Of a stretch of 64,000 bases of DNA, positions 1-64,000 are shown piece by piece. Location: positions 672,001 to 736,000 of the forward strand of contig OY762428.1 in assembly GCA_963665665.1 (NCBI GenBank), written 5' to 3'. Within the stretch, counting starts at the first letter, position 1, and the number at the start of each line of letters is the position of its first letter. Under the pieces are notes generated by a model. The model saw nothing but the letters and a program-made list of their open reading frames with translations. It was not told where the DNA came from and ran no database searches. The position numbers and the translations under genes were made by a program. The DNA comes from Candidatus Kapaibacterium sp. (GTDB lineage: Bacteria > Bacteroidota > Ignavibacteria > Kapaibacteriales > UBA2268).

Positions 1-3000
1 AGTCAGGATCGTTCCATTCAAAGCTGATTATTTTTAAATCACATTTACGAATATCAGAAAGGAGCAGACTGCCTATAAGTTCGGCTATTACCTGTTCACC
101 CATACCAACACAAAGATTGTTGCCTGTGAAAGATATAATCCTATCTCTGCCAAGTCTTTCGTCGCTTACTATCGTTGCGTTTTCGATAGCCTCAAGATGA
201 TAAAGAAATGCATCAAAGCTGATCACGGCAGTAAAAGACAAGCCTTCAAGTATTTCATTTGAATTTGATTTCAGATATAGCGGTATCCGAAAATTCATAT
301 CGCCAATAACTCCGATTGTATCGTGGAATGAAATCAGAATATCCTGCTTTACAACACCGACAGTTTTTATTGTGTCCCGGTATTCGCAGTCAGGCCCTGA
401 GAATTTAATAAATATCTCATCGTTATATGTTCCGGCAAAAGCTGAGAATAGTGATATGTCAATGGTTTTTGAACTACCGGGCAAAATTGTTTCGCCAGTC
501 AAATCAGGAGATATTAAAAATCCTGTGCCATCTTTCAAGTATATCTCTTCGATTGTGATATTATTCATGCCGGTATTTTCAATTACTATCTGACTATTGC
601 CGGTTTCATTGATTTCGGATAAAAGGCTTACCGATTTCGGGATATTATATTCAATTGTAATCTTTTCGCCAGTCAGGTCTGTGATAAATTCCTGCTCTGA
701 ATTATCAACAAGCAGTTTGTTTTTTACAATGGCAGATTTCATCCCGATTTCTACATTTCCAGGTGAAAAAATTATTTTTTCAATAAATGAACTATCCGGA
801 TCAATTTTGATATTTTCATAGATTTCTGCAAAAGTAAAAAGCTCTTTGTCCGGGCCGCTTATCCCGCCTGAAATCAGGGTAACAGGCAGATTTCCGGTAT
901 TTTTAATCTCAATATCCATTGTTTGGGTTTTGCAGAATTCTGCCTTGCCAAAATTGCAAAGCGAAGTGAGTTCCAACGAAGATTTAATACCAGAGGCATC
1001 AATATTGAATTGTACTGTGTCCGGACATGGTGCTTCTACTATTATTCTCGGAGAAATAGTATGGGCTTTGGCTTCATCAAGATTTATTTTTACTTCTATC
1101 TCGAAATCCTGGCCAGCAGGAATTATAAATGATTGTGGCTGAATATCAATCCAGTCCCCGTTCTCTTCAATAGCTGAAATTTTTATGTCAAAACTGTTGT
1201 TATTGACAAGAATACACTTAAGCGTGGAATCAGTATTTATGGCAATATCACCAAAGTGAATATCACTAACTGAAAGATTTACAGATTCGGATTCACCTGT
1301 CAGGCTTGAAGAAACAAATTCAATATCGGTATTGTCGGTCTTTATTCTCAACTCACCGGTTTTCAGGCCGTCCGGAGGGGTTGGATTAAAACTGATAATG
1401 TATCTGGCTGTATCAAGCAAATCTAACCTTGTGCCGGCGGCTACTCCGTCAATCAAACTAAAATCGCTGTTATTGGTTAGTACTCCTTCACTGAGAAGAG
1501 TTATAACTTTACTCGCGTAATTTACAATAAGAATCGTATCGATTGTAGTTTTGCAGGAAGCAATCATTCCGAAATCTATATCATTTGCTTTCAAATCGTA
1601 TTTAAGCCCCGAAACATGGAGATTTACAAAGCCCGTGGCCGGACATGCACCTTCCGTCTTAAGTGTTTCAACTGAAAGCGTATCAAAATATTCTTCTTCT
1701 TCGCTAAGATTAAGTGTTATTGTTACTGCAATACTGTCGCCGGGATGCAGCAAAGCGGGAATTTCGGGAATAGTTTCTTTAAGTACGAATGGGGTATCAA
1801 AATCAGTCAGGCTGTTAATGTAGATATCAGTTTCGCCGGAATTGTAAATAGTAAAATCCATTTCCGGTTTTTGTCCGGTTTTAACATAGTCAAAATCAAT
1901 ATCATTGCTGACTGTCATTTTTGATTCAACAACCTCCGCTATTATCATCAGAGAGTCGATTATTGTTTCATCCTGCTCGCAAATAATATACATCATTGTT
2001 TCAATTAAGCCTGGCGAATCGGGTATCAATGAAATATTTAGCCCGAGAGTATCATTCCAATGAAGAGTATTTCCGCGAAGATATTCAGCGCTGAATTGTT
2101 CCGAATCTTCAAAATCAGGATCATTCAGCTTAATATCATAATCCGAGTAATTTCTGATTGTAATAAATTTTGTTCCTGTTTCACCGAGGCATAATCTTCC
2201 CATATTAAGTGTATCTATCGGATTAGAGCCGCTACTGTCGGAAATATCATAGGCTATTTCATTAACAAGGAATTTGGCAGTAAACGGAGGATAATAAAAT
2301 TTCCGGTTATTTGAATCTTTCCACCTGTATCCCGAAACATAAATTATATTTGGAGCGCAAAATTGTATTTGGCTGTAAATTTCATTATATGGCAATGTAT
2401 CGACATAGGCCCATTTTTCATTTCCGTCTTTATCCAATTTCAATATAAAAGACATATCATATTCTTTACCGCTAATATCGGAATCAATGAAACCGCATGT
2501 ATAGCTTGAATTTCTTTCATCAAAACAAATCTGATCGTCCTTTCTGTTCCATCTGAATAAATTCGAGGAATGCCCGGGCTTGTATTCCGAATTCAAATTA
2601 TATTCAAAAATTTGATCGCAATTATTTGAAAATTTCTTCAAACTTTCAGAAGGATATTGAAATGTGAAATAATACAAATCATCATCATTGTCCGAAAAGA
2701 TTGTAGCCGGAAAATCGGGTAATGTTTTTGCAGAAATGTGATCGCCGTTTTCGCCCGAATATTTTATTACTTCAAAATCACCGTTCTTTTTTTTACAATA
2801 AAGCAAACAGTCGTCGTCGGAATTAATACCGAGTTGCACTTGCTCGAATAAAAAGTTTTCGAGATAAATTTCCCATTGCAACGAACCGTTGTTATTATAC
2901 TTAGTAATGTATAAATCATTGCTTTCGTAACTTAGTTTATTTATCAGAAAAAAATTCCCTATACTGTCGAAAACAATAAAATCATTTTTAAAATTTATGT

Positions 3001-3427
3001 AAGCGAATTCATCCTGTATAGGAACCTGCCATAAATATTCACCTTCCGAATTGAATTTAAACAGAGTATCAAATTTGAAAATGAATATATTGTCGAATGG
3101 ATCAGCTTCAATATCCCATTCCGGGTAATCTGAGCTTCCGGGTTCAAAACTCCACCGGTTAGTCCATTTTTTTCTCCATAATTCATTTCCGTTTTTGTCC
3201 AATTTGAGCAATCGGAGCGTAAATTCACTTGGATGCATTACATGATCAAGAACTTCAATTTTATACAGGCAGGCCTTAGAATCAGTGCATACATCAGTTT
3301 TGTAAGCATTGAAAAGAACCTCGGTATCAACTTCCCATTCTTTCGTTATCAAACGCCTTGCATCAGGCTGTGAATAAAGATTATTTAACGATAATATAAA
3401 AAAAAGGCAGAAAATGATAGGGCGCAT
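1..3427 (-). CDS. Large secreted protein with Ig-like (choice-of-anchor D/ASH-type) repeats; 3' end lies beyond the left edge
   Basis: Absent from the ORF track because it has no stop in the window. ATG at 3427 gives MRPIIFCLFFILSLNNLYSQ (signal peptide); same frame still open at the edge (SDIRKCDLKIISFEWNDPD). I read both ends and spot motifs (IDFDYV, IHFGDI, DFGKAEF), not every codon. Confidence 0.7.
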   Translation of the reverse strand, partial: MRPIIFCLFFILSLNNLYSQPDARRLITKEWEVDTEVLFNAYKTDVCTDSKACLYKIEVLDHVMHPSEFTLRLLKLDKNGNELWRKKWTNRWSFEPGSSDYPEWDIEADPFDNIFIFKFDTLFKFNSEGEYLWQVPIQDEFAYINFKNDFIVFDSIGNFFLINKLSYESNDLYITKYNNNGSLQWEIYLENFLFEQVQLGINSDDDCLLYCKKKNGDFEVIKYSGENGDHISAKTLPDFPATIFSDNDDDLYYFTFQYPSESLKKFSNNCDQIFEYNLNSEYKPGHSSNLFRWNRKDDQICFDERNSSYTCGFIDSDISGKEYDMSFILKLDKDGNEKWAYVDTLPYNEIYSQIQFCAPNIIYVSGYRWKDSNNRKFYYPPFTAKFLVNEIAYDISDSSGSNPIDTLNMGRLCLGETGTKFITIRNYSDYDIKLNDPDFEDSEQFSAEYLRGNTLHWNDTLGLNISLIPDSPGLIETMMYIICEQDETIIDSLMIIAEVVESKMTVSNDIDFDYVKTGQKPEMDFTIYNSGETDIYINSLTDFDTPFVLKETIPEIPALLHPGDSIAVTITLNLSEEEEYFDTLSVETLKTEGACPATGFVNLHVSGLKYDLKANDIDFGMIASCKTTIDTILIVNYASKVITLLSEGVLTNNSDFSLIDGVAAGTRLDLLDTARYIISFNPTPPDGLKTGELRIKTDNTDIEFVSSSLTGESESVNLSVSDIHFGDIAINTDSTLKCILVNNNSFDIKISAIEENGDWIDIQPQSFIIPAGQDFEIEVKINLDEAKAHTISPRIIVEAPCPDTVQFNIDASGIKSSLELTSLCNFGKAEFCKTQTMDIEIKNTGNLPVTLISGGISGPDKELFTFAEIYENIKIDPDSSFIEKIIFSPGNVEIGMKSAIVKNKLLVDNSEQEFITDLTGEKITIEYNIPKSVSLLSEINETGNSQIVIENTGMNNITIEEIYLKDGTGFLISPDLTGETILPGSSKTIDISLFSAFAGTYNDEIFIKFSGPDCEYRDTIKTVGVVKQDILISFHDTIGVIGDMNFRIPLYLKSNSNEILEGLSFTAVISFDAFLYHLEAIENATIVSDERLGRDRIISFTGNNLCVGMGEQVIAELIGSLLLSDIRKCDLKIISFEWNDPD

Positions 3428-4008
3428 GGTGTTTCCTCATAAAAAATCACAATCAATAGTTTTTCGAAATAATCTATGGAACAGTTTGATAACTGAATCT
3501 TTTTACAACATAATTCAACTGATTTACACACAATTCCTGAATATTTCAGTAATAATAACAGGAGAAAAGGAGTTTTGTTTCAAGAAAAACAATTTTTTTT
3601 TAATTATAATATTTTGATCATTTTTTGCATTTTATTTACAAGTTATTGAAAGAAAACACCTTGCTGAACGACAAAAACACACAACGATTACAGATGGTGA
3701 AATATTCTTGGTTTTTCGCATTTTTTTTCTTTGAAATTCAATCAATTTTTTTATATTTTTCGTTAGAACCTGAACTGACACTTTGATTATATCAGGATTA
3801 ATAAAAAACGGAAAATCAGGTTTAACCCAACCGGAAGAATATATAAGACAGAATATTTTGAAAGAATAAATTTATTGATTTATGATTCGGGGATCATATT
3901 TTTCAATACATAAACTGTAATTAAATATGCTTATAATTTCAAATTTCTATTTTTATTTAATCCCTTTTTGTAAAAACCAAATTTTCAACTTTTCACGAAA
4001 GGTTACCG

Positions 4009-5280
4009 ATGAAACTCAAAGAAAAACTTGCACAAAAATTTGAAGCGGAAAAAGCTGACATCGCTGCGTTCGTTAAGGAAAAAGGCGACAAAGAAGTATC
4101 AAAAGTAACTCTGGCACAGGCTTATGGCGGTTTGCGCGGAGTAAAAGGACTTGTTTGCGATACATCTGAAGTTCCGCCGGACAAAGGCCTAATTATTCGC
4201 GGTATTCCGCTGGCAGACCTGTTCGACAAACTTCCGGAAGAAATTTTCTATCTTCTTCTAACAGGAGACCTCCCCAACGATGAAGAATTGAAAGAGCTTC
4301 AGGACGAACTGAAAGCACGCGAAAATGTACCCGAATATGTATGGAATGTTCTCGATTCAATGCCGGCAGATTCACACCCTATGGCAATGTTCAATACCGG
4401 TATCCTCGTTATGCAGCACGAATCAGAATTTGCAAAAAAATATGCTGAAGGCATGGCAAAACCTGATTACTGGCATCCCACATTTGAAGATGCTCTCAAT
4501 CTGATTGCAAAACTTCCGGCAATTGCAGCTTATGTTTATCGCAAACGCTTCAATAAAGGCCCGAGGATCGAAACAGATAAAAACGCTGACTGGGGCAAGA
4601 ACTATGTTCACATGCTTGGCCTTGGCGACCCGAATGGCGAATTCACTAAACTGATGAGATTATACCTTACTCTCCATTGCGATCACGAAGGTGGTAACGT
4701 GAGCGCCTATTCAGCAGCTACAATCAATTCAGCTCTTTCAGATCTCTATTATTCAGTATCAGGCGGCCTGAACGGACTTGCAGGCCCTCTTCACGGCCTT
4801 GCAAACCAGGAATGCCTGAAATGGGTACTCGAAACAATGGATAAATTCGGTGGCTCACCGACTAAAGAAGAACTCGAAAAATTCACATGGGATACTCTCA
4901 ATGCCGGTAAAGTTGTTCCTGGCTACGGGCATGCCGTGCTCAGGGTTACTGACCCGCGCTTCACGGCCTTTATTGGCTTCGGCAGGGAAAATTGCATGGA
5001 TGATCCCGTTGTTCAGACAGTTTCAAGAGTATTTGAAGTTGTTCCTGAAGTTCTCAAACAGATCAAGAAAATCAAGAATCCATGGCCAAATGTTGACGCA
5101 GGTTCAGGCGCTCTTCTTTATCACTATGGCCTTAAAGAATTCAGCTATTACACAGTACTCTTCAGCGTATCCCGTACTCTTGGTATTGCTTCACAGGCAA
5201 TCGTGGCACGTGCAATGGGCTATGCTATTACAAGGCCGAAATCACTGCCTACAGGTAAATTTAAAGAAATGGTAGGCTGA
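4009..5280 (+). CDS. gltA: Citrate synthase, eukaryote-like type
   Basis: HCDHEGGNVS, GLAGPLHGLANQ, PGYGHAVLR and WPNVDA motifs. Confidence 0.95.
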   Translation: MKLKEKLAQKFEAEKADIAAFVKEKGDKEVSKVTLAQAYGGLRGVKGLVCDTSEVPPDKGLIIRGIPLADLFDKLPEEIFYLLLTGDLPNDEELKELQDELKARENVPEYVWNVLDSMPADSHPMAMFNTGILVMQHESEFAKKYAEGMAKPDYWHPTFEDALNLIAKLPAIAAYVYRKRFNKGPRIETDKNADWGKNYVHMLGLGDPNGEFTKLMRLYLTLHCDHEGGNVSAYSAATINSALSDLYYSVSGGLNGLAGPLHGLANQECLKWVLETMDKFGGSPTKEELEKFTWDTLNAGKVVPGYGHAVLRVTDPRFTAFIGFGRENCMDDPVVQTVSRVFEVVPEVLKQIKKIKNPWPNVDAGSGALLYHYGLKEFSYYTVLFSVSRTLGIASQAIVARAMGYAITRPKSLPTGKFKEMVG

Positions 5281-5401
5281 TTTCTCAATATGATCTATTA
5301 ATCTTAGATTGAATATTCCTATATGCCGGCATGAGTATTTTTTACAAATTACAATTGCCGGCTTTATAAACCCAAGTTTTTGAAAATATTTGGAGTAATA
5401 A

Positions 5402-6337
5402 ATGAAAATAACAGTTATCGGCGCAGGAAATGTTGGCGCTACAACTGCTCAGCTTCTTGCCAATGACGAACTGGCAAAAGAAATATACGTAGTTGATATT
5501 CTTGACGGTATTCCCGAAGGTAAAGCACTTGATATGTACGAATCAATGCCAATCAGGGAATCAGATTCAACTATCTTCGGTACCAGTAATTATGAGCTTA
5601 CTAAAGATTCAGATATAGTTATCCAGACAGCCGGCCTTGCCAGAAAACCAGGTATGAGCCGCGATGACCTTCTGGTAAAAAATGCTCAGATCGTTTCTTC
5701 ATGCGTTGAGAATGCCTACAAGTATTCACCTAATGCATACTTTATTGTTGTATCCAACCCTCTGGATGTGATGACTTATGTAGCCCTGAAAAAAACAGGC
5801 CTGCCGAGAGAAAGAGTATTCGGTATGGCAGGTATTCTTGATACAGCACGCTACCGTTCATTCATTTCGATGGAACTCGGCGTTTCAATGCAGGATATTC
5901 AGGCATTGATACTTGGCGGACACGGCGACACAATGGTTCCGCTGCCAAGGTTCACAACAGTAGCAGGTATGCCTGTTACAGACCTTATCGACAAAGAAAA
6001 ACTCGATGCTATCGTTGCCCGTACAGCCGGCGGCGGCGGCGAGATTGTTAAATATCTGAAAACAGGTTCTGCATACTATGCTCCTGCATCGGCAGCAGTT
6101 CAGATGGTTGAATCCATGGTTAAAGACCAGAAGAGGATTCTCCCCTGCTCGGTACTTCTACAGGGCGAATACGGATATAACGACCTCGTACTTGGCGTTC
6201 CTGCAATGCTTGGTAAAGATGGTATGGAAAAAGTGTTTGAACTGAATTTGAACGACGAAGAAAAAGCTCTTCTCGACAAATCTGCACAGCACGTTGTTAA
6301 AACAAATAAAGAAGCTATGGATTTGATTAATAAATAA
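5402..6337 (+). CDS. mdh: Malate dehydrogenase (LDH-like)
   Basis: GAGNVG Rossmann motif, ARKPGMSRDDL, LGGHGD. Confidence 0.95.
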   Translation: MKITVIGAGNVGATTAQLLANDELAKEIYVVDILDGIPEGKALDMYESMPIRESDSTIFGTSNYELTKDSDIVIQTAGLARKPGMSRDDLLVKNAQIVSSCVENAYKYSPNAYFIVVSNPLDVMTYVALKKTGLPRERVFGMAGILDTARYRSFISMELGVSMQDIQALILGGHGDTMVPLPRFTTVAGMPVTDLIDKEKLDAIVARTAGGGGEIVKYLKTGSAYYAPASAAVQMVESMVKDQKRILPCSVLLQGEYGYNDLVLGVPAMLGKDGMEKVFELNLNDEEKALLDKSAQHVVKTNKEAMDLINK

Positions 6338-6369
6338 TCCTGAAAAACTCCTTAATGATAGAGCCCCGT

Positions 6370-7632
6370 TCAACGATTTTGTTGTCGGGGCTTGATTTTT
6401 GCGGTAAATACAGCATATAGTATCATTAGGATAAATTCGCCACCTGTATATACAAAAGCCGCCCCTGTTGCACCATAAACAGGAACAATTATCAGAGCTG
6501 CAACCAATATCAGGCTTGATGAGATTATCATCGATGGTATGATGGAATTTTCCCTTTTATTTGCCAGCAGATAGGATTCAAGAGTAAGGCTTATCATAAC
6601 AGGTATAAATGACCAGGAAAGTATTCTCAGAACGGGTATTGCCGACTCGAACCTGAATGTAAGCATCATAAAAGGCTCGGCAAGCAAGGTTAAAATCAAA
6701 CTTACTGCCAAACCAATCAACAATGAAATCAGAACTGACAATAATAATCTGAAATCTCCCTCACCCTGTTTTCTCGACGAAAATTCCGGCAACAGTGTAT
6801 TCAAAATGGCTCCGGGAATTATCCTCAGGAAAGTAATGAACCTTTGTGCCGCAGAATATTCACCGAGAATCGATTTTGTTCCTGCCCATCCAACGGCGAG
6901 CATTGCTGATCTGAATTGCCATACACTTAAAAAGTTAACGCTTATCAACGGCAGCTGTGATTTGAATGATTTCCTTATTTTTATCAAAGAAGCAGTAGAT
7001 AGCGCAAATCTCCAATTTCGAATATATAATGGAATAGATATTCCTGTTGATTTCTCAAGATAATTCCAAAACATGATTGACTTTAGTATTTCTATACATG
7101 GAAAAAAAATGAAGATAGAAAACATCTCCGGCTTGCCAAAATAAAGAAGTGTAATAAGTATAGCATACATCATCATATTCAGGCCGGCATCAATTTTTGC
7201 AATTATCCCCATACGCCCGAGGCCGCGTAAAACTGATTTATATGTTGATCCCATTGATAAGGGAATTACATAAATTAAAAGAATAATATAATCAAACCCT
7301 CCAATAGATAAATATCCGAAAACGGCAAATGGTACGAATGAAATCAGCCATATCGAATTTTTTACTAACTGTGCTTCCTCTATAAGATTGTATACATTTT
7401 CGTGGTTTTCGGCTGTCTCCCTCGGTATCCTCAGGTCATACCCGGATTCAGTAATCGTCCTTAACATGGTTGCCATTACAAATGAAAGCGAATAAACCCC
7501 AAAAAATTCCTTGCCGTAAAGCCTGCCAAGAATTATCGAGAAAACAACCGATAATATCAAACCGGCAGAATCGGCTGTCAGCAATGCTCCGGCAGATTTA
7601 AACAGCTTAAGGATAAATTCTTTTTTTGACAT
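6370..7632 (-). CDS. Polysaccharide flippase / MOP-family exporter (Wzx-like)
   Basis: Multi-pass hydrophobic protein with GRLYGKEFFGVYS, GEYSAAQR and PVYGATGAA motifs. Confidence 0.7.
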   Translation of the reverse strand: MSKKEFILKLFKSAGALLTADSAGLILSVVFSIILGRLYGKEFFGVYSLSFVMATMLRTITESGYDLRIPRETAENHENVYNLIEEAQLVKNSIWLISFVPFAVFGYLSIGGFDYIILLIYVIPLSMGSTYKSVLRGLGRMGIIAKIDAGLNMMMYAILITLLYFGKPEMFSIFIFFPCIEILKSIMFWNYLEKSTGISIPLYIRNWRFALSTASLIKIRKSFKSQLPLISVNFLSVWQFRSAMLAVGWAGTKSILGEYSAAQRFITFLRIIPGAILNTLLPEFSSRKQGEGDFRLLLSVLISLLIGLAVSLILTLLAEPFMMLTFRFESAIPVLRILSWSFIPVMISLTLESYLLANKRENSIIPSMIISSSLILVAALIIVPVYGATGAAFVYTGGEFILMILYAVFTAKIKPRQQNR

Positions 7633-7847
7633 AATTTATAACGACAATTCTATGAGAATAAAACAGAACAACGATATACTAAATCAGCTCCGGCAAGTTA
7701 CTAAGGCAATTTTACATTACAAAGAAAAACATCGGAAATCGTCAAATTTGTCAGAAAATGAAACGTTACAACTAAAAATGTGTAACTAAAACACAATTTG
7801 ACTTGTTATCTAAATGTGCTTAAAAATGAAATTGAATCAGGAATAGA

Positions 7848-10718
7848 ATGATAAAAAAATTATTTCCAATAATAATACTAACAATTGCGGCAATTTTATC
7901 AGTTGCTGAAAGTATTGCCGGAACAGTTATTATCAAGATAGATATTGAATCAGAACTATTTAGTAAATGGCAAAGCGCCGGAAAAAATTATAATTTTCCT
8001 GAGTTTTCGGGATTGATAGATCAGGTTAGTTCCAAACCATTGATTAGAGAAAAATTATTAGAAAAAGCATCTGAAAAATTATATGGATCATCGAATCTGA
8101 AATCCGGTTCGATGAGAAATATTAATTCCTTATCTGGCCTTTGCGTAATTAACTACAAGGAAGGGCCGGCAGAAGAAATTTCAGCTTCCAAACTCAGATC
8201 ACACCCTGATATTATTTACGCCGAGCCGTTCCCCCGAAGAAACTTTTCATTTATCCCGAATGATCCATATATTGACTTTCAGCCTTATCTTGATTCAATC
8301 CGGGCTTACAAGGCATGGGACGAAATTGATGCTGGTTCTGAAATATTAATTGGTATCGTCGATACAGGCATTGATTTTGATCATGTTGAATTAAAAAATA
8401 GAATATATAATAATCCCGGTGAAACCGGCGAAGACAAAGACGGCAACGATAAAAGAACAAACGGTATTGATGATGATGAAAATGGTTTTATTGATGATTG
8501 GCGAGGTTGGGACTTTGCCGGTGCCGACGGAAACACACAGGATAATGATCCATACCCGGGGAACCCTCACGGCACACATGTTGCCGGAATCTCGGCTGCC
8601 GAGGTAAATAACGAAACCGGTATTGCAGGCGTTTCGCCCTATGCTAAATTATTACCTGTTAAAGTGGGACTTGATTTTTCTTTCGGCACATCAGTCTATA
8701 ATGCTTTCGAAGGCCTGCTTTACGCTGCTGTAGTCGGATCAGATATAATCAATTGTTCATGGGGCGGGGAAAACAGCTCGGAAGCTGAAGCAGAGATTGT
8801 GGCTCTTGCAATTGACATGGGCTCTGTTATTGTTGCTGCTGCCGGTAATGACGGCGATAATATCAACAACTATCCGGCTGCATATAAAGATGTTATTTCG
8901 GTTGCATCACTTGATGGTGATAACAAAAAATCATCATTTTCCAACTATTCTTATGATGTTGACATTTCAACCTATGGCAGATATATTTATTCTACTGTTC
9001 CAAATGACGAGTATGATTACATGGACGGTACATCCATGGCTTCGCCTGTTCTTGCAGGAATAGCTGCGCTTGTTAAAGCAAAGTTCCCTGATTATTCACC
9101 AGTCCAGATAGGTGAACAAATCAAAGCAACCGCAGATGATATTTATTATATAAACGACTATTACAAAGAATTTCTCGGTAAGGGAAAGGCTAATGCATAC
9201 AGGGCTGTTACGGAAACTGCTACAAAATCAGTTATAATATCTGATTACAAACTGATTGATGACAACGGGGACGGAATAATTGAAGAAGGTGAAAAAGTAA
9301 CTCTTGACCTGATAATACACAATGTTCTTGCAGGAACAGACAGTATCGGAATATCAATATCTCCCGAAAGTTTTTATCAACCATATTTTACTGAAGATGA
9401 AATTTATATCGGCAGTATGAATCCCTCGGAGATAAAAACTATTCCTGCCGCCTTTGAGTTCACTGTCCCTGATAAAATTCCTTATGATTACATGATGAAA
9501 TTTAAAATTATTGTTGGCAGCGGTACAAAACGTTATGACCTGGAACTGCTTACCATGACTGTTAAGCCGTCATACCGGACTTTTGACAACAACAATTTGT
9601 CTGTAACAATAAACAGCGCCGGTAACATAGCATACAATGACTACCCGGATAATCTCCAGGGAAACGGATTCAGGCTCAGGAACAGCTCGGATTTGCTTTA
9701 TGAAGGAGCCCTAATGGTCGGAGTCTCGCCGGAACGTGTATCCAACGGGGCAAGGGGTGAAGATCAGCTTGAAAAAGTCTATGATTTTGTTATAGACAGT
9801 GTTATCTCTGAAAAATATTCACCTGACTTCAATGCCTGGATTGGAATCACTGAATTCTCGGATATGAACGATGAAAATGATGCCGGTATAAAGGTTCTTC
9901 AGAAAGTTTTCCAAAGCGTGAACAAAGCAGACAGTAATTTTATAATTTTAACTTATGATATAATAAATACTTCCGGATTTCCTTTTGATTCTTTATATGC
10001 CGGGTTATTCTTCGACTGGGATATAGGAACATCAGGCTCGAATAACAGGGTATCTTATGATATTTATCGCGGTTTCGGTTATTGTAAGAATCTTGCAGTT
10101 GATTCGCTGCCGATAACAGGTGCAAAACTATTAACCCAGCAACCTCTGAATTACTTTGCGATGGATAATGACGGGAACGGCGGAACTAATCCGGGAATAT
10201 GGGATGGTTTTACAACAACTGAAAAATGGAATGTAATGTCCGGTGGCATGGCACGCCTTGCATCCGGAATCACGGATGTATCTATGGTTATAAGTGCCGG
10301 CCCGGTAAACATGAGGGCAGACGATACGGTAAGAGTCAGTTTTGCCGTGCTTGCAGGTAAAGATGCGGATGAAATTGTAAATGCACTTGAAGCAGCTAAA
10401 GCATTTGCTGCCGAACATGATCTGGACAGGAATATATACTCCTCTCCCCCGTCTGTGGATTCTTTGATATCAATTTATCCGAATCCCTCGCCCGGCGATA
10501 TAATACGGGCAAAGTTCGGCCTTGCGAATTCATCGGAAGTAAGTATTGAGATTTTTGATATGGCAGGAGCTATTGTTAAGGAAGTGTTAAAGAAAAACTT
10601 CCCCCCGGATATTCATACTATTGATATTGACCTTAACGATCTGCCTGTTGGCGCCTATTGGATAAGAATAAAAACTGAATCAGAAGAACTGGCAGAAAAA
10701 ATCATCATTAACAGATAA
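7848..10718 (+). CDS. S8 subtilisin-like serine protease with T9SS C-terminal sorting domain
   Basis: Triad motifs VDTG, HGTHVAG, GTSMASP; signal peptide; C-terminal IYPNP...GAYWIRI...KIIINR. Confidence 0.92.
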   Translation: MIKKLFPIIILTIAAILSVAESIAGTVIIKIDIESELFSKWQSAGKNYNFPEFSGLIDQVSSKPLIREKLLEKASEKLYGSSNLKSGSMRNINSLSGLCVINYKEGPAEEISASKLRSHPDIIYAEPFPRRNFSFIPNDPYIDFQPYLDSIRAYKAWDEIDAGSEILIGIVDTGIDFDHVELKNRIYNNPGETGEDKDGNDKRTNGIDDDENGFIDDWRGWDFAGADGNTQDNDPYPGNPHGTHVAGISAAEVNNETGIAGVSPYAKLLPVKVGLDFSFGTSVYNAFEGLLYAAVVGSDIINCSWGGENSSEAEAEIVALAIDMGSVIVAAAGNDGDNINNYPAAYKDVISVASLDGDNKKSSFSNYSYDVDISTYGRYIYSTVPNDEYDYMDGTSMASPVLAGIAALVKAKFPDYSPVQIGEQIKATADDIYYINDYYKEFLGKGKANAYRAVTETATKSVIISDYKLIDDNGDGIIEEGEKVTLDLIIHNVLAGTDSIGISISPESFYQPYFTEDEIYIGSMNPSEIKTIPAAFEFTVPDKIPYDYMMKFKIIVGSGTKRYDLELLTMTVKPSYRTFDNNNLSVTINSAGNIAYNDYPDNLQGNGFRLRNSSDLLYEGALMVGVSPERVSNGARGEDQLEKVYDFVIDSVISEKYSPDFNAWIGITEFSDMNDENDAGIKVLQKVFQSVNKADSNFIILTYDIINTSGFPFDSLYAGLFFDWDIGTSGSNNRVSYDIYRGFGYCKNLAVDSLPITGAKLLTQQPLNYFAMDNDGNGGTNPGIWDGFTTTEKWNVMSGGMARLASGITDVSMVISAGPVNMRADDTVRVSFAVLAGKDADEIVNALEAAKAFAAEHDLDRNIYSSPPSVDSLISIYPNPSPGDIIRAKFGLANSSEVSIEIFDMAGAIVKEVLKKNFPPDIHTIDIDLNDLPVGAYWIRIKTESEELAEKIIINR

Positions 10719-10769
10719 TTTTGAAAATAATTAATACACCTGAATATTAAGGTTAGATTTTATTAATCA

Positions 10770-10970
10770 ATGAAGATTTCAAAAATGGACAGATACCTTG
10801 AATTATCCGAATTGATAAAGAAATATGAGAAGGATTTTAACAAGTTTTATAACAAAGGCAACAAGACTGCCGGTATAAGGCTTAGAAAGCACATGCAGGA
10901 ACTTCGCACATGGGCCAAGATGGTCAGGTTTGAAGTGCAGAACCTGAATAAGGAAAGAACCAAAGATTAA
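10770..10970 (+). CDS. Small basic histone H1-like (Hc1-family) protein; start may be 10785
   Basis: KFYNKGNKTAGIRLRKHMQEL motif typical of this family. Confidence 0.75.
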   Translation: MKISKMDRYLELSELIKKYEKDFNKFYNKGNKTAGIRLRKHMQELRTWAKMVRFEVQNLNKERTKD

Positions 10971-11995
10971 TTTTCAGCCTGGTCGGATTCAATAGAAGTT
11001 TTTTTGGCAGGAATTTCCAATAACTCACGAGTCAGTTTTTTTACTTCTGCCCTGAGTTCATCAATAAGGTCATTCCGGATTTTACCTTTTACGAACCTGA
11101 TCATATTTAGTGTGCCTTCGCTCAGGTCGCAATAGTGGAGTTCAATTTCAGCACCTTCGGGTGTTCTTTTGAACATTCCGGTAATATAAATTTGTACTTC
11201 AAGATCACTGAGAGCTTTAATTTCATAAGACGTTGGTGCCTTAAAATTTTCAATGCCAAACATATTGAACATAGCATAAATGGAATCTCTTGACTCAGTA
11301 TCGTACACAACATGAGTGGGGCTTTCAATAGCAGCTTCAAAAATCGATTCCGCAACATCATAGGAAATTATCTCTTTACTTTTGAACAATTCCCAGTCCT
11401 TCTGATTCGGATCGTTCAGGAACATAAGTCCGCCAACCACAGTTGTCTTTGCCGGCAACACCCTGAAACTGCCTTCGAGATCAGCAAATAGTTCAGGCTT
11501 GTTTTCAGATTCTGCCAAAGCCCTCTGAACAGCTATCAAAATAGTAGGGTCATACAGAGGTTTGTTGTCATTTTCATGCCTGAACCTGAGTAGCGAATAA
11601 CCTATTCCCCTGCTCTCTTTATTATTTTTCACCTTTTTGCTAACCATTTCAATCCTTACCATATTCTTCAATTGCTGGACGTTAAAGAACAGGATTTTAT
11701 CTACATCAAGTTCCCTGGCAATATTCAGGGCTGTTGGTTCCTTTCCCGATTCTTCAATAATCGAAGATACCGAGTCTCTTTCAGTAAGTCCGATAACTTT
11801 ATAATCTTTTGTAAGGCCGGCAGCAAGAGTCAGCGCAGCTTCAATCTTATAATCATCAAGGAATTCAGGAGTATTTTCTGAAAACAGGCATTGCCCAATC
11901 ATCAGTTTAGTTTTATTATCATTTGAATACAGAGTATTTGCAAATAAAACAATCGTAAAAATTCCTAGCGTTATATATCTTGTCATTCCAGCCAT
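10967..11995 (-). CDS. Hypothetical exported protein, possibly two related domains
   Basis: 342-aa ORF with signal peptide; internal echo ERDSVSSII / SRDSIYAMF. Confidence 0.6.
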   Translation of the reverse strand: MAGMTRYITLGIFTIVLFANTLYSNDNKTKLMIGQCLFSENTPEFLDDYKIEAALTLAAGLTKDYKVIGLTERDSVSSIIEESGKEPTALNIARELDVDKILFFNVQQLKNMVRIEMVSKKVKNNKESRGIGYSLLRFRHENDNKPLYDPTILIAVQRALAESENKPELFADLEGSFRVLPAKTTVVGGLMFLNDPNQKDWELFKSKEIISYDVAESIFEAAIESPTHVVYDTESRDSIYAMFNMFGIENFKAPTSYEIKALSDLEVQIYITGMFKRTPEGAEIELHYCDLSEGTLNMIRFVKGKIRNDLIDELRAEVKKLTRELLEIPAKKTSIESDQAEN

Positions 11996-12159
11996 TACAA
12001 TTACTTAATTGTTAAGAAAAACTAAAAAACAAGTTAAGGAACTTCGTTTAATTACACAAATTTTTAAATATCAAATTCTCTAATCTTCCTTAATTTGAAT
12101 TTTAGGACTCAGGAATCCACGTAAATTCAGACTTTGTGATTTTGATTTTTCCAATACAT

Positions 12160-12410
12160 TTCCCTGTCCACCGCTGGCGCCGACGAGTCGGGAAAGTGCG
12201 GGGGTGGATTCTTAAAATTCCCCTCCAGTGGAGGGGTGGCGAGCGCAGCGAGACGGGGTGGTTTCTTTTTCTTAGTCCCAAGGTATTTTTATCCACGAGC
12301 TAAAGCACGTGGCTATTGAATTTTGCGATATTCTGGATGGATTGTCATTCTGAGCGCCAGCGAAGAATCCATTCTTAATGCACTATCTGCAAACAAAGAT
12401 GGATTCTTTT
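12160..12410. repeat. Cluster of REP-like palindromes of several families
   Basis: CCCCTCCAGTGGAGGGG hairpin; 31-bp TATCCACGAGCTAAAGCACGTGGCTATTGAA at 12290-12320; TGTCATTCTGAGCGCCAGCGAAGAATCC...GGATTCTT. All recur at 42690-43320 or 44410-44500. Confidence 0.85.
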
Positions 12411-12463
12411 TCCGATTGTTGGCCAATAATTTTAAAAATCCCCCCTAATCGCCTCATTCTTTT

Positions 12464-13543
12464 GCTCTGTCCCCCCGTTCTTCCACCCCAATGAACAGGC
12501 CGCCGGCCTTAATTCCCCAACCTGTGGTTTCAATGAACCGGATAATTCCCTTACTTCAATGCTGTTTTGAACCAGAATTCAAATGTTTGGGCTAAATGCT
12601 TTGTTGGCAGAGCTTTAAACTGCCTTGGCCGGAGGTATTGAACTACTGTTTGGCCTTATTGTAGTGAAATTTGGCCTCATTGAACACTTGGTTGGCTTTA
12701 CTGAACACTTGGTTGACCTTACTGAACACTTGGTTGGCTTTACTGAACACTTGGTTGACCTTACTGAACGCTTGTTTGACCTTACTGAACACTTGGTTGA
12801 CCTTACTGAACACTTGTTTGACCTTACTGAACACTTGTTTGACCTTACTGAACGCTTGGTTGACCTTACTGAACGCTTGGTTGACCTTACTGAACGCTTG
12901 GTTGATCTTACTGAACGCTTGGTTGATCTTACTGAACATGTTCTTTGCCTCCGACCAAGAGTTCAATGCCTCCGACCAAGAGTTCAATGCCTTCAACCAA
13001 GAGTTCAATGCCTCCGACCAAGGCAGCAATGACTCTGACCAGGGCGGCAATGACTCCGACCAAGGCATCAATAAAGCAAAACATTGGTGCAATAGTGTCG
13101 TCCAAGAGTTCATTATCTTCAAACAAGGCGGCAATGACTTCGAGCAAGGCGGCAATAACTCCGGCCAAGGCGGCAATGACTTCAACCAAGGCGTCAATAA
13201 CTCCGACCAAGGCGGCAATAAAGCAAAACATTGCTGCAATAGTGTCGACCAAGACCTCAATACCTCTGACCCCTCCCAAACCCTCCCCGAAGGGGCGGGC
13301 TTTGAAGAAGAATAAGGCAACAACAGAATAAAACATTGATGCAATAACTTAGAACATTGGTGAAATGCCGCTGACCCTTCCTACCTCCCCCCGGCCCCCT
13401 CCTTGGGAAGGAGGGGGAGTTAATTCTATGATATTTAACTTCTTATCCCCTCCTAAAGTAGGAGGGGAATACAGGGGAGGTTTTCTTTCTTTGCTTCCGA
13501 CCAGTGCATTATTATCCACGCGCTAAAGCACCTGGCTATTGAA
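12464..13543. repeat. Copy 1 of a ~1.07-kb element made of head-to-head 21-bp tandem arrays
   Basis: Array A 12681-12932 (12 units, TGAACRCTTGKTTGACCTTAC-like); centre GAACATGTTC 12934-12943; array B 12947-13261 (15 units, GCCTCCGACCAAGAGTTCAAT-like); collinear with 43341-44399. Confidence 0.95.
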
Positions 13544-13561
13544 ATTTTCCTCCTTTCTCCT

Positions 13562-13643
13562 CCTTCCCAAGCCCCGCTTGGGAAGGCAAATACCACAGGA
13601 AAAAAAAGAAAACATCACATCTAAGCAGGGGCTTAGATGCGAG
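13562..13643. repeat. Inverted pair of REP-like hairpins (REPIN-like doublet)
   Basis: CCTTCCCAAGCCCCGCTTGGGAAGG (13562-13586) and CATCTAAGCAGGGGCTTAGATG (13618-13639) in opposite orientation. Confidence 0.6.
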
Positions 13644-13646
13644 TAT

Positions 13647-13688
13647 AAAAAAAATCCGGGCAATGGACCTTTCCACTACCCGGATTTT
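13647..13688 (-). terminator. Probable intrinsic terminator of the 13698-15950 gene
   Basis: AAAATCCGGG...CCCGGATTTT stem followed by a T-run on the minus strand, just after the stop codon. Confidence 0.6.
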
Positions 13689-13697
13689 ATTTTTGCC

Positions 13698-15950
13698 TTA
13701 CCTTTCAATTATCAATGTCTTAACGCCGGGCATTAACTCGTGAGGTCCGGAATTAATCGAAGAACGGACGTAATATAATCCGTTTGGAATATCATCAAGA
13801 GCTACTCTTAATTCTTCTCCGGGACGAGATTTTGTATTAAATACTACAGAGCCAAGCTGATTGACTATCTCAATATTCAAAACACTGCTTTCATCGGTTG
13901 AAGCCGGAGTAAATGCAGTGATATAAACAAAATCTTCGGCAGGGTTGGGGGAAATCGAAATAATCTCATTTCTTTCATCTTTATCGTCTTGATTATCTAC
14001 ACCGACATATACTTTTTTTGAACGTACAAATCCTTCAAAACCAAGATTTCCGACATAGCGCCCTGATGGGTGAGGAAAAACTCTATATTCTCCATAACTT
14101 CCATAAGATTCAACTGAATCGAGCAGTTTAAGTTCATGGTTTGAATTTATTCTTTCAAATAGCAAGTATTTTCCTTCATGCCAGGTTGTAAACAAAAATT
14201 TGTCATCAAACCCAAGGTAGGACTGAACTTTCGCATTAAATTCTCCAAAGTCCGAAATAAATTCAACCTCCTGCCAGGATTCACCATAATCACTAGTATA
14301 AAAATTAGTAACATTACGCAGAGTTGCATATCCTTCTCCTGAATTATTGAAGTTAAAACTATTAACTTCCATACCTAAATGATTATGCACTTTCTTTTGC
14401 CAGGTTTTTCCTTTATCTTTTGATACATAAATTAACTCTTCCATACCACCAACAAAATACCAGTCTAAGCTGTTAATACCTATGCAATATTGTATTGATG
14501 GGAAATCAATTTCAAGAGTATCCCATGATTTACCGTCATCGGTTGAGAGTTGAACCCCGCCTCCCAAAAGCATTCCTAAAATATTACCTTCCGAATCAAC
14601 TTTTAGATCGTCAAAAGGAACATACCCTTCACCTTCATAACTGTATATCAATCCATCTGAAAATATTTCCCAGCTATCTCCCTTATTGGTTGATCGATAG
14701 ATACCTTCGCCATAATATTCACTTGCTAGGATACTTCCGGCTTTTGTTTCAACTAAAGAAGTAAACATTTTATTACAAAAATCAAAATATTCCCAGGTTT
14801 CTCCCATATCAGTTGTTTTCATAATATTGGGATAGTAAGTGAATATATCACCATTTGAGAATATTCTCATATCCTGAAAATAATATGAATTTATATTGCT
14901 TTCCATAAATTCCCAGGTTTCCCCTTTATCTGTTGATTTAAAGATACCCCAACTTCCATAGCTTTTAAAATAAACTCCTTTGTTATTAATATCAAAACCT
15001 TCAATTGAAGATGGCGTATGATAATAGTCTTCGAAACCATTATCCAATATTTCCCACGATTGTCCCGTATCACTTGTTTTAGCAATACCATCCGGAATAT
15101 TTGCAATAAAATTATTTTCGTCATAAAAAATAATATCGCTAATAAAAAAATTTCGGTAGGGGCGATATATTGGATCGAATGTTTGATATTGGTCTTTGGT
15201 ATAACAAAGTATTTCATTAAAAGAACAAATATTAAAATTCCATTTGTATTTATTTACAAAATAAATGACATTTCTATTAATATTCTCAAGTATTTCCCAT
15301 GATTTCCCACCATTATTAGTTTTTATTATTGTAGAATTTAAACGATCAATATAACAATTACAAATAATTTGATTTTCATTAAATGCATAAATATTATTTA
15401 TTCTCGAATTTGAAAATACAGTATCAATAATTGATATCCATGACTGGCCTAAATCATTTGATTTATAAATACCAAATTCATAAGAAAATGGACTATCAAT
15501 TATGATATTAGTAGCAACATATAGATTATTATCAAAATCAATATCGTAGTCAATGAGATCCTCATCAAAATCATGAGGATTAGATGATTTTGGAAAAGGA
15601 GAAGATTGTATCCAACTGTCACCATCATCAGTTGAAATATATATACACCCACCTAAATCTCTTGATTTAAAATATAATCTATCCTCAGTATCAATTTTAA
15701 AATCATTTTTTCTTCCTCTAAATAATACATCCAATTTAGAATGTCGGGTTACTGATTCATAGGTCTTGCCATCGTCGTAAGACCTGAATATTCCATTATG
15801 AGTCAAGGCAAAAATAGTTCCTTTGCTATTAATTTCTATCTGTGAAACATTATGGTATTTGATATTATTCAATACTTCCCAAAATGAATCATCTGAATAC
15901 AAATTGAGAGTAACAATGAAAAGTAGAAATGTTGTAACGGATTTCATCAT
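13698..15950 (-). CDS. BNR/Asp-box repeat beta-propeller protein with T9SS C-terminal domain
   Basis: Many S/TxDxGxT/SW repeats; C-terminal ISPNPAEDF...GLYYVR...KTLIIER. Confidence 0.85.
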   Translation of the reverse strand: MMKSVTTFLLFIVTLNLYSDDSFWEVLNNIKYHNVSQIEINSKGTIFALTHNGIFRSYDDGKTYESVTRHSKLDVLFRGRKNDFKIDTEDRLYFKSRDLGGCIYISTDDGDSWIQSSPFPKSSNPHDFDEDLIDYDIDFDNNLYVATNIIIDSPFSYEFGIYKSNDLGQSWISIIDTVFSNSRINNIYAFNENQIICNCYIDRLNSTIIKTNNGGKSWEILENINRNVIYFVNKYKWNFNICSFNEILCYTKDQYQTFDPIYRPYRNFFISDIIFYDENNFIANIPDGIAKTSDTGQSWEILDNGFEDYYHTPSSIEGFDINNKGVYFKSYGSWGIFKSTDKGETWEFMESNINSYYFQDMRIFSNGDIFTYYPNIMKTTDMGETWEYFDFCNKMFTSLVETKAGSILASEYYGEGIYRSTNKGDSWEIFSDGLIYSYEGEGYVPFDDLKVDSEGNILGMLLGGGVQLSTDDGKSWDTLEIDFPSIQYCIGINSLDWYFVGGMEELIYVSKDKGKTWQKKVHNHLGMEVNSFNFNNSGEGYATLRNVTNFYTSDYGESWQEVEFISDFGEFNAKVQSYLGFDDKFLFTTWHEGKYLLFERINSNHELKLLDSVESYGSYGEYRVFPHPSGRYVGNLGFEGFVRSKKVYVGVDNQDDKDERNEIISISPNPAEDFVYITAFTPASTDESSVLNIEIVNQLGSVVFNTKSRPGEELRVALDDIPNGLYYVRSSINSGPHELMPGVKTLIIER

Positions 15951-15961
15951 ATTTCCTTAAG

Positions 15962-15991
15962 TATTGCCGTGGTTAACAAACCACGGCAATA
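15962..15991. repeat. 13-bp-arm palindrome upstream of the BNR gene (REP-like or regulatory)
   Basis: TATTGCCGTGGTT-AACA-AACCACGGCAATA; shares the CCACG/CGTGG core with the 31-bp repeat. Confidence 0.55.
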
Positions 15992-16130
15992 TATGAATTA
16001 ATTAAATTATTTGATAATTAATAATGACTTAGTAATTTTATTTCCATTCTATTCAATATTCCAATCCTGATTTTAAAATATCCGATACAAATCGTAATTT
16101 GCATGTTTTAAAACTGGCGAGGGAATTTTC

Positions 16131-18743
16131 TTGGATGATAAAAGGGCAATATTAAAGAAATACTTTGGCTTTGACAGCTTCAGGGACGGTCAGGAGGAAA
16201 TTATTGATTCAATCCTTAATGACCGCGACGTTCTGGCTGTTATGCCAACCGGAGGAGGAAAATCCCTTTGCTATCAACTTCCGGCAATAATGAAAAAGGG
16301 TACTGCCCTTATCATTTCGCCGCTTATCGCCCTGATGAAAGACCAGGTGGACTCGCTAAAACAAAAAAATATTCCTGCCGAATTCATTAACAGTACTCTT
16401 GGAATGGGAGAAATCCAGGCACGACTGGACGGAGCCATTGCCGGCGATTACAAGCTGTTATATATAGCCCCGGAACGCCTGGAAAGCAAAAGATTTCTTA
16501 ATATGCTGTCAATGCTCAATATCAGTTTTGTAGCAGTAGATGAAGCACATTGTGTTTCACAGTGGGGGCACGACTTCAGGCCATCTTATTTATATATCAG
16601 CAAAGCTGTAAAATCCATCAGGTACGGTTCTCTTGCCGCCCTTACAGCTACTGCCACCCCGGAAGTCAGGGATGATATTGTACAATCATTGGAAATGAAG
16701 CTGCCAAACGAAGTAATCAAAGGATTCGACCGCCCGAACCTGAAATATATCAGCAAACATTCGAATGATAAGATTTCAGACTTGCAGGATATTTTTTCCA
16801 ATATGAAATCCGGAAGCGGTATTGTTTATTGCGGAACCAGAAAAAAAGTTGAAGAATATACTGCCGCTCTAAAATCCAAAAGAATTAATGCCGAAGGCTA
16901 TCACGCCGGAATGAAACCTATCGTCAGGAAAAAAATCCAGGAAGACTTTATTACAGGCAGAAAGAAAATAATTCTCGCTACAAATGCTTTCGGTATGGGT
17001 ATCGATAAGGCAGACGTCCGCACGGTAGTGCACGTGGACCTTCCGCAAACAGTGGAAGCCTACTATCAGGAAGCCGGCAGGGCAGGACGCGACGGAGAGA
17101 AATCAGAATGTATTATGCTTTACCATCCTTCGGATATTTTCCTCCAGGAGTTTTTTATTGATGCTAATTATCCCCCAAAGGAAGATATTCGCAAGGTCTA
17201 TACAAGTATCTATGATATGGCAGGAGCAGGCAACGGCGAAAAGCCCGCTGCACCGCTTTATGCCGATGAAATTGAAATTGCCGAGCGCGCGCGGGTGAAT
17301 GTATCTGAAACACGTTCGATTATCGGTTTGCTGGAAAGGTTTGGGATACTTCTGCGCAGCCAGGCCCTGAAATCTGCCAGGCTAAAGATAACAACCAGCA
17401 GGAACCGATTGGTTGACTACATGAATAATACCAACGAACAAAGAGCAAAGGTTCTTGAATCAATTTTAAGAAGCAGTACATCCGAATCCATGGAAAAATT
17501 CGTCGATTTTGACCTGAAAGGTTTTCTGCTGAAATATGATCTATCAACCGAGGAATTCAGGAAAGCTGTGGAGGCATTTGAATTCGCACGATTATTAAAA
17601 TTCACATATAGTGGATCCGAGAAAGGTATATTGCTGAAGAAGGAACGCGCACCAATTCTTAAAATCCCCATTGATTTCAGCGAACTTGAAGAAAGACGCG
17701 ATCATGCTGTGGCTAAAGCGGATATTATGCGAATGTATGCCGAAACCGCCGAGTGCAAAAGAAATTTCATTCTCCAGTATTTTGGTGAATCGAATATTCA
17801 GGACAGTTGCGGCAACTGTTCGTCATGCCTTTCGGGCAGCGGCAGAAAAAAAAGAAAACCCATTGCAAATTCTAAATTGCAGACAAAGGTTTTAACTGCT
17901 GTTTGCGAACTTGACGGCAGGTTTAATTTCACGATTCTCACCGACTATCTTCATGGCGATACAAACAAACAAATAAAAGACTACGGGCTGGACAAACCGT
18001 CCGGCTTTGGAAGCGCATCCGATAGCAGGCTTATCAGAATTAAGGAAGAGATAGATAAAGCCATATATGCAAGGCTGATTGAAGTAAAGGACAACAACAA
18101 AAACAAGCCAAAAATCACCAAAGAAGGCAGGCTCAAACTCGGACGCCCTGTTAATCCGCTAAAGCTGGAGTTCAAAAATCGAAAAGTTGATAATGCTCTA
18201 TATGAAGAGCTTTGCCAGCTTAGGGAGGAACTTGCTGCTAAAGATGGCATCGTTCCCCGGGCTATTGCCAGCGACAGGGCCGTGAAGCTGATATCGAAAA
18301 ACAAACCTGTTGATGATAAGGGGCTGAGCGAAATACAGGGCATAGGGCCAATTTTTAAAACCAGGTATGGCAGATTTTTTATATCCAGGGTTCAGGAATA
18401 TTTAAATCCTAAACACAAAATAAAGTTAAAACCTGTCGGTGAAGAAATTAAAAAAGCCGCTGAACTTTGGAACACATTTACTGATTTCGAGCATGTTGCA
18501 TCAAAAATGAAGATATCAACTGGTGAAGCCTCTTTCCATATACAAAAAGCTATTGAGGCAGGTTTGAAACTGGATGTTAGCGATTATAAAGATAGTTCTG
18601 TTATTGAAATAATAATTGATGTACTTATGAACCGCCCCAATGCTAATATTGCTGAGATCAGGCGAAATATACCTGTCAATATCAATATCGAAACATTAAG
18701 GATAAATATTGCCCTCGCAAAAAATGAGCTGGGAATACGGTAA
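16131..18743 (+). CDS. recQ: RecQ-family ATP-dependent DNA helicase
   Basis: PTGGGKSLCYQ, DEAHCVSQWGHDFRP, QEAGRAGRDG, Zn-binding CGNCSSC, HRDC-like C-terminus; TTG start. Confidence 0.93.
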   Translation: MDDKRAILKKYFGFDSFRDGQEEIIDSILNDRDVLAVMPTGGGKSLCYQLPAIMKKGTALIISPLIALMKDQVDSLKQKNIPAEFINSTLGMGEIQARLDGAIAGDYKLLYIAPERLESKRFLNMLSMLNISFVAVDEAHCVSQWGHDFRPSYLYISKAVKSIRYGSLAALTATATPEVRDDIVQSLEMKLPNEVIKGFDRPNLKYISKHSNDKISDLQDIFSNMKSGSGIVYCGTRKKVEEYTAALKSKRINAEGYHAGMKPIVRKKIQEDFITGRKKIILATNAFGMGIDKADVRTVVHVDLPQTVEAYYQEAGRAGRDGEKSECIMLYHPSDIFLQEFFIDANYPPKEDIRKVYTSIYDMAGAGNGEKPAAPLYADEIEIAERARVNVSETRSIIGLLERFGILLRSQALKSARLKITTSRNRLVDYMNNTNEQRAKVLESILRSSTSESMEKFVDFDLKGFLLKYDLSTEEFRKAVEAFEFARLLKFTYSGSEKGILLKKERAPILKIPIDFSELEERRDHAVAKADIMRMYAETAECKRNFILQYFGESNIQDSCGNCSSCLSGSGRKKRKPIANSKLQTKVLTAVCELDGRFNFTILTDYLHGDTNKQIKDYGLDKPSGFGSASDSRLIRIKEEIDKAIYARLIEVKDNNKNKPKITKEGRLKLGRPVNPLKLEFKNRKVDNALYEELCQLREELAAKDGIVPRAIASDRAVKLISKNKPVDDKGLSEIQGIGPIFKTRYGRFFISRVQEYLNPKHKIKLKPVGEEIKKAAELWNTFTDFEHVASKMKISTGEASFHIQKAIEAGLKLDVSDYKDSSVIEIIIDVLMNRPNANIAEIRRNIPVNINIETLRINIALAKNELGIR

Positions 18744-18923
18744 TTTTTTGTTGTGAAGCCAAAGTACACTGAAGTATATCCAATATTCATCAGGCTCATT
18801 GACTTCATCAGTTTCGAACGCTATTTCACATTAAAAATCCTCCCCGGGTATATTCCGGGAAGGTGATATATAAAAAATAATCTTCTTCCAAGTAAAAGCA
18901 AGCCATTGCAGGCCAACAGTTAA

Positions 18924-21092
18924 TTATTTCTTAATAAATTTTACTATTTCATTTTTAAGGAATATATAATACATTCCCGGAGCTAAACCGGCAACATTAA
19001 ATCTTAGTTTTCCGGTTGCGCTATCAGGCATTAATAGGAACTCTTCGCCCCTAACGTTATATGCTGAAATCTCATCGAAAATTCCAATTTGTTCAATATT
19101 GTCAAATTGAATCTCGATGAAATCATCAGCTGGATTGGGATATGCGTATGTTCTGATTTTTTCATTATTTCCTTCAACCGATCGAAGAATATCAACAGGT
19201 ACAGGAGTTTCGTAGTAATAATAATAGAATGGGCATTGAGTTGTTGCGTAGAAATATCCTTTCCTGCTAACAAACGGAGGCGCATTACCTACCAGATTTT
19301 CTTTCGATCCGTCAAAATAATTTATAACATAGAAAGAATATGTTTGATATACCGGATCGTGTATATAAGAGTACCAGATTGCATCGCTGTTTCCGTATAG
19401 TCCTCTTTTTTGCATTTCCCATGCTTTCGGATACTGGCTAATTCCCCTGTAATAATGTGTGCTGAAGAAATTGTCGTAAACAATAACTGTATCATATGAA
19501 GTTTTTAGCAGCAGGTTCGTCCCGTCAGCAGAAATATCTTCAATATCATAACCCATCAGGGCATCTCCAAGCTCAATTTCATCAGATTCACCGTTAGCGG
19601 GATCAAAATTAAAAAAGCTGTTATCCTGAGTAAAATAGCGTATTCGGCCGAACTCGTTTGCAACCATTTTCATAATTTTCATATTTTCTGTTTTGATATC
19701 TGCCTGGCTTATTAACTGCAATTCCGGATAGCTATATGTTTTAATTTTTGTATTATTGCATACAATTAGTTTATCAAAGCCGCTGAAGTGTAAATATGAT
19801 ATATTGCCAAGTTCGGTATTAATAATTGTTTCGACAGAATCGCCTTCTATATCGTATTTACAGACATTACCATTTTCTGTAAGGATTAATGAAGTCAGGT
19901 CGTCAGAGAACGCTCGGGGAATATAATCGCTGTATATATACTTAACAAATCCGCCTTCATCGTTTACGAGCGCATTGAATGTATTAATATTTTCATCCGG
20001 ATACTGGCTTTTCCCATAAACCGACATTAGTAAATTATCCTTGCCGATCACTATTTTCTCGGGATAGCATACATAACCTGCCGGGACGGAAGTTATTCTT
20101 CTTTCACTGCTCCTGTTGTAAATGAAGTATATAGTAGCAGCCCATGGCATATCGGCATGTGTTCCGCAATAGAAAGTTTCAGGTTCAAAAGTAAGAGCCC
20201 TTTCTCCGTCCGAACACATATAATAATAGTTAGGTGTTCCGGGCAGATATGTCTGCCCGTTTGTTCTGCTAATAATAGTATCTGCTTCAATATCAAAAAG
20301 AACTGAATATCCGTCAAAACCGTAAGTTAAGTAATTCAGGTCTTTTGAAAATTCAAAGTATGTAAATTGATCAATGGCAGTATGGGTAAATTCAATTTTC
20401 CCCGTTTCCGATTCCGCAATAGCAATTTTATCTCCCTTTGTATAAATTATCTTAGTACCGTTATTTCTAAAACTTACATTTGTACATCCTTCAACAAATG
20501 GAATTTTTCTTTTACTTTCTTTTGAATCGAAATCGAAAAATTCCAGACTGTCACCCTTATGCAGGCAGTATTCTTCTCCTTCAGGATTTAGGTAAGCACT
20601 TGAATAAAAGGAAGGATTAACGTCAATTTGAAAATTTTCAACAATCGCACCTGTCCCAAGGCTGTACGAAGCAAATCGCATAGTCGATTTGTCAAAGAAA
20701 TAAACCATTTCCCCGTTGGATGAAAATGCTTTTTGCAATCGTGAGTCGGAAAAATTAAATATTGTTACAATTTCCTGTAAAGGTTCCCATGTCCTGAAAT
20801 TGTATATCATTAATTTACTGTCAACCATAAATGCTATCCGGCTGCTTTCATCATTAATAATAGCACCGTAGCAATCCGATCCGTAGTGTGGAACAAAATT
20901 GAACTCTTTGTTGGCTCCGGTTGTCAGATCTACCAGGAAATAATGAGTTTTCTTATCATCGCCGACAATTATTTCATTGTCATTATACGGGTTTACAATA
21001 TAAGAAACATCAAAATACTCCCTGCTGTTCCATGAAAATGCAACAGATTTAACTAAAATTAAAAAGAGAGTAGCGGTAATTAACTTTTTCAT
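18924..21092 (-). CDS. Secreted beta-propeller-like protein with T9SS C-terminal domain
   Basis: Signal peptide; repeated FSxDG-type blades; C-terminal YPNPADDF...GMYYI...KFIKK. Confidence 0.75.
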   Translation of the reverse strand: MKKLITATLFLILVKSVAFSWNSREYFDVSYIVNPYNDNEIIVGDDKKTHYFLVDLTTGANKEFNFVPHYGSDCYGAIINDESSRIAFMVDSKLMIYNFRTWEPLQEIVTIFNFSDSRLQKAFSSNGEMVYFFDKSTMRFASYSLGTGAIVENFQIDVNPSFYSSAYLNPEGEEYCLHKGDSLEFFDFDSKESKRKIPFVEGCTNVSFRNNGTKIIYTKGDKIAIAESETGKIEFTHTAIDQFTYFEFSKDLNYLTYGFDGYSVLFDIEADTIISRTNGQTYLPGTPNYYYMCSDGERALTFEPETFYCGTHADMPWAATIYFIYNRSSERRITSVPAGYVCYPEKIVIGKDNLLMSVYGKSQYPDENINTFNALVNDEGGFVKYIYSDYIPRAFSDDLTSLILTENGNVCKYDIEGDSVETIINTELGNISYLHFSGFDKLIVCNNTKIKTYSYPELQLISQADIKTENMKIMKMVANEFGRIRYFTQDNSFFNFDPANGESDEIELGDALMGYDIEDISADGTNLLLKTSYDTVIVYDNFFSTHYYRGISQYPKAWEMQKRGLYGNSDAIWYSYIHDPVYQTYSFYVINYFDGSKENLVGNAPPFVSRKGYFYATTQCPFYYYYYETPVPVDILRSVEGNNEKIRTYAYPNPADDFIEIQFDNIEQIGIFDEISAYNVRGEEFLLMPDSATGKLRFNVAGLAPGMYYIFLKNEIVKFIKK

Positions 21093-21290
21093 AGTATTCC
21101 TCCTAAAATAAAATCATTTATTCAGAATAACTTGTGAAACAAAAAAAGTGACGCAAATAAATAATTGTAATAAAATATTTTTTAAATTTTAATTATTTCC
21201 AACACTAATAAAAATGATAGATCGTTATTATGATTAATTAAATACGACTTTTTTAGTTCTATTTATTAATATATTTACACAGGAGTAGAA

Positions 21291-21839
21291 ATGAGTTTAT
21301 TAGTAGGAAACGCAGCACCGGTTTTTAAAGGAACAGCAGTAGTTGGCGGAAATGCCGATACACTTAACCCGGAAACTGCTTTCAAAGAAATATCACTTGA
21401 AGATTACAAAGGCAAATGGGTAGTATTTTTCTTTTACCCGCTTGATTTTACATTTGTTTGCCCTACTGAAATTGAAGAGTTTGGCAAAAATTATGAAGAA
21501 TTCCAGAAATTAAACACAGAAGTTGTTGCATGTTCAACCGACAGCCAGTTCTCTCACCTGGCATGGCGTTCCAGTCATCCAGGCCTTAAAAACCTGCCTT
21601 ATCCGATGCTGGCAGATTTCACAGGCGAAAATGCAAGAAAATATGAAGTACTTAATGAAAACACCGGCTACGCCCTTCGCGGACTTTATATTATTGATCC
21701 GGAAGGTGAACTCAGGTATTCAGTAGTACATCCGGAAGCAGTAGGACGCAATTGCAACGAAATATTAAGAGTATTATCAGCTCTGCAGAGTGGCGGAATG
21801 ACCCCTTGCAACTGGGAAGCTGGCCAGGATACTCTATAG
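21291..21839 (+). CDS. ahpC: 2-Cys peroxiredoxin (AhpC/TSA)
   Basis: FFYPLDFTFVCPTE and C-terminal PCNW. Confidence 0.93.
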   Translation: MSLLVGNAAPVFKGTAVVGGNADTLNPETAFKEISLEDYKGKWVVFFFYPLDFTFVCPTEIEEFGKNYEEFQKLNTEVVACSTDSQFSHLAWRSSHPGLKNLPYPMLADFTGENARKYEVLNENTGYALRGLYIIDPEGELRYSVVHPEAVGRNCNEILRVLSALQSGGMTPCNWEAGQDTL

Positions 21840-21868
21840 AAATTCATCTTCATCTCAAACCCGAAACT

Positions 21869-21902
21869 GAGGCTGGGCCATTGGCTCGGCTTCTTTTTTT
21901 TT
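21869..21902 (+). terminator. Intrinsic terminator after ahpC
   Basis: GAGGCTGGGCC-ATT-GGCTCGGCTTC stem followed by a long T-run. Confidence 0.7.
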
Positions 21903-22046
21903 ACTAATATTCGAAAAACAATAATACCGAATCAGGACGTTAAACCAAATATCCCGACATGCCGAATGACAACAATATCGGACAAGTCATTGTTTATATA
22001 TCCAACTGCAACGGGAAGTTGGAAATTTATTCAGATGTATTAATTA

Positions 22047-22772
22047 TTACAAATTTCCGGATTGCGGTTTCAGGTATATCTCTTCAACCATCATTCTGGA
22101 TTCCATGTTAAGCATCACAGCATTAAATACCGCAAGAGCAACGTCTCCGGCTTTCATCATTTTATCCGAGAATTTCTCTACCATTTTCGGATGCCAAATA
22201 TCTGTTATAGCAGCACCGGGTATCACATCCACAACTTTAACGCCTGTACCCCTGACTTCTTCCCTGAGTGTCCTGCTCAACGCCATGGCTGCCCACTTCG
22301 AAGCAGAATATGCACCGTTTTGTGGAAATATCTCCCTGGTAACCACCGAGCTAATATTCAGGATAATACCTGATTTAGATTTAAGCATTGCCGGCAGTAC
22401 TGCCTGCGAGCACGATAGTACACCGTAAACGTTCACGGAAAACATATTATTAAGTAACTCGGTTGTCAATTCCATATATGGGGCATTCTCGAATATACCG
22501 GCATTATTTATCAAAACATCAACATCGCCAATAACGGCTTTAATTTTATCATGAGTTTCCTTTACCTGGCCTTTATTTGAAACATCGCATGGGAAGATAA
22601 ATACATTTGGCATTGGCGCAAGCTCTGGCAGTATTTCCCGGAATGACTCCTTGCTTCTGGCACTTAATACAACAGTTGCACCTTCTTCAATAAAAAGTTT
22701 TGCAGTTTCCAGCCCAATTCCCCGGCTGCCTCCGGTTATCCATATTTTTAATTCATTTATTTCTTTTTTCAT
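22047..22772 (-). CDS. Short-chain dehydrogenase/reductase
   Basis: TGGSRGIG, NNAG and YSASK motifs. Confidence 0.9.
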   Translation of the reverse strand: MKKEINELKIWITGGSRGIGLETAKLFIEEGATVVLSARSKESFREILPELAPMPNVFIFPCDVSNKGQVKETHDKIKAVIGDVDVLINNAGIFENAPYMELTTELLNNMFSVNVYGVLSCSQAVLPAMLKSKSGIILNISSVVTREIFPQNGAYSASKWAAMALSRTLREEVRGTGVKVVDVIPGAAITDIWHPKMVEKFSDKMMKAGDVALAVFNAVMLNMESRMMVEEIYLKPQSGNL

Positions 22773-23114
22773 ATTATTCCTTTCTGTTCCGTTTATTTCA
22801 ATTAGTATTGCTACACAGCAAGGACTAAATTAGCAATTTGTTCAGATTAGGCAAAAAATCTTTTTTTTACAAAACTCAAATATCAAGCAGGATATACCAC
22901 CAAATATGAAGCCCGGATTTGAATATAATAATATCAAAGGCACAACCACAAATTCTTTGAAAATGTATTCGGTAAGAAGCTGCGTTAATTTCCCCCACCC
23001 TATTCCGTATCACATTTATCAACCATTAAATACCTTATCGCTTTGCTCATTGAATTAGAGCTTCACGAATATAAAACACAAGCATTTACATTGGCAGGAA
23101 TATTGGGTTAATTC

Positions 23115-24200
23115 TTAATTATTTTTATACCTTCTAAGTTTATAAACATAAGCCAGAATCTGTGCCACAGCCCTGAACAAGTCTTCCGGAATTTCCTGGT
23201 CAACTTCCACGTTATAGAACAGGGTTCTTGCCAGGGGAGGCTCTTCCACAATCGGGATACCCTCGAATGTTGCTTTTTCCCTTATTTGCAAAGCCAGGTA
23301 GTCAACGCCCTTGGCTACAACTTTAGGGGCGTTCATCTCGCCCTGGTTATATTTCAATGCCACTGCAAAGTGCGTCGGGTTGGTGATAACAACATCGGCC
23401 TCGTTCACATTTTTCATCATCATCTGGCGCAGGCGGGACCGCATAATAGAACGCAGCCTTGCCTTGACCTTCGGGTCGCCTTCCGTCTGCTTGGTTTCTT
23501 CCTTTACTTCCTGCTTGGTCATTTTCATATCTTCTTTATAGCGGTGTTTCTGATAAATATAGTCAGCAACCGCAATAATGATATAAACACCCCCAACATA
23601 AAGTACCATCCGAAAACTCAGCTCCGCCATGTAGGTACCAATATCCATAAAAGGTGCATCCAGCATAGCTATAATGTTATCGGATTCGTCTCTTAAAACC
23701 AGGTATACCACTATGCCGAGAATAAAAATCTTTGCGAAATTCTTTATCAACTCGAAAAATGACCTGCCGGAGAAAAATATCTTCTTCAACCCGGACAGAG
23801 GCTTGAACATCTGAGTTGCCTGCCCCCCCTCGGAAAACTTCTTGGTGGCAATTTGAATGCCTACCTGGCTAACTTCTGCTGCGAATATAATTACAAAAAC
23901 AATAACCAGTATGGGAAGCAGATGTTTGGCAAGGAAGAGTAAAATATCTGAATAAAATGTAGTAACATTAGCAAAATTTATCTCGATAGAACCTGAATTG
24001 TAGAAAAGATCCTTCATCAGGTTCTGGTAGCTGCTTAGCATACCACCGCCAAGCATAAACACTACCATACCGCCAAGAAGCAGCACGGACGCAGTAGTAA
24101 CATCCATACTTTTTGAAACCTGTCCACGAAGCCTGGCTTCGTGGAGCCGCTTCGCGGTGGCCGGTTCCGATTTTTCCTGGCCGTCTTTATTCTCAGCCAT
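23115..24200 (-). CDS. flhB: Flagellar export protein FlhB
   Basis: EPATAKRL N-terminus, EGDPKVK, NPTH autocleavage motif. Confidence 0.95.
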   Translation of the reverse strand: MAENKDGQEKSEPATAKRLHEARLRGQVSKSMDVTTASVLLLGGMVVFMLGGGMLSSYQNLMKDLFYNSGSIEINFANVTTFYSDILLFLAKHLLPILVIVFVIIFAAEVSQVGIQIATKKFSEGGQATQMFKPLSGLKKIFFSGRSFFELIKNFAKIFILGIVVYLVLRDESDNIIAMLDAPFMDIGTYMAELSFRMVLYVGGVYIIIAVADYIYQKHRYKEDMKMTKQEVKEETKQTEGDPKVKARLRSIMRSRLRQMMMKNVNEADVVITNPTHFAVALKYNQGEMNAPKVVAKGVDYLALQIREKATFEGIPIVEEPPLARTLFYNVEVDQEIPEDLFRAVAQILAYVYKLRRYKNN

Positions 24201-24360
24201 TCAAGCTCCTATGGTTCATTTGTTCGATAACAATAATTACTAAGTTTTACTTCCTTTTAAGAAGTTGGCTCAAAATCCTGAAAATCAGTCATTCTGAACT
24301 CAAAATTCAAAATAAAGAGACATAACAATCAAGTATTGATTACATCAAATCAAAGAATTC

Positions 24361-25158
24361 CTACACATTTGCAGGATTCAAACTCATTAAAATTTTCATA
24401 GTCTCGGATTCCATAGCACCGAGAGAATATTTCGCTACAAGAACAAAAACAGGCACTGATGCAAATAATACCAGCAACCCCACCGCCACTTTCAACTGGA
24501 AACTCAGGATAAAAATATTTGTTTGGGGCGCAACCCTTGCCAGCAAAGCAAGTGAAAGATTAGTAAGAAACAATGCAACTAGAAGCGGCGCTGACATTTT
24601 AACGCCGATTATCAGCACACTCGTAGCCATTTTAACAAATAATGCTATTGTGCTACCCGATACGGCAAATGTAGTTAAAGGAACGATCCTGGCGCTGGCA
24701 TATACAGCTTCTATTATAAAATGATGCCCGTTTATAAACAGGAAAAGCATCATCATGGCCAGTGTTTTAAATTCGCCAACCAGTGTAGGACTTGTTTCGT
24801 CCCTGTTAAACATCATCGAAGTATGATATCCCATATCAAAATCAATTAACCCGCCGGCAAACCTTGCTGCAAAAAAAGCCATATTTGCTGAAAATCCGAT
24901 TGCCACGCCAACCATAAATTCTTTTATTGCAAGAACGCCCATATACCACAAGTGCATTTCCAGTTGGGGTTGTTCTTCCCAGTAAGTTGTGGTAACAATA
25001 ATAGCAAGCCCTATAGAAAGCAATAGTTTTACATGTGCCGGAATAACCGAGTTTTTGAAAATCGGCGCGGCAGTGAACATCCCTGCAATTCTAATGAAAA
25101 ACAGGACACCGATAAAGAATTTTCCGGTAAGAAAATATAATGTTGCGTCGTCGATCAT
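24361..25158 (-). CDS. fliR: Flagellar export protein FliR
   Basis: AGGLIDFDMG, NGHH, LARVAPQTNIF; between fliQ and flhB. Confidence 0.93.
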   Translation of the reverse strand: MIDDATLYFLTGKFFIGVLFFIRIAGMFTAAPIFKNSVIPAHVKLLLSIGLAIIVTTTYWEEQPQLEMHLWYMGVLAIKEFMVGVAIGFSANMAFFAARFAGGLIDFDMGYHTSMMFNRDETSPTLVGEFKTLAMMMLFLFINGHHFIIEAVYASARIVPLTTFAVSGSTIALFVKMATSVLIIGVKMSAPLLVALFLTNLSLALLARVAPQTNIFILSFQLKVAVGLLVLFASVPVFVLVAKYSLGAMESETMKILMSLNPANV

Positions 25159-25421
25159 TTAAGCTGCGGGATCATGTTTATTAATTCTACCGTAAAAGTC
25201 TTCAGGTTTGTTAGCATATATGGAAGAATAAGTACACTGATAAGAAATACCGCAATTAATTTCGGGACGAATGTAAGTGTCTGCTCGGAGATTGTGGTGG
25301 CTGCCTGGAAAATGGATATCGTCAGCCCCACGAGCAAAGAAACAAGCAGTAGCGGCCCGCAAACTATTATCACATAATAGAAGGCATCCCTCACTATCGA
25401 TACAACCATTTGATCCGTCAT
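25155..25421 (-). CDS. fliQ: Flagellar export protein FliQ
   Basis: GLTISIFQAATTISEQTLTFVPKL. Confidence 0.95.
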   Translation of the reverse strand: MTDQMVVSIVRDAFYYVIIVCGPLLLVSLLVGLTISIFQAATTISEQTLTFVPKLIAVFLISVLILPYMLTNLKTFTVELINMIPQLK

Positions 25422-25500
25422 TTTATCACCCCTTTTTTATTCGATTTCATTTTCATTAATTTTTAAGTAAACCATATTCAAAATGTGTTATATTTCCAAG

Positions 25501-26307
25501 CTAACCGCCACCGGTTATACTCCTCATCAGGGAATCCACCACCAGATGCCATCCGTCAACAAGTATGAACAGAAGCACCTTTATCGGCAGAGAAATAAGC
25601 TGCGGCGGCAACAGGAACATACCGAGAGACATTAAGGTACTCGCTATGATCATATCCAGCACAAGGAATGGTATGAATAGTAAGAATCCTATCTGGAAAG
25701 CCATCCTAATCTCGCTTAAGGAGAAAGCAGGAATGACAGTCCAGGTGGAAACATCATCAATATTATCGGGTTTATCCTCGCCGCTAAGCTTTATGAACAG
25801 CCCCAGATCTTCTTCACGAGTGTGTTTAAGCATAAATTCCCGGAATGGAAGTATAATATTATCCACCGCTTCGGCCTGTGAAATTTCCTCGCGCAAATAT
25901 GGCTGTAAGCCCTTGTCATTGGCTTCATTCAGTACCGGCTGCATAACAAAAAAAGTAAGGAACAGAGCCAGCCCCGTCAACATCTGGTTTGGCGGCTGTG
26001 TATGTGTACCCATAGCCTGCTTCAAAAAATGGAATACAATTATTATTCTCGTAAAGGAAGTCATCATTATCAGAATTGAGGGAGCAAGAGACAGAACAGT
26101 CATTACTGCAAGTATTTGCAGCGTGGTAACAAATTCACCCTGATCAGAATTTTTATCACCTACCTGTAGTGATACCGAAGGTATGCTGATACCGCTGCCC
26201 TGATTTGCAGGCTGCTGCTGTTGGGCAAATATATTATTACTCCCCGCAAAAAACGTTAGCAGGAGTGCAATTATTAGAAATCTGATTTTGCAATAAACAA
26301 TATGCAT
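25501..26307 (-). CDS. fliP: Flagellar export protein FliP (ATG 26307 preferred over the track start 26358)
   Basis: MTSFTRIII, PPNQ, PAFSLSE, DGWHL motifs; signal peptide follows 26307. Confidence 0.93.
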   Translation of the reverse strand: MHIVYCKIRFLIIALLLTFFAGSNNIFAQQQQPANQGSGISIPSVSLQVGDKNSDQGEFVTTLQILAVMTVLSLAPSILIMMTSFTRIIIVFHFLKQAMGTHTQPPNQMLTGLALFLTFFVMQPVLNEANDKGLQPYLREEISQAEAVDNIILPFREFMLKHTREEDLGLFIKLSGEDKPDNIDDVSTWTVIPAFSLSEIRMAFQIGFLLFIPFLVLDMIIASTLMSLGMFLLPPQLISLPIKVLLFILVDGWHLVVDSLMRSITGGG

Positions 26308-26353
26308 TTTGCCATAGTTACAAAACGTTAATAATATTCCGTACATGCTGCAA

Positions 26354-26369
26354 TTCAATGATTATGCCA
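26354..26369 (-). promoter_or_regulatory. Possible sigma-54 (-24/-12) promoter for fliPQR-flhB
   Basis: Minus strand TGGCAT-AATCA-TTGAA versus consensus TGGCAC-N5-TTGCW, about 47 bp upstream of the fliP ATG. Confidence 0.45.
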
Positions 26370-26712
26370 AAGATATTATTACACTGGTAAATGTTCAATT
26401 TACATAGACTTCACAAGCATCAAAGATTATATTTAATTTGGCGTAAGAATTATTCTTACTGCCTAATATTGAACAATTGGATTAATGCAGACAATTTTTT
26501 ACCATCAAAATTGCATTGCGTTTAAATCATATATCTGTTTTCGAAGTAATCATTTTTATCTAATAATATCAGGCTTTATACTCATCTTATCATTTTCCGT
26601 CAGACCACCCAATTTATTTATACAATTTACGTGGTTAACATTAATATTTTGTTTGGTTAATATAAAACTTATCCAAACTTTATAAAAATTGAATTTTTTT
26701 CTTTGGTTTTAA

Positions 26713-26750
26713 TTTAGTTTTATCTATTTTGCTTATTAGTTTTTCCTAAG
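26713..26750. promoter_or_regulatory. Tandem putative DtxR/MntR operators upstream of feoA
   Basis: TTTAG-TTTTAT-CTATT (26713-26728) and ATTAG-TTTTTC-CTAAG (26735-26750), starts 22 bp apart. Confidence 0.5.
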
Positions 26751-26789
26751 CGGATAAAAAGTTATTTGGAATGGAAAGGATGTAAAGTA

Positions 26790-27023
26790 ATGACATTAGT
26801 TGAAGCACCGGTGGGCAAAGACCTTGAAGTTATCAAAATTAATGCCGGGGAAGACGCCCGCAGGAAACTGCACACTCTGGGACTGCACATAGACGACAAG
26901 CTGAAAAGGCTTACAAACGGCAAATGGGGGCCGGTTTTAATCAGCAACATTTCAGGCGGTGCCGTAAAAATTGCTCTTGGCAGGGGACTTGCAGGTAAAA
27001 TCCTTGTGAAACCGATAAAATAA
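26790..27023 (+). CDS. feoA: Ferrous iron transport protein A
   Basis: RRKLHTLGL, GPVLI, IALGRGLAGKILV; ATG at 26790 after GAAAGGA. Confidence 0.9.
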   Translation: MTLVEAPVGKDLEVIKINAGEDARRKLHTLGLHIDDKLKRLTNGKWGPVLISNISGGAVKIALGRGLAGKILVKPIK

Positions 27024-27086
27024 TTGATTAGCCTTAATTTCCAAATAATTCAATCTTTGATGTGGTTGTTTAATTAGCATATAGTA

Positions 27087-29018
27087 ATGACAAAAGATAA
27101 AAAATATCCAAGAATTGCACTTATAGGACAGCCAAATTCCGGCAAAAGTACTTTATTTAATATACTTTCCGATATAAAATCCGAAACATCTAATTTTGCG
27201 GGTACCACAGATAATGTTGAACTATCTGATATTAATATTGCTGGAAGAGTTTTTACTTTGGCAGATCTTCCCGGGATATACTCTCTGAACCCAACAACTG
27301 ATCAGGAAAAGACTACTTATGACTTTATAGTGGAGAACAAACCCGACCTGATAATTAATGTTGTGGATTCGTCTCTTCTGGCGAGAAGCCTGGAATTAAC
27401 CGTAGAACTAATGGAACTGGGGCTGCCAATGGTTATTGCACTGAATATGCTGGATGAAGCTGAAAATCAGGGCAATGACATTGATATTGAAAAATTAAAA
27501 GATTTATTGAATTTGCCTGTGGTTCCAACAATGGCAAAATTCGGAAAAGGAGCCAAGGAACTTACCGATGCCTGCTTTAAACAATTTTTATCCTCTGATA
27601 GTTCCCCAAAGGGCCTTAGTTATACCCATCATGTTGAGAACAGGATAAATCAGCTTATTGAAATGATTGAACCTAATAGCAGGGATTTAATTGGGGGAGC
27701 ACGATTCTATGCAATAAAATCAATTGAAAACCCATCTCTTGTTCCGAAGGATATTTTGCAAACCATAGAGCCTTTGAAAGAAGAGATTCAGAAAGAAGCT
27801 CTTCAAATGCACCGAATGGACAGCTTCGAAACAATATCTTATGAGCGTCATCATTTAGCCATGAAGATATCAGAACAAATATCAAGATTCAGAGATACCC
27901 GCCACCAGGGATTTCTGGATAAATTTGACAATCAGCTTCTACACCCTATATTCGGGCATTTTTATTTATTAGTATATTTCTTCATTTATTTCCTAATAAT
28001 ATTCATTGTTGGTGATTTAATATCATCAGTTGTAGAGCAGCCAATTGCCGACCTGGCTCTTGTTTTCGAGCCTTTGCGCGAAAGCTCGCCATTTCTATGG
28101 TTTACTATTAATGGCGCATACATGGGTATATCCGGAATTCTCGGGGTGGTATTGCCGTATTTTCTTCCATTAGTTTTGCTTACCTCCCTGTTCGAAGAAA
28201 CGGGTTATATGTCCCGAATAGCTTTCCTTGTGGATAGTTTTATGCATAAGATCGGACTTCACGGAAAGTCAGTTGTTCCATTTGTGCTTGGATTCGGGTG
28301 CTCTGTGCCTGCGGTATATGCAACAAGGATGATAGAAAGCAAACGCGACAGAACAATTACAGCTGTTTTATTACCATTTATACCATGCAGTGCACGTATA
28401 GCAGTAATATTTGCACTAACTGCTGCCTTCTTAAATCCATTTGCGGCTATTGCAGTTTTCCTGTTTGTGATTTTCATAATTGCTATTGTAGGAAAGCTGA
28501 TGTCCCGTTTTATTTCAAGGCCAACAGGTATGATAATGGAAATTACTGCTTTAAGAAAACCTTCGATGAAAATCTCATTCAGGAAAACCTGGTTAAAAAT
28601 AAGGGATTTCCTGAAAGAAGCTTTTACTTTTCTGATGCTGGGGTCTATTGTTCTCGGGTGGGTTGAATACTTTAATGCCGCACATTACCTGAATATGTTT
28701 TTCCAGCCAGTTCTCGAATCTGTACTTGGATTGCCGGAAAATCTCGGCTCAACTTTATTATTCGGATTTTTCAGGAAAGAATTGATACTGGTAATGGCTA
28801 CGCAGGCCATGCACGTACAAACTCTGGCACAGCTTCCTCTTACCCCCGACCAGGTTTTTGTATTTATTATTTTTGTTACTTTGTATTTTCCATGTTTTAC
28901 AACATTTGTAGTAATATTTAAGGAATTCGGAACCCGGGTGGCTATGATTTCAGCAGTACTAAGTTTTGTGCTTGCTACAATATCGGCGTTCCTTTTTCGA
29001 ATCATATTAGCATTATAA
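27087..29018 (+). CDS. feoB: Ferrous iron transporter B
   Basis: GQPNSGKS, DLPGIYSL, GFGCSVPA, PCSAR, multi-pass C-terminal half. Confidence 0.95.
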   Translation: MTKDKKYPRIALIGQPNSGKSTLFNILSDIKSETSNFAGTTDNVELSDINIAGRVFTLADLPGIYSLNPTTDQEKTTYDFIVENKPDLIINVVDSSLLARSLELTVELMELGLPMVIALNMLDEAENQGNDIDIEKLKDLLNLPVVPTMAKFGKGAKELTDACFKQFLSSDSSPKGLSYTHHVENRINQLIEMIEPNSRDLIGGARFYAIKSIENPSLVPKDILQTIEPLKEEIQKEALQMHRMDSFETISYERHHLAMKISEQISRFRDTRHQGFLDKFDNQLLHPIFGHFYLLVYFFIYFLIIFIVGDLISSVVEQPIADLALVFEPLRESSPFLWFTINGAYMGISGILGVVLPYFLPLVLLTSLFEETGYMSRIAFLVDSFMHKIGLHGKSVVPFVLGFGCSVPAVYATRMIESKRDRTITAVLLPFIPCSARIAVIFALTAAFLNPFAAIAVFLFVIFIIAIVGKLMSRFISRPTGMIMEITALRKPSMKISFRKTWLKIRDFLKEAFTFLMLGSIVLGWVEYFNAAHYLNMFFQPVLESVLGLPENLGSTLLFGFFRKELILVMATQAMHVQTLAQLPLTPDQVFVFIIFVTLYFPCFTTFVVIFKEFGTRVAMISAVLSFVLATISAFLFRIILAL

Positions 29019-29028
29019 ATATTTTTTA

Positions 29029-29044
29029 TTTAGACAATAGTAAA
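29029..29044. promoter_or_regulatory. Putative DtxR/MntR autoregulatory site
   Basis: TTTAG-ACAATA-GTAAA, similar to the feoA sites, upstream of the regulator gene. Confidence 0.35.
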
Positions 29045-29093
29045 ATAATTCTTAGTTTAGAAGAAACCATTTGTTAATAATTATGAGTAAATT

Positions 29094-29747
29094 ATGTTAA
29101 GCCAGGCTGTACAAGATTACTTGAAAACAATTTACAAGTTGGAAGTGAAGGGTCCGGTATCAACAACCCGGATAGCTAAAGAGCTTTCAATTTCCGGAGC
29201 TTCCGTAACGGGTATGCTGAAAAGGCTGTCAACAATGTCGCTTGTTGATTATAATTCATATAAAGGCGTAAAACTCACTGAATCCGGAAGAAAATTTGCA
29301 CTTGAGATCATCAGAAATCACAGGTTGTTGGAATTATACCTTAAAGAAATGATAGGTTTTCCTCTTGAAAAGGTACACGAGGAAGCATGCAGATTAGAGC
29401 ATTACGTTTCAGAGGAATTTATTTCCAGAATTGACGAACTTCTGGGCTTTCCTCATTTCGACCCGCACGGCCATCCGATACCAACTGACAGTGGAGATAT
29501 TCCTGAATTGGAGAAAACACCTCTTTCCGAGTTTGACCCCGGAGAAAATGTAATTATAAAACGTATTGCCGATACGGATGCCGAAATGCTTGCATATTTT
29601 GAAAAAATGAAATTAGTACCAGGGGCAAAGATCAAAATATTGGAAAAAGCTCCATTCAACGGGCCGATAACTATCGAGCACCTTGGAAACAAAGAAATTG
29701 TAGGAAATGAAATTGCCAGGAATATTTTTGTTTCAGTTGCCGGATAA
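29094..29747 (+). CDS. DtxR/MntR-family metal-dependent repressor with FeoA domain
   Basis: QDYLKTIY, RNHRLLE, EACRLEH, DPHGHPIP. Confidence 0.92.
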   Translation: MLSQAVQDYLKTIYKLEVKGPVSTTRIAKELSISGASVTGMLKRLSTMSLVDYNSYKGVKLTESGRKFALEIIRNHRLLELYLKEMIGFPLEKVHEEACRLEHYVSEEFISRIDELLGFPHFDPHGHPIPTDSGDIPELEKTPLSEFDPGENVIIKRIADTDAEMLAYFEKMKLVPGAKIKILEKAPFNGPITIEHLGNKEIVGNEIARNIFVSVAG

Positions 29748-29866
29748 TTTTTTTCTTTGATAAACATCCTGAAGATAAACAACATAACGGACGCTCCGGC
29801 AGCCAGGGCGTCCGGCTGAATACAAACCGGACATATTATCAATGCAATCCTGTGAGATGCAGGACA

Positions 29867-31852
29867 TTAAAAGGATTCTTCACTGTCTTTATCTGCCGGA
29901 AGAGTGATTTCGATTGACGTACCTCCGTCCGGAATCGATTTAATAAACAATTCACCCTTGTTCATTTCAATAAATTCCTTAACAATTTTCAAACCAAGGC
30001 CAGTGCCTTTTTCTGATTTTGTTCCCGAAGTTGTGAAGTATTGATAGTCATCAAGAATTTTATCAATCATTACCCGATCTATACCTATTCCATTATCGAT
30101 CACTTTCAATACAATATTTTTTTCTGCACTTTCAAGCTTGATACATATTTTGCCATTAGGAACAGTAAATTTCACTGCATTAGAGATAATATTTCTGACG
30201 ATAGTGTCTGTCATATTAATATCAGCATAAACAGAAATATCTTCAGTTGGTAAGTATTGCAGATCAATATTTTTTTCTACTACATTATTTTTAAACAAAT
30301 CAATATTTCTTAAAATCAGGTTATTGATATCAATATGCTTTGGTGAATATTCTATTCTGCCTGTTTGGGATCGTGCCCAATCCAAAAGATTTTCCAATAA
30401 TTCTGACAGGCGATATACCGATTTGTTCAACTGATTATAAATTAGATCCAAATTTTCCTTATCAATATCATATGAATCCTTTACCAGCATATCCGTTGCC
30501 AGAACCAGTGCATTAAGCGGGTTTCTCAGGTCATGAGCAATAATTGAGAACAATTTATCTTTAGCTTCATTGGATTCTTTTAATTTTTGTGAGCGGTTTT
30601 TCAATTCTTCGTTAATAAAAACAAGTTCTTCCTTTTGGTCACTGATCAGTTTATTTTGGTCATTAAGTTTTTCATAAGCATACTCCAGCTGATCGGTTTT
30701 TTCTTTTAATAGTATATTATCTTTTCTTTTAGTTTTGTATTTCCAAAACAGCAGGATACCGATGGAAAGTCCGAAAAGTATAACCAATACCAGTAATTGA
30801 ATATACATGGACTGTATTTTGTTTTCCTGCTCAAGCATTTGGTTTTGCCGGCTTTTATCCTGCATTTCATAGTGGTTAAGTAGTTCTGCAAGGTTGTCTC
30901 CGCTATCCGAGGCTTCTATTGAGTCCTCAAGTTTTTTAATTTCTTTTAGGATAACATAGGAATTTTCAAAATCACCTTTTTCCTCGTAAATATCGGAAAG
31001 GTATGTATTAATAGTAATTAGTAACTTAGAATAGTTTTTCTCTTTTGCAATTATTCTCGATCTCTTCAAAATATTCAGAGCTTTCTGATTTTTATTTTCA
31101 GTAATCAAAATACTTGCTTCAATAACGGAAAATCTTAAACTCATCATTGTATTTCTACATGAGAAACAAAAATCCTTTCCCATTTGAAGATATTTTTTGG
31201 CATTTATATAGTTACCATTGGTTTTATATATTTCTGCCATGTTAAGAATTGTATTCAAAGTATAAACGCTGTCCTTATGTTTCGGGAGAAGGTCAAGAGA
31301 CTTATTAAGATATTCCATAACTTTAGGAGTATCATTTCTGAAATTATAAATCAATGCAATATTATTATAAATACCTGACAAATAGTGGGATGAATCAAGT
31401 TTTAAAAACAATTCTTCAGCTTTCTGGAAATAATTCATTGCCTTGTCTAATTGGTTTTGCTTGGCATACATAATGCCAATATTGCTTTGTGTCGAGGCAA
31501 TTTTAGTGTCGTCATCAAGCTCTTTAGCAACTTCAAGAGCCTCTAATATATATCTTAAGGATTTGCTGTTGTCTCCAATTTGCAAATAAGTTTTGGCGAG
31601 TAATAGCAGGTACTTATAATCTTTCTCGGGATAATTTTTCGATTTAATTATTTCAAGCGCCTCTTTCGAAAAATTGATCTTATCATATATACTCAGATCA
31701 TTTTGTTTATCCAGTAAAGAATCAATAAATTCAATTTTTTTATCATCAGTTTCAGATTCAACAGCCCTGTACAACGAATCGAATTTGCTGGCATTTAGTA
31801 TCTGAATGCAGCACAAAATATTTATTATTATAATAGATAAGAATATCTTCAT
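29867..31852 (-). CDS. TPR-sensor histidine kinase
   Basis: TPR repeats, one TM helix, IAHDLRNP, NAVKF, DNGIG, GTGLGL. Confidence 0.9.
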   Translation of the reverse strand: MKIFLSIIIINILCCIQILNASKFDSLYRAVESETDDKKIEFIDSLLDKQNDLSIYDKINFSKEALEIIKSKNYPEKDYKYLLLLAKTYLQIGDNSKSLRYILEALEVAKELDDDTKIASTQSNIGIMYAKQNQLDKAMNYFQKAEELFLKLDSSHYLSGIYNNIALIYNFRNDTPKVMEYLNKSLDLLPKHKDSVYTLNTILNMAEIYKTNGNYINAKKYLQMGKDFCFSCRNTMMSLRFSVIEASILITENKNQKALNILKRSRIIAKEKNYSKLLITINTYLSDIYEEKGDFENSYVILKEIKKLEDSIEASDSGDNLAELLNHYEMQDKSRQNQMLEQENKIQSMYIQLLVLVILFGLSIGILLFWKYKTKRKDNILLKEKTDQLEYAYEKLNDQNKLISDQKEELVFINEELKNRSQKLKESNEAKDKLFSIIAHDLRNPLNALVLATDMLVKDSYDIDKENLDLIYNQLNKSVYRLSELLENLLDWARSQTGRIEYSPKHIDINNLILRNIDLFKNNVVEKNIDLQYLPTEDISVYADINMTDTIVRNIISNAVKFTVPNGKICIKLESAEKNIVLKVIDNGIGIDRVMIDKILDDYQYFTTSGTKSEKGTGLGLKIVKEFIEMNKGELFIKSIPDGGTSIEITLPADKDSEESF

Positions 31853-31931
31853 TTCAATCCAAAAAAAGTGTACTCAAAACGTAAAGTGAATCAAATAGTA
31901 TACCAAATAATCACTGATTGATATTAACGTG

Positions 31932-32564
31932 TTAAATCTTTTTCTTTAAAAAAGATAAAGGATCATAAAACCTTTCGTTTAGTTCCTTCTTAGTCATTGT
32001 AAGCCAGCTGGCACAGCCGTAATCATCAAATTTTTTCCTGATTTCCAGATGTAAATGATCGTATCTGCCATTCAATTTTCTTGTTTCCTGCCTTGAATAA
32101 AGCCTTGCAATTTTGGTATCCTTATTTACCTGCCGGCCTATGTTAACAAAAACCTGGGCTAAATGCTTATACGAAGAATAGATGGTTTTGCCATTAAAGT
32201 CTTTATGTTTCACAACTATTGTTTTATGAGGGGCACCAAGATGAATTGAACAAACAACTCCGTTAGCTATTGGATAAACATACACAAAGGAATCTTTCCC
32301 GGCGGGGATGCAGTCAAGCCCGGTATGGATATGCCCTTTTTTATATGAATTCCGGGCAGATCCGAATGTACTGATAACTTGCAGCTCCTTCAGGTTTTTT
32401 CGTGTAGCTGTGGTAAAAGGCAGATACCATTTGTCCGCAATTTTAGCTGGAACAATATTTTTAAAATATGGCTTCCATCTGTTTTTATCCTGATCAATAA
32501 AATTTCCTGCCCACAACTGTATGAAAATCAGCATAAATAGTGTTGGAAATATCAATTTCTTCAT
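31932..32564 (-). CDS. M23-family metallopeptidase
   Basis: HTGLD, YKHL, HLHLEI; signal peptide. Confidence 0.8.
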   Translation of the reverse strand: MKKLIFPTLFMLIFIQLWAGNFIDQDKNRWKPYFKNIVPAKIADKWYLPFTTATRKNLKELQVISTFGSARNSYKKGHIHTGLDCIPAGKDSFVYVYPIANGVVCSIHLGAPHKTIVVKHKDFNGKTIYSSYKHLAQVFVNIGRQVNKDTKIARLYSRQETRKLNGRYDHLHLEIRKKFDDYGCASWLTMTKKELNERFYDPLSFLKKKI

Positions 32565-32690
32565 ATATCACGATCCATTCAAATTCGTAATCCAAAACAA
32601 GAATACAAAATTTTTATGAAAAGACAACTACAAATCTTGCCGATTGTCTATAATTTCTTTAATTTTATCAAATTTGATTATTGAAATTTA

Positions 32691-34331
32691 ATGATAGAAA
32701 TGAATTATCAGGACTTAAGTAAAGATCAGTTAATTGAAAAAATAAATCAACTTAATACAAAAATTGATTCACTTTGTTCAATACAGCAAAATGAAAAACT
32801 TGCCGATGATATTGGTTTTCGTCTTTCGGCTATTGTGGAAAGCTCCGAAGATGCTATCATAGCCGTTGATTTTGATACGGGCGTAATACTAACCTGGAAT
32901 AAAGGAGCAAGAAATATATTTGGTTATGAATTTCAAGATGTAAAAAACAAACATATAACTTTTCTTTTTCCGGAAAAATCAGATGAAGTTTTGGCAGAAA
33001 TCCGGAAAAAGCTGAATAAAGGGGAGGCTCTTGAAAGGTACAAAGCTATAGGTACAAAAGGTAACGGAGAGCTAATAAATGTTTCTCTAACTATGTCGCC
33101 GATTCTGAACAGGGAAGGGGAAATGAAAGCCGTTTCGATGATTGCAAGGAATATAACCGAAAGGCTTATATACGAGGAAGAATTAAAAATTTCCGAACAA
33201 AAATTTCGAAAAGCCAGCCGCCAGATGTCCTCGATAATTGAATTTCTGCCGGACCCCACCTTTGTTCTAAATAAGAACAGAGAAGTGATAGCGTGGAACA
33301 AGGCTTTGGAAGAAATTACCGGAGTTGAGAAAACAAAATTACTTGGAAAAAATAATTATGAATACGGTAAAGTAATTTATGGCCTGAAACGCCCTATCAT
33401 TGTTGATTTAATATGGGAAGATAACGAGGATTTCCGGTCGGAATACAATTATATCAGGCAGGAAGGCAACGTAATTTTTGCAGAAACAATAATAAAAAAT
33501 ATCAGGGATAAAAAGTCTGTACACGTATGGATAGCAGCTTCGCCAATATATGACGAGAATGGGGACTTGATTGGCGCCATTGAATCTTTTCGTAATGTAT
33601 CCGAATGGCGGGAAATGGAGGACAAACTTCTTCAGGCCAAAAGAATGGAAACAATAGCTCAGCTTTCAGCCGGTGTGGCACATGAAGTTAGAAATCCACT
33701 TAATTCCATAATGGCCCTGGTTGAAGTTCTGAACCAGGAATTAGAGGACAAGGAGGACTTCGGAATTTTTCTTGAACAAATCAACATGCAGGTACACCGC
33801 TTAGCAAGCTTAATGGAAGATCTGCTTGACCTCGGCAAGAGTTCCAGGGCGGAGTCCTTTTCATCAACAACAGTTAAGCAGGTTTGCAACGAGGGAATAA
33901 ATCTTTGGGAAGACAGTCCCGGAGGTGCCCAGGGCAAGGTAAATCTTGATATCCTTGACAATTTAGATGATGAAATGATAAATATTGATACATCAAGATT
34001 TCCACAGATAATTATTAATCTTTTGGATAATGCTGCCCAGCACAGCCCGGAAAACAGTACTATCAGTATTAAAGTCAGTAAAAAGTTTTCGGGACGGGAA
34101 ATACTTTTCAGGTTCATTGATTGCGGTACCGGAATTCCACCGGAAAATATGAAGAAAATCCTGGAACCATTTTTCACGATGAGAAAAAAAGGTACGGGCC
34201 TTGGATTGAGTATAGTAAACAATATAGTGAAGGATCACGGCGGGGCAATGAATATTTATAATAACGATTCAGGGATTGGATGTACGGTTGAATTTACATT
34301 ACCTTATGCGATTAATCTGGAGGTTAAATGA
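32691..34331 (+). CDS. Cytoplasmic PAS-PAS sensor histidine kinase
   Basis: Two PAS domains (WNKGA, WNKAL), AHEVRNPL, GTGLGL. Confidence 0.92.
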   Translation: MIEMNYQDLSKDQLIEKINQLNTKIDSLCSIQQNEKLADDIGFRLSAIVESSEDAIIAVDFDTGVILTWNKGARNIFGYEFQDVKNKHITFLFPEKSDEVLAEIRKKLNKGEALERYKAIGTKGNGELINVSLTMSPILNREGEMKAVSMIARNITERLIYEEELKISEQKFRKASRQMSSIIEFLPDPTFVLNKNREVIAWNKALEEITGVEKTKLLGKNNYEYGKVIYGLKRPIIVDLIWEDNEDFRSEYNYIRQEGNVIFAETIIKNIRDKKSVHVWIAASPIYDENGDLIGAIESFRNVSEWREMEDKLLQAKRMETIAQLSAGVAHEVRNPLNSIMALVEVLNQELEDKEDFGIFLEQINMQVHRLASLMEDLLDLGKSSRAESFSSTTVKQVCNEGINLWEDSPGGAQGKVNLDILDNLDDEMINIDTSRFPQIIINLLDNAAQHSPENSTISIKVSKKFSGREILFRFIDCGTGIPPENMKKILEPFFTMRKKGTGLGLSIVNNIVKDHGGAMNIYNNDSGIGCTVEFTLPYAINLEVK

Positions 34332-35653
34332 GCGCAAGGATAATATTAATTGATGACGACGACGGTATCAGGTTCAGTTTTAAAAGATATCTTGATAAAT
34401 CAGGGTATGAAGTAGAAACAGCAGAATTGCTGGCTGACGCCAGGGACAAAATGGAAAGAAATGATTTCGAGATCGCTTTGCTGGATGTTAATCTTCCTGA
34501 CGGCAGCGGTATCGAGTTTGTTAAAGAACTCAGGGAAAAATACCCGGCCATGGCAATTGTGCTAATTACCGGCCACGGTAATATATCTCTGGCAGTTCAG
34601 GCAATGAAAAACGGTGCTGACAATTTCCTTACAAAGCCGGTAAATATGACTGAACTGGATATTTCCTTACAAAAAAGTGATGAACTTCATAAACTCAGGC
34701 ATAAAAATCTGACTCAGCAAAGATTGAAACAGCAGGAAATTATACCTTTCTGGGGAACCAGCCCGCTGATGCAAAGAGTAAAGAAACTCGCGGAAATAGC
34801 CTGCCAGAACGATTCTACTGTATTGCTTTACGGAGAAACAGGAACCGGTAAGGAAGTAATGGCAAGGTGGGTACACAATAACAGCCTGAGAAAAGATAAG
34901 CCTTTCGTGGAAGTAAACTGTGCCGGACTTAAGGACGAATTGCTTACAAGTGAACTTTTCGGCCATGCTAAGGGCGCTTTTACTACTGCCCTGAAAGACA
35001 GGCAGGGCCTGATAGAAGCTGCCAACGGAGGCACTCTTTTCCTGGATGAAATATCAAGCATGAACATGAATATCCAGGCCCAGCTGCTAAAAGTAATCGA
35101 GGAAAAAACATTCCGCAGGCTTGGCGAAACAAAAGTCCGCAGGAGTGATTTCAGGTTGATATGCGCTACTAACAGGGATATTAGAACAGAAGTTGATAAC
35201 GAACGTTTCCGTGATGACCTTTATTTCAGGATCAATATATTTCCTCTCGATTTGCCGCCCCTGAGGGATTTGCCTGATAATCTTCCTGCATTTATTCAGC
35301 ATCTTCTGGCAGGAATGAATTACAACTATCCTAACGTATCACTTGAAGTCATGGAATTGCTTACTTCCTACGGATGGCCGGGCAATATCAGGGAAATGAA
35401 AAATGTATTGGAAAGAGCCGTTATTCTGTCTCTTGGGAAACCCCTGTCGGTAAATGATTTTCCGGGAATAATCAATCGGCAGAATTTTGACAGTATGAGG
35501 GAAATAAAAGAACTTAGTAATTTCGAGCTGGAATATATTAATTATGTAGTAAGGCACTTTAATAACGATACAAAAAAAGCAGCCGATGCTCTTGGAATTT
35601 CACGCGCATCGCTATACAGGAAATTAAATAAAATAAAAGATGAACAGAAATAG
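34328..35653 (+). CDS. NtrC/AtoC-family sigma-54 response regulator
   Basis: Receiver domain, GETGTGKE, GAFTTA, LFLDEI, WPGNIRE, Fis-type HTH; ATGA overlap with the kinase. Confidence 0.92.
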   Translation: MSARIILIDDDDGIRFSFKRYLDKSGYEVETAELLADARDKMERNDFEIALLDVNLPDGSGIEFVKELREKYPAMAIVLITGHGNISLAVQAMKNGADNFLTKPVNMTELDISLQKSDELHKLRHKNLTQQRLKQQEIIPFWGTSPLMQRVKKLAEIACQNDSTVLLYGETGTGKEVMARWVHNNSLRKDKPFVEVNCAGLKDELLTSELFGHAKGAFTTALKDRQGLIEAANGGTLFLDEISSMNMNIQAQLLKVIEEKTFRRLGETKVRRSDFRLICATNRDIRTEVDNERFRDDLYFRINIFPLDLPPLRDLPDNLPAFIQHLLAGMNYNYPNVSLEVMELLTSYGWPGNIREMKNVLERAVILSLGKPLSVNDFPGIINRQNFDSMREIKELSNFELEYINYVVRHFNNDTKKAADALGISRASLYRKLNKIKDEQK

Positions 35654-35685
35654 ATTAGATTGTATTATAAATTGATCAAAGCATT

Positions 35686-38577
35686 ATGAATATTAAAAAA
35701 ATTACTACCATAGCAGTTCTACTTTTTGTTACGCTGTCTCTGTCAGCAAATGATAATAAAAAGCCGCTCAGCCACGATGATTACGATCAGTGGAAAAGTG
35801 TGCAGAACTACAAAATAAGCAACGACGGGAAATGGGTTTTATTCGAGATAAACCCACAAAGAGGTGATTCAGCACTGCATCTTACAAATCCCTCGGATAA
35901 TTTTGAAACAATTATCGAGCGCGGGGGCGGCGGACAGTTTTCTTTTAATTCAAAATTCATGGCTTGTAATATCGAACCGCAGTTTGATACTATTAGACAA
36001 ATGAGGCTTGATGAAGTGAAAAAAGATAAAATGCCTAAAGATACCCTTGGTATATTTGTTTTCGAACATGATTCGCTAATGAAGATAGGCAGGGTAAAAT
36101 CTTTCAAACTTCCTGAAAAAGGTTCCTCATGGATAGCTTACCTTCACGAGAAAGAACTTCCTGCCCCGAAAGATACTACTGAAGTGAAAGACTCAACAAA
36201 AGTTGAAGAAGAAGAAACAGCCGAAAAGAAAGAAGAAGAATCCGAAGCTAAAAAGGAAGAGGAAAAATCCGATGAGAATAAGGACGAAAAGAAAAGTAAG
36301 AAAAAGTACGAAGGCACTAAATTTGTGATATATAATCCGGAAACCGGTGATAAACACGAATTCGAAAATGTTGAATCGTATGCTATTTCCGATAATGGAA
36401 AATTATTCAGCTTCGTTTCAGTTGTGAAGGATAGCGTTGACAGTGTTTATGTTTATTCCTTCGATACTGAAAAACAGGAAAAATCCCTTATCTGGGATAA
36501 TATCGGTGCTATCAAAGGCCTTACAATTGACGAGCAGGGCAAACAGGCAGCTTTTGCATTTTCAACTGATACATCAAAGCGGAAACTTTTTTCACTTTAT
36601 TATTGGGAAAAAGGGCAAAAAAGAGCGGCCTCTGTAGTTGATTCTTCCAACCAGGCAATGCCGGACGAATGGACTGTAGCAGAAAAGGGCAGGTTAGGAT
36701 TTTCCGAGGATGGCACAAAATTGTATTTCGCCACTGTGGAAAAGCCGGAATTTGAAAAGAAGGACACACTGCTTCCCGAAGAAAAAGCCAAGCTTGACGT
36801 TTGGAACTGGAAGGATCCTTACCTCCAGACAATGCAGCTTCATAATTTGAAAAAAGATAAAAGCAAAACATACAAAGCTGTTTACAGGATAAACGACAAG
36901 AAAATGATACAGATAGAGACCGAGGAAATCCCCGATGTTAAAACACTGAGAAAAGGAAACAGCGATAAAGCAATCGGCCTTGAAAATATGAAATACCGCC
37001 AAATGGTAACATGGGAATACCCTGATTTTAAAGATATTTACATGGTTGACCTGAAAACCGGAGATAAAAAACTTATCCTTGAAGCGCAGCAGTATGAATT
37101 TGATGTCTCGCCGGATGGAAATTATATTGCTTACTACAGGCCTGAAGACAGCACATGGAGATCGCTTAACGTGAAAACAGAAAAAAGTGTTGTACTGACA
37201 AAAGGTATGAAAGAGATTTTCTGCGACGAGGAAAATGATGTCCCTGCCGAAGCATATCCCTACGGAGTTGCCGGATGGACAGAAAAAGAAGCAAAAGTAC
37301 TGATCTATGATAAATATGATATCTGGGCATTCGACCCGTCCGGAAAAGAAAAACCGATTAACCTGACAAATGCTTACGGCAGAAAAAATGATATCAGCTT
37401 CCGCTACATGAAACTTGATAAAGAAGAAGAATTTATTCCTGCCGGAAAAGAATCAATGCTGAAAGCGAAAAACAAAGTTAATATGCAGGAAGGTTTCTGG
37501 GCAAGTAAGCTGCAAAAAGCGAAAAATCCTGAAAAACTTATGATGGATGACTACTGGATGCCATCAATTTCAAAAGCTAAAGATGTTGATCAGTATATCT
37601 TCCGCAAGGGAAACTATTATATTTATCCTGATCTGTATTACACCGAAGATTTTGAAGACACTGAGAAAATATCAGATGCCAACCCGCAGCAGAAAGATTA
37701 TCTCTGGGGTACTGTGGAAATGATTGAATGGACTGATATGGAAGGCATAGAGCGTAAAGGCCTTCTATACAAACCTGACAACTTCGACCCGAATAAAAAA
37801 TACCCGATGATAGTATACTTCTACGAAAGATATACCGAATCTTTGCACAGGCACTACGTACCCAAGCCTACAGCCTCGATAATTTATCCTAATCTTTACG
37901 CAAGTAATGATTATGTGGTTTTCATTCCGGACATATATTACGAAAATGGTTTCCCGGGTAAATCGGCATATAATGCAATTATGAGCGGTACTCATTACCT
38001 TATCAATAAGGGCTTTATTGATAAAGACAGAATGGGGCTCCAGGGACAAAGTTGGGGCGGATACCAGACTGCATTCCTTGTAACACAGACGAACCTGTTT
38101 TCCGCAGCTATGGCTGGCGCACCCGTAAGCAACATGACAAGCGCTTATGGCGGAATTCGTTGGGGCAGCGGTATGTGCAGGGCTTTCCAGTATGAAGTAA
38201 CACAAAGCCGAATTGGCGGAACACTCTGGGAAAAACCTGAGCTATATATCGAAAATTCACCGCTTTTCTTTGCAGACAGAGTGGAAACCCCGCTTCTGAT
38301 TATGCACAATGATGGCGACGGAGCTGTTCCATGGTATCAGGGTATCGAATATTTCAATGCCCTAAGGCGGCTGCAAAAACCTGTATGGATGCTGAATTAC
38401 AATGGCGACGAACACAACCTGATGAAAAGGGCTAACCGTATGGACCTGAGCATACGCATGATGCAGTTCTTCGACCACTTCCTTAAGGATTCTCCCGCTC
38501 CGGAATGGTTGGAGTGCGGTATTCCGGCGGTGGATAAAGGCGACAATTACGGGCTTGAACCGGCTGAGAAGAAATAA
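35686..38577 (+). CDS. S9-family prolyl oligopeptidase
   Basis: GQSWGG nucleophile, DGAVP, DEHNL; signal peptide. Confidence 0.9.
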   Translation: MNIKKITTIAVLLFVTLSLSANDNKKPLSHDDYDQWKSVQNYKISNDGKWVLFEINPQRGDSALHLTNPSDNFETIIERGGGGQFSFNSKFMACNIEPQFDTIRQMRLDEVKKDKMPKDTLGIFVFEHDSLMKIGRVKSFKLPEKGSSWIAYLHEKELPAPKDTTEVKDSTKVEEEETAEKKEEESEAKKEEEKSDENKDEKKSKKKYEGTKFVIYNPETGDKHEFENVESYAISDNGKLFSFVSVVKDSVDSVYVYSFDTEKQEKSLIWDNIGAIKGLTIDEQGKQAAFAFSTDTSKRKLFSLYYWEKGQKRAASVVDSSNQAMPDEWTVAEKGRLGFSEDGTKLYFATVEKPEFEKKDTLLPEEKAKLDVWNWKDPYLQTMQLHNLKKDKSKTYKAVYRINDKKMIQIETEEIPDVKTLRKGNSDKAIGLENMKYRQMVTWEYPDFKDIYMVDLKTGDKKLILEAQQYEFDVSPDGNYIAYYRPEDSTWRSLNVKTEKSVVLTKGMKEIFCDEENDVPAEAYPYGVAGWTEKEAKVLIYDKYDIWAFDPSGKEKPINLTNAYGRKNDISFRYMKLDKEEEFIPAGKESMLKAKNKVNMQEGFWASKLQKAKNPEKLMMDDYWMPSISKAKDVDQYIFRKGNYYIYPDLYYTEDFEDTEKISDANPQQKDYLWGTVEMIEWTDMEGIERKGLLYKPDNFDPNKKYPMIVYFYERYTESLHRHYVPKPTASIIYPNLYASNDYVVFIPDIYYENGFPGKSAYNAIMSGTHYLINKGFIDKDRMGLQGQSWGGYQTAFLVTQTNLFSAAMAGAPVSNMTSAYGGIRWGSGMCRAFQYEVTQSRIGGTLWEKPELYIENSPLFFADRVETPLLIMHNDGDGAVPWYQGIEYFNALRRLQKPVWMLNYNGDEHNLMKRANRMDLSIRMMQFFDHFLKDSPAPEWLECGIPAVDKGDNYGLEPAEKK

Positions 38578-38599
38578 TAATTTTGCACAATTGCTAATA

Positions 38600-38630
38600 A
38601 TTCATCCGGTCACTTCGTGATCGGATGAAT
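38600..38630. terminator. Hairpin between convergent genes (probable bidirectional terminator)
   Basis: ATTCATCCGGTCAC-TTC-GTGATCGGATGAAT. Confidence 0.6.
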
Positions 38631-38641
38631 ATTAAATAATC

Positions 38642-39496
38642 TCAATCATTAATATCAAACTTATTTACTGCTTTTATTCCCCTCTCTCCTATTTCAATTT
38701 TTGAAGCTGTTGTAAATGCATCATGTTCATATATGATAGTCCAATCATCTTCTGCAGCCATGGTAAAATATTTCTTCTTCTCTTCAAGAGCTTTTAGAGG
38801 CTCGTTGTCATAGCCAAGAACAAATACAGGCTTAACATGTGCTGACGTTGGCGCAAGGTCGGCTGAGTAAAGGAATTTACCTTCACCGCTGTCAATTTTC
38901 ACTGTTTGCATAGCTTTGGTATGTCCGTCAACTGTTATCAATGAAATACCGGGAAATATCTCGCCCGGCCCATCAATAGATATGAGCATTCCGTCATTTT
39001 CCAAGGGCTTCCAGTTATCAGGGATATAGGATGCCTTGTCTTTATCCGTTGGATTATTCGCCCAGTCGAGCTGGGCTTTCTGAATATAATGCCGGGCATT
39101 TTCAAAAACCGGTACAGGTTTGCCGTCAACATATTTTGTCAGCCCTCCGGCATGGTCAAAATGAAGGTGGGTAATAATTACATCAGTAATATCATCGGCT
39201 TTCAAACCATATTTGGCCAGCGCAAGCTCTATATCAGTTTTTTCGGCGTCAATTCCATATATCGAGCGCAGTTTTTCATTCATTTTCGTTCCGTTTCCGG
39301 CATCCACAAGTATTGTCTGATTTTTCCGTTTTATCAGCAGGGGCCTCGCTGCCAGGGGTATCCTGTTTTTTTCGTCACCCTCGTGATAAGCCCTTGACCA
39401 CATTACTTTTGGAATAACGCCAAACATAGCGCCGCCGTCAAGATGGAAAATCCCCGTATCAATTGAATATATCTCAAATTCGCCAGTTTTCATCAA
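38642..39496 (-). CDS. Metallo-beta-lactamase-fold hydrolase (YtnP-like)
   Basis: LDGGAMFG, THLHFDHAGG, GHT, EHD. Confidence 0.88.
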   Translation of the reverse strand: MMKTGEFEIYSIDTGIFHLDGGAMFGVIPKVMWSRAYHEGDEKNRIPLAARPLLIKRKNQTILVDAGNGTKMNEKLRSIYGIDAEKTDIELALAKYGLKADDITDVIITHLHFDHAGGLTKYVDGKPVPVFENARHYIQKAQLDWANNPTDKDKASYIPDNWKPLENDGMLISIDGPGEIFPGISLITVDGHTKAMQTVKIDSGEGKFLYSADLAPTSAHVKPVFVLGYDNEPLKALEEKKKYFTMAAEDDWTIIYEHDAFTTASKIEIGERGIKAVNKFDIND

Positions 39497-39644
39497 ATTT
39501 CCATTTTAATAATACAACTGATTCATTTACGAAAAAAAGTATCATTTATTGATTATCAGCTTGTATGAAATATTTCCTGAGACCTTTTTCAGTTTTCCGT
39601 GTTACTAATAAAAACAAGTTAGCAAAACCCCGAACGGAGCTGAA

Positions 39645-42600
39645 ATGAAAGCGCTGCCAATTCTTATCCTCTCCATCCTGCTTATAACTGCAGCAAATAT
39701 CTATGCCGATAACCACTGGATTGATAAAGGCCAGTATTTAGAAAATGACCAGGATGCGGGGAGTATATCCTTCATCCGCTATTCAGATGATGGAAAATTG
39801 ATTTATACTTTCAGCAATGGTTCAACCCTCCGCTTCTGGGACAGGGAAACAGGAGAAATTCTTTTCGAGAAGGATTTTAAGGAGTATGTTGAAGGAAAAA
39901 TTCTAAATGTAGATATAAGTCAAGATGCAAGATTTTTTGTATTTACTTATACCGAAAAATATGGCCACGAACCATATCTGTTCATCATAAACTTGGAGAC
40001 AAATGTTATTTTTAGTGATATTGCAGTTTTTATTTTATCCGATCCCAGCAGAGAAGAAATTCATCTTCTTGATCATAGTATCCCGTTAATTGATAATAAA
40101 AACAAGAAAGTAGTTGTTTCCAGTATGGTGTATATATATATGGAATGGAATGATATAAGCGCTAATCATTGGTTCGAAATAGATTTAACTAATGGGGATA
40201 CGCTAAGTTATACTAATGAGAACAAAGGCGGAGTTTTTTCTGTTGGATCAAATGAAGATTTTTATTTTTTATTCAGACACGGTGGATATTTTGTTCCTGA
40301 AGGGCATGGAGGTCAGAACTCAAACGATTTTATATCATATATTGAAGGAAATATGGTTGACTCAACAATAATATTATTTCACCAGAAATGTGGAACAGGT
40401 TCAGATTGCAGTTATCTTGATTGGGTTCTCGGCATTGCTCAATCATATGATAATACGATCTTTGCAACGTTTGGAACAAAAAATATTCTTAGAGTCTGGA
40501 AGAGAACCGATCAGGTGTGCGAATTGATCTGTGAAACAAATCTTGATTTTCTATACTATTTTTCATCACATAGTATGGCAATATCAAAATCGAACAAATT
40601 CGCATTATTGCCGTTGAAATCATTTGATCCGGATTATAAAACGGAACTCGCTTTGTGGGATTATGAAAACGGAGTTAAAGCAGATTCAATCATGCTAGAT
40701 TTCGGGAACGAGCTTGTATTTGCATATTATCCGGGAATCAGTAATGAAATAGCCCTTGGATCAAGAGAGAATAAATTAGTTCTTCTTAATAAAGGACTTT
40801 TTTCAGACAGCTTATCAGCAAAATTCAGATATTATGAACCAGTTATTTTCAAAGATTCATTAGTCAAATTTTATAATTATTCAACCGGTAGTCCGGATGA
40901 ATTTTTATGGAATTTCGGAGACGGGCAGACAAGCAGTGAAGAAAATCCGGTTCATACATATCACAGTTCCGGTACTTTTACTCCAACTCTGATTGTCCGA
41001 AAAGGAGCTCAATCAGATACTCTAAGGAAAGAAAAATATATTGTGGTTCATGAACCAATATATGCTGATTTTGAAGCAGATATTCAAACAGGTTCTTCTC
41101 CATTACAGCTAAAATTTACAAACAAGTCACAGGGAAATATCAAATCTTTACGTTGGTATTTTGACGACGGCACATTCAGCGATGAGTTTAATCCTGTTCA
41201 TGAATTTAGTGAGCCAGGAAACTACAGTATTCGTCTTGATGTAGAATTTGATCTGGGAAACAGATTTTCTGAAAGGAAAAAATTTATATCTGTTTATGAT
41301 GAATCCGGATTGTTTGTTAAAGACGAATACAATGCTATTCCAAAAGATTATGCATCAGAAGGCCAAACGCTGGTAGAAACTGATGATGGCGAAATAGCTT
41401 GTATCAGGTGGAACTATTATAATCCTCACAGTTTTATAACTGACGCATTTTATAGTCTGGATTGGTTAGATAATAATTTGAATTTGATATGGCATTATGA
41501 TTTTGATCCAACTACTGCCAATTATCAAAAACGAACCCGAGTTGGTGAAATCTATATAACTCAGAACAAGCAAGTTTGCTTTTATTCTTTTTGGGGTTCA
41601 AAAGATCCGGACAGTGATTCTAAAAGCTTCTCAATGGGAAGATCATGTTTTAATAACAAAGGCCTCGAATATGAGAAGACATATTTTCTTTATACTGATA
41701 CTTTCTTTTATATTTATGAATTCAACCCAAATATATTTTTTACTTACCAGTTTTCTGAATTTACTCATAACTATTTTACCAATATATATGATTCAAATAT
41801 GGTAGCAGTTAATTCAATTAAACCATATTTTATCCAAACAGGAGGAGGTTATAAGAGAGTAATCAGAAAGCTCGACAATAGTTTCATACTTTTATCAAGA
41901 AATACTTATGCCGGATCACTATGTGAAGTTGATATTGTTGATGGAGAACTATGGGGAAACACATACGATACAAGCATTGATATTTGTCCCCTCGACGGAG
42001 CATATATACCTGAACAGGGGTATATATTAACAGGATTTTCCTGGATGAATGATGTTAAGTATTCCTCCTTCAACCTTACTAACGAAAAAGGTATTGTTAT
42101 TGATACGATACTTAATGCTGAAAACTCAGTATTATATTCTATTGTAAGCCTGAATGACAGCCTGTTTGCTGCCGGAGGTAATATTGACGGTAAAATTTGC
42201 CTTACCATAGTTGATAAGCATGGTAATATTGACGGAAATTACAAGTTGAAGAACAAACAGGGTTCGGTTTGTCAATTGATTAAATCAATTGACGGAACAC
42301 TTCTTGCTGTTTGTACAACAAAAGATTATCGGGACAGCAGTTGCGCATCCGTGATGAGAATTGAACTTCCTGAAAGAATTCTAAGTTCCGTGAAGCATCC
42401 GAAAGATGATGTAAATATTGATATCTTCCCTAACCCCGCCTCCTCAATTATAAACATCACAGGCATTGAAATTTCGCGATGCAAAGGCAATACCACCATA
42501 TACAACCGCCTTGGTCAGGATGTGAGCGGGCTTGTTGAGTTTGCAGGCACTTCTTCGATAAATATATCCGCCCTGCCGGACGGGGTATATTATATCAGGG

Positions 42601-42650
42601 TAAATATCGATGAACAAATTATTGTGCGGCAGATGGTAGTTGTGAAGTAG
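39645..42650 (+). CDS. Secreted protein with WD40-like propeller, two PKD domains and T9SS C-terminal domain
   Basis: WNFGDG...NPVHTY and WYFDDG...NPVHEF; C-terminal IFPNP...GVYYIRV. Confidence 0.85.
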   Translation: MKALPILILSILLITAANIYADNHWIDKGQYLENDQDAGSISFIRYSDDGKLIYTFSNGSTLRFWDRETGEILFEKDFKEYVEGKILNVDISQDARFFVFTYTEKYGHEPYLFIINLETNVIFSDIAVFILSDPSREEIHLLDHSIPLIDNKNKKVVVSSMVYIYMEWNDISANHWFEIDLTNGDTLSYTNENKGGVFSVGSNEDFYFLFRHGGYFVPEGHGGQNSNDFISYIEGNMVDSTIILFHQKCGTGSDCSYLDWVLGIAQSYDNTIFATFGTKNILRVWKRTDQVCELICETNLDFLYYFSSHSMAISKSNKFALLPLKSFDPDYKTELALWDYENGVKADSIMLDFGNELVFAYYPGISNEIALGSRENKLVLLNKGLFSDSLSAKFRYYEPVIFKDSLVKFYNYSTGSPDEFLWNFGDGQTSSEENPVHTYHSSGTFTPTLIVRKGAQSDTLRKEKYIVVHEPIYADFEADIQTGSSPLQLKFTNKSQGNIKSLRWYFDDGTFSDEFNPVHEFSEPGNYSIRLDVEFDLGNRFSERKKFISVYDESGLFVKDEYNAIPKDYASEGQTLVETDDGEIACIRWNYYNPHSFITDAFYSLDWLDNNLNLIWHYDFDPTTANYQKRTRVGEIYITQNKQVCFYSFWGSKDPDSDSKSFSMGRSCFNNKGLEYEKTYFLYTDTFFYIYEFNPNIFFTYQFSEFTHNYFTNIYDSNMVAVNSIKPYFIQTGGGYKRVIRKLDNSFILLSRNTYAGSLCEVDIVDGELWGNTYDTSIDICPLDGAYIPEQGYILTGFSWMNDVKYSSFNLTNEKGIVIDTILNAENSVLYSIVSLNDSLFAAGGNIDGKICLTIVDKHGNIDGNYKLKNKQGSVCQLIKSIDGTLLAVCTTKDYRDSSCASVMRIELPERILSSVKHPKDDVNIDIFPNPASSIINITGIEISRCKGNTTIYNRLGQDVSGLVEFAGTSSINISALPDGVYYIRVNIDEQIIVRQMVVVK

Positions 42651-42689
42651 GTTTTGATTATCCATTGGGATGACACAAAAGTTAGAAGA

Positions 42690-43322
42690 TCAGCCATCCT
42701 GAGCGAAGCGAAGGATGCATTCTTAATACATTATCTGCGAACAAAGATGGATTCTTCCGTCGCAAGCACCGGATAATTCCCCTCCCTTGGAGGGGACTAA
42801 AGGGGTGGTTTTATTTCTTTCTGATGCTAAATCTCTATCCATGAGCTAAAGCACGTGGCTATTGAATTTGACGATTATAAGGCTGGAAGGTCATTCTGAG
42901 CGCCAGCGAAGAATCCATTCTTATTACACTATCTGCGAACAAAGATAGATTCTTCGGTCGCTTCGCTCCGTCAGAATGACGGATGGGAATGTCCCCCGCT
43001 GGCGGGGGTGTCCGAAGGACGGGGGTGGACTTCCGGAAAATTCCCCTCGTTGAGGGGTGGCGAGCGCAGCGAGTTCCCGACACGTCGGGACAGGCTGGGG
43101 TGGATTCTTTTTCTTTGCCTCCGCACCTTGCACATTTATCCACGAGCTAAAGCACGTGGCTATTGAACTTGACGATGGTAAAACTGCATGTCATCCTGAG
43201 CGAAGCGAAAGATCCATTCTTCATACATCATCTGCGAAGGAAGATGGATTCTTCGGTCGCAAGCTCCGGAAGCCTGCCCCTGCCTGCACCGATTTATCGG
43301 TGACGTGTCGGGGAATGACAAC
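42690..43322. repeat. Mosaic cluster of REP-like palindromes
   Basis: Three (GT)CATYCTGAGCG...GATTCTT modules, 31-bp repeat at 42836 and 43137, CCCCTC...GAGGGG hairpins, nested CCGACACGTCGG palindrome. Confidence 0.85.
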
Positions 43323-43340
43323 ATAATACCTCCTTCTCCG

Positions 43341-44399
43341 GCCCTATCCCCCAGTTCTTCCACCCAAATGAACAGGCCGCCGGCCTTAATTCCCCAACCT
43401 GTGGTTTCAATGAATCGAATAATTTCCTTAATTCAAGGCTGTTTCGAACCAGAATCCTGATGTTTGGGCTAATTGCTTTGTTAGCAGGGCTTTATACTGC
43501 CTTGGCTGGAGTTATTGAACTACTGTTTGGCCTTAATGTAGTGAAATTTGGCCTCATTGAGGACTTGTTTAGCCTTATTGAGGACTTGGTTGACTTTACT
43601 GAGGACTTGGTTGACCTTACTGAGGACTTGGTTGGCTTTACTGAACACTTGGTTGGCTTTACTGAACACTTGGTTGGCTTTACTGAACGCTTGGTTGATC
43701 TTACTGAACACTTGTTTGACCTTACTGAACGCTTGGTTGATCTTACTGAACGCTTGGTTGATCTTACTGAACATGTTCTTTGCCTCCGACCAAGAGTTCA
43801 ATGCCTTCAACCAAGGCATCAATGACTCCGACCAAGGCAGCAATAACTCCGAACAAGGCAGCAATAACTTCGAACAAGGCATCAATAACTTCGAACAAGG
43901 CAGCAATGACTCCGAACAAGGCAGCAATATCTTCAACCAAGGCAGCAATAACTCCAACCAAGGCAGCAATAACTCCGACCAAGGCATCAATGACTCCGAC
44001 CAAGGCAGCAATAACTCCGACCAAGGCAGCAATAAAGCAAAACATTGCTGCAATAGTGTCGACCAAGAGTTCATTATCTTCAAACAAGGCGGCAATAGCT
44101 TCAAACAAGAGTTCATTATTATCAAACATCGGTGCATTGCTTCTGACCCCTCCCAAACCCTCCCCGAAGGGGAGGGCTTTGAAGTAAAACAAGGCAGAAA
44201 TGGATTCAAACATTGGTGCAATGCCGCTGCACCTGCCTACCTCCCCCCGGCCCCCTCCTTCGAAAGGAGGGGGAGTTAATTCTATGATATTTAACTTCTT
44301 ATCCCCTCCTAAAGTAGGAGGGGAATACAGGGGTGGTTTTCTTGCTTTGCTTACGAACAGGGCATTATTATCCACGAGCTAAAGCACGTGGCTATTGAA
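43341..44399. repeat. Copy 2 of the ~1.07-kb head-to-head 21-bp array element
   Basis: Array A 43558-43767 (10 units), centre GAACATGTTC 43769-43778, array B 43782-44138 (17 units); left flank differs from copy 1 at about 20 of 217 positions by manual count. Confidence 0.95.
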
Positions 44400-44514
44400 T
44401 TTTGATGATGGACGGGGGTGGAGTTCCGGAAAATTCCCCTCCAGTGGAGGGGTGGCGAGCGAAGCGAGACGTGGTGGATTCTTCATGCATTATCTGCGAG
44501 AGAGGCTGGAATTT

Positions 44515-45096
44515 TTACATTTCATCATCTTTCAGGCTTTCATAAAGGAGGTCTATATGATATGAAAATCCGGGAATAAGTTTGAATCGCCAGGCATCGT
44601 CCATGTATATAATACCATTGCAGAGTTCCGCCACTGCCGAAGCTATAAGCCCGTAGCTGATTCCCCAGAGATTGACACTGCCTTCGTACCTGGAAAAACG
44701 CCATAGTTTATTTACTTCTCTGGCTTTTTCCAGATGCATATCAATATCTTTTATTACCTGGTTATTTAGCTTTATTTCATCAATGAACCACCATGGGTCG
44801 CTGTCCTCCCAGCTTTTATCATAAAGCGTTTCGTTCTCGATTTTTATCTTTATTCCATTATTAATATAATTTACTTTGCAGTATTCATTTGCTTCCCAAC
44901 AGAAAGGCTGCCCTGTTTCAGGAACGATAATGCCTTTATTTTTGTCAGGGGAATGAATTTCAACGGAAAGCTCCACAGGCTGGTTAAAACTGAAAAGATG
45001 AAGCAGGCTGTTAATTTTCTTTTGGCTCAATTCCAGAACATCGCCAAATGTGAGAATATTGTTTTCTGTAGCGACAACTTCAAATATTTTACTCAT
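44515..45096 (-). CDS. Hypothetical protein
   Basis: 193-aa ORF with ATG start downstream of the vor operon terminator; no family recognised. Confidence 0.6.
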   Translation of the reverse strand: MSKIFEVVATENNILTFGDVLELSQKKINSLLHLFSFNQPVELSVEIHSPDKNKGIIVPETGQPFCWEANEYCKVNYINNGIKIKIENETLYDKSWEDSDPWWFIDEIKLNNQVIKDIDMHLEKAREVNKLWRFSRYEGSVNLWGISYGLIASAVAELCNGIIYMDDAWRFKLIPGFSYHIDLLYESLKDDEM

Positions 45097-45117
45097 AAAA
45101 TCTTATATAATTTTTAG

Positions 45118-45150
45118 AAAAAAAGCCGCCCGAAAAAGGAGCGGCTTTTA
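45118..45150 (-). terminator. Intrinsic terminator of the oxidoreductase operon
   Basis: AAAAGCCGC...GCGGCTTTT stem with T-run on the minus strand. Confidence 0.7.
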
Positions 45151-45170
45151 AAAATATTATTTATCCCTGC

Positions 45171-45707
45171 TTATTTGATAAGGCTCTGGCCAACGGCAAA
45201 AGCTTCAAGGTTCAGCGGGATAAGTTTGTGGTGGCGTTCCGGAAGCACTTTGTACAGAGCTTCTTCAACTGTTTTAGGAGAAACTGTTCCCCTTGCTTTG
45301 ATGAAAGCGCCCAGGATAATCATATTGAGAACTTTCATGTTTTTCAGCTTAAGAGCTTCTTCACTACCTGGAATGGCATATATATTAATATCTTCCCTTG
45401 TGGGGGGATTAATAATATTCGTGCTGTCGAAAATAATGTTGCCGCCGGGTTTAACTTTTTCTTCGAATTTATCAACCGAAGGCTGGTTAAGCGCAACAAC
45501 TGTATCGAAAGTAGTAATAACCGGTGAACTAACCATTGTATCGGAAATAATCGTGATACAGTTGGCAGTACCGCCCCTCATTTCCGGCCCGTATGACGGG
45601 AACCAGCAAACTTCCTTATTTTCCATCATTCCGGAATAAGCAAGCATCATACCCATTGAAAGGACACCCTGTCCTCCGAATCCTGCGAAAATTGCTTCTT
45701 CTGTCAT
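45171..45707 (-). CDS. 2-oxoacid:ferredoxin oxidoreductase gamma subunit
   Basis: AGFGGQGV, PSYGPEMRGG, NMIILGA. Confidence 0.92.
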   Translation of the reverse strand: MTEEAIFAGFGGQGVLSMGMMLAYSGMMENKEVCWFPSYGPEMRGGTANCITIISDTMVSSPVITTFDTVVALNQPSVDKFEEKVKPGGNIIFDSTNIINPPTREDINIYAIPGSEEALKLKNMKVLNMIILGAFIKARGTVSPKTVEEALYKVLPERHHKLIPLNLEAFAVGQSLIK

Positions 45708-45709
45708 AA

Positions 45710-46513
45710 TTATTTGCCCTCCGGAACTTTTAAATCACCAAGCGGATAGAAAGGAATCATTTTTTCTTCAATGAATTTCATTGTCTGAAGCGGAGTCATT
45801 TTCCATGCCGACGGGCAATTGGAAACAACTTCTACAAGACAAAAGCCAAGTTCTTTTTGCTGATACTGGATAGCTTTTTTCAAAGCTTTCTTTGTCAGCC
45901 TTGCGTTCTTTGTTGTATGAACGGACTGGCGTGTAACATAAGCAGCACCCGGGAGCTGAGCAAGCAGTTCAGTAATTTTCAGCGGGTGGCCCTGGTCTGC
46001 AACGTCGCGTCCGAAAGGTGAAGTTGTAGAAACCATACCCGGCAGAGTTGTAGGAGCCATCTGGCCGCCTGTCATACCGTAAATACCGTTGTTTATAAAT
46101 ATTGCAAGGAAATTTTCACCCCTGTTAGCAGCATGAATAGTTTCATTACCACCAATAGCAGCAAGGTCACCGTCACCCTGGTATGTATAAACGATTTTTT
46201 CCGGCATTACCCTTTTAATGCCTGTTGCCACTGCGCAGGCACGGCCGTGAGCTGCCTGCTGCATATCAACATTCATGTAGTGGTATGCAAAAACGGAACA
46301 TCCAACCGGAGCAACACCAATTGTGTCGTTCTGAAGCCCCATTTCGTCAAGAACTTCCATGAAAAGCTTGTGTACTACTCCATGGCCGCAACCCGGGCAG
46401 TAGTGCAAAGGAGTATCAGTAAGAGTTTCCGGCCTTCTGTAAACCAGGTTTTCTTCCTGAATAATATCTTCCTTTGTAAGTTTCTCAGCATTTATATTAG
46501 CATTGTCGCTCAT
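45710..46513 (-). CDS. 2-oxoacid:ferredoxin oxidoreductase TPP-binding (beta) subunit
   Basis: YCPGCGHG, GDGD, YGMTGGQ. Confidence 0.92.
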   Translation of the reverse strand: MSDNANINAEKLTKEDIIQEENLVYRRPETLTDTPLHYCPGCGHGVVHKLFMEVLDEMGLQNDTIGVAPVGCSVFAYHYMNVDMQQAAHGRACAVATGIKRVMPEKIVYTYQGDGDLAAIGGNETIHAANRGENFLAIFINNGIYGMTGGQMAPTTLPGMVSTTSPFGRDVADQGHPLKITELLAQLPGAAYVTRQSVHTTKNARLTKKALKKAIQYQQKELGFCLVEVVSNCPSAWKMTPLQTMKFIEEKMIPFYPLGDLKVPEGK

Positions 46514-47583
46514 TACTCGCCTCCGTTGATAAATGTTTTTTCAAAATAATCAAGGATTTCGTCCGGTGTCGGGATCATTCCGCCAGTTCTGCCATAATGT
46601 TCAATCCTGGTTTTACCCTCAACGGCGAGCCTGACATCTTCGATCATCTGACCGAAGTTCATTTCCATATCAAGAATACCTTTTACTTTCGGAGCCAGGT
46701 CTGCATATATCTGGTAAGGGAAGGGATAAACAGTGATTGGCCTTACAAGGCCGATTTTGTAGCCTTTTTCCCTGCCAAGTTCCATAGCTTTCGAGCAAAT
46801 TCTTGCTCCAAGGCCATAACCTGTGAATATATAGTCGGCATCATCGGTGTTAAATGTTTCATAACGTACTTCGTTAGCTTCAATTTCCCTGTACTTTTTC
46901 TGGAGCCTGAGGTTTACCTGTTCCATTACTTCCGGTTCGATGAACAGAGATGTAATATAAACTCTGTCTTTATCTTCTACTTTACCGGTTGTTGCCCAAT
47001 CAAGAGGTTCGGTAACTCTTTCCATCTGATCGAAAAGTTCAACTTTTTCCATCATCTGGCCGATAGCACCGTCTGCTAATATCATAACAGGGTTTCTGTA
47101 TTTCATGCTGATTTCAAAACCAAGCTTAACGTGGTCAACCATTTCCTGTACACTTGACGGAGCAAAGGAAATAAGTTTATAATCGCCGTGGCCGCCGCCT
47201 TTTGTAGTCTGGAAATAATCACCCTGTGAAGGCTGAATAGTACCAAGACCGGGGCCGCCCCTGTTAACGTTTGCCAATACGCAGGGCAACTCGGCGCCTG
47301 CTATGTATGACAGCCCTTCCTGCATAAGGCTTATGCCGGGGCTTGAGGATGTTGTCATTACACGTTTACCACAGCCTGCAGCACCATAGATCATATTAAT
47401 AGCCGCAACTTCTGATTCAGCCTGGAGTACAACCATGCCGGTTCTGGCTTTTGCTTCCCTGGCAAGATATTCCAAAACTTCTGACTGCGGAGTGATAGGG
47501 TATCCGAAGTAAGCGTCACAACCCGCGCGAATCATCGCTTCGGCCAGCGCTTCATTGCCTTTCATCAACCTAATTTCGCCCAT
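46513..47583 (-). CDS. vorB: 2-oxoacid:ferredoxin oxidoreductase alpha-type subunit (VorB-like)
   Basis: MKGNEA, GYPITPQSE, TSSSSPGISL, EMNFGQM. Confidence 0.9.
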   Translation of the reverse strand: MGEIRLMKGNEALAEAMIRAGCDAYFGYPITPQSEVLEYLAREAKARTGMVVLQAESEVAAINMIYGAAGCGKRVMTTSSSPGISLMQEGLSYIAGAELPCVLANVNRGGPGLGTIQPSQGDYFQTTKGGGHGDYKLISFAPSSVQEMVDHVKLGFEISMKYRNPVMILADGAIGQMMEKVELFDQMERVTEPLDWATTGKVEDKDRVYITSLFIEPEVMEQVNLRLQKKYREIEANEVRYETFNTDDADYIFTGYGLGARICSKAMELGREKGYKIGLVRPITVYPFPYQIYADLAPKVKGILDMEMNFGQMIEDVRLAVEGKTRIEHYGRTGGMIPTPDEILDYFEKTFINGGE

Positions 47584-47627
47584 TTCTTCTCCTATTGTAT
47601 TATTTCGTTTTTAACTTTTGCTTAAAA

Positions 47628-47864
47628 TTACTGTTTCGGTGTTTTAATTATTTTTCTGTAAACAGTAATGATCGCTTCCGGACATACTATCGCGCAGTTT
47701 GCGCACCCGGTGCATGAATCGTTAACGTTAACGGCGTAGTGATAGCCCTTTTGGTTTATCTTGGTTGCAAGGTCCAGAGTTTCCTCGGGGCATGCAGCAA
47801 TACAAAGCTCACAGCCTTTGCACTTTTCGATATCAATGACTATCTCGCCCAATACCTTAGCCAT
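47628..47864 (-). CDS. 2x[4Fe-4S] ferredoxin (delta subunit)
   Basis: Two CxxCxxCxxxCP motifs. Confidence 0.93.
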   Translation of the reverse strand: MAKVLGEIVIDIEKCKGCELCIAACPEETLDLATKINQKGYHYAVNVNDSCTGCANCAIVCPEAIITVYRKIIKTPKQ

Positions 47865-48131
47865 GTCCGTTACCTCTTATTATCTTAAAAAATTCTTAAT
47901 TAATCACTTAAAGTACAAAGCTTCGCGAATATTTTACTATTCAAACAGCTATAAAAAACAAAATTACAATATTTGAGTATATTTTCAAAAAAAATCCAAA
48001 CGAAAATCTTTGAATCTTCGACAATTAGAAAAAAATATATTAGCCTTAGCAATACTTGTTTTTAGTATATACTATTTTATTAACAGTGATGCATTCGTTG
48101 TTAATCAAAATGTTGGGAACAAAAAAAAATA

Positions 48132-48173
48132 AAAAAACCTTCCTCAGAAATTTTATTCCGGGGAAGGTTTTTT
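48132..48173 (-). terminator. Intrinsic terminator after the binding-protein gene
   Basis: AAAAAACCTTCC...GGAAGGTTTTTT stem. Confidence 0.65.
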
Positions 48174-48206
48174 ACATTTCAATATTATTGTGCTAAATCA
48201 GCATTA

Positions 48207-49436
48207 TTATTTCATTTGTAAAGAACCATCAGAAGTTTTGTAGGTGGCATATTCTTTCCAGAAATACGAGCCTTCTTCTCTGGCAGGTGCCCAGAATATA
48301 TAATCGGCATATTTTCTGTCACCGGCAGCGTTGAATGTAGTTTCGCCGGTTGCGCCTCCATAGTGGTCTGCCTGGTAGATAAGGCTTTCCCTGGCAGTTT
48401 CAATATCAGCATTATAGCCGGCACGTTCATAAGTTAATGCCAGCAGTCGTACTGCATCGTAGGCAGCATAAGCATATACATCAGCTTCATGCCCCAGCTT
48501 TGCAGTCAGTTTTTCTTTTACCGGGCCGTAAGCATACTCAAATTCTTCATCCAGGCCGAAAACGGGACATGGCAGGCCGGCCAGGATAGCAAGATCAACC
48601 GCATTCTGGTTTGATAATAGATTACCGTCCTGCGCAAAGGCAGAACTTCCGTACCATTTTACTTCGGACATATAATCATAAATTTTGTCATCGTCATCGG
48701 TTACATCTTCAAGTATATCCATACCCTCGTCAAAGCAAATCATGTATATTGCAATATCATCTGCAGGTATACCATACTGATTTTCCGTATGCGACTGAAG
48801 TGATGTCAGGGTTCCGTTGAAATTATCTACGTTAGCATTATATGTTTCCTCAACATCAACCTGTATCCCAAGTGCTTCCATTTCATTCTTTGCCTGGGCA
48901 TAGAGGTCATCAGACCAAACATCTTCAATTCTGATGGCTGCTACTTTTTTGATTCCGTCATGCTCCAGCATTTTGGCAATTGCTTTAGCCTGGTGTATGT
49001 CGCTTGGTGTAAGACGGTAAAGATTGTCATCTTCAATGGCCAGCGAAATTGCAACACTTGTCGGGCTAAGCAAAATGATACCGTTTTCATTGGCATATTC
49101 CAGTACTGCCGCGCAATTATTGCTAAGCTGCGGCCCGATAACAATATCTATACCCATTGAATGCAGGGCTTTCAACTGCTTCAGAGCTTCGTTCGCATCT
49201 GACTGTGAATCAAACACTGTAAGTTCCAGCTCGAAACCGGCAGAATTGTCTTTCAGGTAATCATTTGCATCGCTAAGGCCAATCTTTAAAGCTTCGTTTG
49301 CGCTTTCGCCGAGTGATGCACCATGGCCTGTAAGGCTAAGAATAGCGCCGATTTTTTTCACACGTGTTACCTCGTCATCCGAACAGGAATAAATTCCCAA
49401 CGCAAACAGTAATAAAAATATTGATAATTTTTTCAT
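48207..49436 (-). CDS. Lipoprotein, periplasmic binding protein type 1 (LivK-like)
   Basis: Lipobox GIYSC; KIGAILSLTG, YRLTPSD, AYDAV, GATG...GDR motifs. Confidence 0.85.
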   Translation of the reverse strand: MKKLSIFLLLFALGIYSCSDDEVTRVKKIGAILSLTGHGASLGESANEALKIGLSDANDYLKDNSAGFELELTVFDSQSDANEALKQLKALHSMGIDIVIGPQLSNNCAAVLEYANENGIILLSPTSVAISLAIEDDNLYRLTPSDIHQAKAIAKMLEHDGIKKVAAIRIEDVWSDDLYAQAKNEMEALGIQVDVEETYNANVDNFNGTLTSLQSHTENQYGIPADDIAIYMICFDEGMDILEDVTDDDDKIYDYMSEVKWYGSSAFAQDGNLLSNQNAVDLAILAGLPCPVFGLDEEFEYAYGPVKEKLTAKLGHEADVYAYAAYDAVRLLALTYERAGYNADIETARESLIYQADHYGGATGETTFNAAGDRKYADYIFWAPAREEGSYFWKEYATYKTSDGSLQMK

Positions 49437-49445
49437 AGTACTCTC

Positions 49446-50441
49446 TTATGATTTTAAAATTTTACCGATAACTACCGGTTTTTCGGATTTTAATATTTCA
49501 AGCACATTGTTTGCTTCTGATTCTCGAACAATTAAAATCATACCAATACCAAGATTGAAAGCATGACGCATTTCTTCAATATCCACATCGCCTTCTTTCT
49601 GTATCAGTTTAAAAATTGGCAGCCATTCCCATGAATTCCAGTCAATATCCATTGCTGTTCCTTCAGGCAAAACTCTTGATGTATTGCCGATAATACCACC
49701 GCCTGTAACGTGAGAAATTCCCTGAATAAAACCTTTGTCAATCAGTGGAAGCACAATGTGCTGGTATGAGCGGTGAATTTCAAGCAGTGATTCACCCACT
49801 GTTTTACCAAGCTCATTAATATATGTATCAGCTTTGAATTTCGTTAGCAAAACTGCCCTTGCAAGTGAATAGCCGTTTGTGTGGAGTCCGGTGGAAGGCA
49901 GGCCTATCATCACATCTCCGGGTTGAATTGTTTTGCCGTTTACTATCTTATTTTTATCTACTACTCCGACAATAGTACCGGACATATCGTATTCGCCTTC
50001 CTGATACATTGACGGCATTTCGGCTGTTTCACCGCCGATAAGGGCGCAACCGTTTTGCTTGCAGGCAATTGTAAATCCACGGACAACTTCTTCTGCTACT
50101 CCCGGATCAAGTTTACCTGTTGCAAAATAATCCATGAAATACAGAGGCTTTGCGCCGCAGGCCAATATATCATCCACACAGTGGTTTACAAGGCACTGCC
50201 CCACCGTATGATGAGTATTTGTTGCAAAGGCAAGTTTAAGCTTTGTACCCACTCCGTCCACACTTGAAACAAGTATCGGGTGCTCATATTCTTCGAATTT
50301 TGCATCGAAAAAACCGCCAAAAAGGCCAATATCTGTTAGAACTTTATCGTTAAATGTTGACCTGACAAGAGGTTTGATTCTGTCAACAGTTTCATCGCCG
50401 GCTGCTATATCCACACCAGAAGATTTATAAGTTACTGCCAT
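49446..50441 (-). CDS. purM: Phosphoribosylformylglycinamidine cyclo-ligase
   Basis: YKSSGVDI, DGVGTK, GGETAEMP, GLHTNGYSL, HVTGGG. Confidence 0.96.
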   Translation of the reverse strand: MAVTYKSSGVDIAAGDETVDRIKPLVRSTFNDKVLTDIGLFGGFFDAKFEEYEHPILVSSVDGVGTKLKLAFATNTHHTVGQCLVNHCVDDILACGAKPLYFMDYFATGKLDPGVAEEVVRGFTIACKQNGCALIGGETAEMPSMYQEGEYDMSGTIVGVVDKNKIVNGKTIQPGDVMIGLPSTGLHTNGYSLARAVLLTKFKADTYINELGKTVGESLLEIHRSYQHIVLPLIDKGFIQGISHVTGGGIIGNTSRVLPEGTAMDIDWNSWEWLPIFKLIQKEGDVDIEEMRHAFNLGIGMILIVRESEANNVLEILKSEKPVVIGKILKS

Positions 50442-50674
50442 TATTCCACTCTTAAATTATCTAAAACAATAAATATAATAATTATTGCAAAATTAATAAA
50501 TAAATAGCTTAAAGCAGAATAAATAAGAATAAAATCAGTCGCCCATATTAAATATTACTTCAATTTTTTTTAAAATCCTTCTATCAATATTCTAAGAAAA
50601 GTGACAAAAAATGCTTAGAACTGGCAAAAGAATGAGATAAAAAAAGCGTTTACGAAGCATAAGCCGAAAAAGTG

Positions 50675-50708
50675 AAAAGCCGCTACAGTTCTTACTGTAA
50701 CGGCTTTT
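50675..50708 (-). terminator. Terminator hairpin following the tRNA 3' fragment
   Basis: AAAAGCCGCTACAGT-TCTT-ACTGTAACGGCTTTT. Confidence 0.65.
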
Positions 50709-50715
50709 TATTTTT

Positions 50716-50740
50716 TGTGATCCCGGCAGGACATGAACCC
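50716..50740 (-). other. tRNA 3'-end fragment (possibly tRNA-Arg), probable att site of the integrated element
   Basis: Minus strand GGGTTCATGTCCTGCCGGGATCACA resembles a T-arm plus 3' acceptor stem; no 5' half present; 200 bp from the integrase. Confidence 0.65.
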
Positions 50741-50937
50741 AACTAATATTATTAAACATTATTTTACTTAACCATATTATTATTTTGTTATTTAACAAGT
50801 ATTTAGTAAATTACTTCTGTAAAATAATATTTATAATTATTGCTTATTATTAAGCAATTCTTTATGGAATATCTATAGATACTGAACAATAACTTCTGTG
50901 GACAGTAATATCCTTCAACTAAAAAAGAGCAGATATT

Positions 50938-52143
50938 ATGGGAACATCTATAAATTTTTATCTGAATAATGACAGAAAAAGCAAAAACAAAGAGCTGGCT
51001 ATTTATTGCTTTATTAGAGACAGCGGTAAAACAATTTCCCTTCATGCAAATGAGAGAATTGAAAAAAAATTCTGGGACAGCAAAGGGCAGAAAGCTAAGA
51101 GATCATATATTGGACATCCCGAGCTAAATGATTATTTGTATCGATTCCGCGAAAAAGTAAAACAAGTAATAAGAAATGCTAAAATTGAAAATCCTCTTAT
51201 GCCTTTTGATCAATTGAAAGCATATATAATTAAAGAATTCAAGAAAAAAACTGACTACAATTTCTTTCAGATTCTTGATGTTTTCATTGATACCCGAAAA
51301 AGTACAGTTAGTAAGGCAACAATAACCAGATTCCATACTTTTACCAAACATCTTGAAGATTTCAGCAAGACTGAGCAATTGGATATTGCCCTTGATACAA
51401 TTGATCTAACATTTTTTGATAAACTCCAAAGCTTTTTTATTTCGAAAAATTTGAGCAATAATTATATCTATAAACAAATGCAATTCCTCATATCTTTTCT
51501 TAAATGGGCCTACGAAAGAGAATTTACTAAAAATAACAAATTCGAAAAATATCAGAATGTAAAGAAGACACCATCTGATCAAATTGCACTGACAAAAGCT
51601 GACCTGAAGAAAATTATGGATGCAAAAAATCTTGGTGATAAACTTGAGAAAGTAAGAGATATGTTCCTGTTTCAGCTTTATACCGGCCAGCGTTATGCGG
51701 AAATTGCAAAATTCGACATCAGAGACGTTCATAATGGAGTTTGGAATCTGTATCAGGACAAAACCAAGAAGAAAGTTGAAATACCGTTGATCTCCCCTGC
51801 CCTGCAAATTGTGGCAAAGCATGGCAATAAACTGCCGATTATAACAAACCAGAAGCTGAACAAATATCTCAAGGAACTGGGCGAAAAAGCAGGGCTGGAT
51901 GAAATAATAACTGTTGCAAAATTCTCCGGTGGCGAGAAAATCGAACAGAAGCTGCCGAAATACAAACTGCTGTGCACACATACAGCGCGGCGTACTTTTG
52001 TTTCTCTGGCAGGTTATTCGAATATCAATCCCGATGTTGTAAAATCATTCACCGGCCACAATACGGATAAGATGGTCAGCGTATATTTCAAAAAGAATAC
52101 AGAGGACAGCCGGAAAGCCATTGAAGGAATATTTTCGAATTGA
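50938..52143 (+). CDS. Tyrosine recombinase/integrase
   Basis: TGQRYAE, HTARRTF, TGH...VY catalytic residues; Bacteroidota-type N-terminal arm-binding region. Confidence 0.93.
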   Translation: MGTSINFYLNNDRKSKNKELAIYCFIRDSGKTISLHANERIEKKFWDSKGQKAKRSYIGHPELNDYLYRFREKVKQVIRNAKIENPLMPFDQLKAYIIKEFKKKTDYNFFQILDVFIDTRKSTVSKATITRFHTFTKHLEDFSKTEQLDIALDTIDLTFFDKLQSFFISKNLSNNYIYKQMQFLISFLKWAYEREFTKNNKFEKYQNVKKTPSDQIALTKADLKKIMDAKNLGDKLEKVRDMFLFQLYTGQRYAEIAKFDIRDVHNGVWNLYQDKTKKKVEIPLISPALQIVAKHGNKLPIITNQKLNKYLKELGEKAGLDEIITVAKFSGGEKIEQKLPKYKLLCTHTARRTFVSLAGYSNINPDVVKSFTGHNTDKMVSVYFKKNTEDSRKAIEGIFSN

Positions 52144-53758
52144 TAAAAACGACAAAATAATTATTATTGGAATAATTTTAAGGTGTTATAGAAATGAGGA
52201 TTTTGAAATTATGAACAAATATGAAGTAAAATTGGCTGAAGATTTTAGGAACAACCCTTTAGATTGTGACAAAATTATTATTGAAACCCCACCAATAATT
52301 ATTAACAGTATTCTTGATATAGCAAATGAATTTATTATTGATTTTTTCGAACTTTATAATGAAGTATCAATGAAATTTATCAATAATACACATTTGATTG
52401 CACAGAAATACAACTCGATATTAAAATTATTTATTCCACTATTAATTTTATATGCATCAAAAGAGGAACAATTTCATAACAGAATGTTTTATAAAACAAA
52501 TAGTCAATTACGCTCATATCCAAGAATATTTATTCAATTTTTTAATTTATTGATAAGTTCAAATAAGCAATACAGAACAACACAACAAATACTTGAAGAA
52601 TTTCTCAATGCATATCAAAATAACATAAAACCGAATTATAAATTTGAAAACAGAATTAATTATACTATGGGAGTTTTTAATATTGGATTAGATTCATTTG
52701 GGACAAGCAGTCAAGTAAATATTCATTCTATTGAAAAATATGTTAAAACTTTCTTAAAATCAATAATAAGTGGATTAAAATCATTAAGTCACAATAGAAC
52801 CCCACATTGGAATTATAATATTGAAATTATCAAGTTATATTGTAATAACAATCTGAAGAAGAATGAGGTATTCAAATATCTATCAAAATTATACGAAGAT
52901 TTGTCTATTGAAGAAAATCAAAATATTTATGACAATTGGATAGATCTAAAAAGAGAAATAAAAGAACTTAATGAACATTTCATTTTAAGGTCAAAAAATA
53001 TAAAACTTGATCAGGTAGCAAAAATTAAGGAATCTGTAAGAATAATTGATTCCAATTCAAAGGACACACGGATAGTTGTTGATTCAAGCGAACACACATT
53101 AGCCAGAATAATTATGTTTGCAATCCAGTCAGGAATTATTCTCAATCAATCTTCATTTTTAGATATTTTCAAGCACTTTAAGTTCAAGGATGATGAAGAG
53201 GATACAAGAACAAACCAATTCTATGAAAATTGTGATAATCTTATTAATGAAATTCTCAATGGGAATTATGATGAAATTCATGACAATCAATTTTATGAAT
53301 TTACAAAATCATGCGCAACGAAGGTATTAAAAATTGGAAATATTGAAGAGTTTATTATTGAGCTATTAAATCATAATATCCATAAGAACGTTAATAATCA
53401 TATAGTTCATGATGAGACCAGAAATCATTTAAACAGAATCATTATCAACACAGCACAAGCTACATTTATTAGATTTTTAGATTTACTTATTAAGGCAAAT
53501 ATTATTAAAGATCAACCCTCTTTAATTCATATCATTAAAAATTTTAAACTAAATAATGACCCCGATAATCAAAAAACGCAAAAATTAAATGATTCCATTT
53601 ATAAAAAGTTTGATGAAATTAGTGGAAATGATAGAAATATAATTTTTCGTAAATTCACCAAATTATGCATGATGGATTTGAAAATACCAGATTTAGAAAA
53701 TTTGCAGATTGCAATTGAAGAAGAGATAACAAAAAGAAAAAATAACAAATTTTTATAA
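52121..53758 (+). CDS. AT-rich hypothetical protein with a duplicated C-terminal domain
   Basis: 545-aa ORF overlapping the integrase end; start codon uncertain. Confidence 0.6.
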   Translation: MKEYFRIDKNDKIIIIGIILRCYRNEDFEIMNKYEVKLAEDFRNNPLDCDKIIIETPPIIINSILDIANEFIIDFFELYNEVSMKFINNTHLIAQKYNSILKLFIPLLILYASKEEQFHNRMFYKTNSQLRSYPRIFIQFFNLLISSNKQYRTTQQILEEFLNAYQNNIKPNYKFENRINYTMGVFNIGLDSFGTSSQVNIHSIEKYVKTFLKSIISGLKSLSHNRTPHWNYNIEIIKLYCNNNLKKNEVFKYLSKLYEDLSIEENQNIYDNWIDLKREIKELNEHFILRSKNIKLDQVAKIKESVRIIDSNSKDTRIVVDSSEHTLARIIMFAIQSGIILNQSSFLDIFKHFKFKDDEEDTRTNQFYENCDNLINEILNGNYDEIHDNQFYEFTKSCATKVLKIGNIEEFIIELLNHNIHKNVNNHIVHDETRNHLNRIIINTAQATFIRFLDLLIKANIIKDQPSLIHIIKNFKLNNDPDNQKTQKLNDSIYKKFDEISGNDRNIIFRKFTKLCMMDLKIPDLENLQIAIEEEITKRKNNKFL

Positions 53759-53775
53759 TATTTTAAAAAAACAAC

Positions 53776-53800
53776 AATCACAGGTGTGAAACCTGTGATT
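53776..53800. promoter_or_regulatory. Inverted repeat upstream of the excisionase-like gene (possible operator)
   Basis: AATCACAGGT-GTGAA-ACCTGTGATT, perfect 10-bp arms. Confidence 0.45.
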
Positions 53801-53872
53801 ATGCTCAGTAATTACAATCGTAAATTTGCTCCATAATTATTTTGTTCAACAAAATTAGATGGGGCTTTTTTT

Positions 53873-54166
53873 ATGTCCAGCTCTCTTATTCTAAAAGAAC
53901 TCACCGCAGCCGACCTAAAAGAAATGATGGTTGACGCTGTGAATTCGTGCCTTCAGCAAAGCGAACCGAAAGAATCATCAACCGAAAAGGATGATGATCT
54001 GATTACAATCGAGCAGGCAGCAAAGCTACTGCATATATCCAGGCCCACACTACACAAATGGAAAAAGCAGGGTACAATCCAGCAATACCGATTATGCGGA
54101 CGTGTATATTTCCGCAGGTCTGAAATTTTAAATTCATTAAAAACAATTAAAAGAAAGGAAATCTGA
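53873..54166 (+). CDS. Excisionase-like HTH (HTH_17-type) protein
   Basis: LITIEQAAKLLHISRPTLHKWKKQG...RVYFRRSEI. Confidence 0.88.
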   Translation: MSSSLILKELTAADLKEMMVDAVNSCLQQSEPKESSTEKDDDLITIEQAAKLLHISRPTLHKWKKQGTIQQYRLCGRVYFRRSEILNSLKTIKRKEI

Positions 54167-54168
54167 TT

Positions 54169-56472
54169 ATGAGGTTCATATGCAGTACTAACAGAGGAAT
54201 TATCGATAAATCGTTCAACCGCAATGCAGATATTAGCATGTGGAAGAATGTTGAGCTATCCACCGAAGAACTGAAGCACAACCTGGCTGATGGTTTTGCA
54301 TTCTGCCCGGTTGTATGGAAAGATCCGGCGGCAGGCAGAAGCGAAGATAATTATTCAACGAACCAGATTCTGGCAATTGATATTGACAATGATATTTCTA
54401 TTAACGGGCAAAAGCGAAAAAAACTGGATGAAGAAGGATACTTCAGTTTTGATGATGCCTGTAATGACAGGATGATCAGGCAGAACTCGGTGATGATATA
54501 CACAACTTCCTCCCATACTGATGATCACAACAGGTTCAGGATCATTTTTTCGTTTAACAAGTCTCAATCAAGCAAGGTTTTTTACCAGGATACTTTAAGA
54601 ATGCTCATTCGTAAGTATGACGCTGACCCAAATTGTTCTGATATTGTTAGATTGTTCTATGGTTCCTCTAACGGAAAGTTTCGAATATTTAATAATATAA
54701 TGAGCAAAGATTTTCTTGAAATGCTTAAACATTCCGACCGCTTTGAGAAAAGAAATTCTGCTGAATACACAAAAAAATCAGGCAGATTAATTGATCCGGC
54801 ACAGATTGAGGATATACTTAATACAATACCACCCAATCCGGGATATGATGTATGGTTGAAGATACTATCCGGAATAGGGAATCATCTTGAGGATGATGAG
54901 ATCACTACCGAACTAATTGATAACTGGTCTCCGGATAAGAATCAGGGAACAAACTATAAAGTAAAGCATCGCTTAAGGAAGATCGGAATAGGGACAGTGA
55001 TATATTACGCCCGTATGTATGGCTATGATATATCCACACTGCCCGGCCTGGAGGAACTGACCGAAAAATACCATGAACTTACAGAGATGGGCAATGCCCT
55101 TAGAATATACGACGAATGGCGCGATATTCTGGCATACAATCATACCCGCGACAAGTGGATGATATGGAACGGAAGATATTGGAGCATTGACGAGACATGC
55201 GAACATGAGCAGCTTGCGAAAAGAACAATCCGAAACATCATAAAGATAGAAGCAAAAAAAGAAAAGAACGAAGAAAAGAAGAAAAAAATTCTGAACTGGG
55301 GAAAAAACTCTCAAAAGCGGTCGATATTTACGGCTTCATTGAAATTTGCAAGGACAGAAACTGACTTCGTAACAGTTGAAAAGCACTACAATAGGAATAA
55401 TAACCTGTTCAACCTTGCAAATGGCACTTATGACCTGAAGAACCAACGATTCAAAGACCATAATCGAAAAGACTATATCACCAAATTTGTGGATGTGGAA
55501 TACAAGCCCGAAGAGGATGACGGAATATCCTGGGCCCTCTTCCTGGATACAATTTTCGACGGAAATATTGAGCTTATTGATTTTGTTCAGCGAGCTGTTG
55601 GTTACAGCATGTCCGGCAATATCAGCCATGAGGTTCTTTTCTTCTGTCATGGTAAGGGTAATAACGGAAAATCAATATTCTTTAATGTCCTGGATCACAT
55701 GTTTGGCACTTATGGTGTGAAGATGGATGCATCTACACTGATGCAGAAAAAACAAGATTCAGCTTCAAATGACCTGGCAAGGCTTGTTGGCAGAAGATTT
55801 GCAGTCAGCTCTGAGATTGAAGAGAATAAACGGCTCAATGAATCTCGCGTAAAGAATTTAACCGGCCACGACAAAATCTCAGCCCGCTTTCTCTACCAGG
55901 AGCATTTCGAATTCGTGCCGGTGTTAAAACTTTGGATGTATGGCAACCATAAGCCGGTTATCAGAGGGACAGATGACGGAATTTGGCGCAGGATAATGCT
56001 TATTCCATTCAATGTCAGCATACCAAAGGAAGAACAAAGGCCGGCAGATGAACTTCTTGAAGAATTGTTATCGGAAGAAAGCCAGATTCTGAACTGGATG
56101 CTTGACGGCTATAAGAAATATAAGGCAGTTGGCCTTAATCCTCCCCGGATTGTAAAGATGGCAACAGACGAATACAAGAATGACAGCGATCAGTTGATGG
56201 AATTTATTGAACAAATTTGTAATACTGACGACACAACGAAGTGTATAAAAGTAGCAACTTTATTTAAAGTTTATCAATTCTGGTGCAAAAATAATAGTGA
56301 GTTTTGTATCGGAAAAAAAACATTCGTTAGTCGTATTGAGGAAAAAGGCTTCCCTAAGAAAAAAGGAGCACACAATTATCCGGAATTCAAGGGAATTTCT
56401 ATTCGCCAGGAAGTGATTGACCAGATGAACCAGCAATCCGACAAGAATAATGATGACAAACTGAAATTCTAA
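54169..56472 (+). CDS. Phage/plasmid primase-helicase, P4 family (primase-like N-terminus, PriCT-2, D5-type SF3 helicase)
   Basis: YDVWLKI...GIGTVIYYAR, LTEMGNALR, GKGNNGKS Walker A, DDGIWRR. Confidence 0.9.
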   Translation: MRFICSTNRGIIDKSFNRNADISMWKNVELSTEELKHNLADGFAFCPVVWKDPAAGRSEDNYSTNQILAIDIDNDISINGQKRKKLDEEGYFSFDDACNDRMIRQNSVMIYTTSSHTDDHNRFRIIFSFNKSQSSKVFYQDTLRMLIRKYDADPNCSDIVRLFYGSSNGKFRIFNNIMSKDFLEMLKHSDRFEKRNSAEYTKKSGRLIDPAQIEDILNTIPPNPGYDVWLKILSGIGNHLEDDEITTELIDNWSPDKNQGTNYKVKHRLRKIGIGTVIYYARMYGYDISTLPGLEELTEKYHELTEMGNALRIYDEWRDILAYNHTRDKWMIWNGRYWSIDETCEHEQLAKRTIRNIIKIEAKKEKNEEKKKKILNWGKNSQKRSIFTASLKFARTETDFVTVEKHYNRNNNLFNLANGTYDLKNQRFKDHNRKDYITKFVDVEYKPEEDDGISWALFLDTIFDGNIELIDFVQRAVGYSMSGNISHEVLFFCHGKGNNGKSIFFNVLDHMFGTYGVKMDASTLMQKKQDSASNDLARLVGRRFAVSSEIEENKRLNESRVKNLTGHDKISARFLYQEHFEFVPVLKLWMYGNHKPVIRGTDDGIWRRIMLIPFNVSIPKEEQRPADELLEELLSEESQILNWMLDGYKKYKAVGLNPPRIVKMATDEYKNDSDQLMEFIEQICNTDDTTKCIKVATLFKVYQFWCKNNSEFCIGKKTFVSRIEEKGFPKKKGAHNYPEFKGISIRQEVIDQMNQQSDKNNDDKLKF

Positions 56473-56473
56473 T

Positions 56474-56588
56474 TACTATCTTTGTTATCCATTGTGATAC
56501 TTTTGACCAAACTCCCCTATAGGGAATATTAAAAAATCTCTATATAACAGTTTAGTAAAAAACGTCACCAAAAGTAACAAAGATAGTA
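56474..56588. other. Inverted repeat after the primase gene, candidate replication origin
   Basis: TACTATCTTTGTTA (56474-56487) and TAACAAAGATAGTA (56575-56588) around an AT-rich spacer. Confidence 0.45.
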
Positions 56589-56752
56589 CAAGACAGCATA
56601 ATTTTTCCAGAAAATAACAATCCGGGCCCGGATTTTCGATTTAACTAAGCTTTTCAACCCGCTTTTTTAAAAAGCAGGACGGGAAGGTATGTGCGTAAAG
56701 TTCGTAAAAAATCAATTTATAAATCAGGAGTTAACAATGGCCAACGATGTTA

Positions 56753-57283
56753 CTATAATTTTTTGTATTCGTTAAAAAACTGTCTGAACATCCGGCACAA
56801 TGAAATATTTTCATTGTCATTTTTATTAAGTTGCTTGCAGTGATCATCATTGCTTGCAATTAATTTCTTCACCATCTCTTCAAAATTTTTATTAAACTTA
56901 GTATCTTTTGAAATAATCTGCCAGGCATCACGAAATGCCTTTTTCGTCAGTGCATATTTCATTCCACCCTTCCATATATCGAAAATATCTTCTGTTATAT
57001 AGCATTTATCACGAAGATCAAATTCCTCACTGCAAAGATCGAAATATACTCTCATGTATCTCATTGTTTTATCATGAGTTCCTTCATTATATTTTTCATC
57101 TAAAATATTGAAATCAAAATCTGACTGATTTATATTTTCAGGAAAATTTAAAATAATCTCCTGATAACGTTTTGTATAATCCGCGAAAATTTGAATTTGG
57201 AGCTGTTTTTTATAGCTTCGAATCGTATAAACAAGTGCAGCTAATGCTACTAATAAGGCTCCAAGCTGTATCCAGTCACTCAT
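56753..57283 (-). CDS. Hypothetical protein with one N-terminal transmembrane helix
   Basis: IQLGALLVALAALVYTI then a soluble helical domain (YFDLCSEEF...W). Confidence 0.7.
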   Translation of the reverse strand: MSDWIQLGALLVALAALVYTIRSYKKQLQIQIFADYTKRYQEIILNFPENINQSDFDFNILDEKYNEGTHDKTMRYMRVYFDLCSEEFDLRDKCYITEDIFDIWKGGMKYALTKKAFRDAWQIISKDTKFNKNFEEMVKKLIASNDDHCKQLNKNDNENISLCRMFRQFFNEYKKL

Positions 57284-57362
57284 ATCATGTCTTTCAAAGT
57301 AAAATATTTATGTTTGCTTTCGATATAGATAATATATTTGCTTGTCGGTTATGCTTTTCATT

Positions 57363-58889
57363 TCATTCCCCTTCATTCCCGTTTATGGTTTCCATTATCT
57401 CTTTGAAGCTTGCCAGCCCCGATTCAATGTTTTCTATTATTTCGGCTGCCAGAATATCCGGATCGGGAAGGTTATCCAGGTCGGTCAGGCTTTTGTCCTT
57501 CAGCCAGAAAATATCCAAATTGGTTTTATCTCTTGCAAGTATTTCTTCATAGCTGAATTTGCGCCATCTGCCTTCAGGGTTCTCCTCGCTCCATGTGTCT
57601 TTTCTTTTGTGGCGGTTTTCCGGATTGTAACATTTTACAAAATCTTCCAGATCCGCGGTTGTCATCTGCTTTTTCTTCAGTGTGTGGTGCACGTTGGTGC
57701 GGTAATCGTAAAACCATATTTCTTTAGTATGAGCTTCTTTACTCGCGGCTCTATTATCGAAGAAAAGAACATTCGCTTTCACGCCATGTGCATAGAACAA
57801 GCCGGTTGGCAAGCGTAAAATAGTATGCAGATCAGCAGTCATCATTAATTGTTTGCGTACTTCTTCGCCTGCGCCGCCTTCGAACAATACATTATCAGGA
57901 AGCACTACTGCCGCCTGGCCGGTTACTTTCAGCATGGTTTTGATATGCTGTAAAAAGTTCAATTGCTTGTTGGATGTGGTTTCCCAGAAATCCTGTCTGT
58001 TGTATGTCAGATCTTCTTTTTCTGCTTCGCCTTCAGCGTTGGTAACAGTGTAGCTGCTTTTCTTGCCGAAAGGGGGATTTGCAAGCACGTAATCGTATCG
58101 GCTGCCGTCGTCGGCTACTAAGGCATCGTTTGAAGATACAAAACTATCTCCGCCCATTTCGCCTATGTTATGCAGGTACATATTCATCAGGCACAAGCGC
58201 CGGGTATTGGCTACAATTTCGTTGCCATAGAATGTACTGTTTTTCAGAAACTCTTTTTCATCACGGTCGAGCTGGTTGTTTGTAGTTATCCAGTCGTATG
58301 AAGCCAAGAAGAAACCGCCAGTGCCGCAGGCAGGATCGGCTATTGTCTTCATTGGTTTTGGCCGGACACATGCAACCATCGTCTTGATCAGGGCACGTGG
58401 AGTAAAGTATTGTCCGGCGCCGGATTTTGTATCCTCAGCATTCTTTTCCAACAGGCCTTCGTAAATTTTGCCCTTTATATCGGCTCCCATCAATGACCAT
58501 TCTTCCTGGTCAATCATATTGATTACACGCAAAAGCTTGGCCGGATCCTGAATTTTATTCTGGCTTTTGGTAAATATTTGACCCAGCATACCTTTTTCGG
58601 TACTCAGGCTGCGTAAAAGCTGTACATAAAACGATTCCAGTTCTGCGCCGCGTTTCGCCGCCAATGTTTCCCAATCGCATAGCTCGCTGTTTTCTATTTC
58701 ATTTCCTTCAACATCTTTCAACCTGGGGAATTTTAAGCCTTTGCTATATGGTGGTTTATTTAATTCATCCGCCATTTTAAGGAAAAGTAGATATGTGATT
58801 TGTTCTAAATAATCACCGTATCCAACCCCATCATCACGCAGTACATTCGCGAGGTTCCATATTTTTGATATTATTGCTGTATCTGACAT
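57363..58889 (-). CDS. hsdM: Type I restriction-modification methyltransferase
   Basis: GQYFTPR, DPACGTGGF, ANPPFG, LPDNVLF. Confidence 0.95.
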   Translation of the reverse strand: MSDTAIISKIWNLANVLRDDGVGYGDYLEQITYLLFLKMADELNKPPYSKGLKFPRLKDVEGNEIENSELCDWETLAAKRGAELESFYVQLLRSLSTEKGMLGQIFTKSQNKIQDPAKLLRVINMIDQEEWSLMGADIKGKIYEGLLEKNAEDTKSGAGQYFTPRALIKTMVACVRPKPMKTIADPACGTGGFFLASYDWITTNNQLDRDEKEFLKNSTFYGNEIVANTRRLCLMNMYLHNIGEMGGDSFVSSNDALVADDGSRYDYVLANPPFGKKSSYTVTNAEGEAEKEDLTYNRQDFWETTSNKQLNFLQHIKTMLKVTGQAAVVLPDNVLFEGGAGEEVRKQLMMTADLHTILRLPTGLFYAHGVKANVLFFDNRAASKEAHTKEIWFYDYRTNVHHTLKKKQMTTADLEDFVKCYNPENRHKRKDTWSEENPEGRWRKFSYEEILARDKTNLDIFWLKDKSLTDLDNLPDPDILAAEIIENIESGLASFKEIMETINGNEGE

Positions 58890-58939
58890 ATTATATTCTG
58901 TTTATATTTTTATTTAGTAGTTTTTTTCATCTTCCCTGA

Positions 58940-59647
58940 TCAAAGAAATGATACTTCCCGATACATGATAATCAAATCTCTTGATCTGATTGTTGCTTTA
59001 TATGTATCCTCTCCTAAGTAAGCAGCATTGATGCGTCGCATAAAGGTGTAAAAATCTTTTTTATTATCGCAGCCTTTTTCAAAATTATATTCCTCGGTTT
59101 TAAAAATCAGGATAAGCAGAACATTGATATTTGCATCTGAGATAGTGCCAACAGTTGAGTAAAGAAATTGATAACGCAAATTAAAATCTTCTTCCGTTAC
59201 CCGGTTCAAATTTTCTTTTAGCAGATTTTCGATTCTTTCAGGAGCATTTGTACTCTTGCCATTTAATTCATTAACTTTTGCTTTATGATAAACAGTGGCC
59301 ACAGTGTCTCCGAATGGTTCGTCAACTTTTGCCTCAAGCCCGATAAAAATTGATTGATTTGATTCTGTTTTGCCCCATATACCTAAATCATGTTCTCTGC
59401 CGTGACCGAATTCATCAAAACGAACTTCATATTCGATTTCGGCTTTATCTAATACAACCTTTGTTTGAAGGGCATCAGATAACATTGTCTCTAATCGAGA
59501 TATTCCATTTCTATTTAGAATAAAATCAGCAAGGGAGTACGAGCTTCGATATTTCTTCCAGTGTTTTCTTTTTTTACCACTTGTAAAAGCAGCATTTTTC
59601 CAATCATCAATGTTTTTTATTTCAAGGTTTCTGTATTCAATTTTCAT
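58940..59647 (-). CDS. Putative PD-(D/E)XK nuclease-like protein (DUF6946-like)
   Basis: HWKKYRSSYSLA and GREHDL...IGLEAKVDEPFG; ATGA overlap with the hsdS stop. Family name from memory. Confidence 0.6.
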   Translation of the reverse strand: MKIEYRNLEIKNIDDWKNAAFTSGKKRKHWKKYRSSYSLADFILNRNGISRLETMLSDALQTKVVLDKAEIEYEVRFDEFGHGREHDLGIWGKTESNQSIFIGLEAKVDEPFGDTVATVYHKAKVNELNGKSTNAPERIENLLKENLNRVTEEDFNLRYQFLYSTVGTISDANINVLLILIFKTEEYNFEKGCDNKKDFYTFMRRINAAYLGEDTYKATIRSRDLIIMYREVSFL

Positions 59648-60903
59648 TTCTTTTTCTCCTTTTTAATCCTTTCCAGCAGCACGCTTGCTGGTTCATAATC
59701 TGCTTCTTGTTTGCATTTTTCTATTTCTTCTTCACTTAATAGTTTTCCTTCAAATGCTTTTTTTAGAATGCTTTGGCGCAGGGCTTCTGATTTTTCTAAT
59801 GCTTCTGCTATGCTTTGTTCTACCTTGTCGCATACGGACAGGCGTGATTCGATTTCTTTGACTATTTGGTGCTGTAAATTTACAGGTGGTAACTTTAACT
59901 CCAAGTTGAGAAAGCGATTTTGCGTTAAATTCACACCACTATCATTACCGCCAGTTTTAATCTCTTCAATTTTAGTAAGAAATTCAGATGAATTCATATT
60001 ATACATAAAATAATCATTTAGTATATTATCAGATAAACGAAGACGATATACTTTATCACAATTGATAAGTTTTGGTCTTGTTTTCTTAATAAGGCAACAT
60101 ACGCCAACCCTGTTTCTTGGACCAGCTCGAGTAATTAAAATATCGCCATACTTAATTTCATGTTGTTTTCTTGGTTCTAAATTCTCAGGTAAAACTTTGT
60201 TTTCATTTTCATTAAAAAATCCATGTTGAATCGAAGAGGTTTTAATAACTGCCCATTCCTCATCATTTGTTGAACTCATATTCTTACATTTAGGACTCCA
60301 ACCCTGTGATAATTCATCAACAACACTTTTCAGTTCTACAATCTCCCATTCCCCCTCAAAAGCCTTTTTAAGCACTGCCTGACGGTATATCTTCAGTTGT
60401 TCCTGTGCTTTTTTTAGGTCTGCAATACCTTTATCGAGCGAGGCTAAGAGGTTCTCGATTTTTGTAACTATTGCCCGCTGGATGGGGAGGGGAGGGAGAG
60501 GGAAATACTGTTTTTCAATATGTTGATAATGTCTTGCATAACCTTTATCTTTTATTTTAAAAACAAGAATTTCAGTTAATAATGCAATATACTTGGGAAT
60601 TAATCCATTTTTAGGTTCTAATACTTTTGTTCCATCAGCACCTGGAGCAAAATGAAAATCAATGAGTTTGATTCTTTTGGTATGATCACCAAATATAATT
60701 ACCGGCAAACGACAATTTAAAATCCTATTTTCATCTTCTGTATATCCTCCTATGGTAGATTGACCTTGATCTACAACAGGAATTCTCCCGGATTGTAAAT
60801 AATCTTTTTGTTTCAGCTTGGTTTTTGTTGTAGATACTTTATAAACAGCATCCTTGTATAGTATCTCTACCCAATCTTCAGATATTATATTTTTATTTGT
60901 CAT
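59644..60903 (-). CDS. hsdS: Type I restriction-modification specificity subunit (ATG 60903 preferred)
   Basis: Two target-recognition domains; PLPPLPIQRAIV and LPPVNLQHQIV; RQAVLKKAFEG / RQSILKKAFEG. Confidence 0.93.
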   Translation of the reverse strand: MTNKNIISEDWVEILYKDAVYKVSTTKTKLKQKDYLQSGRIPVVDQGQSTIGGYTEDENRILNCRLPVIIFGDHTKRIKLIDFHFAPGADGTKVLEPKNGLIPKYIALLTEILVFKIKDKGYARHYQHIEKQYFPLPPLPIQRAIVTKIENLLASLDKGIADLKKAQEQLKIYRQAVLKKAFEGEWEIVELKSVVDELSQGWSPKCKNMSSTNDEEWAVIKTSSIQHGFFNENENKVLPENLEPRKQHEIKYGDILITRAGPRNRVGVCCLIKKTRPKLINCDKVYRLRLSDNILNDYFMYNMNSSEFLTKIEEIKTGGNDSGVNLTQNRFLNLELKLPPVNLQHQIVKEIESRLSVCDKVEQSIAEALEKSEALRQSILKKAFEGKLLSEEEIEKCKQEADYEPASVLLERIKKEKKK

Positions 60904-61813
60904 TATCGTTATCTTTCTTTTCAGAAAATAGATCATAATTTTGAGGATGGGGTCTTAATATTGTTAAATATTCAGGAAATTTTTCAAATACTTTTTGAAC
61001 GAACCTTGTAGTATTTATATATTTATTCTCTGTGCCTTTTGGTACGCTATAATTCTTAATAAGAGAATAATATACACCCAGGGCATTTAACATCGGATCG
61101 ATATTATCTTCCGGCAATGTACCCTGTGTGGCTAATGACACAGGCCAATTAATAATCCACCCGGGGATCTGGTTGTTTTTCAACGGTATGATCGAAGACA
61201 AAAATAATTTTTGAAAAACCTTTTTGTTAAATATTTGAGAATCAATCAAATCAGTTTGTAATTTTGAATTAACATCATTCAAATAATTAGTAAACTTCGG
61301 GGTTGAAATTGCGCCCATAAGGTCTGGTTGTTCATACCATGCGGAACAATCATTTATTGCTTCTCCGAAAAAGAAATTTTTCTCATATTCATAATAATTC
61401 CCGTAAGACAAAGCCCCTCTGAATAGCATATGGTTCACAAATGAGATAGAAATATAATACTGAACTATTGTCCCAAAATAATTTAAATATTTTACCAAAT
61501 TATCTTCCTGTCCCACATCTAATGTAATAATAACTGTGTCCTGAAAAATAAAGAAATCAGGTTGAATTATTTCAACATCTTTGCCCAAGGTATCAATTTG
61601 GGCTAACATTTGGTGAAAGTCTTTATTCGAAATCATCTCTTTAACAAAAATATGGGATATCAGAAACTGCTTAATTTCATCAAAATTTGCATTTTTTGTA
61701 CCAAGAGCATCTAATATGGCAACAAAACCGTATCTACTCTTTATTTTTTCTTCTTTTACTAAATCAATAACAGTTTCTGTATGGCTATTCTTATCAATTA
61801 ATATTTTTTCCAT
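60893..61813 (-). CDS. Class III nucleotidyl cyclase-like protein
   Basis: VAILDALG, FQDTVII, FRGALSYG, FGEAIND motifs. Confidence 0.6.
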   Translation of the reverse strand: MEKILIDKNSHTETVIDLVKEEKIKSRYGFVAILDALGTKNANFDEIKQFLISHIFVKEMISNKDFHQMLAQIDTLGKDVEIIQPDFFIFQDTVIITLDVGQEDNLVKYLNYFGTIVQYYISISFVNHMLFRGALSYGNYYEYEKNFFFGEAINDCSAWYEQPDLMGAISTPKFTNYLNDVNSKLQTDLIDSQIFNKKVFQKLFLSSIIPLKNNQIPGWIINWPVSLATQGTLPEDNIDPMLNALGVYYSLIKNYSVPKGTENKYINTTRFVQKVFEKFPEYLTILRPHPQNYDLFSEKKDNDNDK

Positions 61814-62152
61814 TTATGGTTTTCTTACATTCACTTCAACAATAATTTCTTTTGGTAATTAATCAAATAATTCAAAATTTTCCTTGTTTTTCATCGTTTA
61901 AATATATAGATTTAAACATCTCATCAACCACGAGTTGAAAGAGAAAAGAAGCCGTCCTGATTAATCATGGCGGTTTTGGCTTTTAAAGGCCTCGTATTCT
62001 TTCAATAATTTTCTTTCCAAATAAATAGTTCTTGCATTTTATCGTCAATTATTATAGATTAGATAATAACTCTGTTTCGACCGAATCCTAACGTTATGCG
62101 TCAGGGGTATATGTAGGTCAAATGGGGTTATTTTTTTTGTAATTTTTTAAAA

Positions 62153-63238
62153 TTACCACAATTCCACTTTCTTTATATACTCCGTTCCCTCATTGAACTC
62201 AATCAATTTCCTGTGCTGCAAACGCCCGACAATAACAGCAGGATGTGTATTGAATTTCTTCGCGAATTCAAGAATATCTTCATCTGTCAATTCATCCCTG
62301 CTTACAATTTCCATTTCTTCTTCTTCCTTCAGTAGCCAGTCGGCGGCAAATTTATCGGCTTCCCGCTCTTTCTTTTCATCTTTGTCTTTATGGTTCTCAC
62401 TTTCAAGGAATATATCCTTTTTCCCATGCAGAAGGATATGTCCCGCTTCGTGGAAAAATGTAAACCAGAAAATATCATTTCTCCTGTACCTGCCGGACAG
62501 TTGTATAAGCGGCGTGTCGTTTATCCATCTTGTACAACCGCTAATTGGGGCTTTGGGAAGGCAAGGTGTGAAAACTGTTTTAACACCGGCATCTAAACAA
62601 TAGTTCTGCAATTTTGTAAAGAAGTCATCGGGATGCCGAGCCATCAATGATTTAAATTTTTTCAAAGCGGTTTTGAATTTACTTTGATTGTATTCAGGAG
62701 CTTCTATTTCTTTCGACAACAGATCGCCCTGACGCAGCCAGGCAGAAACTGAATGTGCTTCTTTTGTATGTTTCAGTGATATACGAAACGCTAATTTCAG
62801 TTTTTCTTCATAATAATAGTTCTCCCATGCTTTATGGGAAGAAAAGCTGAAAAACTTCAACAAATATTCTGCTTTCTCTTCAATTTTTCGCGTTGCAGGC
62901 AAGCCAAATAATTTAGCCATATCAGGATACGGAAAACTTTTTGCCCATTCCACTGCCTCGGTAATAGCTTGCTTGAAATTTTGTTTTGCAACCGCTTCAT
63001 TATATTTCTGCTGGTAATTCAACCAAAAATGAGCAGGGATATTCAACACATTTTCAAATTTTACTGCCATATCAGGCGTAATAGCACTTTGGCAATTAAG
63101 GATTGCAGTGATAGTCTTTTCAGGTTTTCCGGTTCTGACAGCAAATTCTTTCGGCCCCATCTCTAGTTCCGCCAGTTTTTCCCTCAGTGTTAATCCGGGA
63201 TGAGTAAATGATTCGGGACTATATTCGCTCTTCATCAT
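62153..63238 (-). CDS. higA: HigA-type HTH antitoxin fused to an ImmA/IrrE metallopeptidase
   Basis: HPGLTLRE...AITPDMA...FWLNYQ plus FFHEAGHILLH and EREADKFA. Confidence 0.88.
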   Translation of the reverse strand: MMKSEYSPESFTHPGLTLREKLAELEMGPKEFAVRTGKPEKTITAILNCQSAITPDMAVKFENVLNIPAHFWLNYQQKYNEAVAKQNFKQAITEAVEWAKSFPYPDMAKLFGLPATRKIEEKAEYLLKFFSFSSHKAWENYYYEEKLKLAFRISLKHTKEAHSVSAWLRQGDLLSKEIEAPEYNQSKFKTALKKFKSLMARHPDDFFTKLQNYCLDAGVKTVFTPCLPKAPISGCTRWINDTPLIQLSGRYRRNDIFWFTFFHEAGHILLHGKKDIFLESENHKDKDEKKEREADKFAADWLLKEEEEMEIVSRDELTDEDILEFAKKFNTHPAVIVGRLQHRKLIEFNEGTEYIKKVELW

Positions 63239-63241
63239 GTT

Positions 63242-63583
63242 TCACCTTTTTTTATGATAGTCCGTAATTTCAATTATTTCGACAGCCACAATTTCAATCC
63301 AGATATATTTTCCATCCGGATCTGTAGGTATAGGCTTTTCTCTTGGTTCAAAAATCAACCTGTAAGGTTGATCCAGATCACAAGCCCATTGCCCTTTTCT
63401 ATTATCTGTCAATTCATGATATTTACCCGGCAGAAAACGAACATCTTCAAGATTTTCAGCGACATCTAACTGGTCAAGGCGTAATTTATACAAATCGCTA
63501 CGTCTTTGACCAAGCTTTGCTCTACTTTTCTTGTCGTTGTTGGCATATTGTTCCAACTTCTTATCTGCAAAAGTAATAATCAT
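63242..63583 (-). CDS. higB: HigB/RelE-like toxin
   Basis: GKYHELTDNRKGQWACDLDQPYRLIF...DYH; directly upstream of higA. Confidence 0.85.
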   Translation of the reverse strand: MIITFADKKLEQYANNDKKSRAKLGQRRSDLYKLRLDQLDVAENLEDVRFLPGKYHELTDNRKGQWACDLDQPYRLIFEPREKPIPTDPDGKYIWIEIVAVEIIEITDYHKKR

Positions 63584-63650
63584 ATCTGTACAAATATACG
63601 AAATTAATTTACATATAGTGTTAATTATTTTAAATCACAGATTAATATTC

Positions 63651-64000
63651 CTATGCTGCCAATACTTCATTAAGTTCATCAATTATATTACTCATCTCTT
63701 TACCGAAAAGCTGGTACATCCTGCCCCGGCCTCCCCGCGCGTCAAAAGGAGTGAAATCAAGATCATCTATTTCAATGTGGTATGAGCTGACCACATGGTC
63801 TTTAATCATTCTCAGCCAGTCCATTTGCTCCTGGGTAAATCGGTTGTGCTGCCCTGCATTCTGCCTGAAAATCCAGTTCTTAAAGTTTTCGTCAATGGTT
63901 TTATCAAACGGTTTCAGTTCTTTATCAATGCCGCATACGCGCCGGATAAGGGAAACCAAAGCAGTCAATTCGTCTTTTGGCTGCCTGCTTTTTACCTTAC
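63651..64000 (-). CDS. hsdR: Type I restriction endonuclease R subunit, C-terminal part (runs off the right edge)
   Basis: FTQEQMDWLRMIKDHV...PFDARGG...IDELNEVLAA; frame open to the edge; operon with hsdS and hsdM. Confidence 0.85.
   Translation of the reverse strand, partial: KVKSRQPKDELTALVSLIRRVCGIDKELKPFDKTIDENFKNWIFRQNAGQHNRFTQEQMDWLRMIKDHVVSSYHIEIDDLDFTPFDARGGRGRMYQLFGKEMSNIIDELNEVLAA

What the first reader, a model, noticed from the sequence alone, without database searches (positions are those of the whole stretch)
12464..13543. Kilobase element built from two head-to-head 21-bp arrays folding back on a central palindrome
Seen: 12 A units (TGAACRCTTGKTTGACCTTAC-like, 12681-12932) meet 15 B units (GCCTCCGACCAAGAGTTCAAT-like, 12947-13261) at the perfect palindrome GAACATGTTC. 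B is a diverged reverse complement of A (15/21 identity for the closest units) and the register is exact across the centre. The 21-bp phase extends into the apparently unique flanks: TGAAC...CCTTA recurs at 12492, 12534 and 12639, and B-like units resume at 13304 after a 42-bp stretch containing a hairpin. That gives about 21 units on the left arm and 20 on the right. Inference: this could be a long bulged RNA/ssDNA hairpin with 21-nt periodicity, or an oriented protein-binding array spaced at two helical turns (centromere- or iteron-like). It has no unique spacers and I recognise no described family. Best candidate for an undescribed system here.
Basis: partly seen in the sequence, partly recalled or inferred. 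Interest (0 to 1): 0.8.

Follow-up and report, generated by a model that had tools for sequence, protein, structure and literature searches.

The report
Fold-back 21-bp minisatellite repeat element
A real, kilobase-long intergenic repeat element made of two mirror-image arrays of 21-bp units, present twice in this bacterial chromosome piece, that looks non-coding and most resembles the mosaic "junk-like" repeat elements of other bacteria, though its function is unproven.

Summary
It holds 12 A units and 15 B units meeting at GAACATGTTC in exact mirror register. The 21-bp phase runs from 12464 to 13546 (rank 1 of 21 offsets, 0 of 1000 shuffles).

New findings:
- A second copy lies at 43341-44402, 88% identical, differing by whole-unit indels.
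- Both copies are bounded by a 30-bp direct-repeat motif and sit in intergenic islands of GC-rich hairpin modules.
- A 42-bp hairpin and a 126-bp predicted four-way junction lie inside the right arm, in phase.
- Neighbouring genes differ between the copies.
- Related sequence appears only as 8 unnamed predicted ORFs on 5 other contigs.

All frames are open, but none shows protein-level constraint: synonymous fraction is 0.13-0.26 over 120 differences. Start codons are not conserved and one copy carries stops.

The fold-back beats shuffles (z -6 to -7.7). That follows from the inverted duplication, and the arms match only 8-15 of 21.

Best reading (about 0.5): a lineage-specific, non-coding mosaic repeat element with an inverted minisatellite, akin to BrickBuilt, BIME and NIME elements. 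A functional RNA, a protein-binding scaffold or heptad-repeat genes are not excluded. Homologous DNA could not be fetched.

The parts
12291..12320 (+). 30-bp boundary motif (left copy of a direct repeat)
   Evidence: 5 matches in the window against 0.00 expected, all on the + strand: 12291, 13514, 42837, 43138, 44370. It is part of a 73-nt repeat family (D3).
12464..12680 (.). Left arm, decayed 21-bp units (about 10 units) still in phase with the A array
   Evidence: In-phase offset ranks 1 of 21; 0 of 1000 shuffles reach it. Unit 12624-12644 resembles the reverse complement of inner B units. 20 differences in 217 nt against copy 2.
12681..12932 (+). A array, 12 units of 21 bp
   Evidence: TRF 12.3 copies, 93% matches; units listed.
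12933..12946 (.). Junction with the perfect palindrome GAACATGTTC (12934-12943); centre of mirror symmetry
   Evidence: Identical in copy 2. The local fold of 12897-12980 has z -4.99 on + and -3.08 on -.
12947..13261 (-). B array, 15 units of 21 bp; a diverged reverse complement of A, with a 105-bp higher-order period
   Evidence: TRF rows with periods 21 and 105; units; mirror identities 8-15 of 21.
13262..13303 (.). 42-bp GC-rich hairpin module lying in phase inside the right arm
   Evidence: Present in copy 2 at 44139-44180 with a perfect stem.
13304..13366 (-). Three further B-like units in phase
   Evidence: Rank 1 of 21 offsets, 0 of 1000 shuffles. Copy 2 has two such units because of a 21-bp indel.
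13367..13492 (.). 126-bp module. An outer stem closes two 10-bp GC hairpins and an AT hairpin, giving a predicted four-way junction at about 13383-13482.
   Evidence: Same fold on both strands, z -2.42 and -2.96. Only 2 differences from copy 2 within 13380-13477, both in one loop. It is the most conserved part in the 7 related ORF translations.
13493..13513 (-). Last B-like unit, in phase, abutting the boundary motif
   Evidence: part of the 73-nt family D3.
13514..13543 (+). 30-bp boundary motif (right copy, same orientation as the left one)
43138..43167 (+). Copy 2: left boundary motif (a further copy lies at 42837-42866)
43341..43557 (.). Copy 2: left arm, decayed units in phase
43558..43767 (+). 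Copy 2: A array, 10 units
43768..43781 (.). Copy 2: junction with the same palindrome (43769-43778)
43782..44138 (-). Copy 2: B array, 17 units
44139..44369 (.). Copy 2: 42-bp hairpin module, two B-like units, 126-bp four-way-junction module, last unit
   Evidence: Ungapped offsets 30877 and 30856 from copy 1.
44370..44399 (+). Copy 2: right boundary motif

Best explanation
A non-coding, lineage-specific, dispersed repeat element of about 1.08 kb (about 1.25 kb with its 30-bp boundary motifs).

Build (shown):
- The core is a 21-bp minisatellite that was duplicated in inverted orientation about a short palindrome.
- The outer units have decayed.
- The inner units have been re-amplified into two different unit types, A on the left and B on the right.
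- GC-rich hairpin modules sit in the right arm.

Setting (shown): it lies in intergenic 'repeat islands' with other short hairpin modules. This is the arrangement of the mosaic extragenic repeats of other bacteria.

Likely dynamics:
- Shown: the two copies differ by indels of 21, 42 and 63 bp.
- Inferred: unit number changes by slipped-strand mispairing or unequal exchange.
- Inferred: the whole cassette is copied between intergenic sites, either by recombination at the shared boundary motif or by an enzyme encoded elsewhere.
- Inferred: the fold-back potential is a by-product of the inverted duplication. It could still make the element a hairpin in any transcript that reads through it, or a cruciform-prone site in DNA.
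For: Dispersed element:
- There are two copies 31 kb apart, 120 differences in 999 aligned columns, with gaps of 42, 21, 63 and 21 bp only inside the phased region.
- The neighbouring genes are different and unrelated.
- Both copies lie in 1.7-1.9 kb gene-free gaps. One is downstream of a terminator-like hairpin and the other lies between convergent genes.

Mosaic setting:
- The 30-bp motif occurs 5 times in direct orientation. It flanks both the array cassettes and a short 301-bp cassette without arrays.
- All 7 CCCCTCC...GGAGGGG hairpins of the 64-kb window lie in the two islands.
- Several other repeat families are confined to the islands (D3-D13).

Not coding:
- No frame has an excess of synonymous differences. 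Synonymous fraction is 0.13-0.26 in six frames element-wide, and 4:15 and 3:9 in the flanks for the two best frames.
- Copy 1 has in-frame stops where copy 2 is open.
- The + strand ORF has 0 relatives in the 5.8-billion protein set.
- The related ORFs start at different places, always just after a stop inside the boundary motif.
- Only sub-threshold or compositional coiled-coil matches appear in Pfam, NCBIfam and PADLOC.

Fold-back not under strong constraint:
- The arms are 8-15 of 21 identical in mirror register.
- One related contig carries an A-type array without a B arm in the same frame.

Precedent: a 23-nt minisatellite with leader and tail, up to 991 nt, in 19 intergenic copies, in another member of the same superphylum (PMC4596501: abstract, section 5 and section 7 part 1 read).
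Against: Signs of constraint that a purely selfish or neutral repeat does not predict:
- The four-way-junction module has 2 differences in 98 nt, and a left-flank block (12490-12537) has 0 in 48. The element-wide rate is 12%. By my own Poisson arithmetic these are about 6e-4 and 3e-3, but the blocks were chosen after seeing the data.
- Two different GC modules are exact multiples of 21 bp (42 and 126), so the phase survives them.
- The same unit variants and a four-unit block recur in ORF translations from other contigs.

Other points against:
- The A array read on + and the B array read on - (homologous frames) have gene-like codon usage: 0.53-0.55 and 0.20-0.25, against 0.283 +/- 0.084 for real genes and -0.40 +/- 0.17 for wrong frames.
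- There is no evidence of mobility. No terminal inverted repeats, no target-site duplication that I could define, and no transposase or REP-associated transposase among the 38 ORFs scanned.
- Copy number in the genome is unknown.
Confidence: 0.5

Rival explanations
1. A structured non-coding RNA of about 1 kb. A transcript through the element would fold into a long bulged hairpin with a 21-nt period (a 9-bp helix plus short helices per unit). It would be capped at one end by a conserved four-way junction, and might act as a scaffold or sponge for an RNA-binding factor.
For: The predicted fold-back pairs the arms unit by unit in both copies, z -5.95 to -7.68. The four-way junction is predicted on both strands. 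It is the best conserved part between copies and in the related ORF translations. Two stem changes inferred from those translations (Pro to Ser in stem codons, in P0001, P0002 and P0005-P0007) would be C-to-U on the - strand, that is G-U wobbles. This is inference from protein letters only.
Against: There is no Rfam match: the best of the 11 sub-threshold rows was 24.4 bits against a cut-off of 54, and one search found nothing here at gathering score. No promoter stands out: 5 sigma-70-like sites against 2.7 expected, and no Bacteroidota-type site in the islands. Arm complementarity is poor beyond the inner four units. Other inferred stem changes in the related ORFs are disruptive and uncompensated (Pro to His; Gly to Cys, Asp or Ala). 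The stable fold is expected from any inverted duplication. A left conserved block is not structured (z -1.0 and -0.8).
Confidence: 0.15
2. Two convergent small genes, or their decayed remains, encoding heptad-repeat proteins. One runs on the + strand through the A arm (...LTEHLVD... repeats after a hydrophobic N-terminus). The other runs on the - strand through the B arm (...IAALVGV... repeats). They are paralogues created by the inverted duplication and end at the central palindrome.
For: 21 bp is seven codons. The best nucleotide alignment of A with the reverse complement of B puts these two frames in the same register. These are the two frames with gene-like codon usage and the highest synonymous fractions, 0.23 and 0.26. 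The - frame stops exactly at the junction in both copies. Copy 2 has an ATG-started 121-aa ORF on +. Gene callers predicted the - frame at 7 related loci.
Against: Synonymous fractions of 0.23-0.26 are what unconstrained sequence gives. Copy 1 has a stop at codon 12 of the + ORF and a stop splitting the - ORF. There are no relatives at all for the + ORF. Starts and ends of the - ORFs are not conserved. Perfect 10-bp GC hairpins lie inside the reading frame. Unit variation is not three-periodic. Any stop-free 21-bp repeat gives six open heptad frames. No family match passes other than compositional coiled-coil hits.
Confidence: 0.1
3. An oriented protein-binding array (centromere-, iteron- or nucleoid-organising-like). 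A protein would recognise the core shared by both unit types (CTTGGTYG on the inward-pointing strand). This core is spaced every two helical turns and converges on the centre.
For: The core CTTGG/CCAAG is the least variable part of both unit types. The period of 21 bp is kept even across the inserted GC modules. That would matter for helical phasing but not for a reading frame.
Against: No partition, replication-initiator or other DNA-binding gene lies next to either copy, and the neighbours differ. There are two copies 31 kb apart on a chromosome with housekeeping genes, and at least four related ORFs on one 5.46-Mb contig. Neither fact fits an origin or a plasmid centromere. There is no match in plasmid or phage collections.
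Confidence: 0.08
4. An assembly artefact (collapsed or chimeric repeat).
For: Long tandem and inverted repeats are hard to assemble from short reads.
Against: Two copies in the window have the same architecture but 12% differences and different unit counts. Related sequence occurs on five other contigs from independent assemblies.
Confidence: 0.02

Closest known systems
BrickBuilt, the minisatellite-bearing MITE of Porphyromonas gingivalis, and MITEPgRS with 41-nt repeats (PMC4596501; abstract, section 5 and section 7 part 1 read)
   Same: Both are intergenic, multi-copy and species-restricted. Both have a tandem array of about 20-nt units without spacers, flanked by unique 'leader' and 'tail' segments. 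Total length reaches about 1 kb. Unit number varies between copies. Annotation pipelines predict spurious ORFs over them. Both occur in the Bacteroidota-related superphylum and often lie beside type IX secretion cargo genes.
   Different: BrickBuilt has one array in one orientation, a 23-nt unit and IS5-like terminal inverted repeats. Here there are two arrays head to head about a palindrome, a 21-bp unit, GC hairpin modules in phase, and ends that carry a direct rather than inverted 30-bp repeat. No sequence comparison with BrickBuilt was made.
Mosaic extragenic repeat clusters: BIMEs of enterobacteria and NIMEs of Neisseria (PMC3184786, passages read)
   Same: Both are islands of several short repeat families in intergenic DNA, often at the 3' ends of genes or between convergent genes. 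Both contain GC-rich stem-loops. In NIMEs, variable segments are bracketed by a short repeat, as the 30-bp motif brackets cassettes here.
   Different: Those clusters hold no long tandem arrays and no kilobase fold-back. The hairpins here lack the GTAG or CGTC tag of REPs (that tag is known to me from the search listing of PMC3733652 and from recall). No REP-associated transposase was seen in the window.
BOX elements of Streptococcus pneumoniae (PMC3184786, passage read; module details recalled)
   Same: Both are modular: end modules with a variable number of tandem middle modules. Both are predicted to fold into a stable structure, are transcribed as part of neighbouring messages and sometimes carry small ORFs.
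   Different: BOX has a 45-bp middle module in one orientation and is far shorter. There is no sequence relation.
Foldback transposons of Drosophila (recalled; Galileo seen only in the listing, PMC4168063)
   Same: Both have long inverted arms built from short tandem repeats that can abut with little or no central loop.
   Different: Foldback transposons are eukaryotic. Their arms end in conserved inverted termini and they are mobilised by a transposase. None of this is shown here.

Membership tests
MITE (BrickBuilt type) | Terminal inverted repeats matching an IS family | tested here: not met
   The ends of the shared region carry the 30-bp motif in the same orientation on both sides. No inverted terminal pair was found.
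MITE (BrickBuilt type) | Target-site duplication | not testable with these tools
   No empty site or homologous locus DNA could be fetched. The island ends are mosaic.
MITE (BrickBuilt type) | Internal spacer-free minisatellite between unique leader and tail; several intergenic copies | tested here: met
REP / BIME | 20-40 bp GC-rich extragenic palindromes clustered with other motifs | tested here: met
   7 CCCCTCC...GGAGGGG hairpins, all in the two islands; other island-only repeat families.
REP / BIME | GTAG or CGTC tag at the foot of the palindrome, and a REP-associated tyrosine transposase in the genome | tested here: not met
   No such tag flanks the seven hairpins; one has GTAG inside its loop-stem boundary. 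No Y1-transposase domain appears among the 38 ORFs scanned. The rest of the genome was not seen.
NIME | Variable segments bracketed by copies of one short repeat | tested here: met
   The motif lies at 42837, 43138 and 44370, bracketing a 301-bp and a 1232-bp cassette, and at 12291 and 13514. This is an analogy of layout only; there is no sequence relation to Neisseria repeats.
Iteron origin or plasmid-type centromere | Adjacent initiator or partition genes; a single locus per replicon | tested here: not met
   The neighbours are secreted-protein, helicase and metabolic genes and two unknowns unrelated to each other. There are two loci in 64 kb.
CRISPR array | Repeats separated by unique spacers; a known repeat family | tested here: not met
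   Units abut without spacers. No CRISPR-DR family appeared in the Rfam scans.
Known RNA families (Rfam 15) | Match at the gathering score | tested here: not met
   Nothing in 11900-13750 reached a gathering score. The best was 24.4 bits against a cut-off of 54.
Coiled-coil protein families (Pfam ApoB100_C, Alanine_zipper, DUF948) | Homology beyond heptad composition; conservation of the protein | tested here: not met
   ApoB100_C scores 40.3 and 29.4 bits (cut-off 27). Alanine_zipper scores 25.2 (cut-off 23.1) in one copy and 22.8 in the other. These are repeat-composition matches among dozens of unrelated coiled-coil families. There is no synonymous excess.

The most novel reading that the evidence does not exclude
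The element is a functional, previously undescribed class: a bacterial fold-back element whose two 21-nt-periodic arms and conserved four-way junction act together. It could work as a roughly 1-kb periodic hairpin RNA, or as a phased DNA scaffold loading many copies of one factor. Unit number would be tuned by slippage. The evidence for constraint is preservation of the 21-nt phase through two GC modules and the low divergence of the junction and of a 48-nt left block.
Probability: 0.15. Interest if true: 0.75.

Novelty: new variant of a known kind. Interest (0 to 1): 0.45.

Why it matters
If it is only a mosaic repeat, it still has practical value:
- It adds a well-defined family to the few minisatellite-bearing intergenic elements known in bacteria.
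- It explains a set of spurious 'hypothetical protein' calls made of heptads and Pro/Gly-rich stretches.
- It marks sites prone to unit-number change and to hairpin or cruciform formation.

If the signs of constraint are real, it would be a new kind of periodic nucleic-acid scaffold in a poorly studied phylum. Those signs are phase kept through inserted modules, a conserved four-way junction and unit types shared between genomes. It would then be testable directly with RNA-seq and pull-downs.

Tried and rejected
Searches for homologous DNA:
- The single genome-contig scan (after one search failed for lack of a conserved stretch) matched 20 stretches. It confirmed one locus, L001, from a Gammaproteobacteria MAG. 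That locus has no array and no hairpin module, so it is a chance match.
- blastn of 12291-13546 against plasmids and phages found no match.

Protein searches:
- The - frame of the B arm gave 7 hits.
- The 233-aa - frame spanning both arms gave 1 hit covering the A array only.
- The + ORF of the A arm gave 0 hits.
- The + 214-aa frame against 1.84 billion representatives gave 99 hits at E<=1e-3 and none at <=1e-30. The 8 of the 99 that I read were unrelated heptad or low-complexity repeats.

Tools that did not answer:
- The listing of cluster members did not answer because the database was off.
- The ESM Atlas did not answer.

Other tests:
- Unit-position entropy showed no three-base periodicity.
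- Rfam at permissive threshold gave nothing credible.
- The Bacteroidota-type promoter pattern gave 3 matches against 4.9 expected, none in the islands.
- For the DnaA-box idea: the boundary motif begins with 8 of the 9 bases of the usual box consensus (recalled), but there is no cluster of full boxes.
- The two unknown neighbour genes are not related to each other.

Literature: six searches found no description of this unit, motif or architecture. They cover only the open-access library.

No structure or complex prediction was run, because a long helix from a heptad repeat would not discriminate between the readings.

Full report
**1. The observation.**

The feature is real and is described accurately. 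TRF finds a 21-bp array at 12681-12938 (12.3 copies, 93% matches) and another at 12949-13219 (12.9 copies, 72% matches). In register there are 12 A units (12681-12932), a 14-bp junction holding the perfect palindrome GAACATGTTC (12934-12943), and 15 B units (12947-13261).

Reflecting the sequence about the palindrome centre shows that the register is exact. Mirrored 21-mers match 13, 13, 15 and 13 of 21 for the four inner blocks, and 8-15 of 21 further out.

The phase extends into the 'unique' flanks. Against the unit profiles, the in-phase offset ranks first of 21 in 12464-12680, in 13304-13366 and in 13262-13546. No shuffle out of 1000 reaches the observed score. Immediately outside (12100-12463 and 13547-13697) the phase is gone.

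**2. What else is there.**

- **A second copy.** It lies at about 43341-44402 (A array 43558-43767, 10 units; same junction at 43768; B array 43782-44138, 17 units). The copies align with 120 differences in 999 ungapped columns. Within the phased region the only gaps are 42, 21, 63 and 21 bp. The sum of A and B units (27) and the distance from the left flank to the first GC hairpin (798 bp) are the same in both copies, with the centre displaced by 42 bp. This may be chance.
- **A boundary motif.** Each copy is bounded on both sides by a 30-bp motif in the same orientation. There are 5 matches in the window against none expected: 12291, 13514, 42837, 43138 and 44370. In the second island the motif also brackets a 301-bp cassette that has no arrays.
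- **Modules in the right arm.** Two GC-rich modules are exact multiples of the unit. One is a 42-bp hairpin (13262-13303). The other is a 126-bp module (13367-13492) in which an outer stem closes two perfect 10-bp GC hairpins and an AT hairpin, giving a four-way junction on either strand.
- **Repeat islands.** The elements lie in gene-free gaps of 1.7 and 1.9 kb that also hold other short repeat families found nowhere else in the window. All 7 CCCCTCC...GGAGGGG hairpins are there. So is a 91-nt hairpin module with truncated copies.
- **The left flank.** It is itself old array. Unit 12624-12644 is close to the reverse complement of the inner B units, and the stretch before it resembles a recurrent B-arm variant. 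The whole element is thus one large, decayed palindrome whose inner units were re-amplified into two types.

**3. Context.**

The window is chromosomal. It encodes citrate synthase, malate dehydrogenase, RecQ, a 2-oxoacid:ferredoxin oxidoreductase, flagellar export proteins and five proteins with the type IX secretion sorting domain. That points to a flagellated member of the Fibrobacterota-Chlorobiota-Bacteroidota group; I could not name it.

- Copy 1 lies between the 5' end of an unknown 342-aa gene and the terminator of a BNR/sortilin-like secreted protein.
- Copy 2 lies between convergent genes: a PKD-domain secreted protein and an unknown 193-aa protein.
- The two unknowns are unrelated to each other.
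- There is no consistently linked gene, and no transposase, partition or replication gene beside either copy.

**4. Coding or not.**

Because the units contain no stops in four of six frames, long ORFs run through the arrays. Two frames deserve attention. One is the + frame of the A arm (heptads LTEHLVD). The other is the - frame of the B arm (heptads IAALVGV, IELLVGG). They are homologous frames under the A/reverse-complement-B alignment.

In favour of these frames:
- They have gene-like codon usage: 0.53-0.55 and 0.20-0.25, against 0.283 +/- 0.084 for real genes and -0.40 +/- 0.17 for wrong frames.
- The - frame stops exactly at the junction.

Against them:
- The synonymous fraction of codon differences between the copies is 0.13-0.26 in all six frames (0.23 and 0.26 in these two), which is what unconstrained DNA gives. 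In the non-array flanks it is 4:15 and 3:9.
- Copy 1 has a stop at codon 12 of the + ORF and a stop that splits the - ORF.
- The + ORF has no relative among 5.8 billion proteins.
- The 7 relatives of the - ORF start at different points, always just after a stop inside the boundary motif, and end at different points.
- Perfect GC hairpins lie inside the frame.
- Unit variation is not three-periodic.
- Family matches are compositional coiled-coil hits only.

I conclude that the element is not a functioning gene pair. An origin from a heptad-repeat gene cannot be excluded.

**5. Folding.**

The arrays fold back on themselves better than shuffles:
- RNA, + strand: -201.1 against -155.5 +/- 6.5 kcal/mol, z -7.05.
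- RNA, - strand: z -5.95.
- RNA, copy 2: z -7.68.
- DNA parameters: z -3.88.

About one 9-bp helix and two short ones form per unit. The arms are poorly complementary beyond the inner four units, and one related contig holds an A-type array with no B arm in the same frame. No covariation test was possible with two paralogous copies.

**6. Signs of constraint.**

- The four-way-junction module has 2 differences in 98 nt, both in a loop. A left block (12490-12537) has none in 48. The element-wide rate is 12%.
- The junction module is also the most conserved stretch in the related ORF translations.
- The same unit variants, including a four-unit block, recur in those translations.
- Two independent GC modules keep the 21-bp phase.

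These points stop me from calling the element mere debris. Recent gene conversion between copies, or origin of the modules in situ, could explain them.

From the protein letters of the relatives I infer some stem changes that would be G-U wobbles on the - strand. Others would break the stems without compensation. This is inference only.

**7. Distribution.**

Relatives are few. Seven ORFs lie on four contigs (four of them on one 5.46-Mb contig), and one A-array ORF lies on a fifth contig. Nothing turned up in plasmids or phages. Nothing real turned up in the one scan of species-representative genomes. The family is lineage-restricted.

**8. Comparison and verdict.**

The closest described things are:
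- The BrickBuilt element of Porphyromonas gingivalis: a 23-nt minisatellite with leader and tail, up to 991 nt, 19 intergenic copies, often beside type IX secretion cargo genes (PMC4596501, sections read).
- The mosaic repeat clusters BIME and NIME, and the modular BOX elements (PMC3184786, passages read).
- In architecture only, eukaryotic foldback transposons (recalled).

The element fails the defining tests of a MITE (no terminal inverted repeats) and of REPs (no tag, no associated transposase seen). It is not an iteron origin, a centromere locus, a CRISPR array or any Rfam family.

I file it as a new variant of the mosaic, minisatellite-bearing intergenic repeat. Its distinguishing features are the head-to-head arrays with exact register, the in-phase hairpin modules and the direct-repeat boundaries.

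Six literature searches found no description of it in the open-access library. Subscription journals and supplements were not covered.

Noticed in passing
window 62066-62131 (+): Rfam DUF3800-VIII RNA motif, 54.9 bits (gathering score 40.2). It is the only Rfam family found in the window, and lies just beside a Peptidase_M78 (IrrE-like) ORF at 62153-63238 (-).
   Followed up: no
window about 50938-63238: Probable integrated mobile island. It holds a tyrosine integrase (50938-52143), a D5_N/DUF5906 primase-helicase (54169-56472), type I restriction-modification genes HsdM (57363-58889) and HsdS (59644-60936), and DUF6946. GC falls to 0.27 at 52-54 kb.
   Followed up: no
window 42890-42980; truncated copies at 12343-12408, 42691-42756, 43188-43253: A 91-nt hairpin module with 10-bp terminal inverted arms (z -2.6). 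It looks like a separate small MITE-like family nested in the same islands.
   Followed up: partly
window 12289-12296, 13512-13519, 43136-43143, 44368-44375: The 30-bp boundary motif begins with TTATCCAC, 8 of the 9 bases of the usual DnaA-box consensus (recalled). 4 of the 6 occurrences of this octamer in the window are in the motif. No cluster of full boxes was found.
   Followed up: partly
window 12464-13262 and 43341-44139: Both copies have exactly 798 bp (38 units) between the left end and the 42-bp hairpin, and 27 A+B units. The A:B split differs (12:15 against 10:17) and the centre is shifted by 42 bp. This may be chance, or a constraint on total length.
   Followed up: partly
window 23115-26358 with 7848-10718, 13698-15950, 18924-21092, 39645-42650: Flagellar export genes (FlhB, FliR, FliP) sit in the same genome as several type IX secretion sorting-domain proteins. 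This narrows the host to a flagellated lineage of the FCB group.
   Followed up: no
window 10967-11995 (-) and 44515-45096 (-): The two ORFs next to the elements have no Pfam, NCBIfam or PADLOC match and are unrelated to each other.
   Followed up: partly
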